Source of the DNA: Anaerolineae bacterium
GTDB taxonomy: Bacteria; Chloroflexota; Anaerolineae; Epilineales; Epilineaceae
Assembly: GCA_038913135.1 (NCBI GenBank)
Contig: JBCLES010000012.1
Span: 1,036 to 65,035 of the forward strand
Direction of reading: 5' to 3'
Length of the DNA stretch: 64,000 bases
Shown here: piece after piece, positions 1 to 64,000 of the stretch
Layout of the letters: each line of letters begins with the position of its first letter
How positions within the stretch are numbered: the first letter of the stretch is position 1
The notes under the pieces: generated by a model
Database searches by the model: none
What the model was told of the DNA's origin: nothing
What the model saw: only the letters and a program-made list of their open reading frames with translations
Program-made: the position numbers and the translations under genes

Positions 1-470
1 CGAGGTAGATGAATCGCAACGCAGGATTGCGGGTGTTGGTGGGCGGAGCGCATCACTTCCCTCATGTCGACCGCTTCCTGGCCGAATCATGGCGGGTCCT
101 GAAGCCCGGCGGCCGAATTGCGATCGTCGACAACATCGCGCCGGAAGATCCGGCAGGCGCCGAGGCGCTCGACGCGTTCGAAGCGCTCCGTGACCCGAGC
201 CATGGACACTGCCTGGGGATGGACGAATGGCGCCGCCTCATAACCGCTGCCGGTTTCGAGATCACCCACGAGGAGATAACGCTGAAGCGGATGGACTTCG
301 AGTGGTGGACCGAGCGGCTGGCAAGCGCCCCCGAGGTCATCGAGCGTCTGAAGGCCATGCTCCGCGAAGCGCCGCCCTCCGCCGCGGTGCACTTCACGCC
401 GATCACGCTCGAAGGCAAGCTCCACTTGCATCAGCGCGAGGGCTTTCTGGTCGGGAGGAAGGCCACGTGA
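1..470 (+). CDS. Class I SAM-dependent methyltransferase, C-terminal fragment; the 5' end lies upstream of the window
   Basis: The ORF runs to the left edge of the window. The translation (…GGAHHFPHVDRFLAESWRVLKPGGRIAIVDN…) resembles the C-terminal half of Methyltransf_11/25-type enzymes. Confidence 0.55.
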
Positions 471-701
471 GCAAGGCGATCGGGCGGTGGACTAGGTAGT
501 GCGACACGTGGACAACTTCGAGTGCTTCAAGTTATCGTTCGCCCAGCCATACTATCTCGATCGATCGCGCCCGCCTAGCCGCTCCCTCGGTAACATTCTC
601 ATTTGATTTGATACGACCGCCCGTCAGGCGATCTGTATCCGGCGAGCCGATAACCGCCCACCCTACAAGACTGGAACCTGCGATCCACCGGAGACTCCTC
701 C

Positions 702-1133
702 ATGCCCGAAGATCATCCTTCTGCCGAGACCCCGCAGCCCGACGATCCGCAGCCGCCTTCGCTCGCCCGCGAACGGGCACCCGACTCCCCCGCCATCCGC
801 TCCTGGAACCGCCGCATCCTAGGTTGGGGCTGCGCGCCCGCCCTGACGCTCGGGCTGGTCGCCGGCTTCCTGCCGGGGTGGGGTGAGCAGGTCGCGCTCG
901 TCGGGACCGGGATCGCGATCCTTGTCGCCGGTCCAATCGCCGTTTACACGTGGCGCCTGCGCGGCGAGAACCAGTCGCGTTTCGACGCGGCGCGGCGCGA
1001 TGCCGCGGAGCGCGGTGAGCGAGTGCGGGTGGTCCAGCGCGCCGATGGCGGTCACGACTACGTGCCCTATGCCGTCGAAAGGTGGGAGCCCGAAGAGTGG
1101 GATCTCGATAGCCAAGCGGCTGAGAGGCGCTAG
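702..1133 (+). CDS. Hypothetical small membrane protein
   Basis: ATG is preceded by GGAG about 9 nt upstream. Two predicted TM helices (LTLGLVAGFLPGW… / IAILVAGPIAVYTW). No recognisable domain. Confidence 0.35.
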   Translation: MPEDHPSAETPQPDDPQPPSLARERAPDSPAIRSWNRRILGWGCAPALTLGLVAGFLPGWGEQVALVGTGIAILVAGPIAVYTWRLRGENQSRFDAARRDAAERGERVRVVQRADGGHDYVPYAVERWEPEEWDLDSQAAERR

Positions 1134-1203
1134 ACTACTCCCGATACACATCTCGATCAAATATAGCCGCGGCCAACACCGCCCGACGCTTGAGGACAGA
1201 ATC

Positions 1204-2931
1204 ATGCGCTCGCCCTCGACCTCGTTCAGATTGACGTTCCGGCGCATCGCGCTGGCCCTTCGCTCCTTGGGAGGCCGAGAGGGCATGCTCCCATCGGCAG
1301 TCGCCGCCGCGGCCCTGTTACTCGCGGCGGGCTCTGTCGTCGCCCTTCCGATAGGCACAGAGTCGACCTTTCCCGATGAACCCACCACCGGCGCTTCCGA
1401 GTCGATCACCGCGCCCGATGCCCCCAAAGTCGCCGGCGCGACCGACCTCGTCAGCGCGTCGGGCGTCCGGATCGATCCACGCGTCCCGGAGGCCATCGCC
1501 CTCGTCGGCACGGCCGAGGTGATCGTCGCGCTACGGGAGCCGATCTCGGACTCCGCGTGGGAGCACGCCCCGACTAGCGGGGCCGCCGCGACGGCATTCG
1601 ATGCCGACGCGGCCACAGCCGTCCAAGCCGTCCAGGCACGCGTCCGCGCGGCGCTGCCCGCCGGCTCGTTCGAAGAAACGCATGAATACGTCCTGCTCGC
1701 AGCCATCGGCGGGCGTTTGAGCGCCTCCGGACTCGCGGTTTTGCAGGCCCATCCAGACGTCGTCGCGATCGGGCTGGCCGAGGAGCATTTCTCGACCCTG
1801 GCCGAGCACGTGCCGATAGTCGGCGGCGACCGCGTGCACGAGGAATATGGTTTCACCGGCGAAGGGATCGCCGTTGCCGTTTTCGACACCGGGATCGACA
1901 CCGATCACCCGGACCTCGAAGACGACCTGGTCGACCAGCAATGCTATTCGACCGCTGGCGGCTGCTGCTGCAACAACGCGACACAGGGCAGGAACGCCGA
2001 AGACGAGGGCGGGCATGGAACGGCAGTGTCCGGGATCATTTCGGCCAAAGGCGTAAAGAGCCCGCCCGGAATCGCGCCGGACGCAAGCATCGTCGCCGTG
2101 CGCGTGTTTAACGATCGCGAGAGCGCGGACACCCGCGACATCGTTTCCGGGCTCGATTGGGTTCTGCGCACCTTCCGCACGCACAACATCAAGGTCATCA
2201 ACATGAGCCTAGGCTCGACATCGACCTACACCGGCCGCTGCGACGACGCGGCATCGGAAACGGCGCGCACCGAGGCCATCACCAAGGTGGTCGCACGCGG
2301 CATCGCTATCTTCGCTGCCAGCGGAAACGGCGGCGCCAAGAACGCGATGTCCTCGCCCGCTTGCCTCTCCAAGGTCATCTCCGTTGGCGCGACCTACGAC
2401 GCCGACCTCGGCGCCAAGGCTTTCAGCGTCTGCCGCGATGCGTCGACCGCCGTCGATCAGATCACATGCTTCACCAATAGGAACCGAGAACTTTCGATCC
2501 TCGCGCCAGGATCGTCGACTACGCTGCCCGTAATCGGCGGCGAGGCGGCCGACGGCTGGTCCGGCACGTCGATGGCGTCCCCGATGGCCGCTGGCGCGGC
2601 CGCGATCCTGTTCCAGGCTGATCCCGACTTGCGCGTGAACGAACTCCAAAGATTGCTCGAGGACACCGGTAAGCCGATCGATGACGCGGACACGACCCTT
2701 ATCGTCCCAAGGATCGATTTGTTCGCCGCGCTCGAGGATCTCGTCGGACCCCCGCCGACACCTGAACCTTCGCCCACCCCCGAGCCAAGCGACACGCCTG
2801 AGCCTACCCCGGAGCCGACCGAAACGTCGACGCCGGACCCGAGCGCGCCAACGGACGAGCCTCCCACAGCCGTTCCTAGCGAGCCGCCGGTTGGGGTATG
2901 GCGGGCTTACATGCCGTGGACATTCCGCTAG
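1204..2931 (+). CDS. S8 family (subtilisin-like) serine peptidase with signal peptide and Pro/Thr/Glu-rich C-terminal tail
   Basis: Catalytic triad motifs are present in the expected order: DTGIDTDHPD (Asp), HGTAVSG (His), GTSMASPMAAG (Ser). A signal-peptide-like N-terminus follows the ATG at 1204 (an alternative start is at 1285). The 883 start in the ORF track overlaps the preceding ORF and is Arg/Ser-rich, so I rejected it. Confidence 0.85.
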   Translation: MRSPSTSFRLTFRRIALALRSLGGREGMLPSAVAAAALLLAAGSVVALPIGTESTFPDEPTTGASESITAPDAPKVAGATDLVSASGVRIDPRVPEAIALVGTAEVIVALREPISDSAWEHAPTSGAAATAFDADAATAVQAVQARVRAALPAGSFEETHEYVLLAAIGGRLSASGLAVLQAHPDVVAIGLAEEHFSTLAEHVPIVGGDRVHEEYGFTGEGIAVAVFDTGIDTDHPDLEDDLVDQQCYSTAGGCCCNNATQGRNAEDEGGHGTAVSGIISAKGVKSPPGIAPDASIVAVRVFNDRESADTRDIVSGLDWVLRTFRTHNIKVINMSLGSTSTYTGRCDDAASETARTEAITKVVARGIAIFAASGNGGAKNAMSSPACLSKVISVGATYDADLGAKAFSVCRDASTAVDQITCFTNRNRELSILAPGSSTTLPVIGGEAADGWSGTSMASPMAAGAAAILFQADPDLRVNELQRLLEDTGKPIDDADTTLIVPRIDLFAALEDLVGPPPTPEPSPTPEPSDTPEPTPEPTETSTPDPSAPTDEPPTAVPSEPPVGVWRAYMPWTFR

Positions 2932-2985
2932 GCTTCAACGACGCCGAACCTACCTGGTCGCGGACCTCACCTTCGGCGCTCTCAG

Positions 2986-3059
2986 CCATCCTCGATAAAG
3001 CGCTACGCCACCCGCTCCACCGCCATCCTCGATAAGGCGCTACGCCACCCGCTCCACCG
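2986..3059. repeat. Near-perfect 37-bp tandem duplication (x2, 1 mismatch) spanning the 3' end and stop codon of the thiolase gene
   Basis: Unit CCATCCTCGATAA(A/G)GCGCTACGCCACCCGCTCCACCG sits at 2986-3022 and again at 3023-3059. Unit 2 contains the thiolase stop (cta at 3040-3042). Confidence 0.8.
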
Positions 3060-4233
3060 CCATCGCCGTCGCACCGCCCGTCCCATGGCACAAGGCCGCG
3101 ATGCCGGTAGTGCCACCGCGCGCCGCCAACGCGCCTAGCAGAGTGACTATCAGACGCGAACCCGATGATCCGATCGGGTGCCCGAGAGCTATCGCGCCGC
3201 CGTGGACGTTCAGCTTATCCTGCGACACGCCAAGCTGCTGTTCGAAGATGATGCTGCTCACCGCGAAGGCTTCGTTGTTCTCGAAGAGGTCGAAGTCGCC
3301 GATCTCCATGCCAGTTTTGTCGAGCAGCTTACGAATTCCCGGCACCGGCGCCTCGGCGAAGCGATAGGCCGGTCCGGCCGCCCAGACGCCGCCGAGGATC
3401 TTGGCGATCGGGGAAAGGCCGTGTGCCTTGACTGCATCCTCGCTGGCCAGGATGATCGCCGCGGCGCCGTCGCTCATTTGGCTCGAATTGCCGGCGGTCA
3501 GGATGCCCTCCGGCCCGAAGGCCGGACCCAGGGCGGCCAGGCTCTCCTCGGTTGTGTCAGGGCGAATGCCTTCGTCGCGATCGACAACGGTCGTGCCCTT
3601 CCGGCTCGTAATCTCCACGGGCGCGATCTCAGCGGTAAGCGCGCCACTCGCCGTCGCCGCGGCTGCGCGGAGGTTCGAAGCCAGCGCTATAGCGTCCACG
3701 TCCTTGCGCGTGATCTCCATCTCCCGCGCAAGCCGTTCGGTCTGTATGCCCATAAGCTCACCGCTCATCGGATCGGTCAGGCCGTCGTATGCAAGGAGGT
3801 CGACCAGCGGCTCCGTTCGCCCACCGAGGTACTTGTATCCCCAACGCGCACCTTGCGACAGGAAGAATCCGGTCTGCGACATCGACTCGACGCCACCGGT
3901 GAGCATCAGGTCCGTCTGGCCGGATTGGATGTAAGCCAGCGCGCTCATGCCCGCGACCATGCCGGACGAGCAGACCATATTGACATGAAAGCCATCGACA
4001 GAGTCCGGAATACCGGCCTTCAGCGCCGCCTGGCGTGGCACGAGTTGGCCGTGGCCCGCCGCAAGGACGTGCCCAAAGATGTAGCCGTCGAGGGCAGCGC
4101 CGTCGACTTTGCCTCGATCGAGTGCTGCGCGCATGGCGTGCGCGGCGAGATCGGCCGGCCCGAGTGACGCAAGCGCCCCGCCGAAGCGGCCGATGGGCGT
4201 CCTGGCGGCGGACACGATGTATACGTCTCTCAC
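3040..4233 (-). CDS. Acetyl-CoA C-acetyltransferase (thiolase II)
   Basis: N-terminal (M/V)RDVYIVSAARTPIGRFGG and C-terminal NVHGGAIALGHPIGSSGSR…ALCHGTGGATAM thiolase signatures. GTG start at 4233 with AGGAGAAACGCC upstream. Confidence 0.9.
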   Translation of the reverse strand: MRDVYIVSAARTPIGRFGGALASLGPADLAAHAMRAALDRGKVDGAALDGYIFGHVLAAGHGQLVPRQAALKAGIPDSVDGFHVNMVCSSGMVAGMSALAYIQSGQTDLMLTGGVESMSQTGFFLSQGARWGYKYLGGRTEPLVDLLAYDGLTDPMSGELMGIQTERLAREMEITRKDVDAIALASNLRAAAATASGALTAEIAPVEITSRKGTTVVDRDEGIRPDTTEESLAALGPAFGPEGILTAGNSSQMSDGAAAIILASEDAVKAHGLSPIAKILGGVWAAGPAYRFAEAPVPGIRKLLDKTGMEIGDFDLFENNEAFAVSSIIFEQQLGVSQDKLNVHGGAIALGHPIGSSGSRLIVTLLGALAARGGTTGIAALCHGTGGATAMAVERVA

Positions 4234-4300
4234 GGCGTTTCTCCTGATGTCCGATCGCAGTACACATCCCTCATGGTGTTTCTCCTAGTGCCCGATCGCA
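4221..4300. repeat. Diverged ~40-bp tandem duplication of the thiolase 5' end (RBS plus first 5 codons), creating a 14-codon upstream ORF (4230-4274, minus strand) whose stop overlaps the thiolase GTG as GTGA
   Basis: 4221-4260 and 4261-4300 align at about 31/40. The minus-strand reading is AGGAGAAACACC ATG AGG GAT GTG TAC TGC GAT CGG ACA TCA GGA GAA ACG CCG TGA, followed by GTG AGA GAC GTA TAC ATC… (the thiolase). Confidence 0.6.
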
Positions 4301-4349
4301 TCGATCTAATAGGGGCGCGGTCGAAGTCGGATTCTGGGTCAACGCAGTC

Positions 4350-4685
4350 CTAGCCGTTTCTTCTGGGCCGGCTCGGCTGTTTCGGATCGCGGGGCGGTGC
4401 CTCGGCGGTCTCTAGAATCGCCGAATGCGCCGCTCGGAAACCGTCGGTGACCTCGGTGAGCGACCCGCCCTTCGGGAAAGCGTCGGCGGCGAGATCCCAT
4501 GCCGCTTTCAGCGTGTCTTCGGCCCATTCCGAGCTGTGCTCGACGGAGTCTGCTGCCTCAACTATGACGGCGTAGGCGCCGCGAAAGGCGTCGATGCGCG
4601 CCTCGATCCGCGCGGTGGGCGCGGCGCTCAGAGCGCGCTCGGCGAGCTTGACGGCGAGATTCATGCAGGTCTCCGACAGTGCCAT
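4350..4685 (-). CDS. Hypothetical protein (~111 aa)
   Basis: Start chosen at MALSETCMN, which has AAGGAGG 9 nt upstream. The longer ORF-track start lacks an RBS. No recognisable domain. Confidence 0.45.
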   Translation of the reverse strand: MALSETCMNLAVKLAERALSAAPTARIEARIDAFRGAYAVIVEAADSVEHSSEWAEDTLKAAWDLAADAFPKGGSLTEVTDGFRAAHSAILETAEAPPRDPKQPSRPRRNG

Positions 4686-4786
4686 GATGTGGATCCTCCT
4701 TGTCCTGCCGTGCTCGGCGGGGTGAAACACTTGCCTGTCGCGGATCGCTATTTTACGCGAACGATGTCTCGCCGTGATCGACACGA

Positions 4787-5131
4787 TCAATACGCCGGCA
4801 TCTCCGGATCGACCTCCACGCGCCAGCCTTCGATCCCGCCCTCGATGTCCGCGACGTCGATAAAGCCTTCGGCCACGAGCGCTCGGCAGACAGCGGCGCT
4901 GCGCACCCCGTGGTGACAGACGAACACGTAGGCTGCATCGCGATCCAGTTCAAGCCACCACTCGCGGATCGAGGAAAGCGGCTTGAGTTCGGACGTCTCG
5001 ATCCTCGCGATAGCCCACTCGTGGGGTTCGCGGACGTCGATGATCCGCGGCGTTTCGCCCCGATCCATCTGCTCGACGAGAGCGCGGGGAGTGATCCTCT
5101 TGAAGCGACCTTCGATTGGTGGCGAACTCAT
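4787..5131 (-). CDS. Single-domain rhodanese-like sulfurtransferase
   Basis: Active-site loop CHHGVRS (Cys-X-X-G-X-R), about 114 aa. Start placed at MSSPPIEG; the longer N-terminal extension in the track is Arg-rich and unlikely. Confidence 0.65.
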   Translation of the reverse strand: MSSPPIEGRFKRITPRALVEQMDRGETPRIIDVREPHEWAIARIETSELKPLSSIREWWLELDRDAAYVFVCHHGVRSAAVCRALVAEGFIDVADIEGGIEGWRVEVDPEMPAY

Positions 5132-5301
5132 GCAATCGATTATACGGCGCCCATGTTCAATGGGGCATTTCGAGCGCTTGCCTGCCATCCGATCCTTCGG
5201 CTGCGCTCGGAAGGTCCGGCGTGCTATCGTGAACTTCCGGTACGGGGTGTCCAACTAAGCCTCGCCAGCGTGTTAATGGGAGCATCTACTAGGGGAGTCT
5301 C

Positions 5302-5841
5302 GTGTTCGACGAGGATTGGCTTGTCGAAGCCGCGCGGACAGATCGGGAGGCGTTCGGCCTTCTGTACGATCGCTATTTCGACACCGTTTATAACTACATC
5401 GCTCGGCGCGTGGATAGCGCCGAGTTAGCCGAGGATATCTCGGCAGCGGTGTGGGAGCGCGTCTTGATCTCGATCGAACGCTACGAATTGCGAGGGGTTC
5501 CTTTCGCCGCATGGCTCTATCGGATAGCCGGCAACCAAATCGCGAATCATCGGCGGAGGCGGCACCTTCTCGCCTTCGTCCCATTCAAGCCGCAGCATAG
5601 TGCGCCCGACGAGCCCCAGGTCAGATACGATGAACGAAGAGCGGTACGCGACGCCTTGCAGGATTTGTCCCACGCAGATCAGGAAGTGCTCGGTTTGTAC
5701 TATTTTTCCGGACTCAAGCCACCCGAGATCGCTGACGTCTTAGGATGCACTCCGGCCGCGGTGCACAAACGGTTGCATCGCGCTAGGACACGCCTGAAGC
5801 GGCGGCTCGAAGGGGAATCCCGTGTCACGGCATCAACCTAA
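5302..5841 (+). CDS. ECF-type RNA polymerase sigma-70 factor
   Basis: Sigma-70 region 2 (FGLLYDRYFDTVYNYIARRV) and region 4 HTH (QEVLGLYYFSGLKPPEIADVLGCTPAAVHKRLHRARTRLK). GTG start with GGGGAG 4 nt upstream. Confidence 0.85.
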   Translation: MFDEDWLVEAARTDREAFGLLYDRYFDTVYNYIARRVDSAELAEDISAAVWERVLISIERYELRGVPFAAWLYRIAGNQIANHRRRRHLLAFVPFKPQHSAPDEPQVRYDERRAVRDALQDLSHADQEVLGLYYFSGLKPPEIADVLGCTPAAVHKRLHRARTRLKRRLEGESRVTAST

Positions 5842-6613
5842 TCCCAATCATTCAAACAACGCATCGGACCCGTTCTTCGAGCTGCTTGGAGACGAACCGA
5901 CGGTCGAACCGGCAACGAGTTACCGGAGCGCGGTGCGCGAGAGGCTCATGAGCTTCCCGCCGCTCGCGGGTCTCATCACGTTCCGAATGCCCGTCATCGG
6001 TCGCGTTTTTCTACCAGGGCTTGTCGGGACGCTCGGAATTGTCGCGATCGGAGCTGGGATGACGGCATTCATCGCACTGTGGCCATTTGAACGCGGCGAC
6101 GACATCGAGCCGGCATCCGTGAGTGAACGAGCCGCAGTCATGTCGGAAGCCGAATCGGCAGGCCCGCCACCACCGGCGCTCCCCGCCCGAGACCTGGCGG
6201 CGGAAGCCAATGAGGCGCGCACTCGCGGCGAAGCGCTGCGATCGTTCGATCCGCCTCGTTCGCCGGTGAGATTGCCCATCCAAGGTCCGGTTGAGGCCGC
6301 CGCGCCACCGACGGCCCCGGAGGCTGCGGAAGCCTTGATCGCAGTGGTCCAACCGACCAGGGCTGCACTTGCCCCGGCGCAGGCGCCTCCGCCGCGCGAC
6401 GAAGGCGGCCGAGGCCGCCCCGTAGCGCCGATCACACCGGTCCCGACCGCTACGGAAGCGGTTGCGCAGCCTGGCGGAGATTTCGTCGAGTTGCCGCCTA
6501 CCGCCACGGCTTGGCCGACATCCGAAGGTCGGCCCACGCTCCCGCCCGCCTTCCCAACCGAAACCCCGCCGACGACCAAGACGCCGGAACCTATACCGAC
6601 TCCGGCACCGTAA
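5822..6613 (+). CDS. Putative anti-sigma factor: single-pass membrane protein with a Pro/Ala-rich extracytoplasmic tail
   Basis: Overlaps the sigma gene by 20 nt. A short cytoplasmic N-terminus, one TM helix (FLPGLVGTLGIVAIGAGMTAFIALW), then a proline-rich C-terminus. The assignment rests on gene context, not on a motif. Confidence 0.5.
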   Translation: MSRHQPNPNHSNNASDPFFELLGDEPTVEPATSYRSAVRERLMSFPPLAGLITFRMPVIGRVFLPGLVGTLGIVAIGAGMTAFIALWPFERGDDIEPASVSERAAVMSEAESAGPPPPALPARDLAAEANEARTRGEALRSFDPPRSPVRLPIQGPVEAAAPPTAPEAAEALIAVVQPTRAALAPAQAPPPRDEGGRGRPVAPITPVPTATEAVAQPGGDFVELPPTATAWPTSEGRPTLPPAFPTETPPTTKTPEPIPTPAP

Positions 6614-6617
6614 GCCG

Positions 6618-8981
6618 TTGAGGAGAGCCGCCTTGGTCGGTGCTTGGGCCAGGGTTAGCGCATGGGCCAAGGTCGGGTCCGCGGCTTCGGTCGGGCTCGC
6701 GCTCGGACTTTGGCCCGTTGCGGTTTGGGCTGATATCGACCAGAGCGGGACCCATACGATCGTACTTCCCATAACCCTGTCGACTGTTCGCACCGAGGCG
6801 TGCGGGCCGTCGCATTTCGATCCGTGCCCTGCGGCGGGTTCGTTGAGTTCTTGGACCACGCATTGCGGCGGCATGGGTAGAATCCGGGATCTGGTGGCCC
6901 AGGCGCGCTCAGATGAGATGCTCGCCGTTGGGGACGGCGCCGCGACCATCACGCTCGGCGAGAGCGGCCGTTCGTGGTCGCTCAGCTCGCGGCTCTGGTC
7001 TGAGGATGGACCTGCCGACGCAGCGCGCAGGGACTCGCTTGGAATTGTCGGCCTCAACGGCTTGTTCGTGCTCCCAACGTGCCGATCGGGCGCCGGCCGC
7101 TGCGGCTGGGCAGTTGGCGAGCGGGCGCAGATCCTCAATCTGGCGGGAAACACGAGCGGTCCGACTTGCTGGGATCGGCATGACAATTGGCCCGTGGACA
7201 ACACGGGCATCGAACTGAATTCGATCTTCGCTCTGAGTCCAAGCGGCAGGAACCCGGTAGGTTGGATAGTCGGGCGCGACGTCGATCTCGCGGAGATAAT
7301 GGTCCTGTCGTCGAGCGGCGCGACCCCGGTCTGGGAGCGCGAGACGGGGTTCGAGACCGGCGGCACGCCGATTCCACCGCTGCTCGATGTCCAAACGCTC
7401 GACGGCACCAACGCCATCGCTCTAGGGCACAACGGGTTGAGCGGCGTCTTCGCGGATCTCGAGTTGGTTGGGATAGGCAGTGATCGGGTCAGGGCAGAAG
7501 TGACCGACGTCATCGATGGTCTTCCTGAGCAGATCGCGCTCACACCGGATGGCGGTCCGGTCGGATCTTTGATCCTGGGCTGGGCGTTTGGCCGCGCCGA
7601 TCCTTCCGGCAACCGGACGCGGATATGGGAACATGCCAGCGAAGGCTGGTTTCAATCCGCACCGGATCGCGATCAAATCTTGATCGATGCGTTCAGCACT
7701 CGCGCGTTCGGCCAATGGTTCGGCCTTATCGCCAGCGACCCGGGCGACGCGGTGCTCCATTCGCTGGAGGGTGACGGACTCAGCGTTGAGTGGGAGGCGC
7801 GTATGCGAGCCGGCGGCGAATGGGGCGGTCCGGAGCCGGGCGCTGACCCCGATGGACACCTCGCCATCCTCCCACTCGACACAAACCGTGTGGTCTACGC
7901 CGCGGGCGATGAAGTATGGCTGGCGGACGTTGCCGAAGAACGGTGGACCCTACTTCAAACTCGCCGAAAGCTAGTCGGATTCGCGCCGAACGGGCGCGGC
8001 GGCGGGTGGGCTCTGTCTTCGGATGCTGCCGGCAGTCGGCTCTTCGAGCTGCCTGCAACAGGTTCCGGTCGATTGATCAACTCGGTCGGCGATTTGCCCG
8101 CCGGCAACGCCCTGCCCCATCTCAACGCTATCGCGAGCGGCGGTGGGCGTACTTGGGCCGTCGGGCCGAATGGTGAAAGCTGGCGATCTGTGGGCGCACT
8201 CTCCAAGTGGAGGCGGGAAGACCCGCCCGAAGTCGGTCCCTTCGCCAAGGCAGCCGATGATTTCCTCGATGTCGACGTGACGCAGAGCGGAGTTGCATGG
8301 GCGACTGGCGCAGGCGCGGACGGGCACGGCCGGCTGTGGCGCTGGGTCGAGGATGAGTCGGGCTGGGCCGAGGTGGCGCGCCTCGACGAGCCGATCGCGC
8401 TCCGCGCTGTCGCAGCGATCGACGGCGACGGGGGCCGTGTTATCGCTGTCGGGGGCGAGACCATCCTGTTGGCTTTGTCGGACGACTATTGCGGACCGGG
8501 CGCCGAACATTGGCGAGGACCCACCGGATGGATGTGCACCGAATCGATCACCTTCGACATTCCGGCCGGATCGCTAGGTCTCTTGGACGTCGACGTAAGC
8601 TCGGCAGGGGCGACCTGGGCGGTCGGGCGCGATCATTTGCTCCGTCTCAAGTCCGGCGGAGCGATTACTGATCCGGCTGATTGGCGCGCTGACGCACCAC
8701 CGGGCATGCCCGCCGGCGGTCACCCGCTTGCGGTGGCTCTCGTCGATGAATCGGAGGGGGTGGTGGTCCATTCATGCTGTGATGGCTTCGTGCCGGCGGC
8801 GCGCCAACCATCGAACGTTCGCCGCTACCGATCGATCGAGGGCGATAAGCTTGAATCAGTCGGGTCCACGGCCGTCGTCAACGTTCCGATAGCCGACGCG
8901 GTGGTCGATCAAAGAGACGGCGAAGCGCCGAGGGTGTGGCTGACAGGCGATTGGACAACGTTGATCGAAGCCCGCTACTGA
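6618..8981 (+). CDS. Secreted beta-propeller repeat protein (BNR/Ycf48-like TW-AVG repeats), third gene of the ECF sigma operon
   Basis: A TTG at 6618 gives the signal peptide M-RRAALVGAWARVSAWAKVGSAASVGLALGLWPVAVWA|DID. The motif recurs: GRCGWAVGERA, GRNPVGWIVGRD, GGRTWAVGPNGESW, GVAWATGAGADGHGRLW, AGATWAVGRDH. The track's longer ORF (6462) overlaps the anti-sigma gene. Confidence 0.55.
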   Translation: MRRAALVGAWARVSAWAKVGSAASVGLALGLWPVAVWADIDQSGTHTIVLPITLSTVRTEACGPSHFDPCPAAGSLSSWTTHCGGMGRIRDLVAQARSDEMLAVGDGAATITLGESGRSWSLSSRLWSEDGPADAARRDSLGIVGLNGLFVLPTCRSGAGRCGWAVGERAQILNLAGNTSGPTCWDRHDNWPVDNTGIELNSIFALSPSGRNPVGWIVGRDVDLAEIMVLSSSGATPVWERETGFETGGTPIPPLLDVQTLDGTNAIALGHNGLSGVFADLELVGIGSDRVRAEVTDVIDGLPEQIALTPDGGPVGSLILGWAFGRADPSGNRTRIWEHASEGWFQSAPDRDQILIDAFSTRAFGQWFGLIASDPGDAVLHSLEGDGLSVEWEARMRAGGEWGGPEPGADPDGHLAILPLDTNRVVYAAGDEVWLADVAEERWTLLQTRRKLVGFAPNGRGGGWALSSDAAGSRLFELPATGSGRLINSVGDLPAGNALPHLNAIASGGGRTWAVGPNGESWRSVGALSKWRREDPPEVGPFAKAADDFLDVDVTQSGVAWATGAGADGHGRLWRWVEDESGWAEVARLDEPIALRAVAAIDGDGGRVIAVGGETILLALSDDYCGPGAEHWRGPTGWMCTESITFDIPAGSLGLLDVDVSSAGATWAVGRDHLLRLKSGGAITDPADWRADAPPGMPAGGHPLAVALVDESEGVVVHSCCDGFVPAARQPSNVRRYRSIEGDKLESVGSTAVVNVPIADAVVDQRDGEAPRVWLTGDWTTLIEARY

Positions 8982-9013
8982 AATCTCATCTGTTTCACCC
9001 GGCCGAGCATCGA

Positions 9014-12000
9014 TCACCGATTGCGGAGTAGAAGCGGCAACCAGACTCGCACCGGCCGAGTGTTGGCCCGTCCGGGGCTGCCGTTCGAGCGGAGCGCGAT
9101 CCAATTCGTCGGATCGTTCCCGTAAACCAGCGCATCGACCCGTTCGAGCGATTCGCCATGTACGGCTCGCGAACCGGGCCACGGCGACTCCATCGCATAC
9201 TTCACGCGATCGATGACCACCCATGGGCCATCCTCGACGGTCGCCGACGAACCTTCAGGCGGAGCGACCAGCACGATCTCGCCGGTGGCACGGCCTAGAG
9301 TTCCCTCCCATGGCCCGAGCACCTGCACATCATCCGGCACGGAATGCAGGGTTCGGAAAACGCTTGGCTCTACGGAAGTCAGAAGCAGGAACTCGCCCGG
9401 ATACATGACGAACCCCGGCGGAAAGTGCACGATAACCGAACCGATTGCCGCCCACTTGCCGGTCGCGTCGCCATCGCCACCGCCCAGAGCCACCGGAGCA
9501 TCAGAAACGTTCAATAGCTCGACGAATTGAGGGTTTATCCCGCTCGGCCGAGCCAAGATCTCATTTATTACAACCGGCCCAATTGAGGGCGGCGCGTTCG
9601 TCGCGCCGTCGCCCGCACGAAATGTTTCGACGGTGTCAGGCGCGGACACACCGAACGTCGGCGTCACCAGCGCCGTGAAGTCGATGCCGCCAGCCGTCAC
9701 CAACCGACCGAACGAGACGTTCTGACGCGAAGCGAGGAATCGGGCGCGCCGGAAGTAACCGGTCGGCGCGCCGGAAGCGTCCGCGGAACAGAGAGTGACC
9801 TCCTCCCCATCCGCGCCGAAAGCAAAGCCCGCTCCGCCGGCCGCATTGCGCAGATCCGCCTCATAGAAGGCTGCGTATCCGCCAGGTTCGATAATCGTCC
9901 CGTCCGGAATCCTGAACTTGCGGGGCTCGTCCCGATCGTCCGAAAGGTACCACCCGCCGACGTCGACGGCGCCTTCGACCGAAGGATTGTGGAGTTCGAT
10001 AGCATCCTCGTAGGGAGGGTCCGAGCTGGCGAGAACCTCGCTTATCACCACGCGGCCGTCGAAGGCCGGCGCCCGATCGGGCCCGCCGGGCGAACCGCCG
10101 GGTCTTTCGCTTGCGCGCCAGCTTTCAGCATTCCGGGGAGGGATAGCCGGGTCGCGGAGGACCAAGGAATAGCCCAGACCGGCCGGCATCAGCGGCCAGA
10201 AATCGTCGTCGAGATATTTAGCCGACCAGATGACCGCTCCGTTCGGTGCGACGAGCGTGATCCGTTCCCCGCTGTTGGAAAGCCGGCCGTCGTATTCGCC
10301 ATGTACGCGCACGAGTGGGTGGCGGTCAACGAGCGCTGAGGGATCCATGGCCAGGACGAGCCGCCGGCCCGGCTCCAGCGTCGTCCCTTCCGCAAAGGTG
10401 AGAGTGACGCCATCCCGCACCGACACGCCGCTCAAGTCAGCGGTTATAGGCTCGAGGTTGACTATCTCGAGCCACTCCAAATCCGGGTTATCGGTCGGAT
10501 GGTACATCACCTCGGATACCGCAAGCCGCGGCGTACCAAGGGTCACTTCGGCGGCGGCGCTCCAGAGCCCTTCCGCCGTGCGAAGGCGTGCAACGATCTT
10601 GGTCAACCTGTTGGACGGCACGCCGATCGGCCCGCGATACTCACGGGCGCCGGGCGACAGGACAGCGCCGTGCCAAAGGCGTTCATCCGTCCACGCCTTT
10701 CGTGGATCGGAGCCGTCCAAGGTGTAGTAGAGCGTGCCTTCGCTGACCTGGCCCCAGCAGCCTTCGGCCAGCAGGTCGAGTGAGACAACGAAGCCTGAAC
10801 GAGACGTAGATTCTCCGGCCGCCCCGCGGATGCGCGGCGAACTGACCGGTGGAAAAAGTCCCGCGGAGCATAGCTGTTGAAGCAGATCGCCCGATCGGCT
10901 GGGAAAGAATTCCGAAAGCACCTGGTCGCGTTGAGGACGCCAATGGTCGTCGAGCGTCCACGTATTACCAAGAATCGGATGTATGAAAGCCCAATTCTCG
11001 CTTCGGGTCCTGTCGCCGAATGTAACGTCGCCCCACCGCGCCGATTCCCCGACGATTGCCCGTTCAACTCGGGCCGCGATCCTTTCATATCGCGCCGATG
11101 CATTCGCCGGTGCGAGTGCGCCGTCCTCGAAGAGATGCTTCCTGGCCCGATCGGCGAATGCAAGTCGGTACTCGGGGCTTCTGAGGAGCCATCCATGCAG
11201 GCCGGCGGCGCCTTCGGTTTCCACATGTTGTCCGCAACGCCTGGTCCCACACGTATCTGCGCCCGGCTTGTCGCTGCACGGACCACAGAAGTCGCCTTCC
11301 CGGCGGAGAGGAAGAACCTGTTCGTAATCCCACACAAAGAAACGGAAGCCGTCGTCACCGGCGCGGCTGCGCATCGCCGTCCAATTGTTATGCGGCCAGT
11401 CCCAATTGTCGCCATAGAGCTGGATAAGTGTGTAGTCGATGTAGTGATTCATTTCCAGGAACGCTTCCGCGAGCGAATAAGTGTCGCGATCGATCGCGCC
11501 GCCCGGTGCGCTTTCCCTCAGCGCCAGCAAGGACCTGAAGGCAATCGCATCGCCATCGTCCACCCGCCATCCGTCGGGACCTGCGTCAACGTCGGCCGCG
11601 ATCACGTCCCAATCGTCCTCTTGGCCGCCCATGTGATCGGCGCCGAAGGCGTCGTCAAGCTCCTCGGTCACGTTGTACAGTCCCCAATAGAGCCCGTTGA
11701 GGTACAGGTGCGCCCAAGTGCCCCTGGATGTCGCCGACCCCATATCGCCTTGCGTCTCCCGCCCCCATTCGTCGTGAATGTACTGCGCCTTACCCGCGAA
11801 GTAGTGGAGCGTATCCGCTTGGCCGGCGCGGAGGCGGAGTGCGTCAAAGCTGGTCGAACCTTCCCGCTCGAACAAGGGATAACTCAGCCGTCCTGAGCCA
11901 TACTCGCTCCGGAACCGGAGGCTGAAGGAGTGCTTGGCCATTCCGTCCGGCTTGCGGCCCCATCCGCCCGCTATACGAATGCCGGCATCGATCTGGAAGC

Positions 12001-12751
12001 CGGGATCCCCGTCAGCGCGCAACCATTCGGCCGAAGCAGGCCTTTCCCAAGGCCGTTCGACGATGCCGGTAGTCGGGTCGATCCACGACCCTTTTTCCAT
12101 AGGATGCGAATAGATGCCCAGAGTACCCGACTCAACCCCGAACAGGTCATCCGGATCCATCACGATCGAGATGCTCGGAATGCTCAGCAGATCGTCGCGG
12201 ATCGTCTCTCTGTATCGCGGATCCGCCAGCGTAATCCGGGTGTCCATGGCGTAGTCGGCTGGTACTGGTCGTCCAACCGATCGGCCCTCGGGATACGTGC
12301 CCCAAGTGTCCGGATAGCCTGGAGGTGCGCCAGGCTGGACGACGATATCATCCAGGAAGAGATAAGTCATCGTCATAGTAGGAGAGGGTCGATACCCGCT
12401 TCTAAAGGCAGCGGCGCGCACGACTGTGGTACTTTCTATCCGGATGGGTCCTACGTAGACTTCACCATGATCCGGTCGCGGCGCAGTGCCGTCGAGGGTG
12501 TAGCGGATCATCGCGTCTGGGAAATCTACGGAAAGATCGAGATCGAATGGCGCGTCGACAAACCCGTGTTCGCGGCTCGCGGAGATTGCCGGTAAGCCGC
12601 GGATGACGCTGCCGTTGACCGCTATCGGAAAGTAGAGCGGTCCTTCAGCGGCATGAGCTACCGTCCGCGGACAGACGAGCGGGCTAGCAGTTAGACAGGC
12701 GATTGCGATCACCGCAACATGCCTGCGATTCAAGCCCCAATTACCGCTCAT
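9014..12751 (-). CDS. CotH-family atypical protein kinase with lamin-tail (LTD) domains and N-terminal chitobiase/Fn3-like domains; secreted
   Basis: CotH core (…HDEWGRETQGDMGSATSRGTWAHLYLNGLYWGLYNVTEELDDAFGADHMGG…WDVIAADV…). Two LTD motifs (AVSEVMYHPTDNPDLEWLEIVN…, VVISEVLASSDPPYEDAIELHNP…GGWYLSDD). Signal peptide MSGNWGLNRRHVAVIAIACLTASPLV with GGGAG upstream of the ATG at 12751. Confidence 0.85.
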   Translation of the reverse strand: MSGNWGLNRRHVAVIAIACLTASPLVCPRTVAHAAEGPLYFPIAVNGSVIRGLPAISASREHGFVDAPFDLDLSVDFPDAMIRYTLDGTAPRPDHGEVYVGPIRIESTTVVRAAAFRSGYRPSPTMTMTYLFLDDIVVQPGAPPGYPDTWGTYPEGRSVGRPVPADYAMDTRITLADPRYRETIRDDLLSIPSISIVMDPDDLFGVESGTLGIYSHPMEKGSWIDPTTGIVERPWERPASAEWLRADGDPGFQIDAGIRIAGGWGRKPDGMAKHSFSLRFRSEYGSGRLSYPLFEREGSTSFDALRLRAGQADTLHYFAGKAQYIHDEWGRETQGDMGSATSRGTWAHLYLNGLYWGLYNVTEELDDAFGADHMGGQEDDWDVIAADVDAGPDGWRVDDGDAIAFRSLLALRESAPGGAIDRDTYSLAEAFLEMNHYIDYTLIQLYGDNWDWPHNNWTAMRSRAGDDGFRFFVWDYEQVLPLRREGDFCGPCSDKPGADTCGTRRCGQHVETEGAAGLHGWLLRSPEYRLAFADRARKHLFEDGALAPANASARYERIAARVERAIVGESARWGDVTFGDRTRSENWAFIHPILGNTWTLDDHWRPQRDQVLSEFFPSRSGDLLQQLCSAGLFPPVSSPRIRGAAGESTSRSGFVVSLDLLAEGCWGQVSEGTLYYTLDGSDPRKAWTDERLWHGAVLSPGAREYRGPIGVPSNRLTKIVARLRTAEGLWSAAAEVTLGTPRLAVSEVMYHPTDNPDLEWLEIVNLEPITADLSGVSVRDGVTLTFAEGTTLEPGRRLVLAMDPSALVDRHPLVRVHGEYDGRLSNSGERITLVAPNGAVIWSAKYLDDDFWPLMPAGLGYSLVLRDPAIPPRNAESWRASERPGGSPGGPDRAPAFDGRVVISEVLASSDPPYEDAIELHNPSVEGAVDVGGWYLSDDRDEPRKFRIPDGTIIEPGGYAAFYEADLRNAAGGAGFAFGADGEEVTLCSADASGAPTGYFRRARFLASRQNVSFGRLVTAGGIDFTALVTPTFGVSAPDTVETFRAGDGATNAPPSIGPVVINEILARPSGINPQFVELLNVSDAPVALGGGDGDATGKWAAIGSVIVHFPPGFVMYPGEFLLLTSVEPSVFRTLHSVPDDVQVLGPWEGTLGRATGEIVLVAPPEGSSATVEDGPWVVIDRVKYAMESPWPGSRAVHGESLERVDALVYGNDPTNWIALRSNGSPGRANTRPVRVWLPLLLRNR

Positions 12752-12858
12752 CCCACACTCCCGTCGTCGGCGCGCGATGTGCCGCTCTGTTTGCAATGAT
12801 ATCAACACTCGGGCCTTACTGGCGCGGACGGCTAGTAGTCCGATATTCCATGCCCGTT

Positions 12859-12943
12859 GGTTAAGATGTGTGCCCGGTTAAACTGTTTTCATTGTTCCGG
12901 CGATAGGTTAACCATTGATCGTTGAAGGCCCTGCAAGCTTGCA
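12859..12943. promoter_or_regulatory. Candidate operator elements in the divergent CotH / VTC promoter region: three GGTTAA direct repeats and a 12-bp palindrome TGCAAGCTTGCA
   Basis: GGTTAA at 12859-12864, 12876-12881 and 12906-12911 (the last as GGTTAACC); the first two are each preceded by TGCCCG. TGCAAGCTTGCA at 12932-12943. The region is locally AT-richer than its surroundings. Confidence 0.3.
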
Positions 12944-12975
12944 TCCGCAAGCACCCGTTCGCCCACTGAGGCATC

Positions 12976-13779
12976 ATGTCGCTCTCCGGATTCGATAGAA
13001 TCGAACTCAAGTACCTGGTCGATGACGCGCAACGCCGCGCTATCACGGAGGGCTTGCGCGATTGCGTGCCCGACGCTCACGGTGACGCCAGGGGCTGCTA
13101 TCCCATAACCTCCGCCTACTATGACGGGCCGGATCTGGCGATCTACTGGGATCGCGAGCGTGGCGTCCCGTCACGGCGCAAAATACGGGTCAGGGTATAC
13201 GGCGATTCCGGTACGGCGGGGCGGCCGGCGAGCTTCCTCGAGATCAAGCACAAGTACGGCAGGCGGATCTCGAAGCGCAGAGTAGAGCTGACGGTATCGG
13301 ATGGTCTCAGGGTGGGTCGTGGACTGGAGACGACGGCTGAGCTAAGCGCGGCTGGGCGTCTTATCGTCCAAGAAGCTCAGGGCCTGGTGAAGGCGAACCA
13401 GCTCAGGCCGACTTGCTGCGTGCGCTACATTCGCCAGGCGTTTCAGGGAAGTGCACCGAATGCCGATCTCCGCGTCACGTTCGACGACACCGTCGGCTGC
13501 CGGGCGTACGATCTGATCCCGAAGGCGGACGATACCGATTATCCTGTTCCGATCTTGAGCGACGGACTGTCCATCCTCGAGATCAAAGTAGACGTCAGTG
13601 CGCCTAAGTGGTTGGCCGATCTGATCGCATCCGTCGGCTGCGTTCAGCGGCCGATGAGCAAGTACTCTTGGGCGGTTGAAGCGCTTGGCCTGGTTCAACT
13701 CTCCGGCGCGGCGACCTTCTCGATGGTGGCGGCGCGCCGACGCACCGCGATCGAAGCACCGACCGGAGCACGTTCGTGA
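12976..13779 (+). CDS. VTC-domain (CYTH-like, polyphosphate-polymerase-type) protein
   Basis: N-terminal RIELKYLV (E-x-K of the CYTH/VTC fold), and ASFLEIKHKYGRRISKRRVE, which resembles the Vtc4 catalytic-domain family. Confidence 0.8.
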   Translation: MSLSGFDRIELKYLVDDAQRRAITEGLRDCVPDAHGDARGCYPITSAYYDGPDLAIYWDRERGVPSRRKIRVRVYGDSGTAGRPASFLEIKHKYGRRISKRRVELTVSDGLRVGRGLETTAELSAAGRLIVQEAQGLVKANQLRPTCCVRYIRQAFQGSAPNADLRVTFDDTVGCRAYDLIPKADDTDYPVPILSDGLSILEIKVDVSAPKWLADLIASVGCVQRPMSKYSWAVEALGLVQLSGAATFSMVAARRRTAIEAPTGARS

Positions 13780-14474
13780 CCGAACTGGAGCAGCTCTTCA
13801 TGCCACCGACAACAACCGCTCCCACGGCATCGCCCTTGACCGTGACGCTCGCCATATTGCTCGCTTTCGTGCTCACGCTGCTAATCGGCGCAGTGTATCA
13901 GCGCACCCATCGCGGCACGCGCTACAGTCAAGACTTCGTGCACGCCCTGGTGCTGCTCGGGACGCTCGTGACCGTGGTGATCATGGGCATCGGGCAGAAC
14001 ATAGCTGCCGCCTTCGGCATCTTCGCGGCCTTTTCGATCATTCGCTTTCGGCGCTCCCTGCCGGAGGCGCGCGACATCGGCTTCGTGTTCTTCGCGATGT
14101 CGGTCGGTCTAGCGGTCGGTTCGGGCGCCTTCGTGCTCGCGATAGTAACGACCCTGCTGGTGTCGCTCTTCGCCGTTTTGCTGGCCCGATTCGATCTATT
14201 CGCGCCTGAGCGTGCAAGCCATATCCTGAGAGTCCGTGTCACCAACGACATCGATTTCGAGGATGCGTTCGAGGAGCCCCTTCGCACGTTGGCGGCGGCT
14301 GTCTCTCTGATCTCGGTCGAATCCGTTCAGGCGGGGATGATGACCGAAGTGCGATATGCTATCCGCTTGGCTGACGGTGTGTCGCCACGCGACGTCGTCA
14401 CGGCATTCCAGGAGCGCAACGGCAACAATCGGGTGATCCTGGCCGCGACGGACCTTGAGCTAGATACCGACTGA
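13776..14474 (+). CDS. DUF4956-family membrane protein
   Basis: Polytopic membrane N-terminus with the IIRFRRSL motif typical of DUF4956. GTG start overlaps the VTC stop (GTGA). Confidence 0.8.
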   Translation: MTELEQLFMPPTTTAPTASPLTVTLAILLAFVLTLLIGAVYQRTHRGTRYSQDFVHALVLLGTLVTVVIMGIGQNIAAAFGIFAAFSIIRFRRSLPEARDIGFVFFAMSVGLAVGSGAFVLAIVTTLLVSLFAVLLARFDLFAPERASHILRVRVTNDIDFEDAFEEPLRTLAAAVSLISVESVQAGMMTEVRYAIRLADGVSPRDVVTAFQERNGNNRVILAATDLELDTD

Positions 14475-14486
14475 TCGGACGCGGTC

Positions 14487-17057
14487 ATGACGACTAAGCC
14501 CGAAGGTGATTCCCAATTGTCGCCGCCCAGTTTACAGTCAGGGGCGAAGTCGGCTCGCGGGTCGGGGCGGGGCCGTTTGGGGAAGGGCCGTTGGGGCAGA
14601 CGTCCTGGTCGACCGATCTTCGTCAATCCCCGCTTCGCCAAATTGTGGCGCGACCTGACACTCCGCCGCACGCGTACCATCCTCGTCGTCGTTTCGATCG
14701 CGGTCGGAGTCTTCGGGCTTGGCGTGATAACAGGCACGCGGCAGATTCTCGACCGCGAGCTTGCGGCCGGCTTTGCCGCCATCAACCCGGCAAGCGCCAC
14801 CTTCACTACGATCGAGCCGTTTGGCAACGACTTCGTCGAGAGCATCGAGAGCATGCGCGAAGTCGGCGTCGCGGAAGGACGCAGTTCGGTCCTCGTCCGG
14901 GTTGAAACCGAGCCCGGGGTGTGGCGCGACGTCCAGCTCAACGTGATCCCCGACTTCGAGAACATCAAGACCGATCGGGTCTCTCCCGACGCCGGTGCTT
15001 GGCCACCACCTGAGCGCGAGCTACTCGTCGAGCGCTCCGCGCTGCGACTCGTCGGCGCTGAAGTCGGGGACATACTGCGGATCAAGATGCCGGACGGACG
15101 GCTCCGCGACATGAAGCTGGCCGGCACGGCGCACGATCTGTTCGCTCTTCTCTATGCGCTAGACGGCGTCGCTTGGGGCTATGTGACCTTCGACACGCTC
15201 GAATGGCTCGGCCACGACCGCAGCTTCAACGAGCTCAGAATCGTCCCGGCGGAAGGCCGGGATAATCGCGAGCATGTCGAGGAAGTCGCCAAGGTCGTGC
15301 GCGACAAGATCGAAAATAGCGGTCGCTCGATCTATTTCATGTCCCTTCCGGAGCCCGGCCAGCATCCTTTGAGTACGACCATCCAGGCCATCCTCCTCCT
15401 TCTGGGTGCGATGGGCGCCCTGGCTCTAGGTCTGAGCGGCCTACTCGTAACCAATACCATCTCTGCGATCGTCGTCCAGGAGACTCGCCAGATTGGCATC
15501 ATGAAGACGATAGGGGCGAGGCAGAGCCAAATCGTCTGGATGTATTTGGGACTCGTCGCTGCATATGGCGTGCTGGCGATACTGGTCGCAGTTCCGCTCG
15601 GTATGCTCGGAACGCGCGCGTTCACGCTGATGATCGCAGGCTTCCTAAACTTCGACATCGAAAGCGCTTCCATGCCGCCCTCCGTGATCCTGCTCCAAGT
15701 AAGCGTCGCCATCCTTGTCCCCATCGTGGCGGCGTTGCCGCCGGTCCTCAAAGGCTCGCGGATCAGCGTTCGTCAGGCGATCGCGGCGTATGGGCTCGGG
15801 CAAGGTCGTTTTGGGACCGGCCGCACCGAGAACCTGGTGCAGCGCATTCTGGATCGAGTCCCGCGGTTGATGGGTCGCATCCCGCGGCCGACTTTGCTTT
15901 CTCTGCGCAACACCTTCCGGCGCAAAGGCCGACTCGCCCTCACCTTGACGACTCTCACGGTCGCCGGATCGATCTTCATGGGCATCTTCAGCATCAGGGA
16001 GAGCCTACTTGGGACGCTCGACGAAGTGCTCGAGATCTGGCAATACGATCTTTGGGTGATGTTGGAGCACCCATACCGTAGCGACCACCTGACGAGTACG
16101 GCGATGAGCGTGCCCGGCGTGGTCGACGCAGAAGGCTGGGGCTTCGCCTCGACGCGCTTGGTTCGCAAGGACGGCGAGGACGAGTTGGGTGACGCCATGT
16201 TCGGATTCATCATCCCGACCATGCTCATGGAGCCGCCTGCGGAGACGGAACTCCTGGCCCCGACCATGTTGCGAGGGCGTTGGCTTCTGCCCGAAGATGA
16301 CAACGCGATCGTAGTAAATTCGGAGGTGCTCAAACGGCAACCGGGTGTCGATCTAGGCGACACCGTCACATTGAAGCTCGGGGGGCGCGACTCGGACTGG
16401 GTTATCGTCGGGGTGGCGCAATCTCCATTCCCAAGTCCGATCGTCTATGTCCCTTACCCGCACTACGCGCGGACGACCAACGATGCTGAGCGCGCCGGCA
16501 CCATGATGGTCCTCACTGCGGAGCACGACCTATCGAGCCAGCTGGCGACGGCAACGGAGCTCGAGGACGCGCTACAGCGGGCCGGGGTCGACGTGACCGG
16601 CATCTTCAAGATGGCCGAAGAGCGTTCCGAAGCCGAGTCGACGTTCACTTCGATAATCACGCTGCTCTTGATGGTCGCCGTTCTCCTAGCCGTAGTCGGG
16701 GGCCTCGGCCTGATGGGGACGATGAGCCTCAATGTTATCGAGCGCACCCGTGAAATCGGAGTGATGCGCGCCATCGGCGCCTCGACGAGATCGGTCCTGC
16801 AGATCGTCATCGTCGAAGGCGCCCTAATCGGCGGGATGAGCTGGGCGCTCGGCGCCATTTTCTCTATCCCGCTCACCATCGTACTCGGCAACGCGATCGG
16901 CAATGCGCTGCTTCAGATCCCACTATCCTTCACTTTCTCGGTCACCGGCGCGGTCATCTGGCTGGCTACGGTGATGATCCTGTCGTTGGTTGCCAGCCTC
17001 ACGCCGGCATGGAACGCGTCTCGGGTTAGCGTTCAAGAATCGCTTGCCTACGAATAG
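14487..17057 (+). CDS. ABC-type permease with two FtsX domains (MacB/YbbP-like), no adjacent ATPase
   Basis: 856 aa. N-terminal LRRTRTILVVVSIAVGVFGLGVI, and a second FtsX module near the C-terminus (TREIGVMRAIGASTRSVLQIVIVEGALIGG). Starts 13 nt downstream of the DUF4956 gene. Confidence 0.8.
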   Translation: MTTKPEGDSQLSPPSLQSGAKSARGSGRGRLGKGRWGRRPGRPIFVNPRFAKLWRDLTLRRTRTILVVVSIAVGVFGLGVITGTRQILDRELAAGFAAINPASATFTTIEPFGNDFVESIESMREVGVAEGRSSVLVRVETEPGVWRDVQLNVIPDFENIKTDRVSPDAGAWPPPERELLVERSALRLVGAEVGDILRIKMPDGRLRDMKLAGTAHDLFALLYALDGVAWGYVTFDTLEWLGHDRSFNELRIVPAEGRDNREHVEEVAKVVRDKIENSGRSIYFMSLPEPGQHPLSTTIQAILLLLGAMGALALGLSGLLVTNTISAIVVQETRQIGIMKTIGARQSQIVWMYLGLVAAYGVLAILVAVPLGMLGTRAFTLMIAGFLNFDIESASMPPSVILLQVSVAILVPIVAALPPVLKGSRISVRQAIAAYGLGQGRFGTGRTENLVQRILDRVPRLMGRIPRPTLLSLRNTFRRKGRLALTLTTLTVAGSIFMGIFSIRESLLGTLDEVLEIWQYDLWVMLEHPYRSDHLTSTAMSVPGVVDAEGWGFASTRLVRKDGEDELGDAMFGFIIPTMLMEPPAETELLAPTMLRGRWLLPEDDNAIVVNSEVLKRQPGVDLGDTVTLKLGGRDSDWVIVGVAQSPFPSPIVYVPYPHYARTTNDAERAGTMMVLTAEHDLSSQLATATELEDALQRAGVDVTGIFKMAEERSEAESTFTSIITLLLMVAVLLAVVGGLGLMGTMSLNVIERTREIGVMRAIGASTRSVLQIVIVEGALIGGMSWALGAIFSIPLTIVLGNAIGNALLQIPLSFTFSVTGAVIWLATVMILSLVASLTPAWNASRVSVQESLAYE

Positions 17058-17959
17058 TCCTTCCGGACTATCCATGTCGCGCACTCCGCACCGCGCAGCA
17101 CCCGATCGGCAACGCTGCCGAGAAACCAACGATCGAGCCCGGTGCGCCCATGGCTCGACATCACTATAAGACCGGCGCCATGCTCCGATGCCGCGTCGAT
17201 AATGCCATCCGCCACCGTACCTTCGAGGACCGGCTCGACATCCGTCTCGACGGTGATACCGCTCGCCATCAGAGCATCCGCCTTTTCGGCAAGATACTCC
17301 TCCGCTGCAATCGCCGAATCGCGCAGCTGCTCCGGTATCCACCCCGCGGTCTCCGGCAGTACGGTCAAGTAGCCGGGAACGACCGGCACCCTAACTAAAT
17401 GGAGCGTTCCCCCCACGCTCGAGGCAATTCGCTCAGCGGGTTTGAGTGCGAATTCAGAAAGCGCCGAACCGTCGAGCGGTACCAGGATGTTCGAAAAGTC
17501 CGGAGCCGAATCCGCGGCTTGCGTCTGCGATCTGACGATGTAAGTGGCCACCTTCGCTCCACGCACCAATCGCTCGGCGACGCTGCCCATCACCCAGCGC
17601 GCCGGCCCGGTTCGGCCGTGAGTCGTCATCACGACGAGATCGATCCCTTCGGCATCGATCAAGTCGACTAGAGATTCGACAACCGGATACCCGGGCGTTC
17701 GCGACTCGACGGCTATTCCGTCGAGCAAGGGGCGGGAAGCCACTACTTTCAAGTAACTCTCGGCCTCCGCGTGCGCCTCTTCGGTCTCCATGACACGCGT
17801 GATCCAGACGCCCGCGCTCATCACCGGTACAATCGTGGATTCAGGCACCCGTGCGAGCACGATCGATGCTCCGAAAATCCTCGCCACGGCCGCCGCATGG
17901 CCAAGCGCCCCTTCGGCGACCGCGGAGCCATCGAGCGGAACCATCACTCTAGTCGTCAT
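17048..17959 (-). CDS. Universal stress protein, tandem UspA domains
   Basis: Two repeats of the USP fold (MVPLDGSAVAEGAL…; ILVPLDGSALSEFAL…), each with a C-terminal GSVA(D/E)RVLR motif. Confidence 0.85.
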   Translation of the reverse strand: MTTRVMVPLDGSAVAEGALGHAAAVARIFGASIVLARVPESTIVPVMSAGVWITRVMETEEAHAEAESYLKVVASRPLLDGIAVESRTPGYPVVESLVDLIDAEGIDLVVMTTHGRTGPARWVMGSVAERLVRGAKVATYIVRSQTQAADSAPDFSNILVPLDGSALSEFALKPAERIASSVGGTLHLVRVPVVPGYLTVLPETAGWIPEQLRDSAIAAEEYLAEKADALMASGITVETDVEPVLEGTVADGIIDAASEHGAGLIVMSSHGRTGLDRWFLGSVADRVLRGAECATWIVRKDYS

Positions 17960-18066
17960 GAAATGCCTCGCATCAGGGAGTCCAAGGAAGTGGATCGAAC
18001 TTTTCTAAGGCGGTCGCGAGTGTACTGATCAGGAAAACGGTCTGGCAACCTTTCCGAAACGTAACC

Positions 18067-18948
18067 TCATCCCCTTCCATCAGCAAGCGTCGGCATTCGA
18101 CGCCGGAGCCACGCATACATCAGCACCCCGCCCGCCACGGCGACGTTGAGCGACTCGGCGCCGCCGGCCATGGGCAGTCGAACGCGGGCATCGATGAGCG
18201 GCTCAAGGTCATCTGAAAGCCCGCGCGCCTCGTTGCCGACCACAAGCGCAACGCCGCCCGTAAGCGCCGTGTCGCCCCAGTCCTCGCCCGCGTGCGCGTC
18301 GGCGGCGACTACGCGAAGACCGCAGCCCTTGAGCCATGACACGATCAGCTCCGCCTCCCTCGCTCTGATGAGCGGAATTGCGAAGATCGAGCCCATCGAA
18401 CCGCGGACCGCCTTTGGCTCGAACGGATCTACACTCGGGGTGATCACCACTACCGCGGAGGCGCCCACCGCATCAGCTGTGCGGCTTAGCGTGCCGAGGT
18501 TGCCGGGATCCTGAAGCCGATCAAGAATCAAGACCAAGCCGTCGGAAGGGATCTCGGGCAGTCCGCGCATGCCGGAATCGCCGAGTTCGCCAATTGGAAG
18601 GTGCTCTTCAAGGTCAACCCCGAAAATGTCGAAGCTGGCGACCAGCCCCTGAGGCTCATCGCGCTCCGCGAGCGCCCCCATCACGTGCGGCGTGACAGAG
18701 ATGATGTCGGCTCCGGCGTTGCGCAGGCGGTCGACAATCTCGCGCGCTGGGCCCTCGTCGCCTATCTCGGGGCAGAAGAAAGCCTCGCGCGGACGAGCGC
18801 CGGCATCTAGCCCCATTTGAAGAAGCTGCAAACCTTCGACAAGAAAGCGGCCTTGCTGAGCGCGATGCTTCCTCTGCGCCAACTTACGCGCCTCGACGAT
18901 GCGTGGATTCCTTCGGCTCGAGACTAGTTGCGATTCGTCGTTTGACAT
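18067..18948 (-). CDS. TrmH/SpoU-family RNA 2'-O-methyltransferase (RlmB-like)
   Basis: SpoU motifs LVLILDRLQDPGNLGTLSRTADAVGA…, VVGNEARGLS…, and a C-terminal ESLNVAVAGGVLMY. Start chosen at MSNDESQ. Confidence 0.8.
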   Translation of the reverse strand: MSNDESQLVSSRRNPRIVEARKLAQRKHRAQQGRFLVEGLQLLQMGLDAGARPREAFFCPEIGDEGPAREIVDRLRNAGADIISVTPHVMGALAERDEPQGLVASFDIFGVDLEEHLPIGELGDSGMRGLPEIPSDGLVLILDRLQDPGNLGTLSRTADAVGASAVVVITPSVDPFEPKAVRGSMGSIFAIPLIRAREAELIVSWLKGCGLRVVAADAHAGEDWGDTALTGGVALVVGNEARGLSDDLEPLIDARVRLPMAGGAESLNVAVAGGVLMYAWLRRRMPTLADGRG

Positions 18949-19235
18949 GCAGCGCGCGACCATACCTTTCTGGAGAGCAACTGGGCGCACCGTGCCCACC
19001 AGACGCACTTGTCAACCTTCGATCGGCTGCGTCCGACACGATTGCGTAGGCATTCTATCACTCGCCGTAGACGAAGCGATCGCACGGCATTCCCTTGGGC
19101 TATCAGGTGCTCCATCTGCTAGAATCTCAGGTTGGGCGGCGATCGGGTGCGTCGGCCCTATTGGGCTGTTCGGCGACAATCCGACCTCCGCCCGCTCGCT
19201 CTCTCCCGCCCCGCGCGACCTGTGAGCACTTTGCG

Positions 19236-20315
19236 ATGCGCACTCACCAGCAACCAACTACGCAAGACACTCCGCAATCGATCGAGGACAAGCCTCTTCG
19301 GGTCGGATCCAGTTCGGTCAGTTGGGCCTTGCTTATTGCAGGGACGATTGCTCTCGGAGGTTGCTCGAACGTCGCGCCTCCGCCGTCGCCGGCATCGGAA
19401 TCGACCGCGACCCCCGTTCCGCCTGACGCCGCCGCGCTCGCTACCCTAAGCTCCGCGGCGGCCGTCGACAGCCGTGCGATCATGTGCGGAGAAGAAAACC
19501 TTGCCGCCTTGAGAGTGGTTTGGGAACGCTATCCTACCGACGCAATTGTTCGAGAGCAGCTTCGCGGTCAACTCGAGACCTGTAAGCAATGGGACGGCCT
19601 TGCGGAGGTGCTCGAAGCCAAGCCGGAAACCGAGCGAACGGACGCCGACCGGCTTGAACTAGCCGGGCTCTACCTTCGACATCTAGGGCGCTTCGCCGAT
19701 GCTGAGGCGGTCGCGGTCCCACTCGCCGAAGGGCGACCGGACAACATGGATATCGTGAGCCTGGCCGCCGCAAGCCTGTACTATCAGGATCGGGTCGAAG
19801 AAGCTGTGCCGATGATCGATCGCTTGTGGGATCAGATGGTCGCGGCGCAGAACTCGGACATCATGACGATGCGCGCGGTGGCATTCCTTGACGCGGGGAA
19901 TCCCGGGCGCGCCGTAAAGATCCTCGATCAAGTGATCGAGCTGTATCCGCGGCACACATTTGCTTTGACCACGCTCGCTCGTGCAAGGCAAGATATGGGC
20001 GACGAGGCTGGAGCGCAAGAGGCGCGCGAGATCAATGAAGTCATGCGCACAGAGGCCAGCTTGAAGGCGCGCCAGGGCCAACGGATGGCCGACCTGACAC
20101 GGACAATCCAAGCAGCATGGGATGCCGGCGAGTTCGAAGAGGTCGAGCGGAACGCATTGCGGATGCTCGACATCGCGCCGGAGGAGACGGCTCCCGAGAT
20201 CTATCGCGTCCTTGGAGATACTTACAATGAACTGGGCCGCCCCGAAGATGCACGAGCAGCCTTCGAACAGGCGGCCGAACTGGAGCGAACCCTGAAAGCG
20301 GAAAGCGAAGGATGA
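19236..20315 (+). CDS. TPR-repeat lipoprotein
   Basis: Lipobox LIAGTIALGGC. Helical repeat content of TPR type (…AVPMIDRLWDQ…, …YNELGRPEDARAAFEQAAEL…). Start at MRTHQQP. Confidence 0.6.
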   Translation: MRTHQQPTTQDTPQSIEDKPLRVGSSSVSWALLIAGTIALGGCSNVAPPPSPASESTATPVPPDAAALATLSSAAAVDSRAIMCGEENLAALRVVWERYPTDAIVREQLRGQLETCKQWDGLAEVLEAKPETERTDADRLELAGLYLRHLGRFADAEAVAVPLAEGRPDNMDIVSLAAASLYYQDRVEEAVPMIDRLWDQMVAAQNSDIMTMRAVAFLDAGNPGRAVKILDQVIELYPRHTFALTTLARARQDMGDEAGAQEAREINEVMRTEASLKARQGQRMADLTRTIQAAWDAGEFEEVERNALRMLDIAPEETAPEIYRVLGDTYNELGRPEDARAAFEQAAELERTLKAESEG

Positions 20316-20392
20316 GCGGATCGAGCGAAAATCGTAGGTCGCTCGGTCTTCGTAGACCTTCATCCCTCGCCGGTCGAGTCAATCGCCGGCGA

Positions 20393-22183
20393 ATGATCGC
20401 GACCGTGAGCATGTTCGGCCTACTCCTTCATGGCTGTGATCAAACAGCCGAACCGCCGACCGAGGAATTTCCAGATCCGTCGGCTCCGACCGTTTCGGCT
20501 GGCGATGCAACCGACACTCCGATTTCGACAGATCTTCGATTCACCGACGGCACGTCTGATTCGGGCATCGACTTCACGCACCTCCCAACGTATACGGAGG
20601 AGCGCTTTATGCCGGAGATTCAAGGGGGCGGCGTCGCGATAATCGACATCGACAGGGATGGAGATCCGGACATCCTCGCGATCAACAGCGGAGCGTTGCG
20701 CTCGGACGCTCGCCCACCTGGCGGAACCAGCCGACTCTACTTGAACGACGGCAGCGGGCGCTTTACAGATGTGACTGCGGAGTGGGGATTGACGTCGGCA
20801 GAGGCAGGCTATGGGATGGGGGCCGCGGTCGGGGACGTGGATGGCGACGGCCGGCAGGATGTCTTTCTGACGGCGTTCGACGAAGGTGATCGACTGCTGC
20901 TCAATACGGGTGCCGGCTTCGTCGATGCGACGGATGAGTATGCCATCCTTCCGGACCCGAAGTGGTCCACTAGTGCCGGATTCCTCGACATGGATAACGA
21001 CGGGGATCTCGATCTCTACGTGGCGCGCTATTCCGAATACGTCCTAGACGAAGCGCAGCGGTGCTACGAGGGCGACCTGCATATCTATTGCACGCCGCAC
21101 TTGTTCGACGCGATCGCAGATAGGCTTCTCCGCAATGACGGCGGCAAGTTCCTCGACGTCACGGACGCCGCCGGAATAGGCGAGCGCCTTGGCCGGGGGC
21201 TTGCCTTCGTCGTCGGCGATATCGATCTCGACGGGGACTCCGACGTGTATGTCGCGAACGATCTGAGCCCCAATCATCTTTGGCTAAACGACGGCTCAGG
21301 CTCGTTCGCGGACATTGCTCCTCGTGCCGGAGTTGCCATGAGCGTCCACGGGATAGCCGAAGCAGGGATGGGCGCGGACATGGGCGACATTGACGGCGAC
21401 GGCAAATTCGATCTGGTCACCACGAATTTCGAGAGTGAGACAACCAACGTACATCTTCAGCAAGACGATCTCACCTTTCGCGAGGTTTCCGACGCGGCGG
21501 GAGTAGGCGAGGCCGCCCGAGCGAGACTCAAGTGGGGCATCGATCTATTCGATGCAGACAACGACGGCGACGAGGACTTGATCGTCGCCAACGGGCACAT
21601 TTATGACAACGCTGGTGAATTCTCCGGCGGTCCGACATTCCCACAGCAAAATACGCTGTACGAGAATCTCGGCGGCGGCGAGTTCATGGACGTGAGCGAT
21701 GTTTCGGGCGACGCTCTCACGGATCGCCAGGTCAGTCGAGGCCTGGTGACCAGCGATCTCGATGGCGACGGCGATCTCGATGCACTCGTCGGCAACAACG
21801 GCGGCACGCTGCAAGTGCTTGTCAACGAGAGTCGGTCGGTCGGGCACTGGGTCGGATTGTGGCTCGAAGGCGCCGGCCAAGGGGTAGAGACCAGCGCCGG
21901 ACCAGGGGCGAACAAGAGCGCGATCGGCGCGCGCATCGAAGCGCGCATCGGCGATCACACGCTGATCCGTCAAGTGACCAATGCCCTGAGCTACCTCTCG
22001 GCGGGCGATCTAAGGGTGCATATCGGGCTCGGCGATGCGGCGTCGATCGACGAGCTGACGATTCTTTGGCCGGGCGGCGGAGTGCAGACGATCACGGGGC
22101 TCGCCGCGGATACGTACTACCGTATCGTTCAAGGGGCGGAACCGGAGCCGTTCACAGCTGGCGAGCGGGTGATCGCGCCGTAA
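20393..22183 (+). CDS. CRTAC1-family protein: FG-GAP/VCBS beta-propeller repeats plus C-terminal ASPIC/UnbV domain; lipoprotein
   Basis: Lipobox LLLHGC. Repeated DxDGDGxxD calcium-binding FG-GAP motifs (IDRDGDPDI, VDGDGRQDV, MDNDGDLDL, IDLDGDSDV, IDGDGKFDL, ADNDGDEDL, LDGDGDLDA). The ASPIC/UnbV C-terminus ends …RVHIGLGDAASIDELTILWPGGGVQTI. Confidence 0.8.
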   Translation: MIATVSMFGLLLHGCDQTAEPPTEEFPDPSAPTVSAGDATDTPISTDLRFTDGTSDSGIDFTHLPTYTEERFMPEIQGGGVAIIDIDRDGDPDILAINSGALRSDARPPGGTSRLYLNDGSGRFTDVTAEWGLTSAEAGYGMGAAVGDVDGDGRQDVFLTAFDEGDRLLLNTGAGFVDATDEYAILPDPKWSTSAGFLDMDNDGDLDLYVARYSEYVLDEAQRCYEGDLHIYCTPHLFDAIADRLLRNDGGKFLDVTDAAGIGERLGRGLAFVVGDIDLDGDSDVYVANDLSPNHLWLNDGSGSFADIAPRAGVAMSVHGIAEAGMGADMGDIDGDGKFDLVTTNFESETTNVHLQQDDLTFREVSDAAGVGEAARARLKWGIDLFDADNDGDEDLIVANGHIYDNAGEFSGGPTFPQQNTLYENLGGGEFMDVSDVSGDALTDRQVSRGLVTSDLDGDGDLDALVGNNGGTLQVLVNESRSVGHWVGLWLEGAGQGVETSAGPGANKSAIGARIEARIGDHTLIRQVTNALSYLSAGDLRVHIGLGDAASIDELTILWPGGGVQTITGLAADTYYRIVQGAEPEPFTAGERVIAP

Positions 22184-22215
22184 AGGTTCGCTCGGCTTTC
22201 GCTCTATTCCGATTG

Positions 22216-22848
22216 TTACAGGTAGAGCATCCCCCAGATCAACACGCCCGTCACCGAAACGTATAGCCACAGCGGGAGGGTGATCTTAGCGATCCGACGG
22301 TGCTTTTCGACCTGCATCTCCCAATTCCACCCTCGATAAAGCGTGACGAGAGCAAGGGGGACGATCACGGCGGCAAGCAGGATGTGGCTGATCAAGATGG
22401 GGTAGTAGAGCCACGGCAGCCCGCCCTCGTATGGCTTCGGGCCGGCTTTGAAAGTGTGGTAGATCAGATAGCTGACCAGGAATGCGCCGGAGGCGGCGAA
22501 GGCCGTCAGCATCGTCCGCTTGTGGGCGTTGATGCGCCCGGCCCGGATGAATCTATATCCGACTATCAGAAGCAGGCCGGAAAGAGCGTTCAACCCCGCG
22601 TTGACATGCGGCAGCATGGAAACGTCGCGCCCACCGTCGGCGGAGCCCTGCGGGCGCGGTCCGTAGATCAGGAAGAGCACCGCTCCGACTAGGACGGCTG
22701 ACGTGATGCCGATTATCCGTAGCCAGAAGCGTTCCTGCGCAGGGGCGTCGGCGGCGTAGCGCACGTCTCGTTTGCCGACTTCGTCGGAAGAATCGATTGG
22801 ACTGGCGTTGCCAGATCGGTCGGGCGTCGGCATATCGGGCGTCGGCAT
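22216..22848 (-). CDS. DUF420-family membrane protein
   Basis: Four TM segments with the NA.LN…YR.IR.G.I..HKR.M pattern typical of DUF420. Confidence 0.65.
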   Translation of the reverse strand: MPTPDMPTPDRSGNASPIDSSDEVGKRDVRYAADAPAQERFWLRIIGITSAVLVGAVLFLIYGPRPQGSADGGRDVSMLPHVNAGLNALSGLLLIVGYRFIRAGRINAHKRTMLTAFAASGAFLVSYLIYHTFKAGPKPYEGGLPWLYYPILISHILLAAVIVPLALVTLYRGWNWEMQVEKHRRIAKITLPLWLYVSVTGVLIWGMLYL

Positions 22849-23052
22849 ATCGGGCGGCCTAGTCGGGGCTCCGTCAAATCCGACGGATCGGCGAGAACCT
22901 TCGTACTTCTTGGAGTACAGGCGTTCCTCTTCGAATACAGACTAACACGACCCGAGAACGAGAAGCGTTCCGATCACGTCGGAATGGGACGGCGAGTACT
23001 GCGCGACTTGTGCGGAACAGCCAGGAACGGATGACCCGGCCGAGCACCGCTC

Positions 23053-23646
23053 TCATCGACCAGAACCAGGCCCAACCCGGATGTCGAGTCCGCCATCGCC
23101 CGAGTACTCTTCCGGATCGATGCCGGCCGCTTCGGCGATCACGCGTCGCGCCCCGTCGATGCGTTCGCCATGAGCGCTGATCCGGCTGATCGCGCCGATC
23201 ATTTCACGGGTAAGGCAGAGCGATGAGTCGACCTCGCAGGCTTGCATGAGCTTGACCGATTCGATGAAAGTGTCGACCAACCCGGCCTCCGCCAGAAGGA
23301 GTCCTTCCGCGCAGGCGGGCGCATCCATGCCGAGCAGGCGGTCGCGGCTCGCTTCGAGCGCCGCGAGGTCTATCGAGTCGATCGCCGCTCGCATGCCGCC
23401 GGCATCACTTTCCAAGTCGCCGAGCGACTCGAAGTCCTCGAGCGCGGTGTCCAAACGTTCTTCTTGTCCGTCGAGAAAGGCGCGCACGACCACTTCTTCG
23501 CACTCTCCTTCCACCGTCACGGCCTCCAACGGTTCCATTTCCGGAATCGCCTGGCGGACGAAGTATGCGCCGAAGATCCCGCATGCCAAGCCAAGCATGA
23601 GCATCGCACCGCAGCCGATCGCGCCCCATTTCATGCACCCGTTCAT
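23053..23646 (-). CDS. Hypothetical membrane-anchored acidic protein
   Basis: AGGAG lies 9 nt upstream of the ATG at 23646. One N-terminal TM helix. No recognisable domain. Confidence 0.45.
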   Translation of the reverse strand: MNGCMKWGAIGCGAMLMLGLACGIFGAYFVRQAIPEMEPLEAVTVEGECEEVVVRAFLDGQEERLDTALEDFESLGDLESDAGGMRAAIDSIDLAALEASRDRLLGMDAPACAEGLLLAEAGLVDTFIESVKLMQACEVDSSLCLTREMIGAISRISAHGERIDGARRVIAEAAGIDPEEYSGDGGLDIRVGPGSGR

Positions 23647-23854
23647 CGTTAGATACTCCTTGAATCTAGATGGATCCCTTGCCGCCGCCCGCCTTGTCGG
23701 TGGCGAACGCCTGTTCTATACTAGCGTGCGTTCGCACCGGTCGACATTTAGAGGCCTACGCATACTATCATCCGGCGCGGCCATCTACGACGAACCGACC
23801 GCCGCGTTTCGGCCCCACCGCCCGCATCGATCCGCCGTCCTTCCGGAGTCCCTA

Positions 23855-26023
23855 ATGACCATGGCACCGCTCGGTGCCGACGCCGACACCGCGACGAGCG
23901 GACGGCGCGGCGCTTCACGACCGGCAGCGTACGACGCCGGACAAATCACCGAGCTCGGCTTTCCGGAGGCCATCCAAAAGCGCCCCGGCATGTACATCGG
24001 CGGTCGGAGCAACCTTGGCCACCTACTAGCCGAGGCCGTCGACAACGCGATCGACGAAGCGATGGCCGGCAGCTGCACGCGGATCGACGTCGTCCTGGCC
24101 GCGGACGGGAGCGCATCGGTGGTCGATGACGGCCGCGGCGTCCCGGTCGCCATTCATCCTGACAGCGGCAAATCCGCTCTCGAGATGGCCTTCACACAGC
24201 TCCACACGGGCGGAAAATTCGATTCGGAGAGCTATTCGACCAGCGGCGGCCTGCACGGCGTCGGCATCAAAGCAACGAATGCCCTGAGCGAGTGGCTCGA
24301 AGTGACCGTCCGCCGCGACGGCGTCCGCTACCGCCAGCGCTACGAGCACGGTCACGTTGTCAGCCCGGTCCAGATCCTCGACCCGGAAAGCGATAAGGTC
24401 ATCGGCGAGGTCGGGATGAAGGGGGAGGCGGCCGTCGTCGCGCTGCACAAGAAGCAGCCGCGCATCACGAGCACTCGAGTCGCCTTCAAGCCGAGCACGG
24501 AGTACCTGGAGGTCACGACCTTCGACTTCGTCACGATCGCACACAGGCTGCAGGTCGCCGCCTATCTGATACCGGGCCTGCTGCTCAGCTTGCGCGACGA
24601 GCGCGGTGACGAAGTCCTCGAGCGCACCTACCACGCCGAGGGCGGCATCCTCGCGTACGTGGAGCACCTCAATGCGGGCCGTCGGCTCATCCACAAAGAG
24701 CCGATCCGCGTAAACGGGACGACCGAAAGCGGGGCGCGGATCGATCTGGTGTTCCAATACCACGACGCGGACGACGAGGAGATCCTCTCCTTCGTCAACA
24801 CCATCCCGACGGGCGAAGGCGGCACTCACGTATCGGGCTTCCGCGCAGCCCTGACCAAGGCCGTGAACGTCTTCGGTATCGAAAAGAAGCTGATCAAGGA
24901 CAAGGAGTCGGTCACCGGCAAGGACACGACCGCCGGGCTGACGGCCGCTCTATCGCTGATGATGTCGGATCCGGAGTTCACGTCGCAGACCAAGACACAG
25001 CTCGGCACGAGCGAGATTCAAGGCCAGGTCCTTTCTGTCGTTTACGAACAAGTCCTTGACCGCTTCCGCAAGGACACCAACCTCGGCCGCCGCGTTGTCG
25101 AACGCTGTCTTGCGGCGTCGCGGGCGCGCGAGGCCGCGGCCAAGGCGCGCAGCCTAGTCATGCGTAAGAGCGTCCTCGACGTCATCGATACCGGCCTGCC
25201 GGGCAAGCTGGCCGACGTGGCGAAGAACGCCGACACCAACAACACGATCCTCTACATCGTGGAAGGCGACTCCGCAGGCGGCAGTTGCAAACAGGCTCGC
25301 AACAACCAGTATCACGCCATACTCCCATTGCGCGGCAAGATCCTGAACACGGAGCGCGCTCGTCTGAACCGCGCACTCTCGAACACGGAGATCAAGGCGA
25401 TTGTATCCGCGATCGGGGCCGGGGTGGCGCGCGACTTTGAGGTCGACGACATGCGTTACGGCGGCATCGCGATCTTCGTCGACGCCGACGTGGACGGCCT
25501 GCACATCATGACCCTACTCCTGACCCTTTTTTGGCGCTTCATGCGGCCGATGATCGACGCTGGCCGCCTCTTTGTCGCCCGTGCGCCGCTGTATCAGCTC
25601 ACCTCCGCCCGCCGCTCGGTATACGCCTATTCGGATTGGGAGCGCGACCAGATTCTCTCGAAATGGGGCCGAAAGGGTGTGACCATCCAGCGCTACAAAG
25701 GGCTCGGCGAGATGAATCCATCGCAATTGAAGAGTACCGTCTTCGCCGTGCCCGAGGTGGACGGCCGCCAGACCCCGTTCGCCAACCCAAACCTCTACCG
25801 AGTCACGGTCGATGACGCACACCGAGCCAATCAGATGGTCCAATTGTGGATGGGCGCGCGCGTCGCACCGCGCAAAGCGCGCCTGATGCGTATCTGGGAC
25901 GGCGAGGCGACGTACGGCGCCGACGAGAACGGCAACTTGGATGGTCAGTTCGAAAACGGCGCGGACGATTCGGACGACTTCGACGAGATCGAGACTCAGC
26001 TCGGGTTGCTCGAGGACGAATGA
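23855..26023 (+). CDS. gyrB: Type IIA topoisomerase ATPase subunit (GyrB/ParE-like), divergent
   Basis: GHKL ATPase N-terminus (GLHGVGIKATNALS). Toprim region (LYIVEGDSAGGS, …DADVDGLHIMTLLLTLFWRF…) and QRYKGLGEM. GGAG lies 7 nt upstream of ATG 23855. Several normally invariant blocks are substituted and the tail is acidic. Confidence 0.85.
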   Translation: MTMAPLGADADTATSGRRGASRPAAYDAGQITELGFPEAIQKRPGMYIGGRSNLGHLLAEAVDNAIDEAMAGSCTRIDVVLAADGSASVVDDGRGVPVAIHPDSGKSALEMAFTQLHTGGKFDSESYSTSGGLHGVGIKATNALSEWLEVTVRRDGVRYRQRYEHGHVVSPVQILDPESDKVIGEVGMKGEAAVVALHKKQPRITSTRVAFKPSTEYLEVTTFDFVTIAHRLQVAAYLIPGLLLSLRDERGDEVLERTYHAEGGILAYVEHLNAGRRLIHKEPIRVNGTTESGARIDLVFQYHDADDEEILSFVNTIPTGEGGTHVSGFRAALTKAVNVFGIEKKLIKDKESVTGKDTTAGLTAALSLMMSDPEFTSQTKTQLGTSEIQGQVLSVVYEQVLDRFRKDTNLGRRVVERCLAASRAREAAAKARSLVMRKSVLDVIDTGLPGKLADVAKNADTNNTILYIVEGDSAGGSCKQARNNQYHAILPLRGKILNTERARLNRALSNTEIKAIVSAIGAGVARDFEVDDMRYGGIAIFVDADVDGLHIMTLLLTLFWRFMRPMIDAGRLFVARAPLYQLTSARRSVYAYSDWERDQILSKWGRKGVTIQRYKGLGEMNPSQLKSTVFAVPEVDGRQTPFANPNLYRVTVDDAHRANQMVQLWMGARVAPRKARLMRIWDGEATYGADENGNLDGQFENGADDSDDFDEIETQLGLLEDE

Positions 26024-26089
26024 AAGCTCTGACGGCGGCCGCGGGGCGCGTCGTCCGCACCGACCGAACTCATGAATGAGGAAAACACG

Positions 26090-28603
26090 ATGTTCAAGGC
26101 ATTCGACATCGACATCCAGAGCCTGCCGTTCACCCCGGAGCTCGACCGTGCCTACCGGCTTTACGCCGCGAAGACGATCGAGGATCGGGCGCTGCCCGAT
26201 GTGCGCGACGGCTGCAAGCCGGTTCAGCGCCGCATCCTTTACGCGATGTACGATATGGGACTGCGCTCTGACCGGCCGCAGAAGAAGTGCGCCCGTATCG
26301 TCGGCGAGGTCCTCGGCAAGTACCACCCGCACGGCGACCAGGCGGTCTACGGGGCGCTCGTCCGAATGGCGCAGAGCTTCACCATGCGTGCAGCGCTCAT
26401 CGATGGCCAGGGTAATTTCGGTTCGATAGATGGCGACGGCGCAGCGGCCATGCGCTACACCGAGGCCCGCCTCAGTGCCCTCGGTGAGTCGCTTTTGGCC
26501 GACATCGGGGCCGATACCGTCGACTTCCAGGACAATTTCGACAATTCGTTGTCCGAGCCGGTTGTGCTGCCGGCTGCCTTCCCCAACCTTCTCGTCAACG
26601 GCTCCTCCGGCATCGCCGTCGGGATGGCCACGAACATCCCACCGCATAACCTGGGCGAGATCGCGGATGCGGTCCAACACGTGCTCCGACGGTGGAGCGC
26701 GCGCGACAACATCACGGTTGAAGAATTGATGGAGCATGTGCCGGGGCCGGACTTCCCGACCGGCGGCATTGTTTATCGCTATCGCGACGAAGGTGGTGGC
26801 GAGATCGTCGACAGCATCAAGCGCGCGTACGAGACCGGTGCCGGACGCATCATCACTCAAGCGCGGATGCATATCGAGGATATCGGCGGCGGCAAACAGA
26901 ACATCGTGATCTCGGAACTGCCTTACATGGTGCAGAAGTCGACGCTCTTGGAACGGATCGCGAAAGAGGCGAAGGACGGCCGCATCGTCGGCCTCACCGA
27001 TCTCCGCGATGAAAGCGACTACGATGACGGGATGCGCGTCGTGGCCGAGGTGTCGCGGACGGCCAAGGCGCCGGAGGTGATGGCTCAGCTGCTGAAGTTC
27101 TCGCAGCTCCAAGAGACATTCGGCGTCAACGCGATGGCGCTGGTGCCGGACGACACGTCGGACCCTGAGCGCAGCGGCGTTCGACCGCAGCGCCTAACGC
27201 TGCGCGACATGCTCGTCCACTTCGTCGCTTATCGTCTCGACGTCATCGAACGCCGTACCCGCCACGAACTCGCACAACGCGAGGCCAGGCTGCATATCGT
27301 CGACGGCCTGCTCAAGGCGCTCGACGCAATTGACGAGGTCGTCGCGCTCATCCGTAAGAGCAAGAACGCCGAGACGGCACGCGAAAACTTGATTAAGGCG
27401 CTGAAGCTCAGCGACGAACAGGCGCGCGCGATCCTTGAAATGCCGCTGCGTCGCCTCACATCGCTGGAGATCGGATCCCTTCGCGACGAAGGCAAGTCCC
27501 TTCGCGCCCGCATCACGGTCTTGAAAGGCATCCTGGAAAGCGAGGCCAAGCGCCTTGCGGTGGTCGGTGAGGAAACAAGGGAGATCCGGGAGGCTTTCGC
27601 GACGGGCCGCAGGACTGTGATCATCGACACTGAGGAGATGGCGGCCGGATCGCAAGTAGTGATGGAGGCCGATCTTCGAATGCCTTCGAGCCCACAGATC
27701 ATCGTCCTGACCACGAACGGGATCGAGCGGCGTGACGCGGCCGGCTTCCGCCAGGCTCGACCGGCCCCCGGCCTGACGAGCCGCGCGACGACGAGCCAGG
27801 TCCTTTCGGTTGTGGCGCAGCCCAACGATCAAATCATCTTGTTCTCGAGCGCCGGCCGAGCTTGGCGGAACCAGGTCGGTTTCGTTCCGGACAAGGCGAC
27901 ATTCAATCAGCTCGGCTTGGTCCGCGACGAGACGATCGTCGGCGCAGCCGTCCAGCCCGCCCAGCCGAACGGTGCCCAAGACAACTTGACGGCGATCTTC
28001 GCGACACGCGCCGGACGCATCAAGCGCACCCTTCTCGGAGACCTCTCGCTCACAGCCGGAATCTGGTCAACAGTGGTAGGGCTGCCGGACGAAGGTGACG
28101 CGGTGTTGGTGGCGGCGGTCGCCGGCGATGATGCCGAGGTGGTCTTCGTAACTTCCAGCGCGCTCGTTCTGCGCACGGCGGCCGGCGCGGTCAATCCGCA
28201 GGCCAGCGGAACGGCCCGTGGGGTGGCCGGGATAGGTCTGAAGGGCCGCGACATTCCTATCGCCGCGGCCATAGTTCCCGCCAATCCGTCGGATGATCTT
28301 TCGATCTATGTGATCTCCGAGATGGGCTACGTCAAGCGCGTACCTTACTCCGAGTATCCGCCCAAGGGCCGCGGCTCACAAGGCGTACAGACGCTAAAGA
28401 TCACCCCCGCCACCGGACGGTTGGTCGCGGCGGCCATCGGCCCGGCTGCGGATGGCAGTGGCCTCGATCTGATCTACGCAAACGGAAAGCGCCAGCGAAT
28501 CCCTGTCGAAGATTTACCGGCGGACAATAGATATCGGCAAGGGGCTCGGCTGGTCGACCTCTTGGAGGCCGGGGCGCCGGTGGAAAGGGCGGTCGTGGCT
28601 TAG
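26090..28603 (+). CDS. gyrA: Type IIA topoisomerase DNA-cleavage subunit (GyrA/ParC-like)
   Basis: [40 protein letters not shown], and active-site [10 protein letters not shown] (Tyr). Start preferred at ATG 26090, which has GAGGAA 6 nt upstream (the alternative is 26072). I could not find a canonical GyrA-box (QRRGGKG). Confidence 0.85.
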
Positions 28604-28706
28604 TTGGCTAGCGCGGTGGAATGTAGAGGATTTCCGTGACCGCCTTCGCAAGCGTGCGCGGTGCATCGCCGGTTACGACGCTACCGCCTCTGCTCCACGG
28701 ATCCGT

Positions 28707-31700
28707 CTACTCCACCACCAGCGCCCTTACGAACCCCATCGGCGACACCCACCGCGTGTGGTACTCCTTCCAATCGTCCGCATGCATTTTGTAAACCGGA
28801 TCGTCCCTGTACGATCCGGCGTCGCCGTAGACCACCTGGTCCACGTACTCCGGCCGATCGTGTGACGGCAACGGATGCACCGTCTTGGAGTAGGCCGTGT
28901 TGAAGTCGCCATCCTTCTCCCAACCCACGCTGACGAATATGTAGTCACGGACCATGTTCTTCGCCGGCTTCGGCGGCGCTTTGAAGGACAAACGGACTTC
29001 ATCGCCCGCGTTCGCGATCACATAACGATCGTCCATTCCAGACACAAGCTCCCGGACGTCGCCGTAGCGCGTGTAAAAACCCTCTAGATCGAGCCAGATC
29101 GGCTCAGTCGAGGCGATGCGCTCATAGTCGGGAATCTCCGGCTTGGTGACCGGCGCCGGCTCGACGCCCCTCGGGGTGTAATGGGTAGTGTACGAAAAGC
29201 CCCTCGCGCGAAGCTCGGCCGTTTCGGCCGGCATGTCGTGACGCACCAATTCGGCCGACGGGACACCTATCGCCGTGCCGAGTCGGTCCCAATACACCTC
29301 GAGGTTCGTCGAAAGTCGGAGCTTTCGCTCACCGGCAAAACCGGCCGGCCATGCGCCGCTGATATCGATGAGCATCGTCTTGCGCTTCCCGGCCGGAAAA
29401 CCGAGGTCCGCTTGAAGCTCGCGCCAGCCGTCGGGCGCCGCCTCGTCGGCAACCTCGAGCCGCAGTCCGCGTGGCGGAGCGTGCGACCCCTGGCTGAGCG
29501 CGATGTTGATAGAGCTGTCGGTCGGGCGGATCCAACCTTGGGCGATCAGGTATGAAGGCTCGTCTTTCGCCTGATCGGAAAGCGCGTCGGCCTCGCCAAG
29601 CGTTATTTCGATCGAGTGATTGTTCGCCACGCCCTGATACTTGCCCAGAGCAAAAGTGTCGATGAAGACTTCGTCCAGCTCTGTCGCCATGACGGTAACA
29701 TCCCGCCCCTCGTCGTCGATCACCTCCGCGGGCGGCGACACCGGGCCCGTAATGCGGACTTCAATCGGCGGCGGCGGGATCGAGAAGCGTTCATCGACCC
29801 AAATCTCGGTGTTCAAAGGATGATCGAAGGCGATCAGTCCGAATTCGTCGAAGTAGTGCGTTTCCCACAACTCGGCCGTGATCGAGGCATCCAAGCGTCC
29901 CTCCCGCTCCTGCAATTGATCGCCCCTGACCTTCACCCAATCGCGCGTCATCACCACGCCGGCTGTGACCTGAGCGTTGATTCGCAAGCCCAAAGGTGAG
30001 CGCCACAAAACATCGGTCACGAACGCCATCTCGGTGCCATTCCAGGCGTAAAGCCACGGACAGGATCCCTTGAGGCGCTGCTCAGCCGTGATGATCGATG
30101 CCTTTGCGAGATCGAACTCGCCCTGCGCCGACCCATTCGGCCACCGCAAGCGGACCACATTCGCAGCCGGGTGTTCGCCGAGACCGAAGTGGATAACGGG
30201 GCTGTCGATCGGGCGCTTCTGATACAGAAGTCCGGCACGTAGGTCGATTTCGCCACCGATGCCGAAAGCGTTGTTCCGCTGATCGCCGGTCAAGATGGCC
30301 TTTGGCTGGATCGCGAGCCAACTGTAGCCCTTCGCTCCGCCGCCATTGCCGAGAATGTGCGGCTTCCCGTCCGCTGCGCCGAGAAGATCCAGTTTCCCGT
30401 CCCCATCGATATCTGCCACCGACGTCACGCTGATCACTGCCGTGTCGGTGTTCTGAAGCTCCGTCAACACGCCGTCAGGGCCTGCAAGCCAGATAGTTGT
30501 CGCGCCGTCTGTGGAGACGATAAGGTCAGCCGCGCCGTTGTTATCTAAGTCCGCGTAGACCAAATTAGACTCTCCTGAGCCCAAGGGAGCGGGAAGGCGC
30601 GCGAGTTCACTTGTGGTCCACGCGTTCTCCGCTCCAGACCGGTCTAGGCTAACGCTTTCTATCGACCCGTCTGCTCGCAGCACGATGAGATCGAGGACGC
30701 CGTCAAGGTCCGCGTCCGCGACGGCAAGCGCCCGAGCCGACTCGGCCGCCGAATCCAGCGGGACCGAAATGTAGCGGTCGGAGCGCTCGTTGGTCAGGAG
30801 CTGCAACTGAGATTCGCCGTCGATCAGAGCGAGATCCGGATCGCCGTCGCCATCGACGTCCGACCAAACCGCTGCACGCACCCCTTGGACGTCCGGCAAC
30901 GGTGACTCTGCGGCCCATGTGCCGTCTCCCAGATTGCGCAGAAATATCGGTGCCGAAGCCGCGGTTCCCAGGAGCAGGTCAAGGTCGCCGTCGAGTTCGG
31001 AATCGAACACCCAAGCTCCCGTGTAGACGCCATCCACCACATCTGAAGCCAGCCCGCTTTGGGGCGTCCCATCAACCCACGCGCCCGACTCATTCACTGC
31101 CCAGATGCGCACGCCGCCGGTCCCGGCGGTCACGACCTCCAGGGTACCGTCGTTGTCCGCGTCTAGAACCGCAGCTCCTTGCGCCGTGACCCCGGTGGCG
31201 TCGAGCGGCAGTGCATCTTCAGGAAGCGTGAGGATCGCCTGCGCCTCGCCTGCCGGCGCACCGCCGAAAATCCGCACCCCGTCCTCCGCCCCGATCACCA
31301 GGATGGGCGTTAGATCCGCGCCGCTCGGCACGGCCCGGGCCCAGGAAGTGGTTTCCGGCGATGGTGCGACCACCGCGCGGAAGCGCAACTCCATGTCCGC
31401 CTCCGCCGGCTGAGCGCTCGGCGTAGGGAGCGACATGAAGACCTCGATCGGCTCACCAACCGCGGTTGGCGGACTCTTCAGCATCGCGAGACTCTGCTGA
31501 TGCGGCGGTGTGGAAAGTAGGAGGTTGTTCATCCCGAGGAGCGCGATGGAAGTCGCTCGCGCATCGCCGGCCGCTGCAGCCGCGCGTGCCTTCTCCAACT
31601 CGGCGCGTGCATCGTCCGGCCAGGCCGCGGAGAGTGCGGCAAGACGGTCGAGTGTAGCCTTCGCGTCCCCCCCACCCGATTCGGCTTCGAGCACGGCAAG

Positions 31701-32345
31701 ATCGATTATTGCGACGATGTTATCCGGCTGTGCCTCGATAATCAGCTCGAGCAACCCCCGGGCCTCGGCCGTGACGGCCTCTTCGTCTGAGCGGCGCAGT
31801 TCCTCGAAGAGCGTGTAGCGTGCTCGCACGTTCCCGTTGTCGAGCTCGAGCGCGCGGCGCAACTCGGCTTCAGCCGTTTCCCGGTCGCCTGAGCGGATCG
31901 CGCTGATCGCGGACAAGTGAGCGATCCGGCTGTCGCCCGGGGCAAGCCGCGTTGCCTCAGCAAGCGCCGCCGCCGCCGGCTCAGTCGATCCGAGCCTCAT
32001 CTCCGTCAACGCCAGATTTGCCCATCCGGACGCCTCGTTCGGAACGAGTTCGGTCGTCCGCGTGAATGCGTCGCGGGCAGTTTCGTTATCGCCGACGTGG
32101 ATCGCGGTTACGCCGGTATAGAATGCGGCGACGGTGTCCTGATAAGTCGCTTCGTCCACTTCGATCGTCGGGGCCGGCGACGGACCTTCGACGGCGTCGT
32201 CCTCGGCGTCATCGCAACCGGTGATCGCAACGGAGAGAGCCAGCGCGGCGGCCAGCGAAGCAAGCCGCGGAAACAGGAGCGGTATCGAACGGTCCGCACC
32301 CGCGCGAGCCGGTCGGAAGTCGGTGAACCATCCCAAAGCTATCAT
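28707..32345 (-). CDS. Giant lipoprotein fusing TPR region, FG-GAP/VCBS repeats, an ASPIC/UnbV domain and a ~470-aa C-terminal domain of unknown function
   Basis: Lipobox LALSVAITGC. TPR-like helices (…LGSTEPAAAALAEATRLAPGDSRIAHLSAISAIRSGD…). FG-GAP motifs (LDADNDGTLEV, SDVDGDGDPDL, ADADLDGVLDL, ADLDNNGAADL, ADIDGDGKLDL). ASPIC/UnbV signature (VIHFGLGEHPAANVVRLRWPNGS). Start set at MIALGW… (32345); the 121 extra codons in the track are Arg/Ser-rich. Confidence 0.75.
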   Translation of the reverse strand: MIALGWFTDFRPARAGADRSIPLLFPRLASLAAALALSVAITGCDDAEDDAVEGPSPAPTIEVDEATYQDTVAAFYTGVTAIHVGDNETARDAFTRTTELVPNEASGWANLALTEMRLGSTEPAAAALAEATRLAPGDSRIAHLSAISAIRSGDRETAEAELRRALELDNGNVRARYTLFEELRRSDEEAVTAEARGLLELIIEAQPDNIVAIIDLAVLEAESGGGDAKATLDRLAALSAAWPDDARAELEKARAAAAAGDARATSIALLGMNNLLLSTPPHQQSLAMLKSPPTAVGEPIEVFMSLPTPSAQPAEADMELRFRAVVAPSPETTSWARAVPSGADLTPILVIGAEDGVRIFGGAPAGEAQAILTLPEDALPLDATGVTAQGAAVLDADNDGTLEVVTAGTGGVRIWAVNESGAWVDGTPQSGLASDVVDGVYTGAWVFDSELDGDLDLLLGTAASAPIFLRNLGDGTWAAESPLPDVQGVRAAVWSDVDGDGDPDLALIDGESQLQLLTNERSDRYISVPLDSAAESARALAVADADLDGVLDLIVLRADGSIESVSLDRSGAENAWTTSELARLPAPLGSGESNLVYADLDNNGAADLIVSTDGATTIWLAGPDGVLTELQNTDTAVISVTSVADIDGDGKLDLLGAADGKPHILGNGGGAKGYSWLAIQPKAILTGDQRNNAFGIGGEIDLRAGLLYQKRPIDSPVIHFGLGEHPAANVVRLRWPNGSAQGEFDLAKASIITAEQRLKGSCPWLYAWNGTEMAFVTDVLWRSPLGLRINAQVTAGVVMTRDWVKVRGDQLQEREGRLDASITAELWETHYFDEFGLIAFDHPLNTEIWVDERFSIPPPPIEVRITGPVSPPAEVIDDEGRDVTVMATELDEVFIDTFALGKYQGVANNHSIEITLGEADALSDQAKDEPSYLIAQGWIRPTDSSINIALSQGSHAPPRGLRLEVADEAAPDGWRELQADLGFPAGKRKTMLIDISGAWPAGFAGERKLRLSTNLEVYWDRLGTAIGVPSAELVRHDMPAETAELRARGFSYTTHYTPRGVEPAPVTKPEIPDYERIASTEPIWLDLEGFYTRYGDVRELVSGMDDRYVIANAGDEVRLSFKAPPKPAKNMVRDYIFVSVGWEKDGDFNTAYSKTVHPLPSHDRPEYVDQVVYGDAGSYRDDPVYKMHADDWKEYHTRWVSPMGFVRALVVE

Positions 32346-32530
32346 TGCATTCCCCCAGGGCCCGGAGTCGACCGCGGGTCGGCCGTCCAGCCGGACATTA
32401 TACACCGGGCACGGCGCCTCGGCGCCCTCACTGCCCGACATTTCCAGCGAGGCGGTGTAGTAGTCGAAGCATCCCGATCGGCACCCTCGCGGGATCCGAC
32501 GACCGCTCTCCCTTAAATCCAGGATGTTCG

Positions 32531-33022
32531 ATGAAAACACTGATCGTGCTGAGACATGCGAAGGCCGTTCGGCCGGAGTCAGATCTACACGACTTCGATC
32601 GTGGCCTGACCGAACGTGGCCGGCGAGACTCGCGGGCTGTCGGAGAATGGCTTGCCGAAGAGGGTCTTCAGCCGGACATGGTGATCGCGTCGAGTGCGCT
32701 GCGAACACGGGAAACCGCGGAGTTGGTGGCGGAAGCCGCCGAGCTGGACGATGCGCCGTTACTCCTCGAAGCCCTGTACGGGTCGGACGAAGCTACGTGT
32801 CTGGCTATGCTCAGCGCCCACGCCGAAGGCTACGACACGGTCTTGATAGTCGGTCACAATCCCACGATGGAGGGCCTGGTCGAGCGCTTGACCGGGCAAG
32901 CGGAGACCATGAAGACCGCCGCGCTTGCTCATGTCGAACTCGATGTAGAAGCGTGGGAGTCGATCGATCGCAGCGTCGAATGCCGCCTCATCTCGATGTG
33001 GCGGCCGGCGAAGTCTGCATGA
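32531..33022 (+). CDS. sixA: Phosphohistidine phosphatase SixA-like (histidine phosphatase family)
   Basis: MKTLIVLRHAKA (RHG-type catalytic motif), about 163 aa. AGGA lies 7 nt upstream of ATG 32531. Confidence 0.75.
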   Translation: MKTLIVLRHAKAVRPESDLHDFDRGLTERGRRDSRAVGEWLAEEGLQPDMVIASSALRTRETAELVAEAAELDDAPLLLEALYGSDEATCLAMLSAHAEGYDTVLIVGHNPTMEGLVERLTGQAETMKTAALAHVELDVEAWESIDRSVECRLISMWRPAKSA

Positions 33023-33159
33023 GGTCGCGTGCCGACGAGTGATCGTCTCGGCGCCAAAGAATCACAGCAAACGCGGCGCAGCTCATCGGCCGCCCCGCGT
33101 TTACTGGCATCCGAATAGGTGGTCGGCCCGACCGTCAGGTCGAGGCAGCCGTTTGAAAG

Positions 33160-33453
33160 CTAATTGCGAACGCGATCCTTCAAACCCTTACCCGCGCGGA
33201 AACTCACCGAGTTGCGCGCGGGGATGTTGATCGAAGCGCCCGTCTGTGGGTTGCGGCCAGAGCGCGCCTTGGTGCGGCGCGTCTTGAACGTCCCGAATCC
33301 GACGACCGCGAAATCGCGGCCCCCGCCGAGCTCTTGGGCGATCAAGCCCTCGTCATCCTTGGTCGAAAAGATGCAATCGATGACTTCGAGAGCCTTAGCC
33401 TTGGAGATGTCCGTCTTCGTTGCGAGCTGGGTCGCAAAATCCTGCTTGTTCAC
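33160..33453 (-). CDS. hup: Nucleoid-associated protein HU
   Basis: (M)NKQDFATQLATKTDISKAKALEVIDCIF…GFGTFKTRRTKARSGRNPQTG…SFRAGK is canonical HU. GTG start with a perfect AAGGAG 6 nt upstream; the upstream ATG in the ORF track lacks an RBS. Confidence 0.85.
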   Translation of the reverse strand: MNKQDFATQLATKTDISKAKALEVIDCIFSTKDDEGLIAQELGGGRDFAVVGFGTFKTRRTKARSGRNPQTGASINIPARNSVSFRAGKGLKDRVRN

Positions 33454-33628
33454 ACATCGCTCCTTTATCGTCTGCATTGGCATGCACGTAGGCCGAATTC
33501 CGCAGGAATATGCCACATCGGGCGCAGAATTGCCAGTGTTTTCAGGCTCGAACGCAAAATTGAGTCCGCAAACCAACGGATTCAGCAGCTGATTAGATGC
33601 GTTTTCGCGCTCCTAATCGCGGCGGCGA

Positions 33629-34540
33629 CTATCCGAGAACGTCGCGCAGTGCGGGCTCGAGCGAAGGGAACCGGAAGGAAAAGCCCTCCGACTCCAGCCT
33701 ATCCGGAACCGCGTTCTGGCCATCGAGGACCAGAGTAGACATTTCGCCGAGCGCCAGCTTTATCGCGATTCCCGGCGTCGGAACGAACGCCGGACGGCCG
33801 AGTACCCTGGCCGCAGTGTGCGCGAATTCCGCCTGGGTCACCGAATCCGGCGCCGTAAGATTGTAGGCCCCGGAGCAGCGCTCTTCCGACATCAGAAAGT
33901 GAAGCGCTCCGACTTCGTCGTCCTCATGTATCCACGGCACATACTGCCGGCCGCCTCCCATCGGGCCCCCGACGAAAAGCCGTATCGGCAACACGACTCT
34001 AGCAAGCGCTCCCCCGCGTTCGCTCAGAACGATCCCGGTGCGTGTGATCACACGCCGCACGCCAAGCTCAGCGACCGGCTCACTCGCAGCCTCCCAAGCT
34101 ACACAGACCTGGGCCAAGAAATCATCGCCGGCAGGCATGTCGGACGTCACAGGTTCCGGTCCGCGCGGACCGTAAAAGCCGACCGCCGACCCTTGAATCA
34201 GCAACCTTGGCCGATCGTGCGCGCCTTCGATAGCCTCCACTACCGCGCCCGTGGCGAGAAGGCGGCTGTTGAGGATCTTCTGTTTGCGCTCGTCGCTCCA
34301 CCGCTTTGACAGAGTCTCGCCGGCCAAATTGACTATCGCATGTGCGCCCTCCACCAGATCGGACCACCCTTCAGCCGATCGGCCGTCCCACGAGCGTAGC
34401 TGTACCCCTTCCGGCAAGCCGCGCGCCCGGGACGGATCTCGGGAAAGCCCGACGACATCGTATCCGGACTCGATCAAACGTTTGGAAAGCGCGCTTCCAA
34501 TCAAACCGGTGGCACCCAGGATGATCACGCGTTCGGACAT
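33629..34540 (-). CDS. TIGR01777/SDR39U1-family NAD-binding epimerase-like oxidoreductase (C-terminal DUF1731 region)
   Basis: Rossmann motif ILGATGLIGS and a C-terminal YVPWIHEDDEVGAL…LGRPAFVPTPGIAIKLALGEM block. Start at MSERVII with AAGGAG 6 nt upstream. Confidence 0.75.
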   Translation of the reverse strand: MSERVIILGATGLIGSALSKRLIESGYDVVGLSRDPSRARGLPEGVQLRSWDGRSAEGWSDLVEGAHAIVNLAGETLSKRWSDERKQKILNSRLLATGAVVEAIEGAHDRPRLLIQGSAVGFYGPRGPEPVTSDMPAGDDFLAQVCVAWEAASEPVAELGVRRVITRTGIVLSERGGALARVVLPIRLFVGGPMGGGRQYVPWIHEDDEVGALHFLMSEERCSGAYNLTAPDSVTQAEFAHTAARVLGRPAFVPTPGIAIKLALGEMSTLVLDGQNAVPDRLESEGFSFRFPSLEPALRDVLG

Positions 34541-34604
34541 CGACGTCTCCTTGGACAAGGCGAATCGAACGATTTCGGGGCTTCGGACCCTGTTCGCAGC
34601 GTGC

Positions 34605-36515
34605 TCAATCGAAATCCGGATCGGCGAGCGACGGCAGGATGAAAGTCACGCTCATCCCTTTGCCAGCGCCTTCGCTCTGGGCCCAAATCCGGCCCCCGAG
34701 GCGCCTGACGATTTCGTGACTCAGACTGAGCCCCAATCCCATGCCTTCGAACCGTCGCGTGATACCGCCATCGACCTGATAGAAGCGGTCGAAAAGTTGC
34801 GTTAGGCGTTCGGGCTCGACTCCGACGCCGTCGTCGGCGACGGTAACCTGTATGCCGCTCGGACTCTGCCTCACCATTACTCGTGTCGTGCCGCCCCCCG
34901 GACTGAACTTGCGGGCGTTGTCGAGTAGGTTGTTGATAACTTGGCGGAGATAGTCCTCATTCCCCGATACGTAGCCGACGCCATCACCCACCTGGCACGT
35001 GAGCCGAATGTTTTCTCGTTGGAGGATCGGGCGCCACGATGAGACGATCGATTCGACGAGTATCGGCAGCATCACGGGGTGAAGGGGCAGCTGCTCGCCT
35101 TCGAGTCCCTGGAAGGTCAGGAGGAGGTTTACCAAATGCGTCAGATGATGGGCGCTCGTCAAGATGTTGGTCGCGGCATGGCCTGCGTCGTCATCGAGTG
35201 GCCCGAGTACCCCGTCGCTCAGCATTTCCGCCCACGCAGAGATAACCGAAAGCGGTGAGCGGAGCTCATGGCTGACATTTGCAAGCATCTGCTCGCGCGC
35301 CATCAGAGCTTCTTGGAGCTGCGTGTAGAGTCGGACGTTGCCGATGGCCACGCTCAGGTGATCGACAAGCGTCTTGAGCACCATCACGTCCACGTCGTCG
35401 AAGGCGTCCGGCCGATTCTCCGAGACGGCGAGCAGGGCGACGAATTCTTCGCCCACACGAATCGGGAAGACCGATTCGGAACGAATCGCCGGCCTACCCG
35501 GAACCTCGATGAATTCTTCGTACAAAGTCACATCGTTGGCGACGATCGGCTCGCCATCTCGGACGGCGCGCCCCAGCAAACCGGCGTACATCGCCTGTGA
35601 ATACGTCCGCGGCTCCGCGCCGACTCCCGCATCCTTGCTGGAGATCGACTCGAGCACAAGGCGCTCGTTTGCCCGATCGAGGCTGAACAAGCTCACGTCG
35701 GAGTAACCGAAGGTTTCGCGGATCGCCTCCACGACCCGGGAATAGAGCGTATCAAGGTCGTCGAGAGAGTTGATTGTCTCCGCGATATCATTGATCAGGA
35801 GGAGCTGCTGATTTCGGCGATTGAGCGCCAGCGTGCGTTCACCGACAAGTTCTTCGAGGTGTTGACGGTAGAGTTCGTTCTCTTCCTCGAGGCGCCGCTT
35901 TTCTTGGACTAGCCGAAGATGTGAGATCGCACGCTCGATCACCCGCAGAAGATCGGTTTGATCGACAGGCTTCACCAGGAAGTCGTATGCTCCAAGCCGG
36001 AGTGCATCGACGGCCGTCTCGACCGCCGGCCGGCCCGTCGCCAAGACAACCGGCATGTCGGGATAGTGCTCCCGCGCCCAATACAGGAGATCGAGTCCCG
36101 AGCCCTGAGTCATGCGGACGTCACTGACAAGCACGTCGGCCGACTCTTCGTCCAGCATTGCTTGCGCCGTCACACCGTTATCCGCGACACGCACCCTATG
36201 ACCGGCATCCTCGAGCCAGATGCTGAACAACTCGCGCACGACGATTTCGGCGTCGACGACCACAATCGAAGCCGACTCACGTGGCGTCCGAATGGCAGAA
36301 TGGTCGTCAACGTCGAGTTCCGTAACTATCGGCGTGAAGAGGCTGTCAGCCGACCTTAAGGCGCGCTGTCGCGCCAGTACATCGCTCTCTGTCTTCTGCA
36401 ATGCTCCCCAATCCTTCTCCGCAATCGAGTCATCCCTTGGCCGCCTCGATATTCGATCTAGGCATGATGGTACACGCTGCGACGTCCGAACGGTGATCCG
36501 TAGGCCATTTTTCAA
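34605..36515 (-). CDS. Hybrid sensor histidine kinase: N-terminal receiver (REC) - GAF - HisKA - HATPase_c
   Basis: REC domain (IVVVDAEIVVREL…LVSDVRM…), H-box (ANVSHELRSPLSVI), and ATPase motifs (DNARKFS, DDGVGV, GMGLGLSL). Confidence 0.8.
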   Translation of the reverse strand: MKNGLRITVRTSQRVPSCLDRISRRPRDDSIAEKDWGALQKTESDVLARQRALRSADSLFTPIVTELDVDDHSAIRTPRESASIVVVDAEIVVRELFSIWLEDAGHRVRVADNGVTAQAMLDEESADVLVSDVRMTQGSGLDLLYWAREHYPDMPVVLATGRPAVETAVDALRLGAYDFLVKPVDQTDLLRVIERAISHLRLVQEKRRLEEENELYRQHLEELVGERTLALNRRNQQLLLINDIAETINSLDDLDTLYSRVVEAIRETFGYSDVSLFSLDRANERLVLESISSKDAGVGAEPRTYSQAMYAGLLGRAVRDGEPIVANDVTLYEEFIEVPGRPAIRSESVFPIRVGEEFVALLAVSENRPDAFDDVDVMVLKTLVDHLSVAIGNVRLYTQLQEALMAREQMLANVSHELRSPLSVISAWAEMLSDGVLGPLDDDAGHAATNILTSAHHLTHLVNLLLTFQGLEGEQLPLHPVMLPILVESIVSSWRPILQRENIRLTCQVGDGVGYVSGNEDYLRQVINNLLDNARKFSPGGGTTRVMVRQSPSGIQVTVADDGVGVEPERLTQLFDRFYQVDGGITRRFEGMGLGLSLSHEIVRRLGGRIWAQSEGAGKGMSVTFILPSLADPDFD

Positions 36516-36658
36516 TACACACCCTGGGTGAGGACACAGCTCAACCCGGAGGTGGCTGGATGCTCAACCGATCGCCTTGACCTAGGACACTGCGACCCCG
36601 AGCATAAGATAAGTCTGTCCCAAATCCGTCATCGACTATAGAGAGGCTCGAATCCAAC

Positions 36659-37723
36659 GTGTTGGAACATTCAGCAGCGCGCAACGCCAATGCCAAGCGA
36701 TTCGGCGAATCACACTATGCCCGAACCGCACTCGCAGTTCTTTCATTCGTTCTAGCCACTGTTTCCGTCGCCTGCACTCCGGAATCGGACGAGACCGGCC
36801 AATCGCTCGTCGTCTACTCAGGCCGCTCTGAGACTCTCGTCAGCCTGCTGATCGATCGCTTTTCCGAAGCGTCCGGCATCGAGGTCGACGTCCGCTGGGG
36901 CGACACCGCCGAGATAGCGGCGACGCTGCTCGAAGAGGGCGACCGGAGCCCTGCCGATGTCTTCCTGGCTCAGGACCCCGGGGGTCTCGGAGCCGTGATC
37001 GAGTTGCTTTCCCCGCTTTCCGAAGAGACGCTCGAAGCCGTCGAGCCCCGCTTCAGGGATCCGGGCGGACGCTGGGTTGGCGTCTCAGGTCGATCGCGTG
37101 TCTTTGCATACAATACGGAACAGGTCCCCGAAGGATCGCTTCCGAACGATCTCCAGGAGTTGACGCTTCCAGAGTGGCGCGGCCGAATTGGCTGGGCACC
37201 GACGAATGCATCCTTCCAGTCCATGGTCAGCGCGATGCGCGCAGAGTGGGGCGACGAAGGTACACGCACTTGGCTTGAAGGTATGTTGGCCAACGATCCG
37301 ATCGTCTATGACAGCAACACCCCGATCGTGGCGGCCGTCGGGGCGGGTGAGATCGACCTCGGCTTGGTCAACCACTATTACCTGTATCGCTTCCTCGCTG
37401 AGGAGGGCGAATCCTTCCCCGTGAGAAACCACTTCCTCACAAGCCCGGGTCCCGGTTCTCTGTTGCTCGTTTCCGGGGTCGGAATCCTTGAAAGCGCCTC
37501 GCATCGAGAGGCGGCGGAAGAGTTCGTGCGATTCCTGCTTGCCGAGGAGGCTCAGACGTACCTGACCGAGGAGACCTTCGAGTATCCGCTCGCCTCGGGG
37601 GTGGCGCCATCGGTAGATCTACCTGCCCTCGATACGCTCGCCGCGCCGAACATCCCGCTCGACGCGCTCGCCGATCTTCTCGGCTCAGTGGATCTCCTGC
37701 GGGACGTAGGCGTGCTTCCCTGA
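36659..37723 (+). CDS. Fe(III)-type ABC transporter periplasmic substrate-binding lipoprotein (FbpA/AfuA-like)
   Basis: Lipobox VSVACTP. SBP_bac_1/Fe-binding family similarity (LVVYSGRSETLV…). GTG start. Confidence 0.75.
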   Translation: MLEHSAARNANAKRFGESHYARTALAVLSFVLATVSVACTPESDETGQSLVVYSGRSETLVSLLIDRFSEASGIEVDVRWGDTAEIAATLLEEGDRSPADVFLAQDPGGLGAVIELLSPLSEETLEAVEPRFRDPGGRWVGVSGRSRVFAYNTEQVPEGSLPNDLQELTLPEWRGRIGWAPTNASFQSMVSAMRAEWGDEGTRTWLEGMLANDPIVYDSNTPIVAAVGAGEIDLGLVNHYYLYRFLAEEGESFPVRNHFLTSPGPGSLLLVSGVGILESASHREAAEEFVRFLLAEEAQTYLTEETFEYPLASGVAPSVDLPALDTLAAPNIPLDALADLLGSVDLLRDVGVLP

Positions 37724-37830
37724 TCGAAGGCTTCATCGAACGCTCCTTCGGGCGAATCAACCGCCTCCGCGGATTCGCCCGTGGCTCGCCATGGCCATCG
37801 CCGCGCGGACTTCCGGTCCGAGCGGCTGCC

Positions 37831-39363
37831 GTGTTCGTCACAGCCATTATCGCTCTGCCGCTGGCTTATCTTCTCTACCGCGCGGCACTTTCCCCGACGG
37901 CCGCATTTCGCATCCTCGTCCATCCTTCTACCGCGATCACGTTGGGCAAGACGCTGCTCCTAACAACTTGCACTGTCGCGCTTTCGATCGCGATCGGCGC
38001 GCCACTCGCATGGCTTACGGAGTCCACGGACCTTCGATGGCGCCGGGCGTGGTCCATCCTGCTAACGCTGCCCCTCGTCATCCCAAGTTACGTCGCCGCA
38101 TATCTCTATGCCGCAGCACTCGGACCTCGTGGGCTCCTGCAGGGCGTGCTCGATCAGGCGTTCGGCGTCCAGCGCCTACCATCGCTTTATGGTTTCCCAG
38201 GTGCGTTGCTCGTGCTCACGGCCGTAGCTTATCCGTACGTGTTCCTCACGACACGTGCAGGAATCGCGAGACTCGACGAATCCCAGATCGAGGCGGCGCG
38301 CGATCTTGGTCGCGGCCCCGTCGGCGCATTTTTCGCGGTCGCTTGGCCGCAGCTCAAGCCGGCGATACTCGCGGGCGGTCTACTGGTGGCGCTCTACGCC
38401 ATCCGAGACTTCGGCGCGGTTTCGATAATGCGCTACGACACGCTGACCCGCGTGATCCATACCCAATATCGGGCGGCGATGGATCGGAGCGGTGCATCGG
38501 CGCTCGCCCTCGTGCTCATTCTCGTCGCCTTGCTCGTCTTCGTTGTCGAGCGCCGGGCGCGCGGTGGGCCGCAGGCCGTGGCTGCCACCGTCCGCACGCC
38601 TCATCGTTCACAACCTACACCCTTAGGCCGGGCCGGTTGGCCGGCCGTTGCCGCCTGCGCTACCGTCGCCACGATCGCGCTAGTCGTGCCGGGAGCGGTG
38701 CTGACAATGTGGCTTTTCAGAGGAATGGCTGCAGGTGTTTCGCTAGGTTCCGGAGCAGTTGTCGCTGCGGCCACCGGCCGATCACTTCTGGCCGGAAGTC
38801 TTGCCGCAATCGCCACCGTCGCGGCCGCGCTTCCGATCGCCTGGCTCGGGGCTCGCGACCGCGGTCGTTTCGGACGGGCCGCGGAGGCCATCGGGCATGT
38901 CGGCTACGCGTTGCCGGGTGTCGCAGTCGCACTCGCTTTCGCCTTCATCGGCGTTCGCTGGGCAGGAGCGCTGTACCAATCGATCTGGATCTTGATCATC
39001 GCGTACGTCGTTCTCTTTCTTCCACTTGCGGCCGACCCGGCTAGAGCGGCGATCATGCGCGTCGACCCGCGACTGGAGGCGGCTGCGCGAGGACTCGGGC
39101 GGCGCCCCTTCCAAGCGTTCCGTTCCGTCACGTTGCCGCTCATCGCGCCTGGAATCGGGGCCGGCACGGCACTCGTCTTCCTCAGCGCGGCCAAGGAGCT
39201 GCCCGCCACTTTGATCCTTGGACCTTACGGGTTCTCGACTCTGGCCACCATGGTCTGGAGCAGAGTTTCGGAGGCCTTCTTCGCGGAGGCCGCGCTCCCA
39301 GCCCTCCTCCTGATCCTCGTATCCTCACTACCTACCGCGGCCCTCACGTTGAGGCGACGGTGA
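37831..39363 (+). CDS. Fe(III)-type ABC transporter permease, duplicated BPD_transp_1 domains (FbpB/AfuB-like)
   Basis: Two permease modules with EAA-like loops (…IEAARDLGRGPVGAFFAV… and …LEAAARGLGRRPFQAFRSV…). GTG start. Confidence 0.85.
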   Translation: MFVTAIIALPLAYLLYRAALSPTAAFRILVHPSTAITLGKTLLLTTCTVALSIAIGAPLAWLTESTDLRWRRAWSILLTLPLVIPSYVAAYLYAAALGPRGLLQGVLDQAFGVQRLPSLYGFPGALLVLTAVAYPYVFLTTRAGIARLDESQIEAARDLGRGPVGAFFAVAWPQLKPAILAGGLLVALYAIRDFGAVSIMRYDTLTRVIHTQYRAAMDRSGASALALVLILVALLVFVVERRARGGPQAVAATVRTPHRSQPTPLGRAGWPAVAACATVATIALVVPGAVLTMWLFRGMAAGVSLGSGAVVAAATGRSLLAGSLAAIATVAAALPIAWLGARDRGRFGRAAEAIGHVGYALPGVAVALAFAFIGVRWAGALYQSIWILIIAYVVLFLPLAADPARAAIMRVDPRLEAAARGLGRRPFQAFRSVTLPLIAPGIGAGTALVFLSAAKELPATLILGPYGFSTLATMVWSRVSEAFFAEAALPALLLILVSSLPTAALTLRRR

Positions 39364-40487
39364 ACATGGAAGAATCGCATTTGGGCACGCTCGACGAAGT
39401 GGTGGTCTGCACGGATCTCTCCCGAGATTATGGCCAGGTCCGCGCCGTCGATAGCCTCAACTTAACGGTTCGTCGGGGCGAGATCATGGCGCTCCTGGGG
39501 CCGAGCGGCTGCGGCAAGACGACGACGCTTCGGTTGATCGCCGGCTTCGAGGTCCCGAATGCGGGCGTCGTTGAGATCGACGGGCACGTCGTCGCGTCTT
39601 CGAGCCGCTTCGTCCAGCCTGAAGGGCGCGCGGTCGGGATGGTTTTCCAGGACTACGCACTCTTTCCTCACCTCAACGTCGCCCGCAACGTGGCCTTTGG
39701 TCTGCACGGGAAGCGCGATCGGACGGATCGACTTGAGTACGTAACCCGACTTCTATCAGTGATAGGGCTTGGCGGGCTTGGAGGTCGCATGCCGCACGAG
39801 CTCTCCGGTGGCCAGCAGCAACGTGTCGCCCTGGCCCGCGCTCTTGCCCCGAGGCCGTCTGTGCTCTTGCTCGACGAACCCTTTTCGAATCTGGACGCCA
39901 GACTTCGAAACGTCGTCCGCTCCGAGGTCCGCGACATCCTTCGGCAATCCGGGGCCAGCGCTATTTTCGTCACACATGACCAGGACGAGGCGCTCATGAT
40001 GGGAGATCGCATCGCCGTGCTCAACGGTGGTCGCTTGGAGCAGGTCGGCGCACCTGAGGTGGTCTTCGAACGCCCCGCGAGCCGTTTCGTCGCCGACTTC
40101 TTGGGCAGGAGCGACTTCCTGCCAGGGACTATCAACAGCGATGGAGTGCTGACCGAGATCGGACGGATGCCGCAGTCCAGCGGCTTGGCCGACGGCGCGG
40201 AGGTCGACGTCCTTGTCCGCCACACCGACATCGACATCCGAGCTATCGATCCGGATCCGGGAGCCGGGGTTGCCCGGATCGTAGAACGCACGTTCCAGGG
40301 CCTGAGCATCGCGTATCGTATCGCTCTGCCATCGGGCGGCACGGTGCAATGCCTTGTCGATCGTGCGCGTTGGCTGGAAGTGAATACGGCTGTACAGATC
40401 GACGTCCTACCGCAACGAATTGCTGCCTGCTATGTCAACGGCCGGCTCGCCGGCCTGGACAGCGGTGCTATACTCGGGACTCAATAA
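39360..40487 (+). CDS. ABC transporter ATP-binding protein (FbpC/PotA-like)
   Basis: Walker A (GPSGCGKTT), signature LSGGQQQRVALARAL, Walker B (LLLDEPFSNLD), plus a C-terminal TOBE-like domain. Four-nt overlap with the permease gene. Confidence 0.9.
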   Translation: MNMEESHLGTLDEVVVCTDLSRDYGQVRAVDSLNLTVRRGEIMALLGPSGCGKTTTLRLIAGFEVPNAGVVEIDGHVVASSSRFVQPEGRAVGMVFQDYALFPHLNVARNVAFGLHGKRDRTDRLEYVTRLLSVIGLGGLGGRMPHELSGGQQQRVALARALAPRPSVLLLDEPFSNLDARLRNVVRSEVRDILRQSGASAIFVTHDQDEALMMGDRIAVLNGGRLEQVGAPEVVFERPASRFVADFLGRSDFLPGTINSDGVLTEIGRMPQSSGLADGAEVDVLVRHTDIDIRAIDPDPGAGVARIVERTFQGLSIAYRIALPSGGTVQCLVDRARWLEVNTAVQIDVLPQRIAACYVNGRLAGLDSGAILGTQ

Positions 40488-40496
40488 TCGATTCGA

Positions 40497-40720
40497 GCCT
40501 TCAGGGCAGGGTGAGGCGTCTCGAGCGCCAATTCCCGACCGGCGGTATGGATCTGGGAGAATTGCAATTCGGCCTTAGCCGAGCCCATTTTCGAGCCCGC
40601 GAGCCGACTCGACATGCCGACGGCCTCTCGCCTGCGAGAACCCGCCGAACGCGGTCGATGAAGCAGACCTGGTGCGATGCCAGGGCCGACGGTACAGTCC
40701 GGATGGGAGAAGGCAAGTGC
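40497..40720 (+). promoter_or_regulatory. FMN riboswitch (RFN element) in the leader of the rib operon
   Basis: Conserved cores: AGGGCAGGGTGA…AATTCCCGACCGGCGGTA…AGCCCGCGAGC…CAGACCTGGTGCGATGCCAGGGCCGACGGTACAGTCCGGATGGGAGAAGG. The downstream leader has a hairpin (GCCCTGCGGG…CCGGAGGGC) containing GGAGGG, which may sequester the SD of ribD. Confidence 0.8.
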
Positions 40721-40904
40721 CGGCACGTGAATGCGTGCTCGTGCCGTGGTCCCCAGATCCGGCCCGGGTCGCGTTGCGTGTGGTTCGTGGTGTGGCGCGT
40801 TTTATGGCGCGGATGACAGCGCGGTGCCCACCAAAGAGCCGGTCGGCGCGTTCCCTCTCCCAAGCCCTGCGGGTTCTTCCCGGAGGGCGTTTTTCTTGAA
40901 CACG

Positions 40905-42080
40905 ATGTACGGCGATCCGATATTCGAGGTGTCGCACGCCATGCGGCGCGCGCTCGAGCTTGCTGCACTAGGCGAGGGCCGCACCGCGCCAAACCCTCCC
41001 GTGGGCGCGGTGATCGTGCGCGACGGCCAGGTGATCGGCGAAGGCCATCACGCGCGGGTCGGCGAGCCTCACGCTGAAGTCATGGCACTGCGCGATGCCG
41101 GCGAACGGGCGCGCGGCGCGACGCTGTTCGTGACGCTTGAACCCTGCGTCCACCAGGGCCGCACGCGTCCATGCGTGGACGCGGTTGTAGGTGCGGGCAT
41201 CGCACGCGTTCATGTTGGCGTTGTCGATCCGAATCCGAGAGTCTCCGGGCGGGGCATCGAGCTGATGCGCGCAGCCGGCATGAAGGTCGAAGTCGGCCTG
41301 TATGCCGCGGCCGCGCGGGCGCTGATCGCTCCCTATGCTGAACTGATGCTGCATGGACGACCGCATGTGACGGCCAAGTACGCCATGACGCTCGACGGGC
41401 GCATCGCGACGCGGTCGGGAGATAGCCGGTGGGTAAGCGGCGAGGCATCGCGCCGCAGAGCCCATGCGATGCGGGATGCCGCTGACGCGATCCTGGTCGG
41501 CGCCGGGACGGTGCTGGCGGATGATCCATGTCTGACCACGCGCAATCCGGACATCGAACGCGACCCGCCACCTCGATCACCCTTGCGGGTAATTCTGGAC
41601 AGCCGCGGCCGGCTTCCGCTTACTTCCCGGGTTTTCGACCCCGCTCTACTGGGCCAAACCTTGTTGGCGACGGTCGATGCTCCGGCTGACGTCGTCGAAG
41701 CCTTGATCGAGCGTGGGATCGACGTGATTCGCTTACCGGAAGACGGGACTGGACGCGTGTCGCTACCGGCGCTCCTCGACGATCTCGGCGACCGCGGGAT
41801 CATGGCCCTGTTGGTCGAAGGTGGGGCCGGAGTGCTCGGCGCATTCTTCGACGGGGCATTGGTGCAGCGCTGCTGCGCGTTCGTCGCGCCCAAAATCGTC
41901 GGCGGGGCGGAGGCTCCGGGACCGGTTGGGGGTCTCGGTGCAGCCCGGATGAACGAATCGATCGGTTCGATCGAAACGCGGTTTGAACGTCTTGGGGACG
42001 ACTTGCTGATCACGGCCGAAATGGCGTCTTTCGAGATGGGCGGGATTCGGGAAGACCCCGAGGCGGAGGGCGACAGCTGA
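40905..42080 (+). CDS. ribD: Bifunctional diaminohydroxyphosphoribosylaminopyrimidine deaminase / 5-amino-6-(5-phosphoribosylamino)uracil reductase
   Basis: Deaminase zinc motifs (HAEVMAL, TLEPCVHQGRTRPC) and a reductase domain (KYAMTLDGRIA…). Confidence 0.9.
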   Translation: MYGDPIFEVSHAMRRALELAALGEGRTAPNPPVGAVIVRDGQVIGEGHHARVGEPHAEVMALRDAGERARGATLFVTLEPCVHQGRTRPCVDAVVGAGIARVHVGVVDPNPRVSGRGIELMRAAGMKVEVGLYAAAARALIAPYAELMLHGRPHVTAKYAMTLDGRIATRSGDSRWVSGEASRRRAHAMRDAADAILVGAGTVLADDPCLTTRNPDIERDPPPRSPLRVILDSRGRLPLTSRVFDPALLGQTLLATVDAPADVVEALIERGIDVIRLPEDGTGRVSLPALLDDLGDRGIMALLVEGGAGVLGAFFDGALVQRCCAFVAPKIVGGAEAPGPVGGLGAARMNESIGSIETRFERLGDDLLITAEMASFEMGGIREDPEAEGDS

Positions 42081-42715
42081 TGTTCACCGGAATCGTGGAA
42101 GAGGTCGGGCGTCTTAGCGCGGTCGCCCGGCGTGGGGATATCGTTGTCTTTTCGATCAAATGCAAACTGGTGGTCGAAGATCTTACGATCGGCGATAGCG
42201 TCGCGGTCAATGGGGCATGCCTCACGGCGGTGGCGGTGCGGGCCGACGGCTTCGACGTCGAGCTGGTGCCGGAGACGCTGCGTCGCACCAATCTCGGCGA
42301 CCGCGTCGCCGGCGATCCGATCAACCTGGAGCGCTCGCTCTCCGCGCACGGGCGCTTTGGCGGACACGTGGTGCAGGGCCATGTAGATGCGACAGGCGAG
42401 GTGGTCGAAGTGTCGTCCGACGGAGTGGGCGGTTCACTTCTGATCCGGGTCCGCACGCCGGGCGGCGTGATGCGCTATGTCGTACCCAAGGGCTACGTGG
42501 CCTTGGACGGTATGAGCCTGACCGTAGTCGATGTCGACGATTTGAGCGACACGTTTCGGATAGCGCTCATCCCACACACCCTTGATCACACGGTAGCCGG
42601 CGCATATGAGCGCGGATCCATTGTCAATTTGGAGGCGGACATTCTCGGCAAGTACGTGGAGCGGCTCGCCGCTGCACGCTTGCGACCAAGTGATGATGAG
42701 GAGGAAGCACCATGA
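42080..42715 (+). CDS. ribE: Riboflavin synthase (alpha subunit)
   Basis: [10 protein letters not shown]…NGACLTAV…, duplicated lumazine-binding halves (…[10 protein letters not shown]…). One-nt TGATG overlap with ribD. Confidence 0.9.
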
Positions 42716-43593
42716 GCTGGAGCAGCGCGAAGGAAGCTTTGTCTGAGATCAAGGCGGGACGACTGCTGATCGTAACCGACGCCGCGGATCGCGAGAATGA
42801 GGGCGACCTTGTAGTAGCGGCGGAACACGCGACGCCCGAAGTGATCAACTTCATGGTGACGCACGGGCGTGGGCTTGTCTGTGTGCCGATGCGTCCAGAG
42901 CGGCTCGACGCGCTTGAATTACCGTTGATGGTCGCCCACAACACGACGCCTCACGGCACGGCTTTCACCGTCCCGGTCGATGCGCGCGAGGGGACGACGA
43001 CCGGCATTTCCGCCGAAGAGCGGGCCACGACGATTGCCGCGCTCATCGATCCGTCGACTCGACCCGATGCGCTGCTCCGACCAGGGCATGTTTTCCCGTT
43101 GCGCTCCGATCCGGGCGGCGTTTTGGCGCGGGCCGGCCATACGGAGGCGGCGGTCGACTTGGCGCATCTTGCGGGCTGCTACCCAGCCGGCGTTGTGTGC
43201 GAGATTCTGGACGATGACGGAACGATGGCACGCGGTCCGGCCCTTGAGGCCTTCGCGGCGCGACACGGGATCAAGCGTCTCGCGATCGCAGACCTGATCC
43301 AGCACCTCGCCGGCTCGGGCGCGAGCGTTTCAGTCCCGTGGACGGCGACGAACGCGAAAGAGGGTGAGACAGCTGGCGAAATTTATCGCAATGCGCCCCC
43401 CTCGGCGCCGGCCGCGATTGCTGAAGGGGCGACTGTCGAAGGCTCGATTCACGAAAGGGCGATTGTCGAAAGCGCGACTTTCGTTGGGGCCACTGTCGAT
43501 CGGGCGATTCCGGCGGCCGCCGTGAGTGACTCCGCTCAGCCGCATCGAGCCGCGACGTTCGCTCTGTTCAGCGGTTCGGGAGATCGCTCGTGA
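42712..43593 (+). CDS. ribB: 3,4-dihydroxy-2-butanone-4-phosphate synthase (RibB domain only) with an ~85-aa C-terminal tail of decapeptide-like repeats; no GTP cyclohydrolase II domain
   Basis: DHBPS motifs ([33 protein letters not shown]). The C-terminus, [30 protein letters not shown], is encoded by three ~30-nt imperfect tandem repeats. Confidence 0.85.
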
Positions 43594-44081
43594 TACACGA
43601 AGGCCGCGCCGACGGCGATGGGCTGAAGGTCGGCATCGTAGTCGCGCGCTGGAACGAGCGTGTTACGCGCGCACTTCTGGATGGAGCGCTGGGCGCACTT
43701 CGGCGCGCCGGTGTCGACTCGGGTGCGGCAGGCGAAGGCGATGGTGTCGAGGTCGCATGGGTGCCTGGGGCTTGGGAAATCCCGCTCGCCGCGTCCTGGA
43801 TGGCCGAAAGCGGTCGCTTCGCGGCCATCGTTTGCCTCGGCGCCGTCATCCGGGGCGAGACGCCGCACTTCGACTTCATAGCGGGCGGCGCGATGCGCGG
43901 TATAGCCGACGTCGCGATCCGTACAGGCGTGCCGGTCTCGGCCGGCATCCTGACATGTGACACTTCCGAGCAAGCGCTCGAGCGTTCGGGGCTGAAGGGC
44001 GGCAACAAGGGCGCGGAGGCCGCGCTCGCGGCGTTGGAGATGGCGCGGCTGCGGGAGAAGTTGGTGGTCGACGCGCCGTAA
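43590..44081 (+). CDS. ribH: 6,7-dimethyl-8-ribityllumazine synthase
   Basis: [12 protein letters not shown]…[13 protein letters not shown]…[15 protein letters not shown]… GTG start overlapping the ribB stop. Confidence 0.9.
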
Positions 44082-44086
44082 AAGGT

Positions 44087-45079
44087 TCAGATCCTCGGTC
44101 GAGTCATCGGCGCGATCCCGACCACGGCGTCCGCTACGTCCGGCAGATGGGCATAACCGCTCGGATATCGGAAGCGGAAGATCGGGACTATCTCCACCAA
44201 GCGCGCAAGCCGGGCCAGCCTCTGCGGTTGGAGACCGCGGTCTTCGATAGCTCGCGGAGAGAAGGTGTTCTGGGTCAATTCGAGCATCGCTTCGGTCGGC
44301 CCAAGCCGTTCGAACCAAAACTCTCCGTTCTCGGGGGGCAGGGGTGCTGCCGATTCGAAAGTTGAAGTCTGGACGCCCTTATCGCGTTCTTCGCGCGTCG
44401 GGATGATTATCGCGCCGAGCGTTGCGGGCTCGGAGTGGAATGCGCCGAAGAGGCCGGTCCCGATCGGAACACGCACTTTGCGATAAGCGCGGTGCACTAT
44501 TGGCAACTGCCGCCACGCCTCGCCGACGAAGTACTCTGCACCATCCGGCCACATCCGCATCTGTGGATAGCCGGGGTTCGCACTGATTCTCGAATTGAAT
44601 CCGGGCCGAATCCCCTGCTGTCCCGGGTCCACTTTCAGCGCAAGGATGTCGTCCGTGAGCAGTCCATACCCCTTGGCGACAAGCGCCGCGGCAAGTCCTG
44701 TCTTTCCACCGCGGCTGGTGGCCATGAAAGCGACCGCCTGGCCATCAATCACCACGGCTGAAGCGTGCAACGCGAGGGCTCCCCGATACTCGAGCCAAGT
44801 CGTCATCGCAGAACTCAGAAAATGAATCTCGGCCATCGTGTCGGGCTCACCCGCGGGGACATGCGCTACGATCCGATCTGCGAAGATCCGAAAGTCGACC
44901 ACATCGGTTACTCGGATGCCCGCCAATGGCGCACCGGACGCATCGTCGCTTAAAGGCACGGGATCAGTGGTCATCTCGAAGCGGAGATCGACTTGTGAGC
45001 CCTTCGGCGCCGGCAGTAGAGGGCTCTCGAAATCGTGCTCGCAACCGATCGTCACGCCATAGACGCGCCGGAGCTTCAT
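44087..45079 (-). CDS. HprK-related P-loop kinase-like protein
   Basis: The central block ALALHASAVVIDGQAVAFMATSRGGKTGLAAALVAKGYGLLTDDILAL resembles the HPr kinase C-terminal nucleotide-binding domain (Walker-A-like SRGGKTG). The rest is novel. Confidence 0.55.
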   Translation of the reverse strand: MKLRRVYGVTIGCEHDFESPLLPAPKGSQVDLRFEMTTDPVPLSDDASGAPLAGIRVTDVVDFRIFADRIVAHVPAGEPDTMAEIHFLSSAMTTWLEYRGALALHASAVVIDGQAVAFMATSRGGKTGLAAALVAKGYGLLTDDILALKVDPGQQGIRPGFNSRISANPGYPQMRMWPDGAEYFVGEAWRQLPIVHRAYRKVRVPIGTGLFGAFHSEPATLGAIIIPTREERDKGVQTSTFESAAPLPPENGEFWFERLGPTEAMLELTQNTFSPRAIEDRGLQPQRLARLARLVEIVPIFRFRYPSGYAHLPDVADAVVGIAPMTRPRI

Positions 45080-45780
45080 TTGCGCTGCCTATTGGCGACG
45101 TGCGCGAACCGCCGCTGGAACCACATTCGAATCCGTTTTGCACGCCCCGCCTTCCGAAAACGTACGGCCCAAGGTGAGATGAAAGCGGCATCGAAATCAT
45201 CGTCGCGGACAAAGCCCCGTCGGGCAAACGCCGTCGCCCAATACTCCGGCGGTTGGACGTTCACATGTGTAGGCTCGTCAAGGTCGGTCGGCGACGAAGA
45301 GAAAAGGATGTCGTCAGTGTGAGCGCAGAGAACGTCGAGCGCCCGTTCGCCGTCTTCGGCTGACAGATGCTCCAGAATCTCGATACAGGTGATCAAGTCG
45401 TAGCGGCCCGGAAGGGGCTCGAGCGCGCTCCCGACCGTGCAATAAGCTGAGAGGTCGGCCGGCACTTGCCCGATCGCGTACTCGGAAACATCGATGCCCC
45501 TCGCATCCACACCGCGTTCGCGCAAAGCTTCGACCAGCATCCCGATCGCGCAACCTAAGTCCATGACCGTCTTGGGGCCGATATCGGCCACAATTCTGTC
45601 GGCGACATCGCCGAAGAAGCTCATCCAGCGGTCGTCACGCCGGTACGGATGAGGTCCACAGCCACCCGCGTAGTAAGCTGCGTCGTAGGCATCGGGCGGT
45701 GGTGTAGAGGGTGGGGGTGACGAGGGCGGAGGTGTCGATGGCAGGGGTGTCGAGGCCGCGCCGGATCCCGATGTGCTCAC
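45076..45780 (-). CDS. Class I SAM-dependent methyltransferase (Methyltransf_23-like) with Pro/Ser/Thr-rich N-terminus
   Basis: YDAAYYAGGCGPHPYRRDDRWMSFFGDVADRIVADIGPKTVMDLGCAIGML (SAM motif I), and motif II (DLITCIEILEHL). GTG start at 45780 with GAGGTGAG upstream. ATGA overlap with the kinase-like gene. Confidence 0.7.
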   Translation of the reverse strand: MSTSGSGAASTPLPSTPPPSSPPPSTPPPDAYDAAYYAGGCGPHPYRRDDRWMSFFGDVADRIVADIGPKTVMDLGCAIGMLVEALRERGVDARGIDVSEYAIGQVPADLSAYCTVGSALEPLPGRYDLITCIEILEHLSAEDGERALDVLCAHTDDILFSSSPTDLDEPTHVNVQPPEYWATAFARRGFVRDDDFDAAFISPWAVRFRKAGRAKRIRMWFQRRFAHVANRQRK

Positions 45781-45904
45781 GTTCTCACCTCGGTTACGGC
45801 GGCCGGGATTGGACCGCAATTGTCCGGTACTCCGTATGCCGCCGTGCGCGCCTTGGAACGTTCGAAACGACTGTGGCGCGTCGCGTACAAGTCCAGCCAT
45901 CCGT

Positions 45905-46077
45905 GCCCGTCGAGATCCAGTGTGGCCAAAATCTGTCCGACGACCATCTCCTGCCTCACGCGAAGCCGCGAAGGGACTTCCTTCCAGTGAGGCCTACCTT
46001 CGCGCCCTCCGCGCCTTCGCGTGAGATTAGACCGGGAAGGATTACCGGACAGATTTTGGCCACACCCGTCGAGATCC
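45905..46077. repeat. Complex repeat element: a 20-bp perfect inverted repeat (GTGTGGCCAAAATCTGTCCG at 45919-45938, and its reverse complement at 46045-64) flanked by a 14-bp direct repeat CCCGTCGAGATCCA (45905-18 and 46064-77), enclosing a nested CTCACGCGAAG / CTTCGCGTGAG hairpin
   Basis: Read directly from the sequence; see the matching finding. Confidence 0.7.
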
Positions 46078-46309
46078 ATGGTGACCGCCGAAGATGATCA
46101 ATGATCAACGAAGCATGCGGACTGCTCCGCCATGTCTTCGAACGAGCCGTCGCCCGGGCACTGTATCAATCGTTCGGAACAGTGTCAATGGCGTCGCACT
46201 CAAACGCAAAGATGTGCTCGAAAGTGGGAACGTTCTCCAATGGAAGCTGATCGACGCCCTCTCCATCCCGCTGCATCTGTGGGGTTGCACTTAAGCTATT
46301 CTGCCGCCC

Positions 46310-49300
46310 ATGGTGCCAACGCTATCTGTGCGGACCGATGGGCAAACCAAGCCGGCTGGCAAGCGATCGCCCGCCCGCCAGCTGCGCGCTTTCGCGGAGC
46401 ACGCAGCTCTTGCTTCCGCGATCGCTGTCCCGCTCGTCTTTTCCGTATTTACGGATCGGATCTTCGAAGCGGAGAAGGCCGGTCTGATACGCGTGCTCGG
46501 CGCCGCGGCGCTTATCGGATCGCTCGCGGCATTGTGGCCCTCTTTCCGAAGCGAGCCTGTTGTCGCGAACACAGACGCGCCTGCTCGGGCGGCTGCCACG
46601 GCTCGATTCCGTCAACTCATCAGCGTTCAGGGCAGCGCACTTACAATAGCCCTTGTCGCCGTCCTACTCTCTGAACTCGTCTCCACCGCGGTATCCGTCG
46701 CGCCGATGCCGAGCATCTGGGGGAGCTACGATCGCGCTCAGGGCCTGGTCACGACTGCTGCGCTTATCGCGCTGGCTTCGGCCGCCGCCTTGATCGCCAT
46801 GCAGCCTCGCGGTCCATCGCGCCTAGCGGACGCAATCGGTCTCACAGTCCTACCCACCGGACTTTACGCTCTCATCCAGCGCGCCGGCCTCGACCCCATC
46901 CCTTGGCTCGGCGACGTGGTTATCCGGGTGTCGGGAAGCGCCGGAAGCAGCACCCTTTTCGCGGCCCACTTGGCTATCGCGCTCCCGTTTACGGCGCTCG
47001 GAGCTGTGTCCGCATGGAAAGCAGTCACGCGGCCGACTAACATCCCGCAACACGATCCCGAGATCGATCCCACGGGCCGGGGTCCCGCCGGCCGGCGCCT
47101 TCATAACCATCGCCTTCTTGACCTCCGCCTCGCCATCCGGCTTCTCGCGTTAGCCGTCGGGGTCACAGCGCTTGTCCTCTCCGGCAGCCGTGGTCCTGCG
47201 CTCGGCCTGGCGGCCGGGTTCTCGGTCGCGCTTCTCGCGTCGGCCGCCATAGCGGGCAGCTGGCGCCGGGCGCTCGCGGTGGTAGCAGCCGTGTTCGGGG
47301 GCATCGCGTTCGTGATCGCCCTCAACCGTGCGCCGGCCGCATTCAGCCCGATCGTCGACCTGCCCATGATCGACAGGCTGTCTACCGCTTTAGACCCTGG
47401 TCGAAGCACCTCGCGCGTACGGCTGCTCCTGTGGGAGGGTTCTGTCGATGCGATCGCATCGAATCCGGACCGATTGGCCTTCGGCTTCGGCCCCGAAACC
47501 ACCGAGCTAGTATGGGCGCCGTACTATCCATCCATTCTCGCCTACGATGAACCGCGCGGCTGGGTGCCCGATCGAGCGCATTCCTTCGCGCTCGATACTC
47601 TGCTGACCAACGGCGTGTTCGGTCTGATCGCACTTCTCATGCTGTTCGGCGCCGCCGCGATAGCATGCCTCGATGTTCTGGGCCTGACAGTTACACCGGC
47701 GACCCGCCGGAGCGTCATCGCCTCGATGCTCTTCGGCGGGCTACTATGCGGTGCGATCGCGGGGCTGCTCGACGGCGCGTGGCGCATCATTGCTCCCGTT
47801 TCCGGCCTCGGGCTTGTCGCCGGGCTCTCTATCTGGCTCGCGGCCGCCACATGGCGGCGACGAGCGGCGGGGCTTTCTTTCGCGTCGAAATCCGAAGAAC
47901 CGTCTTCGAGCGCCGAATTCGGCGATGCTGGCTTCGCCGTCGCGGCTCTCGGCGCTCTCGTAGCCCACTTTGTCGAGCTCCAAGTGAGCTTCGCGGTCGG
48001 CGCTACGCGTTCGGTCTTCTTCCTGGTATGCGGCGCGCTGCTCGGACTCGCAATCCGAAGGGCAAGATCGTCTACCGAAAGCGGTGGTTCTCGCGGCGAT
48101 CGACCGGCCTCCGCGGCGCTAGACCTCCCAGTTAGAAAGGGCGACTCCCGCCTCCTACCATCGATCATCGCCATCACTGCTATCTACTCCTTCGCCCGGC
48201 CGGGCCTCACCGGCGGCGGTGCGCCAATCGTTGTGGCGATCGTCGTCGCGTCGGCGATAGGTTGCCTTTTTGCGCTCGCCAACCGACCCACAGAAACGTG
48301 GCATGCGCTTCTTCGACTCGCTGTGATCGCCGGCGCATACGGAGCGGTGCACTTTTTCGTGATCGCAAGACTCACCGTAGGGCCGGAGGAAGCCGTCCTG
48401 GGCTCGGCGACATCGCTCGCCCTCTACGTCGCCTCGCTCCTGGGCCTCATCGCATACGAGGTTGCCGGCGCAACCGTGTCCGTACCCAAGTCCGAGGCAG
48501 GGCGCGCGATCGATGATCTCGGTTCGGCGCACGGCACAGGCGGTCCGCACGGTACGCGCGTCGGCAATTCGTTCTCGGGTCGGCACGTCGCAACCGGGCT
48601 CGCGGCGCTTTCGGCTTTCGCCCTTGCCGTCCCCTTATGGATTCTCCCATCGACCGCCGACGCGCTCCAGAAGGAGGCTCGTCTAGCCTGGGAGGCGCCC
48701 GTGCCGGACTTGCGGGCACGCGGAGAGAGCGGGCGTGCCGAGTCTTTGCTGAGTCGGGCACGGGAGCGCTATGCACGCGCCGCGCGGCTAGTTTCGTACC
48801 AGCCGCGTCATGCCTTCGCCGAAGCATTCGCCGCCGAAGTTCACGGCGACATCGTGAGCGAACGCTTGGACCGCGCGGTTGCGCAAAGCAACCTGGGCGA
48901 GGAATTCGACGTGCCCGGCGGACCGGGGGAGTACTCGCCAGGGCTGTTGGGCGGCGACACTCTGCGGTGGGCCAAAGAGCGTGACAGGGCCTTCGAACTA
49001 GCGCTCGGGCACATCGCCGGCGCGGGCAGGCTCATGGGTCCGTCGCCCAGCCCGCCCATCGCTCGCGCCCGAGCCTTGCGAGTGTGGGCTGAGCGCACGC
49101 GCACCGATGCGCAGCGCTCCGAGCGTCTCGACACAGCCGCGTCCGCGTACCATGAGGCCATCGCCGCAGCCCCGAACTGGCCCGAGGTTCGCGAAGAGGC
49201 CGCGCGGACCGCTCTGCTGCGTGGACTGCCGGATGAAGCGGTCGCTATGTGCGCGGAGGCGCTTCGAATCGACCCTTTCTACTCACGTTGCCACGCGACC

Positions 49301-49642
49301 TTGGCTAGGGCCTACGCGGCCGCCGGCGACGATGAGGCGGCCGCGGAAGCATGGTCCGATTACTTCAGCGACTCGCGCAACGCCGGCGACGCCGACGCCT
49401 ATCGCGAGCGGCTCAGGACGCTTCTTGCCTTGGGTCGGACCACGGCCGCCTTGGACGCTGCGCGCGACGTTCTTCGCATTGCGCCAGACGACGCGCGGAC
49501 ACATGCCGACTTGGCCGTACTTCTCGAGCGTAGCGGCGATCTGGATGCGGCGCGCGATTCGGCGGCCACCGGAGCGCTCCTTGCACCCAACGATCCAGGG
49601 ATTTCGGCTCTGGTCGAACAGCTCGGTCAGCGGCAGGAGTGA
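46310..49642 (+). CDS. O-antigen ligase-like (Wzy_C) polytopic membrane protein with a large C-terminal TPR-repeat domain
   Basis: Wzy_C signature around LVLSGSRGPALGL, with multiple TM helices in the first ~700 aa. C-terminal TPR-like helices (…AVAMCAEALRIDPFYSRCHATLARAYAAAGDDEAAAEAW…). Confidence 0.65.
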   Translation: MVPTLSVRTDGQTKPAGKRSPARQLRAFAEHAALASAIAVPLVFSVFTDRIFEAEKAGLIRVLGAAALIGSLAALWPSFRSEPVVANTDAPARAAATARFRQLISVQGSALTIALVAVLLSELVSTAVSVAPMPSIWGSYDRAQGLVTTAALIALASAAALIAMQPRGPSRLADAIGLTVLPTGLYALIQRAGLDPIPWLGDVVIRVSGSAGSSTLFAAHLAIALPFTALGAVSAWKAVTRPTNIPQHDPEIDPTGRGPAGRRLHNHRLLDLRLAIRLLALAVGVTALVLSGSRGPALGLAAGFSVALLASAAIAGSWRRALAVVAAVFGGIAFVIALNRAPAAFSPIVDLPMIDRLSTALDPGRSTSRVRLLLWEGSVDAIASNPDRLAFGFGPETTELVWAPYYPSILAYDEPRGWVPDRAHSFALDTLLTNGVFGLIALLMLFGAAAIACLDVLGLTVTPATRRSVIASMLFGGLLCGAIAGLLDGAWRIIAPVSGLGLVAGLSIWLAAATWRRRAAGLSFASKSEEPSSSAEFGDAGFAVAALGALVAHFVELQVSFAVGATRSVFFLVCGALLGLAIRRARSSTESGGSRGDRPASAALDLPVRKGDSRLLPSIIAITAIYSFARPGLTGGGAPIVVAIVVASAIGCLFALANRPTETWHALLRLAVIAGAYGAVHFFVIARLTVGPEEAVLGSATSLALYVASLLGLIAYEVAGATVSVPKSEAGRAIDDLGSAHGTGGPHGTRVGNSFSGRHVATGLAALSAFALAVPLWILPSTADALQKEARLAWEAPVPDLRARGESGRAESLLSRARERYARAARLVSYQPRHAFAEAFAAEVHGDIVSERLDRAVAQSNLGEEFDVPGGPGEYSPGLLGGDTLRWAKERDRAFELALGHIAGAGRLMGPSPSPPIARARALRVWAERTRTDAQRSERLDTAASAYHEAIAAAPNWPEVREEAARTALLRGLPDEAVAMCAEALRIDPFYSRCHATLARAYAAAGDDEAAAEAWSDYFSDSRNAGDADAYRERLRTLLALGRTTAALDAARDVLRIAPDDARTHADLAVLLERSGDLDAARDSAATGALLAPNDPGISALVEQLGQRQE

Positions 49643-49693
49643 TCGCCGCTGGCGGCCAGTGGATCCCAATCGACTGTATTCGGCTGTATTGCT

Positions 49694-51100
49694 CTATCGG
49701 TTGTTCTTCACGACCCGCGGCAAGTGAATCACTATCCGCTCGGGAGTCGGCGAAGCTACCGGAGTATCGATCGCCGTAGGTGTGTCGGACGGAGTCGGCG
49801 AGCCCGTCGATGCAGGAGTTTCGCTCATCTCGGGGGTGATCGTCGGCTCCAGCGTACCGGTCGGAGCGGGGGTGTCAGACGGGGCCGGCGTATCGGTGAA
49901 CTCCGACGTCGGCGTTGCCGGAGACGAGCAGCGGAGTCCCCAGGCTTCGCGCTTCGATGAACCGGCGCTATCACCGCCGTAGAAGATCGCCATTCCGGCA
50001 GCGTCGCTCCATGCGCCCGTGACCATTGTTACGCCCGCGGGGCTCCTGGAGCCACTCGGATCGAGCTCTTGCCAAGTCGTGAATTCGGTGTTGAGGTCGA
50101 GAGCGAACACGTCGTCAAGACGGCCCGTGCCGTTGCGCGTGCCGCCGAAGACCACCATCCAATTCAAATCGGGCACATAGACCGCGGCATGGTCATAACG
50201 AACTCCGGGTGGCGAGCCTATCGGATCGAGCTCCACCCAGGTCGCGCCTGCGAGCCCATCGGAGAGATCGAGCGCCCAAGTGTCGTTCAAGCCGTTGTTC
50301 CAGTTGCGCGTCCCACCGAAGACGATCATGCGCTGGCCGGCAGTATCGTAGACCGCCGAATGAGCGAAGCGCGCCGTCGGCGAGCCCGGCAAGCTTGCGG
50401 AAGACCATTCGTCCGTTCCGATGTGGATCGAAGAAATCGCGTTGGTGGCCGTGTTCGCCTCTTCGCCCGTCCTGCCGCCGAACATGACGAACGAGTCCAG
50501 TTCGTCCAGCCAGACAGCCGAGGCATCAGCCAGAGGGCCGCTGCCGTCGGCGGACAGTGCTGACCACGTCGCGCTACTTTCGCCGATTTCCAGCGCGTAG
50601 CCCGTTCGAACTACATCGCGTGGGGCAAAGGCGCCTCGCATCCCGTGGTAAGGAATTCCGCCCGCGGTAACTGGCGAACTCCAAGTGAAGGTTCCTCCAC
50701 CGCCGGCAATTTCATCGACGCCGCCATATGTGTACATGGTCGTCGTACCGTCGCCGTCCCGCGACGCCGACATGTGGTCAGCACGATCCCTGACCGACGC
50801 TCCGCTTGGCGAAAGCTCGCTCCAGGTGCCGGCCGCGCTTCCACTTAGATCCAAAAGGTGCACGTCGTCCTTAATTTCAGCGTCGCGCGAGGTGCGCTCG
50901 ACGCCGCCGAAGGCGACAACACCGGCTCCGAACACCGTCGCAAGCGTATGGTGACTGCGCGCTTCGCCGCTATCCAGGGCAACCCACTCACAGGTCACAG
51001 CACCCTGTAGCGCCGGCACGGCGCCGACGAAGTCCATCGAGGCGATCACCACAAGCGGAAAAATCACGATAGCAGCCTGGGACAATCGCTTCACCAACAT
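49694..51100 (-). CDS. Secreted Kelch-repeat beta-propeller protein with Pro/Thr-rich C-terminal tail
   Basis: Signal peptide MLVKRLSQAAIVIFPLVVIAS, with GAGGAG 6 nt upstream of the ATG at 51100. Kelch-type repeats (W..L.P.G…R..H.A…..MIVFGG). C-terminal PT-rich segment. Confidence 0.75.
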   Translation of the reverse strand: MLVKRLSQAAIVIFPLVVIASMDFVGAVPALQGAVTCEWVALDSGEARSHHTLATVFGAGVVAFGGVERTSRDAEIKDDVHLLDLSGSAAGTWSELSPSGASVRDRADHMSASRDGDGTTTMYTYGGVDEIAGGGGTFTWSSPVTAGGIPYHGMRGAFAPRDVVRTGYALEIGESSATWSALSADGSGPLADASAVWLDELDSFVMFGGRTGEEANTATNAISSIHIGTDEWSSASLPGSPTARFAHSAVYDTAGQRMIVFGGTRNWNNGLNDTWALDLSDGLAGATWVELDPIGSPPGVRYDHAAVYVPDLNWMVVFGGTRNGTGRLDDVFALDLNTEFTTWQELDPSGSRSPAGVTMVTGAWSDAAGMAIFYGGDSAGSSKREAWGLRCSSPATPTSEFTDTPAPSDTPAPTGTLEPTITPEMSETPASTGSPTPSDTPTAIDTPVASPTPERIVIHLPRVVKNNR

Positions 51101-51191
51101 CGCGGACTCCTCAGCGTGGTCTCCAGCACTAGATCGCAACATTCCAACTTTGGATGTCGCGTTTGCTGATCGGGCCTAGTATACACGGGCG

Positions 51192-51956
51192 ATGAACGAT
51201 GTAAACGGTTCTCCTGCCCCTCAGTTGAACACCCTGCCGCCGCCGTCGGCGGCGTTCTCTGACGACCTTGACGGCGGTTCGTCTTATAGTCGGCGGCCGT
51301 GGAACGCGATAGCGTACGCGTTGCTACTCTGGTTGACGATCGTGTCCGGCTTGACGTTCGTGTCCCATCGCGATCCGCTCAGGCGGGCCTGGCATGCGGC
51401 CGAGGATGCATACGGATACTCCGTTGAAGGGACCACGAGCACGCGGATTGCCGGCGTGACTTCGGCTTTCAGCGTCACGGGCGTCGGCTCCGCCTCTGGG
51501 CCGCTCGCGCTTTCCGTTCGGCCCTTTGGTTCATTCGAATCACCATCGAGCGACGTTCGAATCGAATGGCCGACGGTTAGAAATGCGGCGGGCGCCGTGA
51601 TCGCGCCTCGTACTCTGGGCGCGCTGCTTCCCGCGGGCGATCCACTCGCTTTCCTTGCCAGCGGACATGCGGCGAGAAACGGGCCGGTCGAGATGCTGGA
51701 CGGCCATTCGTGCCGCAGAGTCGACTTCTTGGTCGGCGCGCGCGCATATGCGACGTGGTGGGAAAAGAGTCGGCGGCTTCTTCCCATCAACGCTAGCGCC
51801 GGCGGCCTTTGGCGCTTCGAGGGCTCTGGAAGCGTATGGATCGACGAATCAACTGATCGTCCATGCCGAATCATCGCGCGTGTCGAGCTGCCACGAATGG
51901 TCGGAGATTCGCCCGGCATAGGAGAGGCGGACTGGTATTACTCCGCGTGGCGCTAG
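51192..51956 (+). CDS. Hypothetical membrane-anchored protein
   Basis: One TM helix (AIAYALLLWLTIVSGLTFV). No recognisable domain; weak RBS. Confidence 0.35.
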   Translation: MNDVNGSPAPQLNTLPPPSAAFSDDLDGGSSYSRRPWNAIAYALLLWLTIVSGLTFVSHRDPLRRAWHAAEDAYGYSVEGTTSTRIAGVTSAFSVTGVGSASGPLALSVRPFGSFESPSSDVRIEWPTVRNAAGAVIAPRTLGALLPAGDPLAFLASGHAARNGPVEMLDGHSCRRVDFLVGARAYATWWEKSRRLLPINASAGGLWRFEGSGSVWIDESTDRPCRIIARVELPRMVGDSPGIGEADWYYSAWR

Positions 51957-52164
51957 TGAGAGTGCAGCGGGCGGCGTCAGTGACTCCGGCCTTGGCCGAC
52001 GGCCGTTCGAAACGCTATGATGCAGCAGCGGTCGAGGGGAATGTCCCGAACGCCGCGAAGGTTGGTTTCCACGCACGATCCGCTTTGTCGGCCGCCGGCC
52101 GAGGCGCCCCCTGCCCGGGCACAATCCCTTTTTCGAAGGCCCAGGGACAGGAGGGAAACGCATC

Positions 52165-52707
52165 ATGAAAGTATTCCACGATCAGACAATCCACGGTGTT
52201 CGGTTCCGCGTGTGGATATTAGCTATCGGGGCGGCCATCTTCGGCCTCACCGCCGGCTTCGGAGCCGCCGCGGCTTCTCCTGCTACCCAGGAGATCGACC
52301 TGGTCACGGCACCCACCGACGGATCAGCCGATCCGATGTGCTGGAGCTGTCCACGCCGAATCTATCCCATCTTAGTTTATCCGTGCGCGACGCCGGTCGG
52401 CGGTCCAACGGTCGCGGCTCCTCCTGGAGTCCCGACGCTCGCTCCCCCGCCCACACCAACTCCCGGTGGCGTGGCTAGCACGCTGACGTATCGGGTCTGT
52501 CCGCAAACGACCGGCAAAATTCCTCCGGCCGTCGAAGTGCACTCCGTCGCGGCGCCGTGGGAAGTCTATGGCTATGGCATGCTCCGTAATCCCAACGTGC
52601 CATTCCACCCGATGTGGAACACTCATCGGACTTGGCTGTCGCTCCGCAATCCGAACGTTCCGCACAGCCGATGTAATCCGGTCGTATGGAAGGCGGGCTG
52701 TCCATAA
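52165..52707 (+). CDS. Hypothetical small secreted Cys/Pro-rich protein with LRNPNVP(F/H) repeats
   Basis: Strong RBS (AGGAGGG 8 nt upstream). Signal peptide (VWILAIGAAIFGLTAGFGAAAASP). Eight Cys. The motif GMLRNPNVPFHPMW…LSLRNPNVPHSRC occurs twice. Confidence 0.5.
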   Translation: MKVFHDQTIHGVRFRVWILAIGAAIFGLTAGFGAAAASPATQEIDLVTAPTDGSADPMCWSCPRRIYPILVYPCATPVGGPTVAAPPGVPTLAPPPTPTPGGVASTLTYRVCPQTTGKIPPAVEVHSVAAPWEVYGYGMLRNPNVPFHPMWNTHRTWLSLRNPNVPHSRCNPVVWKAGCP

Positions 52708-52772
52708 GCTCTCGTCATCGCAATGTCTCCATGTTGAGCGCGTGATGCAGCGGCACGGCGCTCGAAGTTCCA

Positions 52773-53852
52773 ATGACGCTGGATAGTCTGCAGATTAGGG
52801 CGACCGTCGTAGCGATCGGGGGCAATGCGCTAGCCGACGGCGTAGGCGGTCCGGCCGAGTCGGCGCGTAGGGCGGCTTTCGAGATCGCTGAGCTATCGGC
52901 TCTGGGACTGCCACTCGCGATAACGCACGGAAATGGTCCACAGGTAGGGCGAGCGTTAATGAGGGCAGCGGCGGCTGAGCCGGATCAGGCGCCGCTGCCG
53001 ATGGATATCGCGGTCGCTCATACCCAGGGTGAGGTCGGACAACTTCTGGTCGGCGCAATCGAGAGCGCGATCGAAGCGTTGGAGCGGCTTCGCGACTCGT
53101 ATGAGCCAGGCGATCCGCATCGGTCGCGCGAAGCGCATCGGTCGCGCGATACGCAGGGGTCGCGCCGGGCGCCTAGTGAGCAGGGGCTAAGCGCCCCATC
53201 GCGGCCCGTCGTCTCTCTCGTGACGCGCACACTAGTGGCACCCGATGACCCTGCCTTCGGCGCTCCGGACAAGCCGATCGGGCCATGGATGGGCGAAGTA
53301 CAGGCGCTACGTCTCGCCCGACTTCGCGCGTGGTCGGTCAAGTCGATCGGAGAACGAGGATGGCGCCGGGTCGTCGCCTCGCCGGAGCCGCTGGCAATCC
53401 TCGAGGCCGGCGTGATCAGCGCGCTCGTGGTGCGGGGGACAATCGTCATTTGCGTGGGGGGCGGGGGCATCCCGGTCGTGCGCACGGACCATGAGTTCAA
53501 GGGCGTCGAAGCGGTCGTCGATAAAGATCTCGCTTCGGCGCTCCTTGCGGACGCGATCGATGCCGGCCGCCTTGTTATCGCCACCGACGTTCCGGGCGTG
53601 GCGATCGACCACGGCGGTGAGAACGAGCGCTGGTTGGAGCGCGTTAGCGCCGAGGAAGCGCGATCGCTTCTCAACGCCGGACACTTTCCAGCGGGCTCGA
53701 TGGGGCCGAAAGTGCGCGCTGCACTGCGTTTCGTCGAGGGCGGGAAAGGGCGCGTCGCGGCGATAACGTCGCTCGACCGGATTCGAGAAGCATGCGAAGG
53801 GCGGGCCGGGACCCTTTTCTTCTCGGCAAGTGACGACAGCTCCGCCGATTGA
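52773..53852 (+). CDS. arcC: Carbamate kinase-family protein carrying a ~45-aa low-complexity insertion
   Basis: VVAIGGNAL…ITHGNGPQVG N-terminal signature, and C-terminal GVEAVVDKDLASALLA…GHFPAGSMGPKVRAALRFVEGGKGRVAAITSL. The insertion …DPHRSREAHRSRDTQGSRRA… is encoded by an 18-nt x3 tandem repeat. Confidence 0.8.
   Translation: MTLDSLQIRATVVAIGGNALADGVGGPAESARRAAFEIAELSALGLPLAITHGNGPQVGRALMRAAAAEPDQAPLPMDIAVAHTQGEVGQLLVGAIESAIEALERLRDSYEPGDPHRSREAHRSRDTQGSRRAPSEQGLSAPSRPVVSLVTRTLVAPDDPAFGAPDKPIGPWMGEVQALRLARLRAWSVKSIGERGWRRVVASPEPLAILEAGVISALVVRGTIVICVGGGGIPVVRTDHEFKGVEAVVDKDLASALLADAIDAGRLVIATDVPGVAIDHGGENERWLERVSAEEARSLLNAGHFPAGSMGPKVRAALRFVEGGKGRVAAITSLDRIREACEGRAGTLFFSASDDSSAD
53112..53165 (+). 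repeat. 18-nt x3 tandem repeat (GATCCGCATCGGTCGCGC / GAAGCGCATCGGTCGCGC / GATACGCAGGGGTCGCGC) inserted in-frame in the carbamate kinase gene
   Basis: Read directly from the sequence. Confidence 0.8.
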
Positions 53853-53885
53853 CCGGAGGCACATGCACGGCTACCGTCGCCCACC

Positions 53886-54809
53886 ATGTGTGTCTCGGAA
53901 AGGGTTGGCGGCCGTTCGTTTGCCCGAATTCAACGTTCCGTCGTCGGCTGGCCGATAGTGATCGCGGCGCTGGCGACGGCGCCTGTCGGATGTTCGCTAC
54001 CCCCACAGGAAGGCTCGGACTTCGAAGAAGTGGCGGCTGCACGGACTTCGTTCCCGACTGAGAGCATCATCGGGACAACGCCCTCGCGAATGCCGGGCTC
54101 GGTGCCGGCGGAGTCCGGCGCATCGATCGACGGCACATGGGCCGAAATCGGGGTGGGGTTGGAGCTTCGCACCCAAGAATTTCGCCCAAGCTCTGAGCGC
54201 TCCGAGGTTAGACTGATCACTTTGCGGATGTCGCCGGAGCAGCATGTCTTCGATATAGCCTATCGACCGGGGCAGCCGCTCGATCTCGGTGCGTGGCAAG
54301 CGCGTACCGGCGCCCCGATCGTCTTCAACGGCGGATACTTCACCGAGGAATTCATCGCGACGGGGTTGGTGGTGGCCGGCGGGGAGACATTCGGTTCGAG
54401 TTACGGCGCTTTCGCCGGCATGCTCGCCATCACGGGAACCGGGCCAGAGGTCCGTTGGCTCCAGCAGCGTCCATATGATCCGGCAGAGCAGCTCAGCGCC
54501 GCGCTCCAGTCGTTCCCGATGCTTGTGCTTCCGGGCGGCACCCGCGGCTTTGATGAACCGGGTGGTGAAACCGCGCGCCGCACGGTTATCGGCCAGGACA
54601 CTTCCGGGCGCCTGCTGTTGATTCTAGCGCCCGACGGCGGCTTCACCCTATCGGAGCTGAGCGCGACGTTGGTAAATTCGGACCTTGCGCTTGATGCGGC
54701 ACTCAATCTCGACGGCGGCACGTCGACCGGGTTGATCATCGACAACCCGCCCTTGATTGTGGAGTCCTTCGGACTTCTCCCGACGGTCGTAACTATTCGT
54801 CCGCGCTGA
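53886..54809 (+). CDS. Phosphodiester glycosidase-family (NAGPA/DUF2233-like) lipoprotein
   Basis: Lipobox ALATAPVGCS. Central …PIVFNGGYFTEEF…AITGTGPEV… and C-terminal ALNLDGGTSTGLIID blocks typical of the family. Confidence 0.65.
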   Translation: MCVSERVGGRSFARIQRSVVGWPIVIAALATAPVGCSLPPQEGSDFEEVAAARTSFPTESIIGTTPSRMPGSVPAESGASIDGTWAEIGVGLELRTQEFRPSSERSEVRLITLRMSPEQHVFDIAYRPGQPLDLGAWQARTGAPIVFNGGYFTEEFIATGLVVAGGETFGSSYGAFAGMLAITGTGPEVRWLQQRPYDPAEQLSAALQSFPMLVLPGGTRGFDEPGGETARRTVIGQDTSGRLLLILAPDGGFTLSELSATLVNSDLALDAALNLDGGTSTGLIIDNPPLIVESFGLLPTVVTIRPR

Positions 54810-54852
54810 TGCACTCCGCGGCAAATGATTCGATCGGATCCCAAGACATCGA

Positions 54853-54881
54853 CCGGGTCCCGCGCAATGCGCGGGACCCGG
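54853..54881. terminator. Perfect 13-bp GC-rich hairpin (CCGGGTCCCGCGC-AAT-GCGCGGGACCCGG) between convergent genes; candidate bidirectional terminator
   Basis: Exact inverted repeat with a 3-nt loop, lying 44 nt after the + gene stop and 66 nt after the - gene stop. Followed by TTCC only, so the U-tract is weak. Confidence 0.45.
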
Positions 54882-54946
54882 TTCCGATCGTGTGTATGGT
54901 CAGCGACTACGCCGCCGACATGATGCGCCCGTAAGCGCCGGAAGGC

Positions 54947-56425
54947 TTAGAGGTCAGCCTTGATGCCGTTGTACGTAGCGGCATCCATGGCACCCGTGTA
55001 GCTGAAGTCGTTGACGATGATCACGATCGGATCGCTGTCCGACTCGACGACCGCCGAACCGTACGTGCCGGCTGGCAAGACGCCCAAGACCGACCCGCCC
55101 GGCAGGAAGTTCGCCGAAGCGAGCGGCATGATCGAAGCCGTGCAGCCCGTGCAGCCCGACATCACCGCGCCGGACGAATCCGAGAAGGTGATGGTGACAT
55201 TGGTCGGCGTCCTGTCCGTGTCGCTCGACCCGATGTTCATCACCTGGATGCCCGTCGTGACCTCGAAGCCAGCAAGGAAGCGGTTACGCGCCAGCGGCAA
55301 AGCCACCTTGAGCCCGCCAACGCTGGCCGGCATGGCGTTGTACGCCGCCGACTCTTCCGTGTAGTTCTTCGAGTCGTTCACGATCGCGAGCACGTTGCCG
55401 CCCGTCGCCTTGATCACAGCCGACCCAAGGCAGTTGTTCGGCAGACCGTTCTCCGGTACCGGACCCTGATAGAACACGTGGCTCGAATTCGGAGCGATCG
55501 ACACCGGACCGTGATCCGTCGTCGAGCCGCTGCAAGCCCCGCCCGTACCGATGTAGGTCACCGTCACGTCGACTGCCGACGTGTTCGGGTTCACAACCGA
55601 GATGCCGGTGTCGTAGACACCGAGGTGCCGGCGGCGGATGAGCGGCGCGTACAGTACGTCAGCCGCGTCCTCTGCCGGGACGCCCTCGAAGGCGTAAACC
55701 GCCTTGTCGCTGGTCGTGATGTCGATGAACGACTGCACGCCCACCGGCACGTCCGCCGTAATGTTCATGGAACCGAGGAAGCCAAGCGGCGTGCTCTTCG
55801 GCACAGCCAGGTACTTCGTGTCCGTGCCCGTGTCGATCGTGATCGACTTGCCCGGCCCGACTGTGTAGCTCTCGGTCAGGTCCGGCGAAGCCGACCCGAC
55901 ACCGATCAGATCAACAGTCACGTTCGCCGAACGACCCGTATCCGTGTTCTGGATCGAGATGAGCGACGACTGCCCGTTGTAGTCGATCGTGATCAGCGGC
56001 AACGAAACGTTCATGCCCGGCATGACGTTCGAATAGATCGCCGCACCACCGGTCGACAGCCAGTCCGTCCGCGCGATGGCGGCGATTTGGCGGTCAGCTG
56101 AGATGATCGCTGCGTATGCGCCGTTGTCGAGCGTCGGTGCGCTCGGAAGATAGATGTTCCACGCGCCGCCCGCCGGAATACCGGCCGCCGTCAGCGTCGT
56201 CGAACCCGTCTTCGTCGTGTCCTGCGGATAGAAGTCAGCGCTGATGTTGGCCGCCGACGCCGCATCCAGGTTCTGCACCTGGATACCCGTAGCACCGGCC
56301 CCGCTGATACCCGCCAAACGGCTCGCGTGAACGGTCGATGTCTGAGTATCGAACATCCCCGCCACACCAGCCAGCAGCAGCGAAACCGCCGCCGCCATGC
56401 TCATGACTACCAGAAGCTTCTTCAT
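54947..56425 (-). CDS. Secreted Ser/Thr/Gly/Asn-rich repeat protein of unknown function (possible surface/adhesin-like)
   Basis: Classic signal peptide MKKLLVVMSMAAAVSLLLAGVAG, with AAGGAGAAGGAA upstream. Internally repetitive beta-rich composition. No enzymatic motif. Confidence 0.6.
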   Translation of the reverse strand: MKKLLVVMSMAAAVSLLLAGVAGMFDTQTSTVHASRLAGISGAGATGIQVQNLDAASAANISADFYPQDTTKTGSTTLTAAGIPAGGAWNIYLPSAPTLDNGAYAAIISADRQIAAIARTDWLSTGGAAIYSNVMPGMNVSLPLITIDYNGQSSLISIQNTDTGRSANVTVDLIGVGSASPDLTESYTVGPGKSITIDTGTDTKYLAVPKSTPLGFLGSMNITADVPVGVQSFIDITTSDKAVYAFEGVPAEDAADVLYAPLIRRRHLGVYDTGISVVNPNTSAVDVTVTYIGTGGACSGSTTDHGPVSIAPNSSHVFYQGPVPENGLPNNCLGSAVIKATGGNVLAIVNDSKNYTEESAAYNAMPASVGGLKVALPLARNRFLAGFEVTTGIQVMNIGSSDTDRTPTNVTITFSDSSGAVMSGCTGCTASIMPLASANFLPGGSVLGVLPAGTYGSAVVESDSDPIVIIVNDFSYTGAMDAATYNGIKADL

Positions 56426-56618
56426 TTGATTCCTTCTCCTTGAAGTGCCACACGATCGGTTACGTGCGCTTCGTGGGGTGAAGTATCGGGGTCGGAGTGG
56501 AGTCTAACAATGCTCCGGGAGGAGAAGATCGGCCCAAAAACAGTACTCCGAAGGTAGTAGTAGCGTGTGTTTGGGCCAGATTATCGCGGACTGAAGGCGA
56601 TCGGAGCGCCGCGATCGG

Positions 56619-58250
56619 TCACTCTTCATCGAACATGAACGGATAGGCGAAATGGCGCGGCGGGTCGAACGTCTCCTTGATCGAACGAGCGGAGATCCAG
56701 CGCGTCAGGTTCAGGGCCGAGCCGGCTTTGTCGTTGGTGCCGGAGCCGCGGGCGCCGCCAAACGGTTGCTGACCTACGACGGCGCCGGTCGGCTTATCGT
56801 TGATGTAGAAATTGCCGGCTGAGTCCACAAGGGCATCGAAAGCTTCGCCGACCGCCTGCCGATCGTCCGCGAATACCGCGCCGGTCAGAGCATATGGCGA
56901 GGTCTCGTCAACGATTCTAAGCGTCTGCTCCCAACGCGATTCAGGGTACACGTGAACGCTTAGCACGGGCCCGAAAATCTCTTCGCACATAGTGGCATAA
57001 GCCGGGTCGTCGGGTCGGAGGATGGTCGGCTCGATGAAATAGCCATCCGCGGAAGAGCTCCCGCCGCCGGAGACGATTTCGACGCCGTCGGCGCGAGCGC
57101 GCTCGATGTAGCCCGTTATCGAATCGAACGAAGCTCGATCGATCACGGCGTTTACGAAGTTCGAGAAGTCTTCCACGGAGCCCATAGAGATCTCTGATAG
57201 CTGGTCCAGCATCGCGGAACGGACTTCCGGCCACAACGAGTCCGGGATGTAAGCGCGCGACGCCGCGGAGCACTTCTGCCCCTGGTACTCGAAGGCGCCG
57301 CGAACCAAGGCGGTGGCCAGCGCCTGCGTGTCGGCGGAAGCATGGGCGATCACGAAGTCCTTACCGCCCGTCTCGCCGACGATGCGTGGATACGAACGAT
57401 AGTTCGAGATGTTCTCACCTATCGTGCGCCACATCTTCTGGAAAGTCGCCGTCGAGCCGGTGAAGTGTAGGCCGGCAAGATGTGGCGATCCGAAGGCCGG
57501 ATCCCCGATCGCGGCGCCGCGGCCCGGGAGGAAGTTGATCACGCCCGGCGGGAGTCCCGCGGCCTCGAACAGCTTCATGAGATAGTAGCCGGAATACACC
57601 GATGTCGTCGCCGGCTTCCATATCACGGCGTTGCCCATCACGGCGGGCGAAGTCGGCAGATTGCCCGCGATCGAGGTGAAGTTGAACGGCGTGACGGCGA
57701 AAACGAAGCCCTCGAGCGCACGATACTGCATTCGATTCCAAACGCCTTTGGCCGAGATGGGCTGATCCTCGTAGAGGCGTCGCATGAAGTGGGCATTGAA
57801 GCGGAAGAAGTCGATCAGTTCCGCCGCGCTGTCGATCTCGGCCTGGTATGCGTTCTTGCTCTGCCCGAGCATGGTCGCCGCGTTGATCCGGGCTCGCCAA
57901 GTCCCTGAAAGCAGCTCGGCCGCGCGGAGGAAGATCGCCGCCCGCTCCTCCCACGGCATTCGAGACCAAGTCTTGCGCGCCTCGAGCGCCGTTTCTATCG
58001 CCTGATTCACCTCCGCCTGCCCGCACATGTGCACCGTGCCGAGAAGATGGGCGGTCTCATGCGGCGGCCGGACATCGACAGTGTCCCCGGTTAGCACTTC
58101 CTGCCCGCCGATGATGCCGGGAATCTCGATTTCGGAAGCCTTCAACATTTCAAGTGCGGCCCGCAGCTCAGCGCGCTCCGGCGTGCCTGGCGCATAGCTG
58201 AGAATGGGTTCATTGATGGGTGGTGGAACGGCGGCGACACCGTTGTTCAA
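56619..58250 (-). CDS. pruA: L-glutamate gamma-semialdehyde (1-pyrroline-5-carboxylate) dehydrogenase
   Basis: Aldehyde dehydrogenase catalytic motifs (VGETGGKDFVI; QGQKCSAASR with catalytic Cys) and a P5CDH-type N-terminus. Confidence 0.9.
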   Translation of the reverse strand: MNNGVAAVPPPINEPILSYAPGTPERAELRAALEMLKASEIEIPGIIGGQEVLTGDTVDVRPPHETAHLLGTVHMCGQAEVNQAIETALEARKTWSRMPWEERAAIFLRAAELLSGTWRARINAATMLGQSKNAYQAEIDSAAELIDFFRFNAHFMRRLYEDQPISAKGVWNRMQYRALEGFVFAVTPFNFTSIAGNLPTSPAVMGNAVIWKPATTSVYSGYYLMKLFEAAGLPPGVINFLPGRGAAIGDPAFGSPHLAGLHFTGSTATFQKMWRTIGENISNYRSYPRIVGETGGKDFVIAHASADTQALATALVRGAFEYQGQKCSAASRAYIPDSLWPEVRSAMLDQLSEISMGSVEDFSNFVNAVIDRASFDSITGYIERARADGVEIVSGGGSSSADGYFIEPTILRPDDPAYATMCEEIFGPVLSVHVYPESRWEQTLRIVDETSPYALTGAVFADDRQAVGEAFDALVDSAGNFYINDKPTGAVVGQQPFGGARGSGTNDKAGSALNLTRWISARSIKETFDPPRHFAYPFMFDEE

Positions 58251-58555
58251 GGCGGTCTCCTTCGAATCGCGGCGCTATCTGCACGCAGGGCGCGGGCATA
58301 GAGCAGACACGGGGACGCTGGCAGGTGCGGGGACGTCGGCGGGGCCGGCAGCAGGGCCGGGACGACGGCGCGGGTAGGTTCGGCGGCGGAATGGGCGAAG
58401 GATAAGGTAGCCAAGGGAGGGAGGTCAACGCGTGATGTTTCGCGATATCGGCGAGGTGGAGGGGATGCAGCGGTGATCAGCCCGTAGACTTCAGTGTGAC
58501 GGGGCACTAGACCATGCGGCCTTCAAGTGCGTTCAGCTGGAAAAGGAACCGCTGA

Positions 58556-59035
58556 ATGCAAGATGATTCGAAGATCGCACACAGCGCTTTCGGACACAAC
58601 GGACAGGAGGGCCATATCGGACACTATGGACATAGCGGACAATTCGATGCATTATCATCCTTGACTCGGAGCATCGCCAACTCGAGGCAAGAAATGGAAG
58701 GACCCACGGAGTATCTCACGGCTAGCGACATCGCATCCAGGCTGAACGTCAGCTCTCGCTCGGTGCGTCGATGGATCACGGACGGCCATTTGCCCGGCGC
58801 TCGCTTCGGACGTCAATATCGAGTGCTCGAATCCGATCTCGAGTATTTTGTCGAATCCAAGCTTGGTGAAACATCTCGCCTCTCAACTTCTAGTGGCTCC
58901 GCAACCGAGTGGAGCGCACTCTCGGCAGACAGCTTCGCCGAAGACTGGGACAACCCGCTCGATGCCGACTATGACGATTGGGAGATCCACTACGCCACCG
59001 ATGCGGCCCCAACAAGTGCGCTGGATGCAGAATGA
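58556..59035 (+). CDS. HTH (excisionase/MerR-like HTH_17) DNA-binding protein; putative antitoxin of the MazF pair
   Basis: YLTASDIASRLNVSSRSVRRWITDGHLPGARFGRQYRV helix-turn-helix. ATGA overlap with the toxin gene. The start is ambiguous (M1 at 58556 or M47 at 58694; both have RBS-like sequences). Confidence 0.55.
   Translation: MQDDSKIAHSAFGHNGQEGHIGHYGHSGQFDALSSLTRSIANSRQEMEGPTEYLTASDIASRLNVSSRSVRRWITDGHLPGARFGRQYRVLESDLEYFVESKLGETSRLSTSSGSATEWSALSADSFAEDWDNPLDADYDDWEIHYATDAAPTSALDAE
58592..58645 (+). repeat. 9-nt x6 periodic tandem repeat (GGACACAAC GGACAGGAG GGCCATATC GGACACTAT GGACATAGC GGACAATTC) at the 5' end / leader of the antitoxin gene
   Basis: Read directly from the sequence. 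It would encode (G-H/Q-x)x6 if translated. Confidence 0.7.
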
Positions 59036-59388
59036 AGCCGGTCCAACGTGGTGATGTCGTGCTCGTCCCATTTCCCTTCTCGTCGCTTAGCTCGACGAAA
59101 ATACGCCCGGCGGTCGTCGTAAGCACTTCGGACTATTTCGCGTCGACCGGCGAGTTGATCGTCGCGATGATCACCTCACAGTCGAGGACCGGGCGCACTG
59201 ACTGCGAAATACGAGACTGGAGCCAAGCCAACCTGCTCCATCGATCATGGTTTCGCTGCAAGTTGGCAACGCTTAGCCCCAATCTGATCAGAATGCGTCC
59301 TGGTCGCCTGAGCTTTCGCGACATCAAAGCGATCGACCGAATCCTCTCCCGCGCGCTCGGGCTCGAACGTACGGATGCGCCGGTGTAG
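59032..59388 (+). CDS. mazF: Type II toxin-antitoxin system toxin, MazF/PemK family endoribonuclease
   Basis: MKPVQRGDVVLVPFPFSSLSSTKIRPAVVVS is the hallmark PemK/MazF N-terminus. ~118 aa. Confidence 0.8.
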   Translation: MKPVQRGDVVLVPFPFSSLSSTKIRPAVVVSTSDYFASTGELIVAMITSQSRTGRTDCEIRDWSQANLLHRSWFRCKLATLSPNLIRMRPGRLSFRDIKAIDRILSRALGLERTDAPV

Positions 59389-59399
59389 AATGCTCGACT

Positions 59400-60503
59400 A
59401 TGGGCCTGATCTTCACCCTTCTGAGCGTGATCTACGCCTGGACCAGCCTCAAGACCGCGCGCGAATTCTTTCAGCGCCGCGCGACTCTCTTCGATGAGCG
59501 GCTCACGCAATACGAACGTGCCCTGTTCGACCGGGGCGCGTTCTTTCTGCTGATCCCGATCGGCGTCCTACTCCACGAACTCGGTCATGCTGCCGCCACC
59601 TGGCAGGTAGGTGGGACAGTCGAACGCTTCCGCTGGTTCATGTTCTGGGGCTACATCATTCCTAAAGGAGATTTCTCGCCTCTCCAGGACTGGTGGATCG
59701 CGCTGGCAGGAAACGTGGTCAGTGTGCTGCTCGGAGTCGCGGCGGCCGCACTCGCGCTTGTGATCGTCTCTCGCCCGTGGCGCTACTGGCTTGCCTCATT
59801 CGCGCGCCTCGAGTTCTTCTACAGCCTCATTTTCTACCCCGCCTTCAGCCTACTCACTCAGTTCGGCGACTTCCAGATGATCTACGGCCCGCTCCTGACG
59901 CGGGCCGGGTTGGGCGGAAACGTCACGCGCCCCTTCAGCTCGCCCGAGCTGTTCGGACCGGCCGCGGCGACTGCCTTGGTGCATTGCGTCGTGCTCGCGG
60001 GGCTTGTCGCGTTAGACCGGCACCCAGACTTCAGGCGCTGGTTGCTCCTGCGAACGACGCCGCCGGGATTGGGCCGCCTCATCGATGAAGCGCGAGACGC
60101 GCCGGACGCCGAGGCCTCGATGCGCATGGCCGAAGCCTATGCCCACAACGGCGATACCCTTCTTGCCAACGCGGAGCTCGAGGCAGCCGCTCTTCGCTTC
60201 CCGAACGATCCGCGCCCGCCATTCGGCTTGGCCCGAATCGCTGCGGACGCTGGTCGGCATGATCGTGCGCTCAAACTCTATGATCGGGCGCTCACCAACG
60301 CACCGCTCGGGGCGACGCGGCTGCGGGCCATGGCACTCGAAGGAATCGCGGACGCCGAGCTGGCCCATGGACGCCCGGCCGCGGCGTTGGATCGGATGGG
60401 TGAGGCGGTAGATCTGCTCGAGGGCGCCGGTCTCGAAGCGGAGGCAGAAGCAATGCGGACACGCCGCGCCGAGCTTTCGCAACGTCTTGGCAAAGTGGGA
60501 TAA
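59400..60503 (+). CDS. Putative intramembrane zinc metalloprotease-like protein (HExxH in a TM helix; M50/S2P-like) with C-terminal TPR-like domain
   Basis: FLLIPIGVLLHELGHAAATW, multiple TM helices, and a C-terminal helical repeat region (…AEAYAHNGDTLLANAELEAAALRFPNDPRP…). The family call is tentative. Confidence 0.45.
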   Translation: MGLIFTLLSVIYAWTSLKTAREFFQRRATLFDERLTQYERALFDRGAFFLLIPIGVLLHELGHAAATWQVGGTVERFRWFMFWGYIIPKGDFSPLQDWWIALAGNVVSVLLGVAAAALALVIVSRPWRYWLASFARLEFFYSLIFYPAFSLLTQFGDFQMIYGPLLTRAGLGGNVTRPFSSPELFGPAAATALVHCVVLAGLVALDRHPDFRRWLLLRTTPPGLGRLIDEARDAPDAEASMRMAEAYAHNGDTLLANAELEAAALRFPNDPRPPFGLARIAADAGRHDRALKLYDRALTNAPLGATRLRAMALEGIADAELAHGRPAAALDRMGEAVDLLEGAGLEAEAEAMRTRRAELSQRLGKVG

Positions 60504-60509
60504 GCAGCT

Positions 60510-61421
60510 TCAAATCGATCGATCGAATAGATCCAATTGTCGCGCAGCAGGCACCACCGCATTGTTCAAGGATCCCGGCAAGATGGCCATCGCCCCCAAC
60601 CGCACATCGAAGCGGAGCACTTCGCCGACCCTGAAGGGATCGCCGATGCTGATCAGCGCGGTTTCCGAAACACCGCGCAACGCCTCGCGCGCCGCCGCTT
60701 CCGCCCTTTCAGGCGAATTGTTCTTGCGGCTCAGATGCACGAGGATTACGTGCTCAAGTCGCGGACCTGCGACGTCGCCCAGCAAGGACTGCATCTGCCG
60801 ATTCGAAAGGTGCCCCGCGCGTGAAGCGACGCGCCGCTTCAAGTAGGGCGGATAATGACCCGTCCTCAGGAGCTCCGGATCGTGGTTAGACTCGATCACG
60901 ATAGCGCGACACCCAGCAAGCGCTCGGCGCACCTCAGGCGACGCTTCGCCGAGGTCCGTCGCGATCCCGGCCGTCCAATCGCCTGCGCCCAGTCGGAAGC
61001 CGATCGGCTCCGCCGCGTCGTGACTCACACCGAACGGCAGTATCCGCAGCCCGCCGATCATCAAAGGATCGCCGGACCGCATCCGCCCAGGCGAGAAGCA
61101 CGGCGCGATCCTTGGACCTGCCGCGCGGACAGTCCCTTCGGTCGCGAGGATCTGCATCCGAAGTCGCATTGCGGCCAAGTCCGGAAGCCCGCGCGAGTGA
61201 TCTCCGTGCTCGTGCGTGACCAGAACCGCATCGATATCCTCGATCCGTTCCCCGATAGCCGTCAGGCGACCGAGAAGTTCAGCTCCGGGCAGGCCGGCGT
61301 CGATCAACAAACGCGTTCCGCCGGCGTCGACGAAAAGCGCGTTGCCTGACGAGCCGCTGGCCAGTATGCAAAGCCGAGCGCACGATAAGTCCGTCTTCGC
61401 AGCGTTCAGGATCAAGGACAC
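60510..61421 (-). CDS. MBL-fold metallo-hydrolase
   Basis: LVTHEHGDHSRG (the HxHxDH motif) and a downstream His/Asp ligand pattern. Confidence 0.8.
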   Translation of the reverse strand: MSLILNAAKTDLSCARLCILASGSSGNALFVDAGGTRLLIDAGLPGAELLGRLTAIGERIEDIDAVLVTHEHGDHSRGLPDLAAMRLRMQILATEGTVRAAGPRIAPCFSPGRMRSGDPLMIGGLRILPFGVSHDAAEPIGFRLGAGDWTAGIATDLGEASPEVRRALAGCRAIVIESNHDPELLRTGHYPPYLKRRVASRAGHLSNRQMQSLLGDVAGPRLEHVILVHLSRKNNSPERAEAAAREALRGVSETALISIGDPFRVGEVLRFDVRLGAMAILPGSLNNAVVPAARQLDLFDRSI

Positions 61422-63970
61422 TCCCTCACCCGCCCCGCGATCTGCCTGTAAATGTCGGCCAAGTCCTCGCCGTCGGGTGCGAAGTAGTGATCCCTCGTTT
61501 CAGTCGCCACCTCCTCCAAGAGCAACCTGAGCACATCATCCGGCAGTCCGAGCCCGATCGTGAACACGCGGAGACCGGCGGCCTTAACCCGATCGGCCGA
61601 TCGCAACACGGTTTCCTCTTGCGATCCCGCCGGCACGGGAGTCGGTACCATGTTCGGCAGACCGTCCGTCAGGAGAACCATCACCCCACGTTCGCCCGGC
61701 CGAGCATCGGACGCACGCCACGCATCCAGCCCTTGCTCGAGCGCCAGGTCGAGCCGCGTCCCTTCGGCACGCTTGCCGAGCAGCCGCCCCACGGCCGATT
61801 CCGCCGCCGCCCGATCGCTCGTCAAAGTCGTCTCGGTCCACGCCCCTCCGTTGAAACCGACCACCGCAACCCGATCTTGCCGCCCCCAACCATCCCACTC
61901 AAGGCGCAAGAGTTCGACGAAGCGTCCGGCCGCATCCACCGCCGCCTCGGCTTTCATCCGACCGTCGCGGGTCTCGCGCTCCATCGAGGTCGACATGTCG
62001 ATCACCAAGATCACGTCGCTCTCGACATGCTCCGGTATGCACGGCTCCGGCGGCGGGACCTTCTCGCGCCCGCAGAACGTGAAATCGTCCGCGATGATCT
62101 CGTAGATGCCTTCCAGCTCCTCAGGCACCGGCGCGTGATAGTAATTAAAGCGCTCCGTAGCCATGCCGATCAGCAAACGCGGGTTGATGTCGACGGGCCG
62201 ACCTAGCCCAATCGTATAGACGACACTCCCCCTTTCCCGCGCCGCATCTGCAGCCCGAAGAACCGTGTCTTCCTGGCGCTCGCCCTTGGACGCGTCGAAC
62301 GGCACCCGATTGGGCAGGCCGTCGGTCAGAAGAACGATAACCGCCTCGTTCTCCGGAATGCGCTCCGGCCCGTCGATGGGTTTCTGGCCCTGCTCGATCG
62401 CGAGGTCAAGACGCGTCCCTTCTACCGTCTTGCCGCGCAGCCTTTCGAGCGCAGCGTGTGCCGCCGCCCGATCGTTGGTCAACGCTGACTCGGTCCAAGC
62501 CGTGTCGTTGAAGCCGACCACCGCCACTTGGTCATGTCTCCCGAGGGCGTCCGTAGGATCCGGCTCCAGGGCGAGCACGTCGACAAATCGCCGGGCGGCG
62601 GCAATGGCTGCCTCGTTCTTAGCGACGCCTCCGTCCTCTACGCTGCGCAGCATCGACGTCGAGCGATCTAAAACCAGTACAACATCGACGAAGCGCTTCT
62701 CCGGCACGCACAGGTTCTCGCCATACGGCAGATAAATCGTGTAAAGGCGCGGCTCAGGCGTTGACGTAGGCGTCGGGCTAGGCTTCGCAGTCGCCGTTGG
62801 CGTGGTAGTGACACTCGGCTCCGATGTCACGGTCGGGGTCGGGGTGATCGTCGGCGTTTCTTCCGGCGTCGGCGTCGGCGAACGTGGTGGCGAGCAAAGC
62901 TGTTCGATGTCGCCTAAACCGATCGCCTTGCCTTGTGGACCGGAATGCGAGCGCGCGTTGTAGACGATCTCTTCGCGCCTAACCGTGTCGCCGCTACGGT
63001 TATCCATCCAGAGGGCACCGGCGGAAACGGCCCCGATGTTCGTCCCTCCGGGATGCGCCCGGAATGGGTCGATCGCCGTGCTGACAACCACGTCGACGCC
63101 CAAGAGCTGCGCCAGCCCGCCGAGCGCAATTTCGTCATGAGTTGGTGGTAGATCATCCTGACGGTAGTGCTCCGTCGCAGCCTCGTCGATTTCCCATCCC
63201 CGCCCACCGCCCGGCCCTTCCTCCACCGGTTCGAGCCGAATGACATCGCCGGAAGCGACCCGATAGAACTCAGTCAGCGACGGCCCGGTGTCGATCCAAC
63301 GATCCCGTAGCCCAACGATCATGTTGCCCTCGGCATCGAATTCGATGTCGACCAGCATCGGATGCGGGTACTCTTTGGTCTCCCGCCCCTTGTCGTCGTT
63401 CTGCGGCCACGGATTCCAGCGCGGATGCTTACCCCGGTCGTAATCGAGGCCGATGCGGGCGACGAGCTCCATCTCGCTCCCGTCGCCCCGCGACCGATAG
63501 ACGAACGCCCCAAGATCACTCACTTCGCGGCTCTTTTGTGCCGAGTGCACCAAGCCGTGATAGACCCAACCTTGGTGCACCTTCAGCCCGAACGGCCGTG
63601 CATCGTCGGCCCACCCCTCGCCGGCCGCCCCATGCTCGAACGCCCCGAGCCACTCCCCGCCGGGCACCCCGACCCGATGAATCTTCCGATCATCCAGACT
63701 CATCACATAGAGCACCTCGCTCCTCTCATCGAGATCAAGATCACCAAGACTCGTCTTGCCGGCATTCGCGCGCCCGCGCTCGTCGGGCTGGAAATCGTCA
63801 TCCCGATCGTGCATGTCGCGCCCGGCATCGGGCAGCCTGATCAGCCGCGTTATCCGAGATCCGTCGAGCGGCACCACGTACAGACCTCCCGGCCCGGCCG
63901 GCCCATGCTTGGCGTTCCGCTTGTGATATGCCCCAGCGTAAAGCACATCGCGTTCAGTATCGTACGCCAA
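61412..63970 (-). CDS. Large protein with a tandem pair of von Willebrand factor A (VWA) domains, a Pro/Thr linker and a ~330-aa N-terminal region of unknown function; may extend beyond the window
   Basis: Two homologous VWA units (VDVVLVLDRSTSM…VAVVGFNDTAWTESALTNDRAAAHAALERL…LLTDGLPN and VILVIDMSTSMERE…VAVVGFNGGAWTETTLTSDRAAAESAVGRL…LLTDGLPN), each with a MIDAS DxSxS. Overlaps the MBL gene by 10 nt. The first Met is 30 nt from the window edge. Confidence 0.7.
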   Translation of the reverse strand: MAYDTERDVLYAGAYHKRNAKHGPAGPGGLYVVPLDGSRITRLIRLPDAGRDMHDRDDDFQPDERGRANAGKTSLGDLDLDERSEVLYVMSLDDRKIHRVGVPGGEWLGAFEHGAAGEGWADDARPFGLKVHQGWVYHGLVHSAQKSREVSDLGAFVYRSRGDGSEMELVARIGLDYDRGKHPRWNPWPQNDDKGRETKEYPHPMLVDIEFDAEGNMIVGLRDRWIDTGPSLTEFYRVASGDVIRLEPVEEGPGGGRGWEIDEAATEHYRQDDLPPTHDEIALGGLAQLLGVDVVVSTAIDPFRAHPGGTNIGAVSAGALWMDNRSGDTVRREEIVYNARSHSGPQGKAIGLGDIEQLCSPPRSPTPTPEETPTITPTPTVTSEPSVTTTPTATAKPSPTPTSTPEPRLYTIYLPYGENLCVPEKRFVDVVLVLDRSTSMLRSVEDGGVAKNEAAIAAARRFVDVLALEPDPTDALGRHDQVAVVGFNDTAWTESALTNDRAAAHAALERLRGKTVEGTRLDLAIEQGQKPIDGPERIPENEAVIVLLTDGLPNRVPFDASKGERQEDTVLRAADAARERGSVVYTIGLGRPVDINPRLLIGMATERFNYYHAPVPEELEGIYEIIADDFTFCGREKVPPPEPCIPEHVESDVILVIDMSTSMERETRDGRMKAEAAVDAAGRFVELLRLEWDGWGRQDRVAVVGFNGGAWTETTLTSDRAAAESAVGRLLGKRAEGTRLDLALEQGLDAWRASDARPGERGVMVLLTDGLPNMVPTPVPAGSQEETVLRSADRVKAAGLRVFTIGLGLPDDVLRLLLEEVATETRDHYFAPDGEDLADIYRQIAGRVRECP

Positions 63971-64000
63971 CCCATAGGTCGATCCGACATCCCGAATCTT

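Follow-up and report, generated by a model that had tools for sequence, protein, structure and literature searches.

Genes of the CotH, polyphosphate-polymerase and DUF4956 families have been reported side by side in more than one bacterial setting. Published gene tables list cotH, polyphosphate-polymerase and DUF4956 genes as accessory genes by Gram-positive pel operons (Streptococcus, Clostridium, Bifidobacterium), while the gene table for NELoc-2 of C. perfringens lists VTC-'tubulin'-CotH genes, among which 222-226-aa 'tubulin/FtsZ' cytoplasmic-membrane proteins come after each VTC gene; we take these proteins to be DUF4956. The module as such is known, and we found no functional study of the CotH/VTC/DUF4956 trio in the literature. 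Described relatives of its separate parts are the eukaryotic VTC complex (Vtc4/Vtc3/Vtc1), which couples cytosolic synthesis of polyphosphate to its membrane translocation (PMC9911596), the MgtC/SapB/YhiD membrane proteins, and the spore-coat CotH of Bacillus, to which the MacB-type (type VII) and ADOP permeases may be added for a fourth gene that adjoins the trio in the DNA analysed here.

That DNA is a 64-kb stretch from an Anaerolineae bacterium, hereafter the window. A preliminary description had placed four genes in it, all of which our ORF check recovers at the same coordinates, and whose domain identities are upheld by Pfam (the CotH, LTD, VTC and DUF4956 profiles are all matched). On the minus strand lies the CotH ORF (9014..12808, 1264 aa; the 1245-aa form starts at the ATG at 12751). 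It is transcribed divergently, across a 224-nt spacer (12752..12975), from VTC (12976..13779, plus strand, 267 aa), DUF4956 (13776..14474, plus strand, 232 aa) and a permease (14487..17057, plus strand, 856 aa, with Pfam FtsX matched in two stretches). The stop of VTC and the start of DUF4956 overlap in a GTGA, as had been described, whereas the spacing from DUF4956 to the permease is 12 nt (14475..14486) and not the 13 nt given previously. The trio in the window is an ordinary copy of a widespread CotH/VTC/DUF4956 module: it shares with the pel and NELoc-2 loci the same three families side by side, a secreted CotH, a stand-alone cytoplasmic VTC, and a small DUF4956 protein that crosses the membrane several times and ends in an ACT-like domain. 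It differs in that the 64 kb hold neither pel genes nor DUF4832 (nearly all unnested window ORFs of at least 220 aa were covered, and none is a Pel-type gene, pelDEA(DA)FG), in the orientation of CotH, which is read away from VTC and not in the same direction, in the much larger size of this CotH (1245 aa, with three LTD copies), and in its flanks, which consist of an ECF sigma/beta-propeller operon and a duplicated FtsX permease.

The recurrence of this association, which the preliminary description had asserted, is borne out both by the published gene tables and by our own genome scan, where the trio was reproduced in Chloroflexota, Verrucomicrobiota and one Acidobacteriota locus, and its synteny holds in related genomes. 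Gene content of the loci was taken from HMM hits together with the gene calls of the encoding contigs (high-GC loci). VTC adjoins DUF4956, directly upstream of it, in 78 of the 81 loci, with a raw ORF gap that is mostly between -4 and +60 nt. The link to CotH is looser: a CotH with a signal peptide lies no more than 10 kb from the pair in about 30% of scan loci and in every Chloroflexota-type locus retrieved, and about 70% of scan loci, mostly from Akkermansiaceae, are without a CotH inside 10 kb, from which it follows that VTC-DUF4956 can work without an adjacent CotH. Where the two are linked, an N-terminal hydrophobic signal-like segment is present in 26 of 28 CotH proteins, and two Anaerolineae genomes carry all three genes of the trio in a single operon, in which CotH and VTC overlap by 4 nt and whose flanks are unrelated. 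Fusions of VTC with DUF4956, or involving CotH, were absent among the best 120 or 150 matches listed. Downstream of DUF4956, a Porin_O_P phosphate porin follows in 11 Verrucomicrobiota loci (gaps -4 to +37 nt), with one further locus (L050) in which Porin_O_P is split in two, and a prepilin-like protein follows in 13 other loci, in some of which CotH comes next. The gene 3' of DUF4956 is lineage-dependent yet always codes for an envelope protein (phosphate porin, prepilin-like or CotH), a pattern that is new.

The VTC protein is stand-alone and predicted to be cytoplasmic; it has no SPX domain and no TM segment was predicted in it. It matches Pfam VTC (PF09359) with 125.9 bits against 23 (E 2.4e-36) over profile positions 2-234 of 235. 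A PDB search with the window sequence alone gave no match and a family profile was required; with it, the bacterial VTC family aligns over its full length with the catalytic domain of yeast Vtc4 (3g3q, E 5.7e-12). In this alignment R71, R73 and E202 of the window protein, invariant across the bacterial family, correspond to R264, R266 and E426, the residues that were mutated to inactivate Vtc4 in a cryo-EM study (PMC9911596). That these residues are invariant in the bacterial family is a new observation. Further conserved positions are K12 (the Lys of 'TTKYW' in Vtc4, at least 90% conserved in the bacterial family), K91, K100, Y151, R153, R166, K204 and S228/K229. The window VTC is predicted to be a Vtc4-type triphosphate-tunnel enzyme that polymerises polyphosphate from ATP.

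A different reading of the same fold is that VTC is a triphosphate-tunnel hydrolase, or a CYTH-like enzyme that uses nucleotides, with DUF4956 as a membrane receptor, in which case polyphosphate would play no part in the module. Of the ancestral ExExK, one Glu is retained in the bacterial family (as R-x-E-x-K), at the position where yeast Vtc4 has Thr; this leaves room for hydrolytic triphosphate-tunnel activity, and we found no assay of any bacterial VTC member in the literature. However, the top Pfam and PDB matches are specific to the VTC branch and run over the full length, the three residues that were mutated to inactivate Vtc4 are all kept, and Arg stands in place of the first acidic ExExK residue, as it does in Vtc4, and we regard this reading as improbable. 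The window enzyme and the eukaryotic complex share the homologous catalytic tunnel domain and the pairing of the enzyme with a membrane component. They part company in the missing SPX domain, in the lack of the 3-TM VTC/DUF202 channel domain, and in the nature of the bacterial membrane partner, which is a separate MgtC-like 5-TM protein and a putative channel only; the target compartment in bacteria would be the cell exterior rather than the vacuole.

This partner matches DUF4956 (PF16316) with 70.8 bits, above the threshold of 30.6, and belongs to a family of 6860 clusters at 50% identity, in which the best 150 all stand alone, either at about 230 aa or as shorter fragments. We predict for it five TM helices followed by an ACT-like domain, an MgtC-like architecture that is proposed here for the first time. 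In the predicted topology the two Arg-rich loops share one side of the membrane with the ACT-like domain, and by the positive-inside rule this side is the cytoplasm; the invariant polar residues Y41, Q52, R90, R92 and D100 lie in these loops or at adjoining helix ends, and the family's invariant motifs are FAAFSIIRFRR and GNNR. Within the membrane part there is no conserved charged residue except for R90/R92, clustered where TM3 ends on the cytoplasmic side, and the outward-facing loops are short and variable, so that they give no hint of a direct CotH contact. No solved relative was found by profile sequence search. MgtC/SapB (PF02308) scores 15.5 bits against a cut-off of 31.4, and weak MgtC matches of this kind recur in 29 of 31 family members (best E 0.004), which suggests a distant relationship but not membership. 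Five TM helices and a C-terminal ACT-like domain are what DUF4956 has in common with MgtC/SapB/YhiD proteins, whereas its score far below the Pfam cut-off, its own invariant motifs and its almost constant pairing with VTC set it apart. MgtC proteins, the nearest relatives, are known as regulators, not channels.

The MgtC-like architecture, the weak MgtC matches and the predicted cytoplasmic position of the conserved face lend some credit to a possible, if less probable, explanation in which the polyphosphate made by VTC stays inside the cell and DUF4956 is an MgtC-like membrane anchor or regulator by which synthesis is made to depend on phosphate, Mg2+ or the energy state of the cell. CotH would then be co-regulated rather than fed by the polymer, drawing ATP from lysis or leakage or acting before its export. 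We return to this explanation below, after the properties of CotH.

CotH is called at 1245 aa (9014..12751, minus strand) in public assembly GCA_038913165.1, and both this length and a signal-like N-terminus agree with its earlier description as a secreted minus-strand protein. The N-terminus has a hydrophobic core at aa 12-30 followed by AHA|AEG, giving a predicted Sec signal peptide of aa 1-34 (12650..12751). Thereafter come a CHB_HEX_C/Fn3_assoc segment (CHB_HEX_C_1/Fn3_assoc being matched by Pfam, in line with the chitobiase/Fn3-like domains proposed earlier), the CotH domain (PF08757, 59.6 bits against a cut-off of 23.8, aa 291-596 of the 1264-aa ORF), a second CHB_HEX_C-like segment near aa 673, and three lamin-tail domains that start at aa ~742, ~900 and ~1059 (9107..10528, minus strand, from Pfam LTD and the repeat start motifs). 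The preliminary description had counted two lamin-tail domains; Pfam shows three copies, with 114 bits over three stretches. A PDB search with the single sequence gave no match and again a family profile was required, by which the kinase-fold region (aa ~181-690; 10682..12211, minus strand) matches B. cereus CotH (5jd9, E 2e-21). D451, N455 and D475 of the window protein align with D224, N229 and D247 of the B. cereus protein, the catalytic/metal-binding Asp of which presumably correspond to D228 and D251 of B. subtilis CotH. With the catalytic Asp/Asn/Asp kept, the window CotH is predicted to be catalytically competent. It shares the kinase fold family and these three residues with the Bacillus spore-coat protein, but is secreted, multi-domain and found in a non-sporulating lineage, and no CotB/CotG-type substrates are encoded near it. 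To our knowledge, all characterised CotH proteins use ATP.

The function that we consider most likely for the module, while giving it somewhat less than an even chance, is membrane-coupled synthesis of polyphosphate that serves an extracytoplasmic CotH reaction, with the FtsX permease standing outside. At its core would be the co-translated VTC + DUF4956 pair: cytoplasmic VTC would polymerise polyphosphate from ATP, and DUF4956, whose conserved face is predicted to point to the cytoplasm, would form a complex with the polymerase, hold it at the membrane and either conduct the growing polyphosphate outwards or pass it on to the exterior, a role analogous to that of the membrane domains in the eukaryotic VTC complex, although without homology to them. 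Polyphosphate at the cell surface may then be what the secreted CotH, with its three LTD and two chitobiase-type domains, works on or with. In the simplest version CotH would phosphorylate a component of the wall or matrix with polyphosphate as phosphoryl donor, in a place where ATP is scarce. The coupling of synthesis to translocation by the eukaryotic complex provides a precedent (PMC9911596).

Against this, the explanation by storage inside the cell draws further on the Akkermansiaceae, where most pairs sit among housekeeping genes and are without a nearby CotH, and on PPK2, which lies about 2 kb from the pair in 11 loci. A phosphate porin in the operon suits uptake and storage equally to export, and this is the view preferred in the S. 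intermedius preprint, whose authors suggest that polyphosphate may stay in the cytoplasm. It leaves unexplained, however, that the recurring partners are almost always extracytoplasmic (the CotH proteins with signal peptides, the porin and the prepilin-like protein), and that CotH and VTC can be coupled in translation. Moreover, polyphosphate storage in bacteria normally proceeds via PPK1 or PPK2, and a second synthase that is always membrane-partnered needs a reason.

The permease is a duplicated FtsX/MacB-type protein with 8 predicted TM segments, arranged as two units of one TM segment, an outside domain of ~220 aa and three further TM segments, such that each FtsX unit has four TM segments with the outside domain between TM1 and TM2. 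Its nearest solved structures are MacB (E 4e-12), YtrF and LolC. These paired FtsX domains, each after a TM helix and an outside domain, are shared with the MacB-type (type VII) and ADOP permeases, and like an ADOP the protein has no adjacent ATPase; unlike MacB, it has no fused ATPase either. Its score against ADOP (NCBIfam TIGR03434) is 108 bits, far below the 622-bit cut-off, and so it is not an ADOP member. Within the 64-kb window no ABC ATPase is fused or adjacent to it, in agreement with the earlier description of an 856-aa protein with two FtsX domains and no adjacent partner ATPase. The sole LSGGQ motif of the 64 kb, at 39801, lies inside an SBP/BPD_transp importer operon, and the ATPase at 39360..40487 was rejected as a permease partner on account of its place in this binding-protein-dependent importer operon. 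This ATPase is ~22 kb from the permease.

The preliminary description had gone further and suggested that all four genes make up a system for export or surface modification; on such a reading FtsX would be the exporter or a mechanotransmitter for the VTC/CotH chemistry. This idea has some grounds in the window itself, where the permease begins 12 nt after DUF4956 with no terminator-like site between them, and in the four closely related lineages of the window's clade, where it lies 0-6 kb from DUF4956 and is conserved as well as DUF4956 (permease orthologues are 81% identical in L082, 66% in L083 and 58% in L088, against 82, 70 and 59% for DUF4956). Since the partner gene at this position varies by lineage, a clade-specific add-on is conceivable. 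Yet these four lineages are the only ones with permease orthologues near the trio. FtsX is absent beside the trio in the more distant Chloroflexota loci L087, L089, L006, L090 and L091 (read from gene calls at L090 and L091), and no FtsX-domain protein occurs in any other scan locus with DUF4956, even at E <= 0.01. In two of the four lineages other genes intervene, placing the permease 6.1 kb (three genes) downstream of DUF4956 in L082 and 4.6 kb (two genes) downstream in L088, and in both it stands directly behind a homologous SdrD_B-repeat protein of ~1100 aa. Such a surface protein is the more usual partner of the permease and is missing here at that position. Beyond FtsX, Usp, SpoU, TPR, FG-GAP, DUF420 and gyrB genes, housekeeping genes among them, are equally syntenic in the window's clade, and the adjacency therefore looks like inherited synteny rather than selected linkage. 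Finally, MacB-type permeases need an ATPase, and the window offers only that of the importer. We judge the four-gene system very improbable and already largely refuted by synteny; the permease is a clade-specific neighbour, likely co-transcribed in the window and outside the conserved module.

On its other side the trio is met by an operon (5302..8981) that converges on CotH, comprising an ECF sigma factor (5302..5841, plus strand, NCBIfam ECF), a 263-aa single-pass Pro-rich protein that is possibly an anti-sigma (5822..6613, plus strand) and a secreted beta-propeller-like protein of 782 aa (6633..8981, plus strand). The last, which has five homologue clusters and matched nothing in Pfam or NCBIfam, gives a low-confidence all-beta AF2 model (pLDDT 57) with generic double beta-propeller matches. 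This operon is conserved beside the trio in L082, L083, L085, L087 and L078, a wider Chloroflexota range than that of FtsX. The CotH/VTC spacer should hold the promoters of both transcripts, and searches of it gave no sigma-70 consensus and no Rfam match. It is poorly conserved and does not align among relatives, and GGTTAA, present in three copies, was discarded as a regulatory motif for want of conservation among them.

For the window, the outcome on its fourth gene is negative: the orphan permease, for which the locus had seemed special, adjoins the trio by descent and is no basis for designing experiments. The wider interest lies with DUF4956, a family found in several phyla, with gut Akkermansia, oral streptococci and C. 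perfringens among its carriers. That it is paired with a Vtc4-type enzyme suggests that bacteria have a route to polyphosphate which does not depend on PPK1 or PPK2. Should the pair carry the polymer through the membrane for use by CotH, it becomes possible to test where extracellular polyphosphate of bacteria comes from and what secreted kinases use as their energy source. A bolder and rather unlikely proposal is that VTC and DUF4956 together form a polyphosphate synthase-translocase to the cell surface, a counterpart of the eukaryotic VTC complex without homology to it, and that secreted CotH proteins are polyphosphate-dependent kinases or enzymes that attach polyphosphate to the wall or matrix; if true, it would explain how bacteria export polyphosphate and which phosphoryl donor serves secreted kinase-fold enzymes.

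Each of the four open reading frames lies where the preliminary description placed it, and Pfam bears out their domain identities, every one above the curated threshold: CotH with three LTD stretches and CHB_HEX_C_1/Fn3_assoc (9014..12808, -), VTC, whose profile is matched full length (12976..13779, +), DUF4956 (13776..14474, +) and a permease with two FtsX domains (14487..17057, +). The public MAG GCA_038913165.1 has the same four gene calls, its CotH starting at the ATG that gives 1245 aa. Two details require amendment: LTD occurs in three copies rather than two, with a chitobiase-like segment present for a second time, and DUF4956 is separated from FtsX by 12 nt rather than 13 nt. The VTC and DUF4956 genes overlap by GTGA, and CotH and VTC are divergent, with a spacer of 224 nt. 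GGTTAA occurs three times in this spacer (window 12860..12935; spacings of 17 and 30 nt); a role as operator is unsupported, since the spacer gave no alignment when compared with those of relatives.

Scanning genomes with a DUF4956 alignment as anchor, we recovered 80 loci (81 including the window's own), of which Verrucomicrobiota contribute most and Chloroflexota and Acidobacteriota a few; locus counts derive from profile searches of the ORFs in all 81. VTC is the gene just upstream of DUF4956 in 78/81 and CotH is found <=10 kb away in 24/81; the association of the three genes, described earlier as recurrent, recurs among the scan loci and holds in the Chloroflexota loci that we fetched. The trio forms one operon amid unrelated flanks in L090 and in L091, which is labelled Anaerolineae, with CotH and VTC overlapping by 4 nt. 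The third gene of the set differs by lineage: Chloroflexota, Chthoniobacterales and Opitutae have CotH, whereas 11 Verrucomicrobiota loci have a Porin_O_P phosphate porin (gap -4 to +37 nt; among them L035, L041, L042, L051, L053, L057, L060, L065, L069 and L079, at ~10.6-12.1 kb in full-flank loci and right behind DUF4956 elsewhere) and 13 other Verrucomicrobiota loci a prepilin-like protein (directly 3' of DUF4956; L038, L045, L054, L059, L070, L072, L076, L077 and others). Roseibacillus, Haloferula and Luteolibacter carry a VTC-DUF4956-porin operon, with Porin_O_P directly 3' of DUF4956. The prepilin-like protein (~255 aa) has a prepilin-type N-terminal methylation motif and is translationally coupled to DUF4956 in its 13 loci; in L038 and L076 the next gene encodes a giant, LTD-rich CotH (1679-2165 aa). 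No VTC match was found beside DUF4956 in L013 or L009; in L013, from Acidobacteriota, DUF4956 sits between a CotH-like ORF of 413 aa and a Hanks-type Ser/Thr kinase of 1039 aa that bears PD40 repeats (6712..11919).

The permease had been proposed as a fourth part of the trio's system, and this is not supported: among the 81 loci a homologue was found by profile search in the window's own only, and a looser search of the scan loci (two FtsX domains at E <= 0.01) added none. In gene neighbourhoods the trio is syntenic in relatives, whereas FtsX is missing from more distant Chloroflexota that carry it (L087 from Anaerolineales, where SpoU is directly 3' of DUF4956, L089, L006 from Caldilineae, L090 and L091). 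L083 (DUF4956 70% identity) repeats the entire window neighbourhood in a gene-called contig (rhodanese, ECF sigma, 294-aa protein, 786-aa protein, CotH, VTC, DUF4956, FtsX, Usp, SpoU, TPR, FG-GAP, DUF420, gyrB), and is therefore evidence of general synteny, with nothing specific to FtsX. Three genes separate DUF4956 from FtsX in L082 (82% identity) and two in L088 (59% identity), and in both (L082 13365..19302; L088 11699..17768) a homologous ~1100-aa secreted SdrD_B-repeat protein, 53% identical between them over the N-terminal 450 aa, is encoded directly upstream of the FtsX orthologue, which suggests that it is the protein with which the permease really pairs. This protein is missing from the window, where the tight abutment of DUF4956 and FtsX is most readily explained by a local rearrangement, with the SdrD_B gene lost or absent. 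The permease is a real gene of the window's clade (orthologues, where present, share 81%, 66% and 58% identity), and it does lack a partner ATPase beside it, as was claimed: the sole ABC ATPase of the 64 kb, with the sole LSGGQ motif, belongs to a binding-protein-dependent importer operon (39360..40487). Duplicated FtsX permeases that have no ATPase alongside are already recognised as a class; the best NCBIfam match of this one is the ADOP family duplicated permease, yet far below cut-off, and MacB, YtrF and LolC are its closest solved relatives.

An operon convergent on CotH (5302..8981, +), encoding an ECF sigma factor, a Pro/Thr-rich single-pass protein of 263 aa and a secreted, beta-propeller-like protein of 782 aa, accompanies the trio over a wider Chloroflexota range than FtsX (L082, L083, L085, L087 and L078), including Anaerolineales and Ardenticatenales loci without an FtsX gene, and is a possible candidate for its regulation. 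The 782-aa protein has no family match and only 5 homologue clusters among 5.8 billion proteins; at low confidence, modelling makes it look like an all-beta, tandem beta-propeller. Elsewhere in the window, a NAGPA-type phosphodiester glycosidase ('uncovering enzyme' family), a further enzyme of surface phosphate chemistry, adjoins an amino-acid-kinase-family gene (53886..54809, +; 52773..53852, +). There are also two large FG-GAP/UnbV_ASPIC proteins (20312..22183, +; 28707..32708, -), of which the 1333-aa one has its own TPR repeats and the other is preceded by a separate TPR gene, this latter pair being syntenic with the trio neighbourhood in relatives. The gyrB ORF (23246..26023, +) is over-extended at its 5' end by ~200 codons, an ORF-listing artefact, given that HATPase_c begins only at aa 255 and its orthologue in L083 is 717 aa long.

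With 33 bacterial homologues as a profile, VTC aligns full length with the catalytic domain of the yeast polyphosphate polymerase subunit Vtc4 (E 5.7e-12). R71, R73 and E202 (window numbering), invariant across the bacterial family, align with Vtc4 R264, R266 and E426, whose mutation served to inactivate the yeast enzyme in a cryo-EM study (PMC9911596), and further tunnel residues are kept (K12, K91, K100, Y151, R153, R166, K204, S228, K229). Because the N-terminal motif, R-x-E-x-K, stands midway between ExExK, as in hydrolytic tunnel enzymes, and R-x-T-x-K, as in Vtc4, we retain as a minor rival that the protein may be a hydrolase. The window's VTC protein has neither an SPX domain nor a TM segment. 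At its N-terminus CotH carries a typical signal peptide (hydrophobic core aa 12-30, then AHA|AEG), and a hydrophobic signal-like start is present in 26/28 CotH genes linked to VTC-DUF4956 in fetched loci. The kinase-region profile of the window's CotH matches B. cereus CotH (E 2e-21), with D451, N455 and D475 aligning to D224, N229 and D247. In L082 (5245..9059, -) CotH is called as two genes, one of 761 aa with the CotH domains and one of 510 aa with LTD alone, through either a split or a frameshift.

A cytoplasmic enzyme always found with a membrane partner, a recurrent third gene whose product is always extracytoplasmic, and a eukaryotic precedent together point to a membrane-spanning process. 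The eukaryotic VTC homologue couples polyphosphate synthesis to translocation (PMC9911596), since free cytosolic polyphosphate is harmful. On our best reading, VTC would dock on DUF4956 and synthesise polyphosphate at the membrane, the docked pair would hand the polymer outward, and CotH would use or process it at the cell surface. The parts list, conserved residues, predicted topology and synteny are shown directly, alongside which we infer VTC-DUF4956 complex formation, polymerase activity, export and use of polyphosphate as donor. The main rival, itself plausible, in which synthesis is cytoplasmic and DUF4956 is an MgtC-like regulator, draws on the resemblance of DUF4956 to MgtC, on the many Akkermansiaceae loci with no CotH adjacent to the pair, and on PPK2 polyphosphate kinase genes near the pair in 11 loci (among them L010, L012, L014, L015, L016, L018, L022, L033, L044 and L055; ~2 kb upstream of VTC on the opposite strand in many Akkermansiaceae), a nearness that could be a functional link or mere family-level synteny.

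Earlier publications already have the trio as an accessory block, unexplained, by the pel operons of streptococci, clostridia and bifidobacteria, and has been published within C. perfringens NELoc-2, whose membrane protein labelled 'tubulin/FtsZ' we take to be DUF4956; our literature search on DUF4956, VTC-domain proteins and CotH with VTC found no functional study. The window has no pel genes among the ORFs scanned (nearly all those of 220 aa or longer not nested in a longer one), and it is therefore a further instance of a known, uncharacterised kind. The preliminary interpretation is thus partly supported, holding for the trio but not for the permease. As an instance in a Chloroflexota-like MAG the window is ordinary, and the observation first made on it is confirmed; as a class, the trio module is a good experimental target, which our analysis makes approachable in three concrete ways, through its catalytic residues, through the MgtC-like fold and through the operons that include a porin.

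Follow-up and report, generated by a model that had tools for sequence, protein, structure and literature searches.

The 64,000-nucleotide stretch of DNA analyzed here (the window) encodes on its minus strand a 1,212-aa protein whose last 453 residues form a real, independently conserved and confidently folding two-lobed beta-sandwich domain, without a catalogued sequence or structural relative in Pfam, NCBIfam, the PDB, or Foldseek searches against PDB and BFVD. The gene product is probably an exported, lipid-anchored protein of the bacterial CRTAC1 kind. In this cell-envelope protein, which is widespread yet unstudied, the function probably resides in the C-terminal domain, its most conserved part. 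Judging from sequence conservation, we favor, with a probability of about 0.4, the reading in which this domain is the functional center of a CRTAC1-like lipoprotein and holds a thiol-based site, either catalytic or metal/ligand-binding.

Gene structure and domain architecture

The open reading frame spans 28707..32708(-). Translation from ATG 32345, which has a Shine-Dalgarno-like GGGGGA 5 nt upstream, yields 1,212 aa, while the NCBI gene call uses the alternative upstream start, ATG 32441 (1,244 aa). The TATAAT hexamer situated between the two start codons (Table 1) is a possible -10 element and would favor the start at 32345; it was not called by the consensus scan because no -35 element matches, and the promoter and terminator scans yielded nothing above chance.

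Table 1. Location of the gene, its candidate promoter element and the regions of its product in the window.
Feature	Residues	Position	Strand	Basis and remarks
Whole CDS	1-1212 plus stop	28707..32345	-	ORF list, start candidates, end-to-end orthologue alignment
TATAAT hexamer, perfect		32397..32402	-	Read from sequence; 52 nt upstream of ATG 32345, downstream of ATG 32441
Predicted signal peptide with lipobox (...LALSVAITG/C44)	1-44	32214..32345	-	Read from sequence
TPR arm, 13 helices	65-289	31479..32153	-	Pfam, model, Foldseek
Seven-bladed FG-GAP beta-propeller	321-683	30297..31385	-	Pfam FG-GAP_3 and FG-GAP, model, Foldseek
ASPIC/UnbV beta-sandwich	686-753	30087..30290	-	PF07593, phmmer, homologues
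Junction motif K-G-S-C-P-W-L, invariant	759-765	30051..30071	-	Cys762 codon at 30060-30062
Uncatalogued C-terminal domain, 453 aa	760-1212	28710..30068	-	No family match; AlphaFold2 model; conservation

The protein is composed, in this order, of a TPR arm, a seven-bladed FG-GAP propeller, an ASPIC domain and the C-terminal tail; ORF and Pfam analysis thereby confirmed the preliminary description of a TPR-FG-GAP-ASPIC lipoprotein with a long unassigned C-terminal region. The AlphaFold2 model of the mature full-length protein (pLDDT 90.1, pTM 0.89) predicts a compact single body. At the N-terminus a hydrophobic stretch is followed by AITG/C at residue 44, and many orthologues likewise have a hydrophobic stretch and then a lipobox, with Cys in the lipobox column for 75% of the 71 full-length sequences aligned; lipidation at C44 is therefore predicted from the sequence. 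Several Pfam TPR families match at about residues 34-290. The helices of the TPR arm (22-246 in the numbering of the mature-protein model) gave Foldseek matches to TPR and OGT structures, a PDB sequence search also matched TPR, and all NCBIfam matches of the protein are confined to this arm. The propeller matches FG-GAP_3 (PF13517) in four stretches (E 1.6e-21) as well as PF01839; in the model its 28 strands fall into seven groups of four, and a motif scan located five Dx[DN]x[DN]G loops (residues 395, 496, 544, 599, and 645), which are putative calcium-binding loops. The match to UnbV_ASPIC (PF07593) is partial and marginal in the window protein (residues 715-741, 24.3 bits against a cut-off of 23.4) but clear in homologues, most of which carry it as a precomputed annotation.

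Homologues are labeled "CRTAC1 family protein" by NCBI, and the best structural match of the window protein is murine CRTAC1 (cartilage acidic protein 1/ASPIC; PDB 9etn, chain A; Foldseek E 1.6e-16, TM-score 0.63 on the target), in which an FG-GAP propeller with calcium loops likewise precedes an ASPIC/UnbV sandwich. The sequence match to 9etn_A is weak (phmmer E 3e-3, residues 642-740, about 16% identity), and both the N-terminal TPR arm and the 453-aa tail are missing from CRTAC1. CRTAC1 ends in an EGF-like module, whereas no EGF match was found by Pfam in the window protein, which is not of the animal type in this respect. The fungal FG-GAP lectins PVL and AAL2 (PDB 2bwr and 4tqm) share the seven-bladed integrin-type propeller (Foldseek E about 1e-7) but consist of the propeller only, without ASPIC, TPR arm or tail. 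Short bacterial FG-GAP/ASPIC proteins of about 600 aa, encoded beside the long form in many genomes, have the same propeller and ASPIC core; they end some 20 aa after ASPIC, lack both the tail and the TPR arm, and are about 25% identical to the long protein.

One such short protein is encoded in the window (20312-22183), next to a TPR protein (19236-20312), and the long gene had been described as a fused paralogue of this pair. This view found no support. The four-part architecture is kept end to end in at least 70 species from several phyla, the TPR protein and the TPR arm are not significantly similar (E 1.4), and the short protein is related to the long one at only about 25% identity (E 1e-9), which together rule out a recent fusion of the pair (about 19095-22183). 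Sequence comparison instead places the long protein in an old, distinct orthologous group, which always has the TPR arm at the N-terminus and the 453-aa domain at the C-terminus. The divergently transcribed sixA neighbor of the preliminary description stood up: the gene at 32534-33022(+) encodes a 162-aa His_Phos_1 protein (E 3.3e-11), which fits a SixA-like protein. The closest relatives retain the synteny of the window (His_Phos_1, the long gene, and gyrA-gyrB).

The C-terminal domain

The unassigned tail proved to be real, although it is somewhat shorter than the approximately 470 aa given initially: it begins with GSCPWLYAWNG at residue 760. Its composition includes 3.1% Trp, 4.0% Tyr, and 8.4% Asp. 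No Pfam family was found after residue 760 at E<=10, either with the tail alone or in any of 27 homologues; NCBIfam, phmmer and profile searches against the PDB gave no match in the tail, and Foldseek searches against PDB and BFVD gave none with E<=1e-3 and a meaningful TM-score (best PDB E = 5e-3, TM-score <=0.2). The claim that the tail belongs to no catalogued family was thus borne out in all these searches; a confident match to a known hydrolase or peptidase, which would have spoken against it, was looked for and did not occur. No account of the domain, or of an association between FG-GAP and RnfD proteins, turned up in literature searches.

Modeled alone by AlphaFold2, as the preliminary description had suggested, the tail adopts a confident fold (pLDDT 83.6, pTM 0.89) with two beta-sandwich lobes at residues of about 760-1030 and 1034-1212. 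The lobes share a weak repeat involving the loops GW..PTDSSIN and GW.KDGD.NT (hhalign probability 12.5%, E 0.0023), and an internal duplication is weakly supported by this sequence similarity. Invariant loops with a pLDDT of 51-63 in isolation reach 72-91 in the full-length model, a rise that could stem from the different alignment and not from contacts between domains. Hint/intein, Ntn-hydrolase, sortase, L,D-transpeptidase, and cupredoxin folds were considered for the tail, and Foldseek supports none of them.

At 119 of the 453 tail positions conservation reaches at least 95%; this is 26% of the domain, while the share is 10% in the propeller and 3% in the TPR arm. The window protein contains two cysteines in all, the lipobox Cys and C762 (KGSCPW). 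The latter position is occupied by Cys without exception, both in the full-length alignment (71 of 71 sequences) and among homologues (291 of 291), where the motif reads [GSAT]-S-C-[PA]. Divergent subfamilies, at 27-33% identity, retain this Cys as well, and 41 of the 71 aligned sequences have no other Cys beyond residue 60 of the window protein. The [GSAT]-S-C part of the motif falls exactly at the boundary between ASPIC and the tail. Other deeply invariant residues (domain numbering) are D19, E69, D74, D82-H83, R94, D132, R251, D261, T333, R374, and K385-D386-D388 (in whole-protein numbering, D82-H83 are D841 and H842, R94 is R853, and K385-D386 are K1144-D1145), and W9 is the only Trp invariant across subfamilies. 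C762 lies in the first strand of the domain, which is an unusual place for a nucleophile.

Distribution

At least 1,044 database sequences align with 99% of the tail at about 50% identity; together with the confident AlphaFold2 model, this puts it far from chance. An exhaustive profile search with the tail yielded 1,633, 2,967, and 4,439 cluster representatives at E<=1e-30, 1e-10, and 1e-3, respectively, typically 1,100-1,250 aa long with the tail at the very end. Carriers comprise at least 580 species of about seven phyla, always with the domain C-terminal, after ASPIC, and the whole architecture (1,150-1,250 aa) can be aligned from one end to the other, with 38-44% identity. Soil and sediment phyla in which bacterial CRTAC1-like FG-GAP/ASPIC proteins abound include Acidobacteriota, Gemmatimonadota, Armatimonadota, Planctomycetota, Rhodothermales, and Chloroflexota. 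A distinct long CRTAC1-like subgroup is defined here, the most conserved part of which is the uncatalogued 453-aa domain; this domain merits a family model at minimum.

The preliminary description had also raised the occurrence of the tail as a stand-alone protein, and no convincing copy came to light: short versions are ASPIC-bearing fragments or frameshift-split genes. Two short matches on long contigs (P0001 and P0115) are frameshift-split, with FG-GAP fragments just upstream, and four others (P0229, P0235, P0237, and P0252) still contain ASPIC remnants. In one sequence (P0071) the N-terminus is hydrophobic and is not ASPIC, but here the reading frame runs open to the end of the contig.

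Operon context

In about half of the related loci, from seven phyla, the long gene is the first in an operon with genes for a short FG-GAP/ASPIC protein and an RnfD-like protein. The short gene is immediately downstream of the long gene in 32 of 80 loci, and the RnfD-like gene (PF03116, E 1e-7 to 3e-7) follows in 45 of 89 loci from about seven phyla. In one locus (L087) six genes with overlapping ends run in the same direction and encode the long protein, the short CRTAC1-like protein, an RnfD-like protein, an AsnB-like protein (a PP-loop enzyme), a TIGR01210-like radical-SAM enzyme, and a FAD enzyme. Genes for the radical-SAM and FAD enzymes were seen again in 15-16 loci, and that for the AsnB-like protein in seven, in varied positions and orientations, the trio being almost exclusive to Acidobacteriota. 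The best NCBIfam matches of the FAD enzyme are QhpG, GoxB, and LodB, all far below the cut-off, and tryptophan halogenase and geranylgeranyl reductase profiles score it similarly. In one locus of subfamily 2 an overlapping thioredoxin-like gene lies downstream. None of the short operon partner, RnfD-like, AsnB-like, radical-SAM, or FAD genes is present within the 64-kb window; as the closest relatives share the gene order of the window, the operon inference applies to the family rather than to this locus.

Possible function

Both the way in which the tail is conserved and its one invariant cysteine point towards a functional site in this domain, which may be enzymatic or carbohydrate-binding, as the preliminary description proposed. 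In the favored reading the tail would be the functional center of the protein, with the thiol-based site packed against the propeller and ASPIC; the TPR arm would recruit a protein partner, and the propeller would bind either a ligand or a partner. The long protein would, in most lineages, act at the membrane together with the short FG-GAP/ASPIC protein and the polytopic RnfD-like membrane protein; in the lineage of the window these partners do not lie next to the long gene. L,D-transpeptidases and sortases are exported all-beta enzymes with one essential cysteine working with His and Arg or Asp; they offer an analogy only, since the tail shows no Foldseek similarity to them and lacks the motifs SHGC and TLxTC. 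A more far-reaching version, which we regard as doubtful, would make the tail a thiol-dependent enzyme or cofactor-bearing domain of a new extracytoplasmic kind and the active part of an envelope system of three to six genes found in about seven phyla (the long lipoprotein, the short CRTAC1-like protein and the RnfD-like protein, joined in some lineages by AsnB-like, radical-SAM, and flavin enzymes). To our knowledge, no function has ever been proposed for such a system, and we know of no bacterial CRTAC1-like FG-GAP/ASPIC protein with a known function. A catalytic or cofactor-bearing thiol site, if true, would represent a new class of envelope enzyme.

Instead of a functional thiol, the tail could provide a module for binding or scaffolding without catalysis, either lectin-like or dependent on calcium, that caps the propeller, its cysteine being structural or forming an intermolecular disulfide with a partner; we consider this possible, though on balance unlikely. 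The only local Foldseek likenesses of the tail are jelly-roll binding modules, namely the EphA7 ligand-binding domain, CBM27, and the TGF-beta prodomain (the probability reaches 1.0, but with E>=5e-3 and a TM-score <=0.2), and after CRTAC1 the nearest relatives of the propeller are GlcNAc-binding fungal lectins. The loops of the weak lobe repeat resemble calcium or sugar loops, and the invariant KDGDxNT and PTDSSIN sequences look calcium-binding or structural rather than catalytic; moreover, we know of no enzymatic activity of CRTAC1 itself. However, 26% of near-invariant positions across about seven phyla is high for a module of this kind, in exported proteins a single cysteine of absolute invariance more typically serves as a functional thiol, and no conserved cysteine that could pair with it was seen in the RnfD-like partner sequences read.

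The enzymes encoded near the long gene weakly suggest a cofactor of the cysteine tryptophylquinone type, and it is conceivable, albeit improbable, that the Ser-Cys motif carries a post-translational cofactor or cross-link installed by the AsnB-like, radical-SAM, and FAD enzymes. The overlapping six-gene run and the recurrence of these genes agree with this, as do the profiles matched by the FAD enzyme, since QhpG, GoxB, and LodB mature cysteine tryptophylquinone cofactors. Quinoproteins of this type (LodA, GoxA, QHNDH) have a conserved Cys and Trp pair and a dedicated flavoprotein maturase; in the tail the Cys is invariant, but W9 is the only Trp that is likewise invariant across subfamilies, and a QhpG/GoxB-like flavoenzyme is found near the long gene in only 16 loci, its scores being generic for the flavoenzyme class. 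The enzyme trio, moreover, is almost restricted to one phylum and absent from the window. S-C-[PA] also fits the first three positions of [CS]-x-[PA]-x-R, the formylglycine site of type I sulfatases, but at the fifth position Leu, Ala, or Val always takes the place of the required Arg, and the window protein has no sulfatase domain. Self-processing proteins typically cut before Cys, Ser or Thr, and the invariant motif exactly at the domain boundary could in principle be a self-cleavage site (N-to-S acyl shift, Ser/Cys or Gly/Ser) that releases or activates the tail; with no Hint, intein, or Ntn-hydrolase fold detected by Foldseek and a full-length model forming one compact body, we find this quite implausible. 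Least credible is that the tail belongs to an already characterized enzyme family (glycoside hydrolase, lyase, or peptidase) from which it has diverged so far that these searches missed it, given the complete lack of Pfam matches at E<=10 among 27 members and of PDB profile matches, and a high-confidence model without a PDB fold match.

Experimental handles are provided by the one invariant cysteine, the conserved three-gene operon with its membrane partner, and the occurrence of the long protein in a cultured carrier, Roseithermus sacchariphilus (CP030158).

Genes and domains of the long FG-GAP/ASPIC protein and its surroundings in the window
Feature	Window coordinates	Strand	Residues or size	Remarks
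Long gene	28707-32345	-	1,212 aa	TPR arm, FG-GAP propeller, ASPIC, tail
TPR families			~34-290	Pfam
FG-GAP_3 and FG-GAP				Pfam
UnbV_ASPIC			715-741	Pfam, marginal match
Tail	28710-30068	-	760-1212 (453 aa)	no family assigned; Pfam blank past residue 760
TATAAT	32402-32397	-		perfect match
His_Phos_1 protein	32534-33022		162 aa	divergent neighbour of long gene
TPR lipoprotein-like and FG-GAP/ASPIC genes	19095-22183	+	second gene 623 aa	4-nt overlap (ATGA)
gyrB ORF	23246-26023	+	925 aa	as mechanically called
gyrA	26072-28603	+
CotH kinase domain with two lamin-tail and Fn3-associated/chitobiase C-terminal modules	9014-12808	-	1,264 aa
O-antigen-ligase (Wzy_C) membrane domain fused to C-terminal TPR array	46310-49642	+	1,110 aa
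Protein with two von Willebrand factor A domains	61412-63970	-	852 aa

Gene start and domain architecture

The open reading frame of the long gene spans positions 32708 to 28707 according to the ORF list. Translation from ATG 32345, with an SD-like GGGGGA 5 nt upstream, yields the 1,212-aa protein; NCBI annotates the identical sequence from ATG 32441 onwards (1,244 aa). The TATAAT box lies between the two ATGs, which would mildly favour the start at 32345. The N-terminus reads as a lipobox (...LALSVAITG|C44); many orthologues likewise have a lipobox preceded by a hydrophobic stretch, and the C44 column is Cys in 75% of the 71 aligned full-length sequences.

The mature protein (1,169 aa, numbered 43 lower than the full-length protein; alignment of 77 sequences) was modelled with pLDDT 90.1 and pTM 0.89. 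The model contains 13 TPR helices, 28 strands forming seven blades of four, an ASPIC sandwich of six strands, and the tail; a motif scan placed five Dx[DN]x[DN]G calcium-type loops in the propeller. The top Foldseek match was the crystal structure of murine CRTAC1 (9etn_A, E 1.6e-16, TM 0.63 on target), followed by fungal FG-GAP lectins, a Tc-toxin propeller, and TPR proteins, none of the matches covering the tail. The long protein belongs to the CRTAC1-like FG-GAP/ASPIC proteins, already known as a group. Thousands of database sequences bear the tail, with no more specific label than "CRTAC1 family protein" or "hypothetical protein".

The C-terminal domain

The preliminary description had set aside a C-terminal region of about 470 aa as unassignable. 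The absence of a family was borne out, the length being corrected to 453 aa (W 3.1%, Y 4.0%, D 8.4%). At E<=10, neither the tail nor any of 27 homologous tails matched a Pfam family; NCBIfam matches to the long protein were confined to the TPR arm, and searches of all PDB sequences with phmmer and a 27-sequence profile gave chance-level matches only. AlphaFold2 applied to the tail alone (70 homologues) produced a confident all-beta model (pLDDT 83.6, pTM 0.89) of two sandwich lobes, domain residues ~1-270 and ~275-453 counted from residue 760. Foldseek found no match to it in PDB at E<=1e-3 and no meaningful match in BFVD; the top local resemblances, all with query TM-scores <=0.2, were to jelly-rolls of a generic kind (TGF-beta prodomain, EphA7 ligand-binding domain, CBM27). 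The confident match to a well-characterised family that would have refuted the preliminary description was thus not found in the Pfam, NCBIfam, PDB and Foldseek searches, and no description of the domain was found in the literature. By these searches, the tail is a domain family without model, structural relative or literature. Less probably, it is a distant relative of some known enzyme family that escaped these searches.

Between the lobes there is a weak repeat (domain residues 122-201 and 336-403, hhalign probability 12.5%), with motifs "D.RYLD ... GW.HPTDSSIN" and "DDRYVI ... GW.KDGD.NT", which suggests a possible ancient tandem duplication.

Conservation and possible function

In the alignment of 70 full-length orthologues with the window protein, the share of positions conserved at >=95% is 119/453 for the tail, 29/300 for the propeller, and 7/256 for the TPR arm. 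The window protein has two cysteines only, C44 of the lipobox and C762 ("KGSCPW"). The latter is Cys in 71/71 aligned full-length sequences, being in 41 of them the sole Cys downstream of window residue 60, and in all 291 homologues, within the motif [GSAT]-S-C-[PA]. Divergent subfamilies of the same architecture, 27-33% identical, have lost many subfamily-1 motifs; they keep, in domain numbering, S2, C3, P4, L6, W9, G11, D19, E69, D74, D82 (usually with H83 alongside), P84, R94, D132, R251, D261, T333, R374, K385, D386, D388, P399, P401, Y408, and R439. The tail, absent from the family catalogues, is a genuine domain of ancient origin. It is under stronger constraint than any other part of this exported, widespread CRTAC1-like protein and, judging from the alignments, holds the protein's only invariant thiol.

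We infer that the tail is the functional centre of the long protein, with a thiol-based site, either catalytic or binding a metal or ligand, as the likeliest reading. This site would pack against the propeller and ASPIC; recruiting a partner would fall to the TPR arm, and a membrane partner would join in most lineages. The invariant loops have pLDDT 51-63 in the isolated model versus 72-91 in the full-length model, which fits packing on the N-terminal domains, although the different alignment could also cause the rise. There are rival readings: the tail may be a non-catalytic module, lectin-like or calcium-dependent, or the GSC junction at its start may be a site of self-cleavage. Neither a sulfatase formylglycine site nor a cysteine tryptophylquinone-type site shows all of its defining features here: the tail motif lacks the Arg of the former, and for the latter W9 is the sole Trp kept throughout the subfamilies.

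Distribution and origin

The tail as query retrieved at least 1,044 proteins that align over 99% of its length at ~50% identity; in nearly all of them, FG-GAP and ASPIC precede it. A profile run exhaustively against 1.84 billion cluster representatives gave 1,633, 2,967 and 4,439 matches at E<=1e-30, 1e-10 and 1e-3, respectively, typically 1,100-1,250 aa long and ending with the domain. When one genome per GTDB species was scanned, relatives were confirmed in at least 580 stretches. Carriers belong to Rhodothermales and Balneolaceae; Acidobacteriota; Gemmatimonadota; Armatimonadota and Abditibacteriota; Planctomycetota; Latescibacterota; and Chloroflexota, Roseithermus sacchariphilus being the sole cultured organism among those listed.

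The reading frame is 1,100-1,400 aa long in 70 of 80 loci and aligns in one piece to the window protein from residue ~25 to ~1210 at 37-44% identity, so the four-part architecture is an old orthologous group. A fused paralogue of the neighbouring gene pair, as proposed earlier, finds no support: comparison of the TPR protein (19236-20312) with the TPR arm gave nothing significant (E 1.4), and the short FG-GAP/ASPIC protein (20312-22183), which lacks the tail, is ~25% identical to the long protein. Recent fusion of this pair was rejected, as the architecture aligns whole across orthologues. No convincing stand-alone tail was found among the database matches; short matches were frameshift-split genes or fragments keeping ASPIC remnants, and one, ending at a contig edge, could be either form.

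Gene neighbourhoods

In related loci, a conserved operon order was observed: the long protein, a ~600-aa FG-GAP/ASPIC protein (the next same-strand gene in 32/80 loci, often overlapping), and a ~275-aa polytopic membrane protein (45/89 loci, ~7 phyla) with weak but consistent NQR2_RnfD_RnfE similarity, i.e., RnfD/NqrB-like. It occurs in L087 (10001-19829), L002, L004, L014, L018, L030, L043, L086 and ~40 further related loci; no description of it was found in the literature. In L087, six co-directional overlapping genes include three more, encoding AsnB-like PP-loop, TIGR01210-like radical-SAM, and FAD (halogenase/QhpG class) proteins. The radical-SAM and FAD genes were found in 15-16 loci, the AsnB-like one in 7, counts limited by flank length; their positions and orientations vary, and the carriers are mostly Acidobacteriota. 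The tail may alternatively be the site of a protein-derived cofactor or cross-link made by such clustered enzymes. At one subfamily-2 locus (L088:8306-9154), the long gene overlaps at its 3' end with a thioredoxin-like gene (282 aa), a single case that may bear on how the lone cysteine stays reduced.

In some genomes several FG-GAP/ASPIC paralogues, both long and short, stand in arrays (L087:1-8928, L086:17411-23553). The L087 array adjoins the gene of a multihaem (cytochrome c554-like) TPR protein of 926 aa, a hint of redox activity in the periplasm. A short FG-GAP/ASPIC gene lies near the long gene in the related contig L084 too.

No short FG-GAP/ASPIC operon partner, nor RnfD-like, AsnB-like, radical-SAM, FAD or thioredoxin-like partners, were found in the 64-kb window. 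Here the long gene is convergent with gyrB-gyrA and divergent from the His_Phos_1 gene, as had been described for the latter under the name sixA, and the closest relatives (62-74% identity) retain this synteny. GyrB of the syntenic relatives has 719-720 aa, so the first ~200 codons of the gyrB ORF are probably untranslated. The nearest named relative of GyrA (89%), a single contig, is binned as Methylomirabilota, and the next named ones (56-63%), which are many, are from Anaerolineae or Chloroflexi; one bin may be wrong. The host of the window is tentatively placed in an uncultured lineage resembling Chloroflexota. The TPR lipoprotein-like and FG-GAP/ASPIC genes are probably translationally coupled, given their ATGA overlap.

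What the first reader, a model, noticed from the sequence alone, without database searches (positions are those of the whole stretch)
44087..45780. HprK-related P-loop kinase-like gene translationally coupled to a SAM methyltransferase
The two genes form a minus-strand operon with an ATGA overlap. The first is a class I SAM methyltransferase with a PST-rich N-terminus. The second is a 330-aa protein whose only recognisable part is an HPr-kinase-like nucleotide-binding core (…ATSRGGKTGLAAALVAKGYGLLTDDILAL…). Stand-alone HprK-like kinases turn up in peptide- and small-molecule-modification clusters (for example lasso-peptide kinases). Here there is no PTS, no HPr and no obvious RiPP maturase nearby, so the substrate is unknown. 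The operon sits immediately downstream (on its own strand) of a highly structured repeat element.
Basis: partly seen in the sequence, partly recalled or inferred. Interest (0 to 1): 0.55.

Follow-up and report, generated by a model that had tools for sequence, protein, structure and literature searches.

The report
Orphaned lasso-peptide-type kinase behind a methyltransferase
The 330-residue protein is a serine-kinase-type enzyme from a large family that normally decorates lasso peptides, but here its lasso partner genes are missing and it sits, overlapping by four bases, behind a cell-envelope-type methyltransferase, so its present target is unknown.

Summary
Two minus-strand genes, a class I SAM methyltransferase (45076-45780) and a 330-aa protein (44087-45079), overlap in ATGA. 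The 330-aa protein has a confident HprK/PEPCK-type fold and the catalytic His / Walker A Lys-Thr / Asp-Asp spacing reported for proven lasso-peptide kinases.

Its family is large: 4,611 clusters at E<=1e-30. It is almost always embedded in lasso-peptide gene clusters. Of 34 long genome loci, 32 carried a hallmark in my screen, and a Pfam look at the other two found RiPP-type neighbours.

The window's gene belongs to a small subclade of 8 loci, probably Chloroflexota. In this subclade the kinase always follows this methyltransferase. None of 127 other loci has that methyltransferase. The basal member (L007) still has a lasso precursor and cyclase next door. The window has none in 64 kb.

The methyltransferase is the conserved partner of the divergent Wzy_C/TPR gene even where the kinase is absent (L071), and a homolog lies in a rhamnose/glycosyltransferase cluster. 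The pairing is therefore secondary.

The kinase is under purifying selection, so it is functional. Its substrate cannot be named. This is an ordinary family in an unusual, orphaned context. Interest is modest.

The parts
44087..45079 (-). 330-aa HprK/PEPCK-fold P-loop kinase, member of the lasso-cluster-associated 'YPQMRMWP' kinase family
   Evidence: ORF. AF2 model with pLDDT 89.2 and pTM 0.89. Foldseek top hits are ATP-PEPCK (2e-7) and HprK/P (5e-6). 133 homologs. Family size. Contexts.
44699..44722 (-). Walker A loop A120-T-S-R-G-G-K126-T127 (AxxxxGKT)
   Evidence: Read from the sequence. G125 and K126 are invariant in alignment A1. They align to the HprK P-loop.
44648..44767 (-). Catalytic span from H105 to D143-D144. 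The spacing H(+20)G(+21)K(+22)T(+38,+39)DD is identical to the H148...G168-K169-S170...D186-D187 motif of proven lasso kinases.
   Evidence: Sequence. H105 and D144 are invariant and D143 is nearly invariant in A1. The motif is taken from PMC10368454.
44546..44569 (-). Family signature Y171-PQMRMW-P178
   Evidence: P172, M174 and R175 are invariant and the other positions are >=90% conserved. This pattern retrieved 61 genome loci and 66 metagenome loci.
45076..45780 (-). Class I SAM methyltransferase (234 aa from GTG 45780; the ORF is open up to 45900). It has an S/T/P-rich N-terminal extension and lacks the C-terminal coiled-coil tail of its relatives.
   Evidence: Pfam Methyltransf_23 at 4.3e-12. 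Homologs at 55-79% identity. Alignment A2. N-terminal length comparison.
45076..45079 (-). ATGA stop/start overlap (translational coupling)
   Evidence: The same 4-nt overlap is seen in L003, L073 and L141.
45785..45790 (-). Shine-Dalgarno-like AGGTGA in front of GTG 45780
   Evidence: Read from the sequence.
45906..46086 (.). Nested hairpin element in the divergent intergenic region. It has 20-nt perfect arms, an inner pair of 21-nt arms, and 22-nt flanking direct repeats.
   Evidence: -103.5 kcal/mol, z -5.95. No Rfam hit. Unique in the window and absent from all 140 other loci. The relative L073 has only 34 bases between the called ends of the two genes.
46160..46188 (-). Sigma-70-like promoter match TTGACA-17-TACAGT upstream of the hairpin and the operon (consensus match only)
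46310..49642 (+). Divergent neighbour: 1110-aa Wzy_C (O-antigen-ligase-like) membrane protein with C-terminal TPR. It is the conserved partner of the MTase.
   Evidence: Pfam Wzy_C at 8.4e-14 plus TPR. The Wzy_C-MTase pair is conserved in L002, L003/4, L069, L071 and L073, with a homologous stretch in L007.

Best explanation
The 330-aa gene encodes an ATP-dependent Ser/Thr peptide kinase of the HprK/PEPCK fold. It belongs to a large family, not named by any curated model I could run, whose normal job is to phosphorylate the precursor peptide inside lasso-peptide biosynthetic clusters. The usual gene order is cyclase, precursor, PqqD-fusion, kinase. In one small lineage, probably Chloroflexota, such a cluster sat between a conserved Wzy_C/methyltransferase pair and the riboflavin operon. 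The basal member (L007) still has the order MTase, kinase, lasso precursor, next to a cyclase. In the window's lineage the precursor, cyclase and recognition (PqqD) genes are gone from the locus, and only the kinase remains, now overlapping the stop codon of the methyltransferase. The kinase is still under purifying selection with an intact active site. It most likely still transfers phosphate to a Ser/Thr of a ribosomally made peptide or protein encoded elsewhere. The methyltransferase is a neighbour by history, an envelope-glycan-type enzyme tied to Wzy_C, rather than a co-tailoring partner.

Shown: the fold, the motif, the family context, the clade restriction of the pairing, the loss of lasso genes from the locus, and purifying selection. 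Inferred: kinase activity, a Ser/Thr peptide substrate, action in trans, and the direction of the evolutionary scenario.
For: Fold: the AF2 model has pLDDT 89.2. Foldseek hits PEPCK and HprK/P at 2e-7 to 5e-6. The family profile hits Coxiella HprK at 1.4e-4.

Motif: H105, G125-K126-T127 and D143-D144 have exactly the spacing of the motif conserved in proven lasso kinases.

Family context: of the 61 genome loci, 39 have an Asn-synthase-like cyclase, 43 a YxxPxLxxxGxxxxxTx precursor and 37 a PqqD/RRE gene. Of the 34 loci of at least 15 kb, 32 have at least one hallmark. The two exceptions also carry RiPP-type neighbours: PqqD plus a transglutaminase-like protein in one, NTP_transf_5 plus an ABC exporter in the other. 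Of 30 metagenome loci of at least 5 kb, 23 have the cyclase and 26 a PqqD gene.

Clade: the MTase-linked kinases form one clade nested in the family, with L007 basal. L007 encodes ...YSRPKLFRVGALVELTGTV|GDMGVIDNPMF... starting 119 bases after the kinase stop, plus an Asn synthase and a second kinase.

Orphan state: there are no lasso genes or precursor in the 64-kb window.

MTase independence: L071 has the same synteny (Kelch, Wzy_C, MTase, rib operon) without the kinase. L072 has the MTase inside an rml/glycosyltransferase cluster. The MTase is absent from 127 other kinase loci.

Functionality: the ORF is intact in 8 loci at 37-63% identity. dN/dS is roughly 0.15-0.5. 48 of 53 family-conserved columns are retained in the clade.
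Against: No substrate was found. No PqqD/RRE protein is nearby, although the tested lasso kinase BsfK needs one for efficient activity.

Five or six lineages kept the kinase for a long time without local lasso genes, which fits a new local role at least as well as action in trans.

The kinase evolves faster than all its neighbours: 41% identity against 74-84% for rib genes between the window and L003.

The tree is a simple NJ tree without support values, and dS is saturated.

The rest of the genome could not be searched.
Confidence: 0.55

Rival explanations
1. Co-option. After the lasso genes were lost, the kinase was recruited into the Wzy_C/TPR-methyltransferase envelope module. Together with the MTase it modifies a surface glycan or glycoprotein. 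Examples would be a phosphate plus methyl cap analogous to WbdD, or phosphorylation of Ser/Thr-Pro-rich segments such as the MTase's own N-terminal tail or the neighbouring Kelch protein's PT-rich tail.
For: Translational coupling or a very short gap to the MTase is seen in all 8 clade loci. The Wzy_C, MTase and kinase trio survives different downstream rearrangements in L002 and L007 compared with the rib-operon loci. The gene has been retained for a long time under purifying selection without local lasso genes. The MTase relatives lie in glycan clusters and carry a coiled-coil tail. Kinase-linked MTases have the four longest called S/T/P/G-rich N-terminal extensions among 106 homologs, and the window's is about 30 residues from the GTG start.
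Against: No member of the HprK/PEPCK fold is known to me to phosphorylate sugars (own knowledge). The active-site and family-conserved positions are essentially unchanged from the lasso-linked relatives. L071 keeps Wzy_C and the MTase without the kinase, so the module works without it. The N-terminal extension correlation rests on one clade and on uncertain start codons. The MTase's similarity to WbdD is only generic (E 1e-3).
Confidence: 0.25
2. Decaying relic. The kinase is a leftover of a lost lasso cluster with no remaining function, kept only because it overlaps the MTase stop codon.
For: It is the fastest-evolving gene in the neighbourhood. It is absent from the syntenic locus L071. There are large low-complexity insertions in L003 and L069.
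Against: The reading frame is intact in 8 loci down to 37% identity. dN/dS is below 1 in all pairs. All catalytic residues and 48 of 53 conserved columns are kept. The AF2 model is confident.
Confidence: 0.08
3. Genuine HPr kinase/phosphorylase or a PEPCK-like small-molecule kinase, for example one linked to the adjacent riboflavin operon.
For: Weak matches to HprK and PEPCK in sequence and structure. The convergent ribH ends 5 bases from the kinase stop.
Against: Scores are far below the curated cut-offs (16.4 against 33.3 bits, and 14.4 against 240 bits). Outside the C-terminal P-loop stretch there is no significant match to any HprK model. No HPr or PTS gene was found in the part of the window I annotated: the large ORFs and the genes called at about 34-55 kb. 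The rib linkage is plain synteny: L071 has the rib operon without the kinase, and L002 and L007 have the kinase without the rib operon. The wider family never sits with rib genes.
Confidence: 0.03

Closest known systems
Lasso-peptide precursor kinases (PadeK, ThcoK, SyanK, PsmK, BsfK)
   Same: They are HprK-homologous stand-alone P-loop kinases. The His...G-K-S/T...D-D catalytic motif has identical spacing. The protein family here is found in lasso clusters with cyclase, PqqD/RRE, B2 protease, nucleotidyltransferase and ABC exporter, the same accessory set as described for paeninodin and pseudomycoidin.
   Different: The window's gene has no lasso genes within 64 kb and no RRE partner. It is coupled to a methyltransferase instead of the PqqD-fusion gene. 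Two glycines of the published motif are replaced (A120, R123), giving AxxxxGKT. Most precursors of this family do not end in Ser (5 of 44) and instead often carry a G-S/T near the C-terminus (30 of 44). Direct sequence comparison with the characterised enzymes was not possible.
HprK-related kinase A (TIGR04352) and ScmC (TIGR04249 / PF27840)
   Same: TIGR04352 is the best-scoring curated model. 34 of 35 family members hit it weakly. A few relatives carry a precomputed PF27840 (ScmC) hit.
   Different: The score is 30.9 bits against a cut-off of 200 and covers only about 50 residues around the P-loop. The window protein itself has no ScmC hit.
HPr kinase/phosphorylase (HprK/P) and ATP-PEPCK
   Same: The catalytic-domain fold and P-loop are shared.
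   Different: Outside the P-loop stretch there is no match to HprK models. There is no HPr or PTS context. Sequence identity is 10-20%. All scores are below family cut-offs.
WbdD (E. coli O9a O-antigen chain terminator: kinase plus methyltransferase plus coiled coil)
   Same: This is a functional analogy only. A kinase and a SAM methyltransferase are encoded together next to O-antigen-type machinery, and the MTase relatives have a C-terminal coiled-coil tail.
   Different: By my own knowledge the WbdD kinase has a eukaryotic-like protein-kinase fold, not the HprK fold. MTase similarity is generic (E about 1e-3). The window MTase has lost the coiled coil. No glycan evidence was obtained here.
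Lasso-peptide methyltransferases (StspM / lassomycin-type C-terminal O-methyltransferase)
   Same: Each is a SAM methyltransferase adjacent to lasso-type tailoring genes.
   Different: The window MTase family occurs widely without any lasso genes, in glycan clusters and paired with Wzy_C. The MTase that recurs in this kinase family's lasso clusters is a different, PRMT-like enzyme.

Membership tests
HPr kinase/phosphorylase (PF07475, TIGR00679) | Score above the curated cut-off of the family models | tested here: not met
   PF07475 scores 16.4 bits against 33.3. TIGR00679 scores 14.4 against 240.
HPr kinase/phosphorylase (PF07475, TIGR00679) | P-loop plus catalytic Asp-Asp in a PEPCK-like catalytic fold | tested here: met
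   A120xxxxGKT127 and D143-D144. Foldseek hits to HprK/P at 5e-6 and PEPCK at 2e-7.
HPr kinase/phosphorylase (PF07475, TIGR00679) | HPr/PTS partner genes and an HprK N-terminal domain | tested here: not met
   No HPr or PTS gene in the annotated part of the window. Matches to the HprK models cover only residues about 100-152.
HprK-related kinase A (TIGR04352) | Full-length match above the 200-bit cut-off | tested here: not met
   30.9 bits over residues 100-151 only. The same holds for 34 of 35 relatives.
ScmC (PF27840 / TIGR04249) | Match to the family model | tested here: not met
   No TIGR04249 hit for the window protein at E<=0.01. The precomputed Pfam column shows '-' for P0001. PF27840 is not in the local Pfam copy: the relative P0025, which carries a precomputed PF27840 hit, gave none locally. 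That half of the test relies on precomputed data.
Lasso-peptide precursor kinases | Conserved H / G-x-x-G-x-G-K-S / D-D motif of characterised enzymes (PMC10368454) | tested here: met
   H105, G125, K126, T127, D143 and D144 are at identical spacing. Two glycines are replaced by A120 and R123, still giving a Walker A of the form AxxxxGKT.
Lasso-peptide precursor kinases | Encoded in a lasso cluster (cyclase, B1/RRE, B2, precursor) | tested here: not met
   None of these is present in the 64-kb window. The feature is met for the family at large and for the basal clade member L007.
Lasso-peptide precursor kinases | Sequence homology to PadeK, ThcoK, SyanK or BsfK | not testable with these tools
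   Their sequences were not retrievable here. None is in the PDB sequence set.
Lasso-peptide precursor kinases | ATP-dependent phosphorylation of a precursor Ser/Thr | not testable with these tools
   Biochemical assay needed.
Class I SAM-dependent methyltransferase (Methyltransf_23) | Score above the Pfam cut-off and a glycine-rich SAM-binding motif | tested here: met
   46.5 bits against 27. The DxGCAxG motif is invariant in A2.
WbdD-type kinase-methyltransferase chain terminator | Homologous MTase and kinase domains plus a coiled-coil ruler | tested here: not met
   The MTase profile hits WbdD only at E about 1e-3, among generic MTases. The kinase is HprK-fold. The coiled-coil tail is absent in the window MTase.

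The most novel reading that the evidence does not exclude
A lasso-peptide tailoring kinase has been domesticated. After the RiPP genes were lost, it became a fixed, translationally coupled component of a Wzy_C/TPR-methyltransferase envelope module. It now phosphorylates a non-RiPP target, either a surface glycoconjugate that the MTase then methylates, or the Ser/Thr/Pro-rich tail of the MTase or a neighbouring secreted protein. That would be the first case of an HprK-fold RiPP kinase working outside RiPP biosynthesis and carbon regulation.
Probability: 0.2. Interest if true: 0.6.

Novelty: new member of a known kind. Interest (0 to 1): 0.33.

Why it matters
The result gives an evidence-based family assignment to a gene that databases leave as 'hypothetical protein' with no Pfam domain. 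It belongs to a very large set of HprK-fold kinases, thousands of clusters, that mark lasso-peptide gene clusters in Acidobacteriota, Chloroflexota, Actinomycetota, Gemmatimonadota, cyanobacteria and some methanogens.

The window's copy is one of only six MTase-linked loci (seven with the near-duplicate L004), against about 125 loci elsewhere in the family, that have lost every maturase and RiPP-type neighbour yet remain under selection. That makes it a small natural experiment on what happens to a RiPP tailoring enzyme when its pathway disappears.

The practical value is modest. It cautions genome miners against calling a RiPP cluster from this kinase alone. It also supplies a recognisable signature (YPQMRMWP plus AxxxxGKT...DD) for finding phosphorylated lasso peptides.

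Tried and rejected
- **Rfam:** a search of 43000-47500 found nothing, so the hairpin is not a known RNA family.
- **Precursor search:** a regex and an HMM built from 44 family precursors were run against all six frames of the window, L002 and L003. There was no hit. Only L007 scored (7e-10).
- **The 56-aa ORF at 45777-45947,** called upstream of the MTase in the database, is rejected as a precursor. It lies in the hairpin element and has no counterpart in L073, where only 34 bases separate the two called genes. It also has no match to the precursor HMM.
- **PADLOC** search for a defence-system role: no kinase hit, and only a weak generic MTase hit.
- **Riboflavin link:** rejected as plain synteny.
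- **Metagenome scan with the single protein,** meant to enlarge the MTase-linked clade: it returned 66 loci, but all came from the general family and none carried the MTase.
- **Literature search for 'ScmC / HprK-related kinase':** returned only unrelated acronyms.
- **dN/dS:** computed, but dS is saturated (>=1), so only the qualitative conclusion of omega below 1 is used.
- **Two apparent orphans in the wider family** (L024, L033) turned out to have RiPP-type neighbours that my clustering had missed: PqqD plus a transglutaminase-like protein in L024, and NTP_transf_5 plus an ABC exporter in L033.
Full report
**1. What is in the sequence**

The window is part of contig JBCLET010000002.1 of assembly GCA_038913075.1. 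G+C is about 63%. On the minus strand there is a 330-aa ORF at 44087-45079 and, upstream, an ORF open from 45900 down to 45076. The two share ATGA at 45076-45079, so the upstream TGA stop lies inside the downstream ATG start. The upstream gene most plausibly starts at GTG 45780, which is preceded by AGGTGA. The database's shorter call of 182 aa removes the YDAAYYAGGCG...W..FF block that is invariant in homologs.

The neighbours are:
- the convergent ribD-ribE-ribBA-ribH operon, which ends 5 bases from the kinase stop;
- a divergent 1110-aa Wzy_C plus TPR membrane protein at 46310-49642;
- a Kelch-repeat protein with a PT-rich tail.

**2. The two proteins**

The upstream protein is a class I SAM methyltransferase (Methyltransf_23, 4.3e-12, above cut-off).

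Sequence models recognise only about 50 residues of the 330-aa protein around a P-loop, always below curated cut-offs. Hpr_kinase_C scores 16.4 against 33.3 bits. HprK_rel_A scores 30.9 against 200 bits. A phmmer search of PDB sequences gives Coxiella HprK at E = 0.028.

An AlphaFold2 model built on 35 homologs is confident throughout (pLDDT 89.2, pTM 0.89). Foldseek matches ATP-dependent PEPCK (2e-7) and HprK/P (5e-6). The family profile reaches HprK at 1.4e-4.

The invariant residues of the family are E97, H105, G125, K126, D144, P172, M174, R175, K201, R229 and R287. They include a Walker A loop, A120-T-S-R-G-G-K-T127. They also include the His...Lys-Thr...Asp-Asp arrangement, with exactly the spacing (+21, +22, +38, +39 from the His) of the motif H148...K169-S170...D186-D187. 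That motif is reported as conserved among experimentally proven lasso-peptide kinases (PMC10368454).

**3. What the family does elsewhere**

The family is large. A profile search of 1.84 billion cluster representatives gave 29,938 hits at E<=1e-3, 17,440 at <=1e-10 and 4,611 at <=1e-30. No curated model captures it. 34 of 35 members hit HprK_rel_A, but only weakly.

I fetched 61 loci from species-representative genomes. They come from Acidobacteriota, Chloroflexota, Actinomycetota, Gemmatimonadota, Deinococcota, Bacteroidota, cyanobacteria, Deltaproteobacteria, Methanolinea and Methanothrix. I called ORFs, clustered them and annotated the recurrent clusters. The recurrent neighbours, counted over 65 loci, were:

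| Neighbour | Loci |
|---|---|
| Asn-synthetase-like enzyme (the lasso cyclase type) | 36 |
| About 380-aa protein ending in a PqqD domain | 28 |
| Stand-alone PqqD | 16 |
| Transglut_core3 protease (lasso B2 type) | 11 |
| ABC exporter | 10 |
| PRMT-like methyltransferase | 9 |
| NTP_transf_5 nucleotidyltransferase | 9 |
| Large SdrD_B-like protein | 18 |

A search for the classical lasso leader motif Y..P.[LIVM]...G.{4,8}T. found short ORFs with that leader and a 15-25-residue core. The hits were in 46 distinct loci, two of them copies of the same contig. An example is ...YAPPQLIAWGTLLDLTQ|GPGGFQFDGASGGSRAI.

Counting only the 61 genome loci, 54 have at least one lasso hallmark. Of the 34 loci of at least 15 kb, 32 do, and 27 have both cyclase and precursor. 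The two exceptions still carry RiPP-type neighbours: PqqD and a transglutaminase-like protein in L024, and NTP_transf_5 and an ABC exporter in L033.

An independent set of 66 metagenome loci shows the same picture. Of 30 loci of at least 5 kb, 23 have the cyclase, 26 a PqqD gene and 19 a precursor.

The usual order is cyclase, precursor, PqqD-fusion, kinase. The PqqD-fusion gene overlaps or abuts the kinase start in 17 loci.

This accessory set (kinase, nucleotidyltransferase, split B1/B2, ABC exporter) is the one described for phosphorylated lasso peptides such as paeninodin and pseudomycoidin. There the HprK homolog phosphorylates a Ser of the linear precursor (PMC8498205). For BsfK the reaction is strongly stimulated by the PqqD-like B1 protein (PMC10368454).

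**4. How the window differs**

The window has none of these partners. tblastn with every member of the cyclase, PqqD, PqqD-fusion, B2, NTP_transf_5, PRMT and SdrD_B clusters found nothing in 64 kb. Only an unrelated ABC ATPase was hit. A precursor HMM found nothing. Pfam annotation of the other large ORFs shows ordinary genes and no RiPP maturase. They include a subtilase, a thiolase, a CotH/VTC cluster, gyrase subunits and FG-GAP/TPR proteins.

In the window the methyltransferase occupies the position of the PqqD-fusion gene. That methyltransferase is found next to the kinase only in the window and these loci:
- L141 (P0002, 69% identical kinase);
- L073 (P0003, 63%);
- L002 (P0004, 54%);
- L003/L004 (P0005, 41%);
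- L069 (a 397-aa homolog with insertions, hhalign E = 1e-67);
- L007 (P0011, 39%).

None of the 127 other loci contains the methyltransferase.

In a neighbour-joining tree these kinases form one clade nested among the lasso-linked ones, with L007 branching first (rough tree, no support values).

L007 is the informative case. Its gene order is a Wzy_C homolog (split into two ORFs), then MTase, then kinase, then a precursor...YSRPKLFRVGALVELTGTV|GDMGVIDNPMFQLKTSGTTFYDVGAGF. The precursor scores 7e-10 against the HMM. Next come a convergent Asn synthase, a second more distant HprK-like kinase, a PRMT-like MTase and an SdrD_B-like protein. L002 keeps only SdrD_B-like proteins on both sides. The window, L003/4, L069, L073 and L141 have the riboflavin operon directly after the kinase.

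**5. The methyltransferase is not the kinase's original partner**

Its homologs (55-67% identical) are abundant, and the named ones are from Anaerolineae/Ardenticatenales MAGs. I therefore take the window to be Chloroflexota; this is an inference.

- L071 has exactly the window's synteny: Kelch, Wzy_C, MTase, ribH-ribBA-ribE-ribD, ABC transporter. It has no kinase.
- L072 has the MTase inside a dTDP-rhamnose/glycosyltransferase cluster.
- Most homologs carry an 80-100-residue C-terminal tail that looks like a coiled coil. The window, L073, L003 and L141 have lost it.

The conserved unit is therefore Wzy_C plus MTase, a likely envelope-glycan pair. The kinase is an addition. By rib-gene identity L071 is closer to the window than L069 is, so L071 probably lost the kinase. 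This last step is inference.

**6. Is the orphan kinase alive?**

Between the window and L003 the rib proteins are 74-84% identical, the MTase 76%, Wzy_C 59% and the kinase 41%. It is the fastest-evolving gene in the block. Three things argue that it is still functional:
- The reading frame is intact in all eight loci.
- Nei-Gojobori dN/dS is about 0.15-0.5 in every pair (dS is saturated, so this is only qualitative).
- 48 of the 53 columns that are at least 80% conserved in the lasso-linked relatives keep the same residue in the clade, including every catalytic position.

It is therefore a functional enzyme whose active site has not been remodelled.

**7. Interpretation**

The best reading is an orphaned lasso-type Ser/Thr peptide kinase. 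It is left behind after the cluster it served was lost from this locus, and it is now co-expressed with an unrelated envelope methyltransferase. Because the active site is unchanged, I expect it still to phosphorylate a Ser/Thr of a ribosomal peptide or protein, encoded elsewhere. My confidence is about 0.55 for the whole statement and about 0.9 for the family assignment.

The main rival (about 0.25) is co-option into the Wzy_C/MTase module. In its favour are strict retention of the trio, coupling in all eight loci, and the long survival of the gene without lasso genes. One further observation also favours it. Kinase-linked MTases have the four longest called N-terminal S/T/P/G-rich extensions among 106 homologs: 30-44 residues against a median of 9 and a maximum of 28. 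The window's extension is about 30 residues, and L002 is an exception at 11. Against co-option:
- the kinase is dispensable in L071;
- the active site is unchanged;
- no sugar kinase is known to me in this fold (own knowledge);
- the extension correlation rests on a single clade and on uncertain start codons.

A dead relic (about 0.08) and a true HprK or PEPCK-like metabolic kinase (about 0.03) are poorly supported.

**8. The upstream element**

The 529-bp divergent intergenic region contains a 181-bp nested palindrome at 45906-46086. It has 20-nt perfect arms, inner 21-nt arms and 22-nt flanking direct repeats. It folds at -103.5 kcal/mol, z = -5.95. It has no Rfam match and no second copy in the window. 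It is absent from all other fetched loci. L073 has only 34 bases between the two called genes. It looks like a lineage-specific insertion, a MITE-like element or a regulatory hairpin, rather than a conserved part of the operon. A sigma-70-like match lies just upstream of it on the operon's strand (46188-46160).

**9. Verdict**

The gene is a new member of a known kind of enzyme in an atypical, orphaned context. The substrate remains unknown and cannot be settled without the full genome or an experiment.

Noticed in passing
window 45906-46086: A 181-bp nested hairpin with flanking 22-nt direct repeats lies in the divergent promoter region. It is unique to this genome among 141 loci, has no Rfam family, and is absent from the closest relative with sequence (L073). 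It may be a MITE-like insertion or a lineage-specific regulatory structure. A promoter-like site at 46188-46160 (-) would put it in the operon's 5' leader.
   Followed up: partly
window 45691-45780 (MTase residues 1-30) and P0265, P0266, P0269, P0272: Methyltransferases that are followed by the kinase have the four longest called S/T/P/G-rich N-terminal extensions among 106 homologs: 30-44 aa against a median of 9 and a maximum of 28. The window's extension is about 30 aa from the GTG start. L002 is an exception at 11 aa. The extension could be a phospho-acceptor tail, or just a clade-specific, start-codon-dependent artefact.
   Followed up: partly
window 45076-45150 (MTase C-terminus), alignment A2: Relatives of the MTase carry an 80-100-residue C-terminal tail with a coiled-coil look. 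The tail is lost in the window, L073, L003 and L141 but kept in L002, L007 and L069.
   Followed up: partly
L013, L017, L022, L031, L036, L037, L039, L055, L064, L065, L002, L007 and others: Large secreted SdrD_B/CarboxypepD_reg-like proteins (600-1700 aa) recur next to these lasso-type clusters in several phyla: 18 of 65 genome loci and 7 of 30 metagenome loci. They flank the MTase-kinase pair in L002. Their role in a lasso system is unexplained.
   Followed up: no
L010 8674-9984, L016 8737-9921, L031 8793-9695, L057 137-1288 and others: In 17-28 loci the gene overlapping the kinase start encodes an N-terminal domain of about 300 aa with no Pfam hit, fused to a C-terminal PqqD (RRE) domain. 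The N-domain has a phosphoribosyltransferase-like VLDDVxxSG stretch. This is probably the leader-recognition partner of the kinase in this family.
   Followed up: no
L010 (Methanolinea MAG), L024 (Methanothrix MAG): Methanogenic archaea carry the same kinase. L010 has a full lasso set: B2, cyclase, precursor, PqqD-fusion, kinase, ABC exporter and nucleotidyltransferase. L024 has a reduced set of PqqD, kinase and a transglutaminase-like protein.
   Followed up: partly
L007 10114-11094 (-): The basal clade member has a second, much more divergent HprK-like kinase with a precomputed weak ScmC hit. It sits between the Asn synthase and a PRMT-like methyltransferase, so that lasso cluster encodes two kinases and two methyltransferases.
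   Followed up: no
44 family precursors (L008-L067): The core peptides of this kinase family rarely end in Ser (5 of 44) but often carry a Gly-Ser/Thr pair within the last 14 residues (30 of 44). This suggests an internal phosphorylation site, unlike the C-terminal Ser used by PadeK, ThcoK and SyanK.
   Followed up: partly
window 9014-14474: A 1264-aa protein with CotH kinase, lamin-tail and chitobiase-C domains lies next to VTC-domain and DUF4956 genes. This is a CotH/VTC-type cluster unrelated to the finding.
   Followed up: no
window 49694-51142 (-): A Kelch beta-propeller protein has a long Pro/Thr/Ser-rich C-terminal tail. It is conserved beside the Wzy_C/TPR gene in L004, L069 and L071. 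It is a candidate O-glycosylated surface protein for the Wzy_C-type enzyme (speculative).
   Followed up: no
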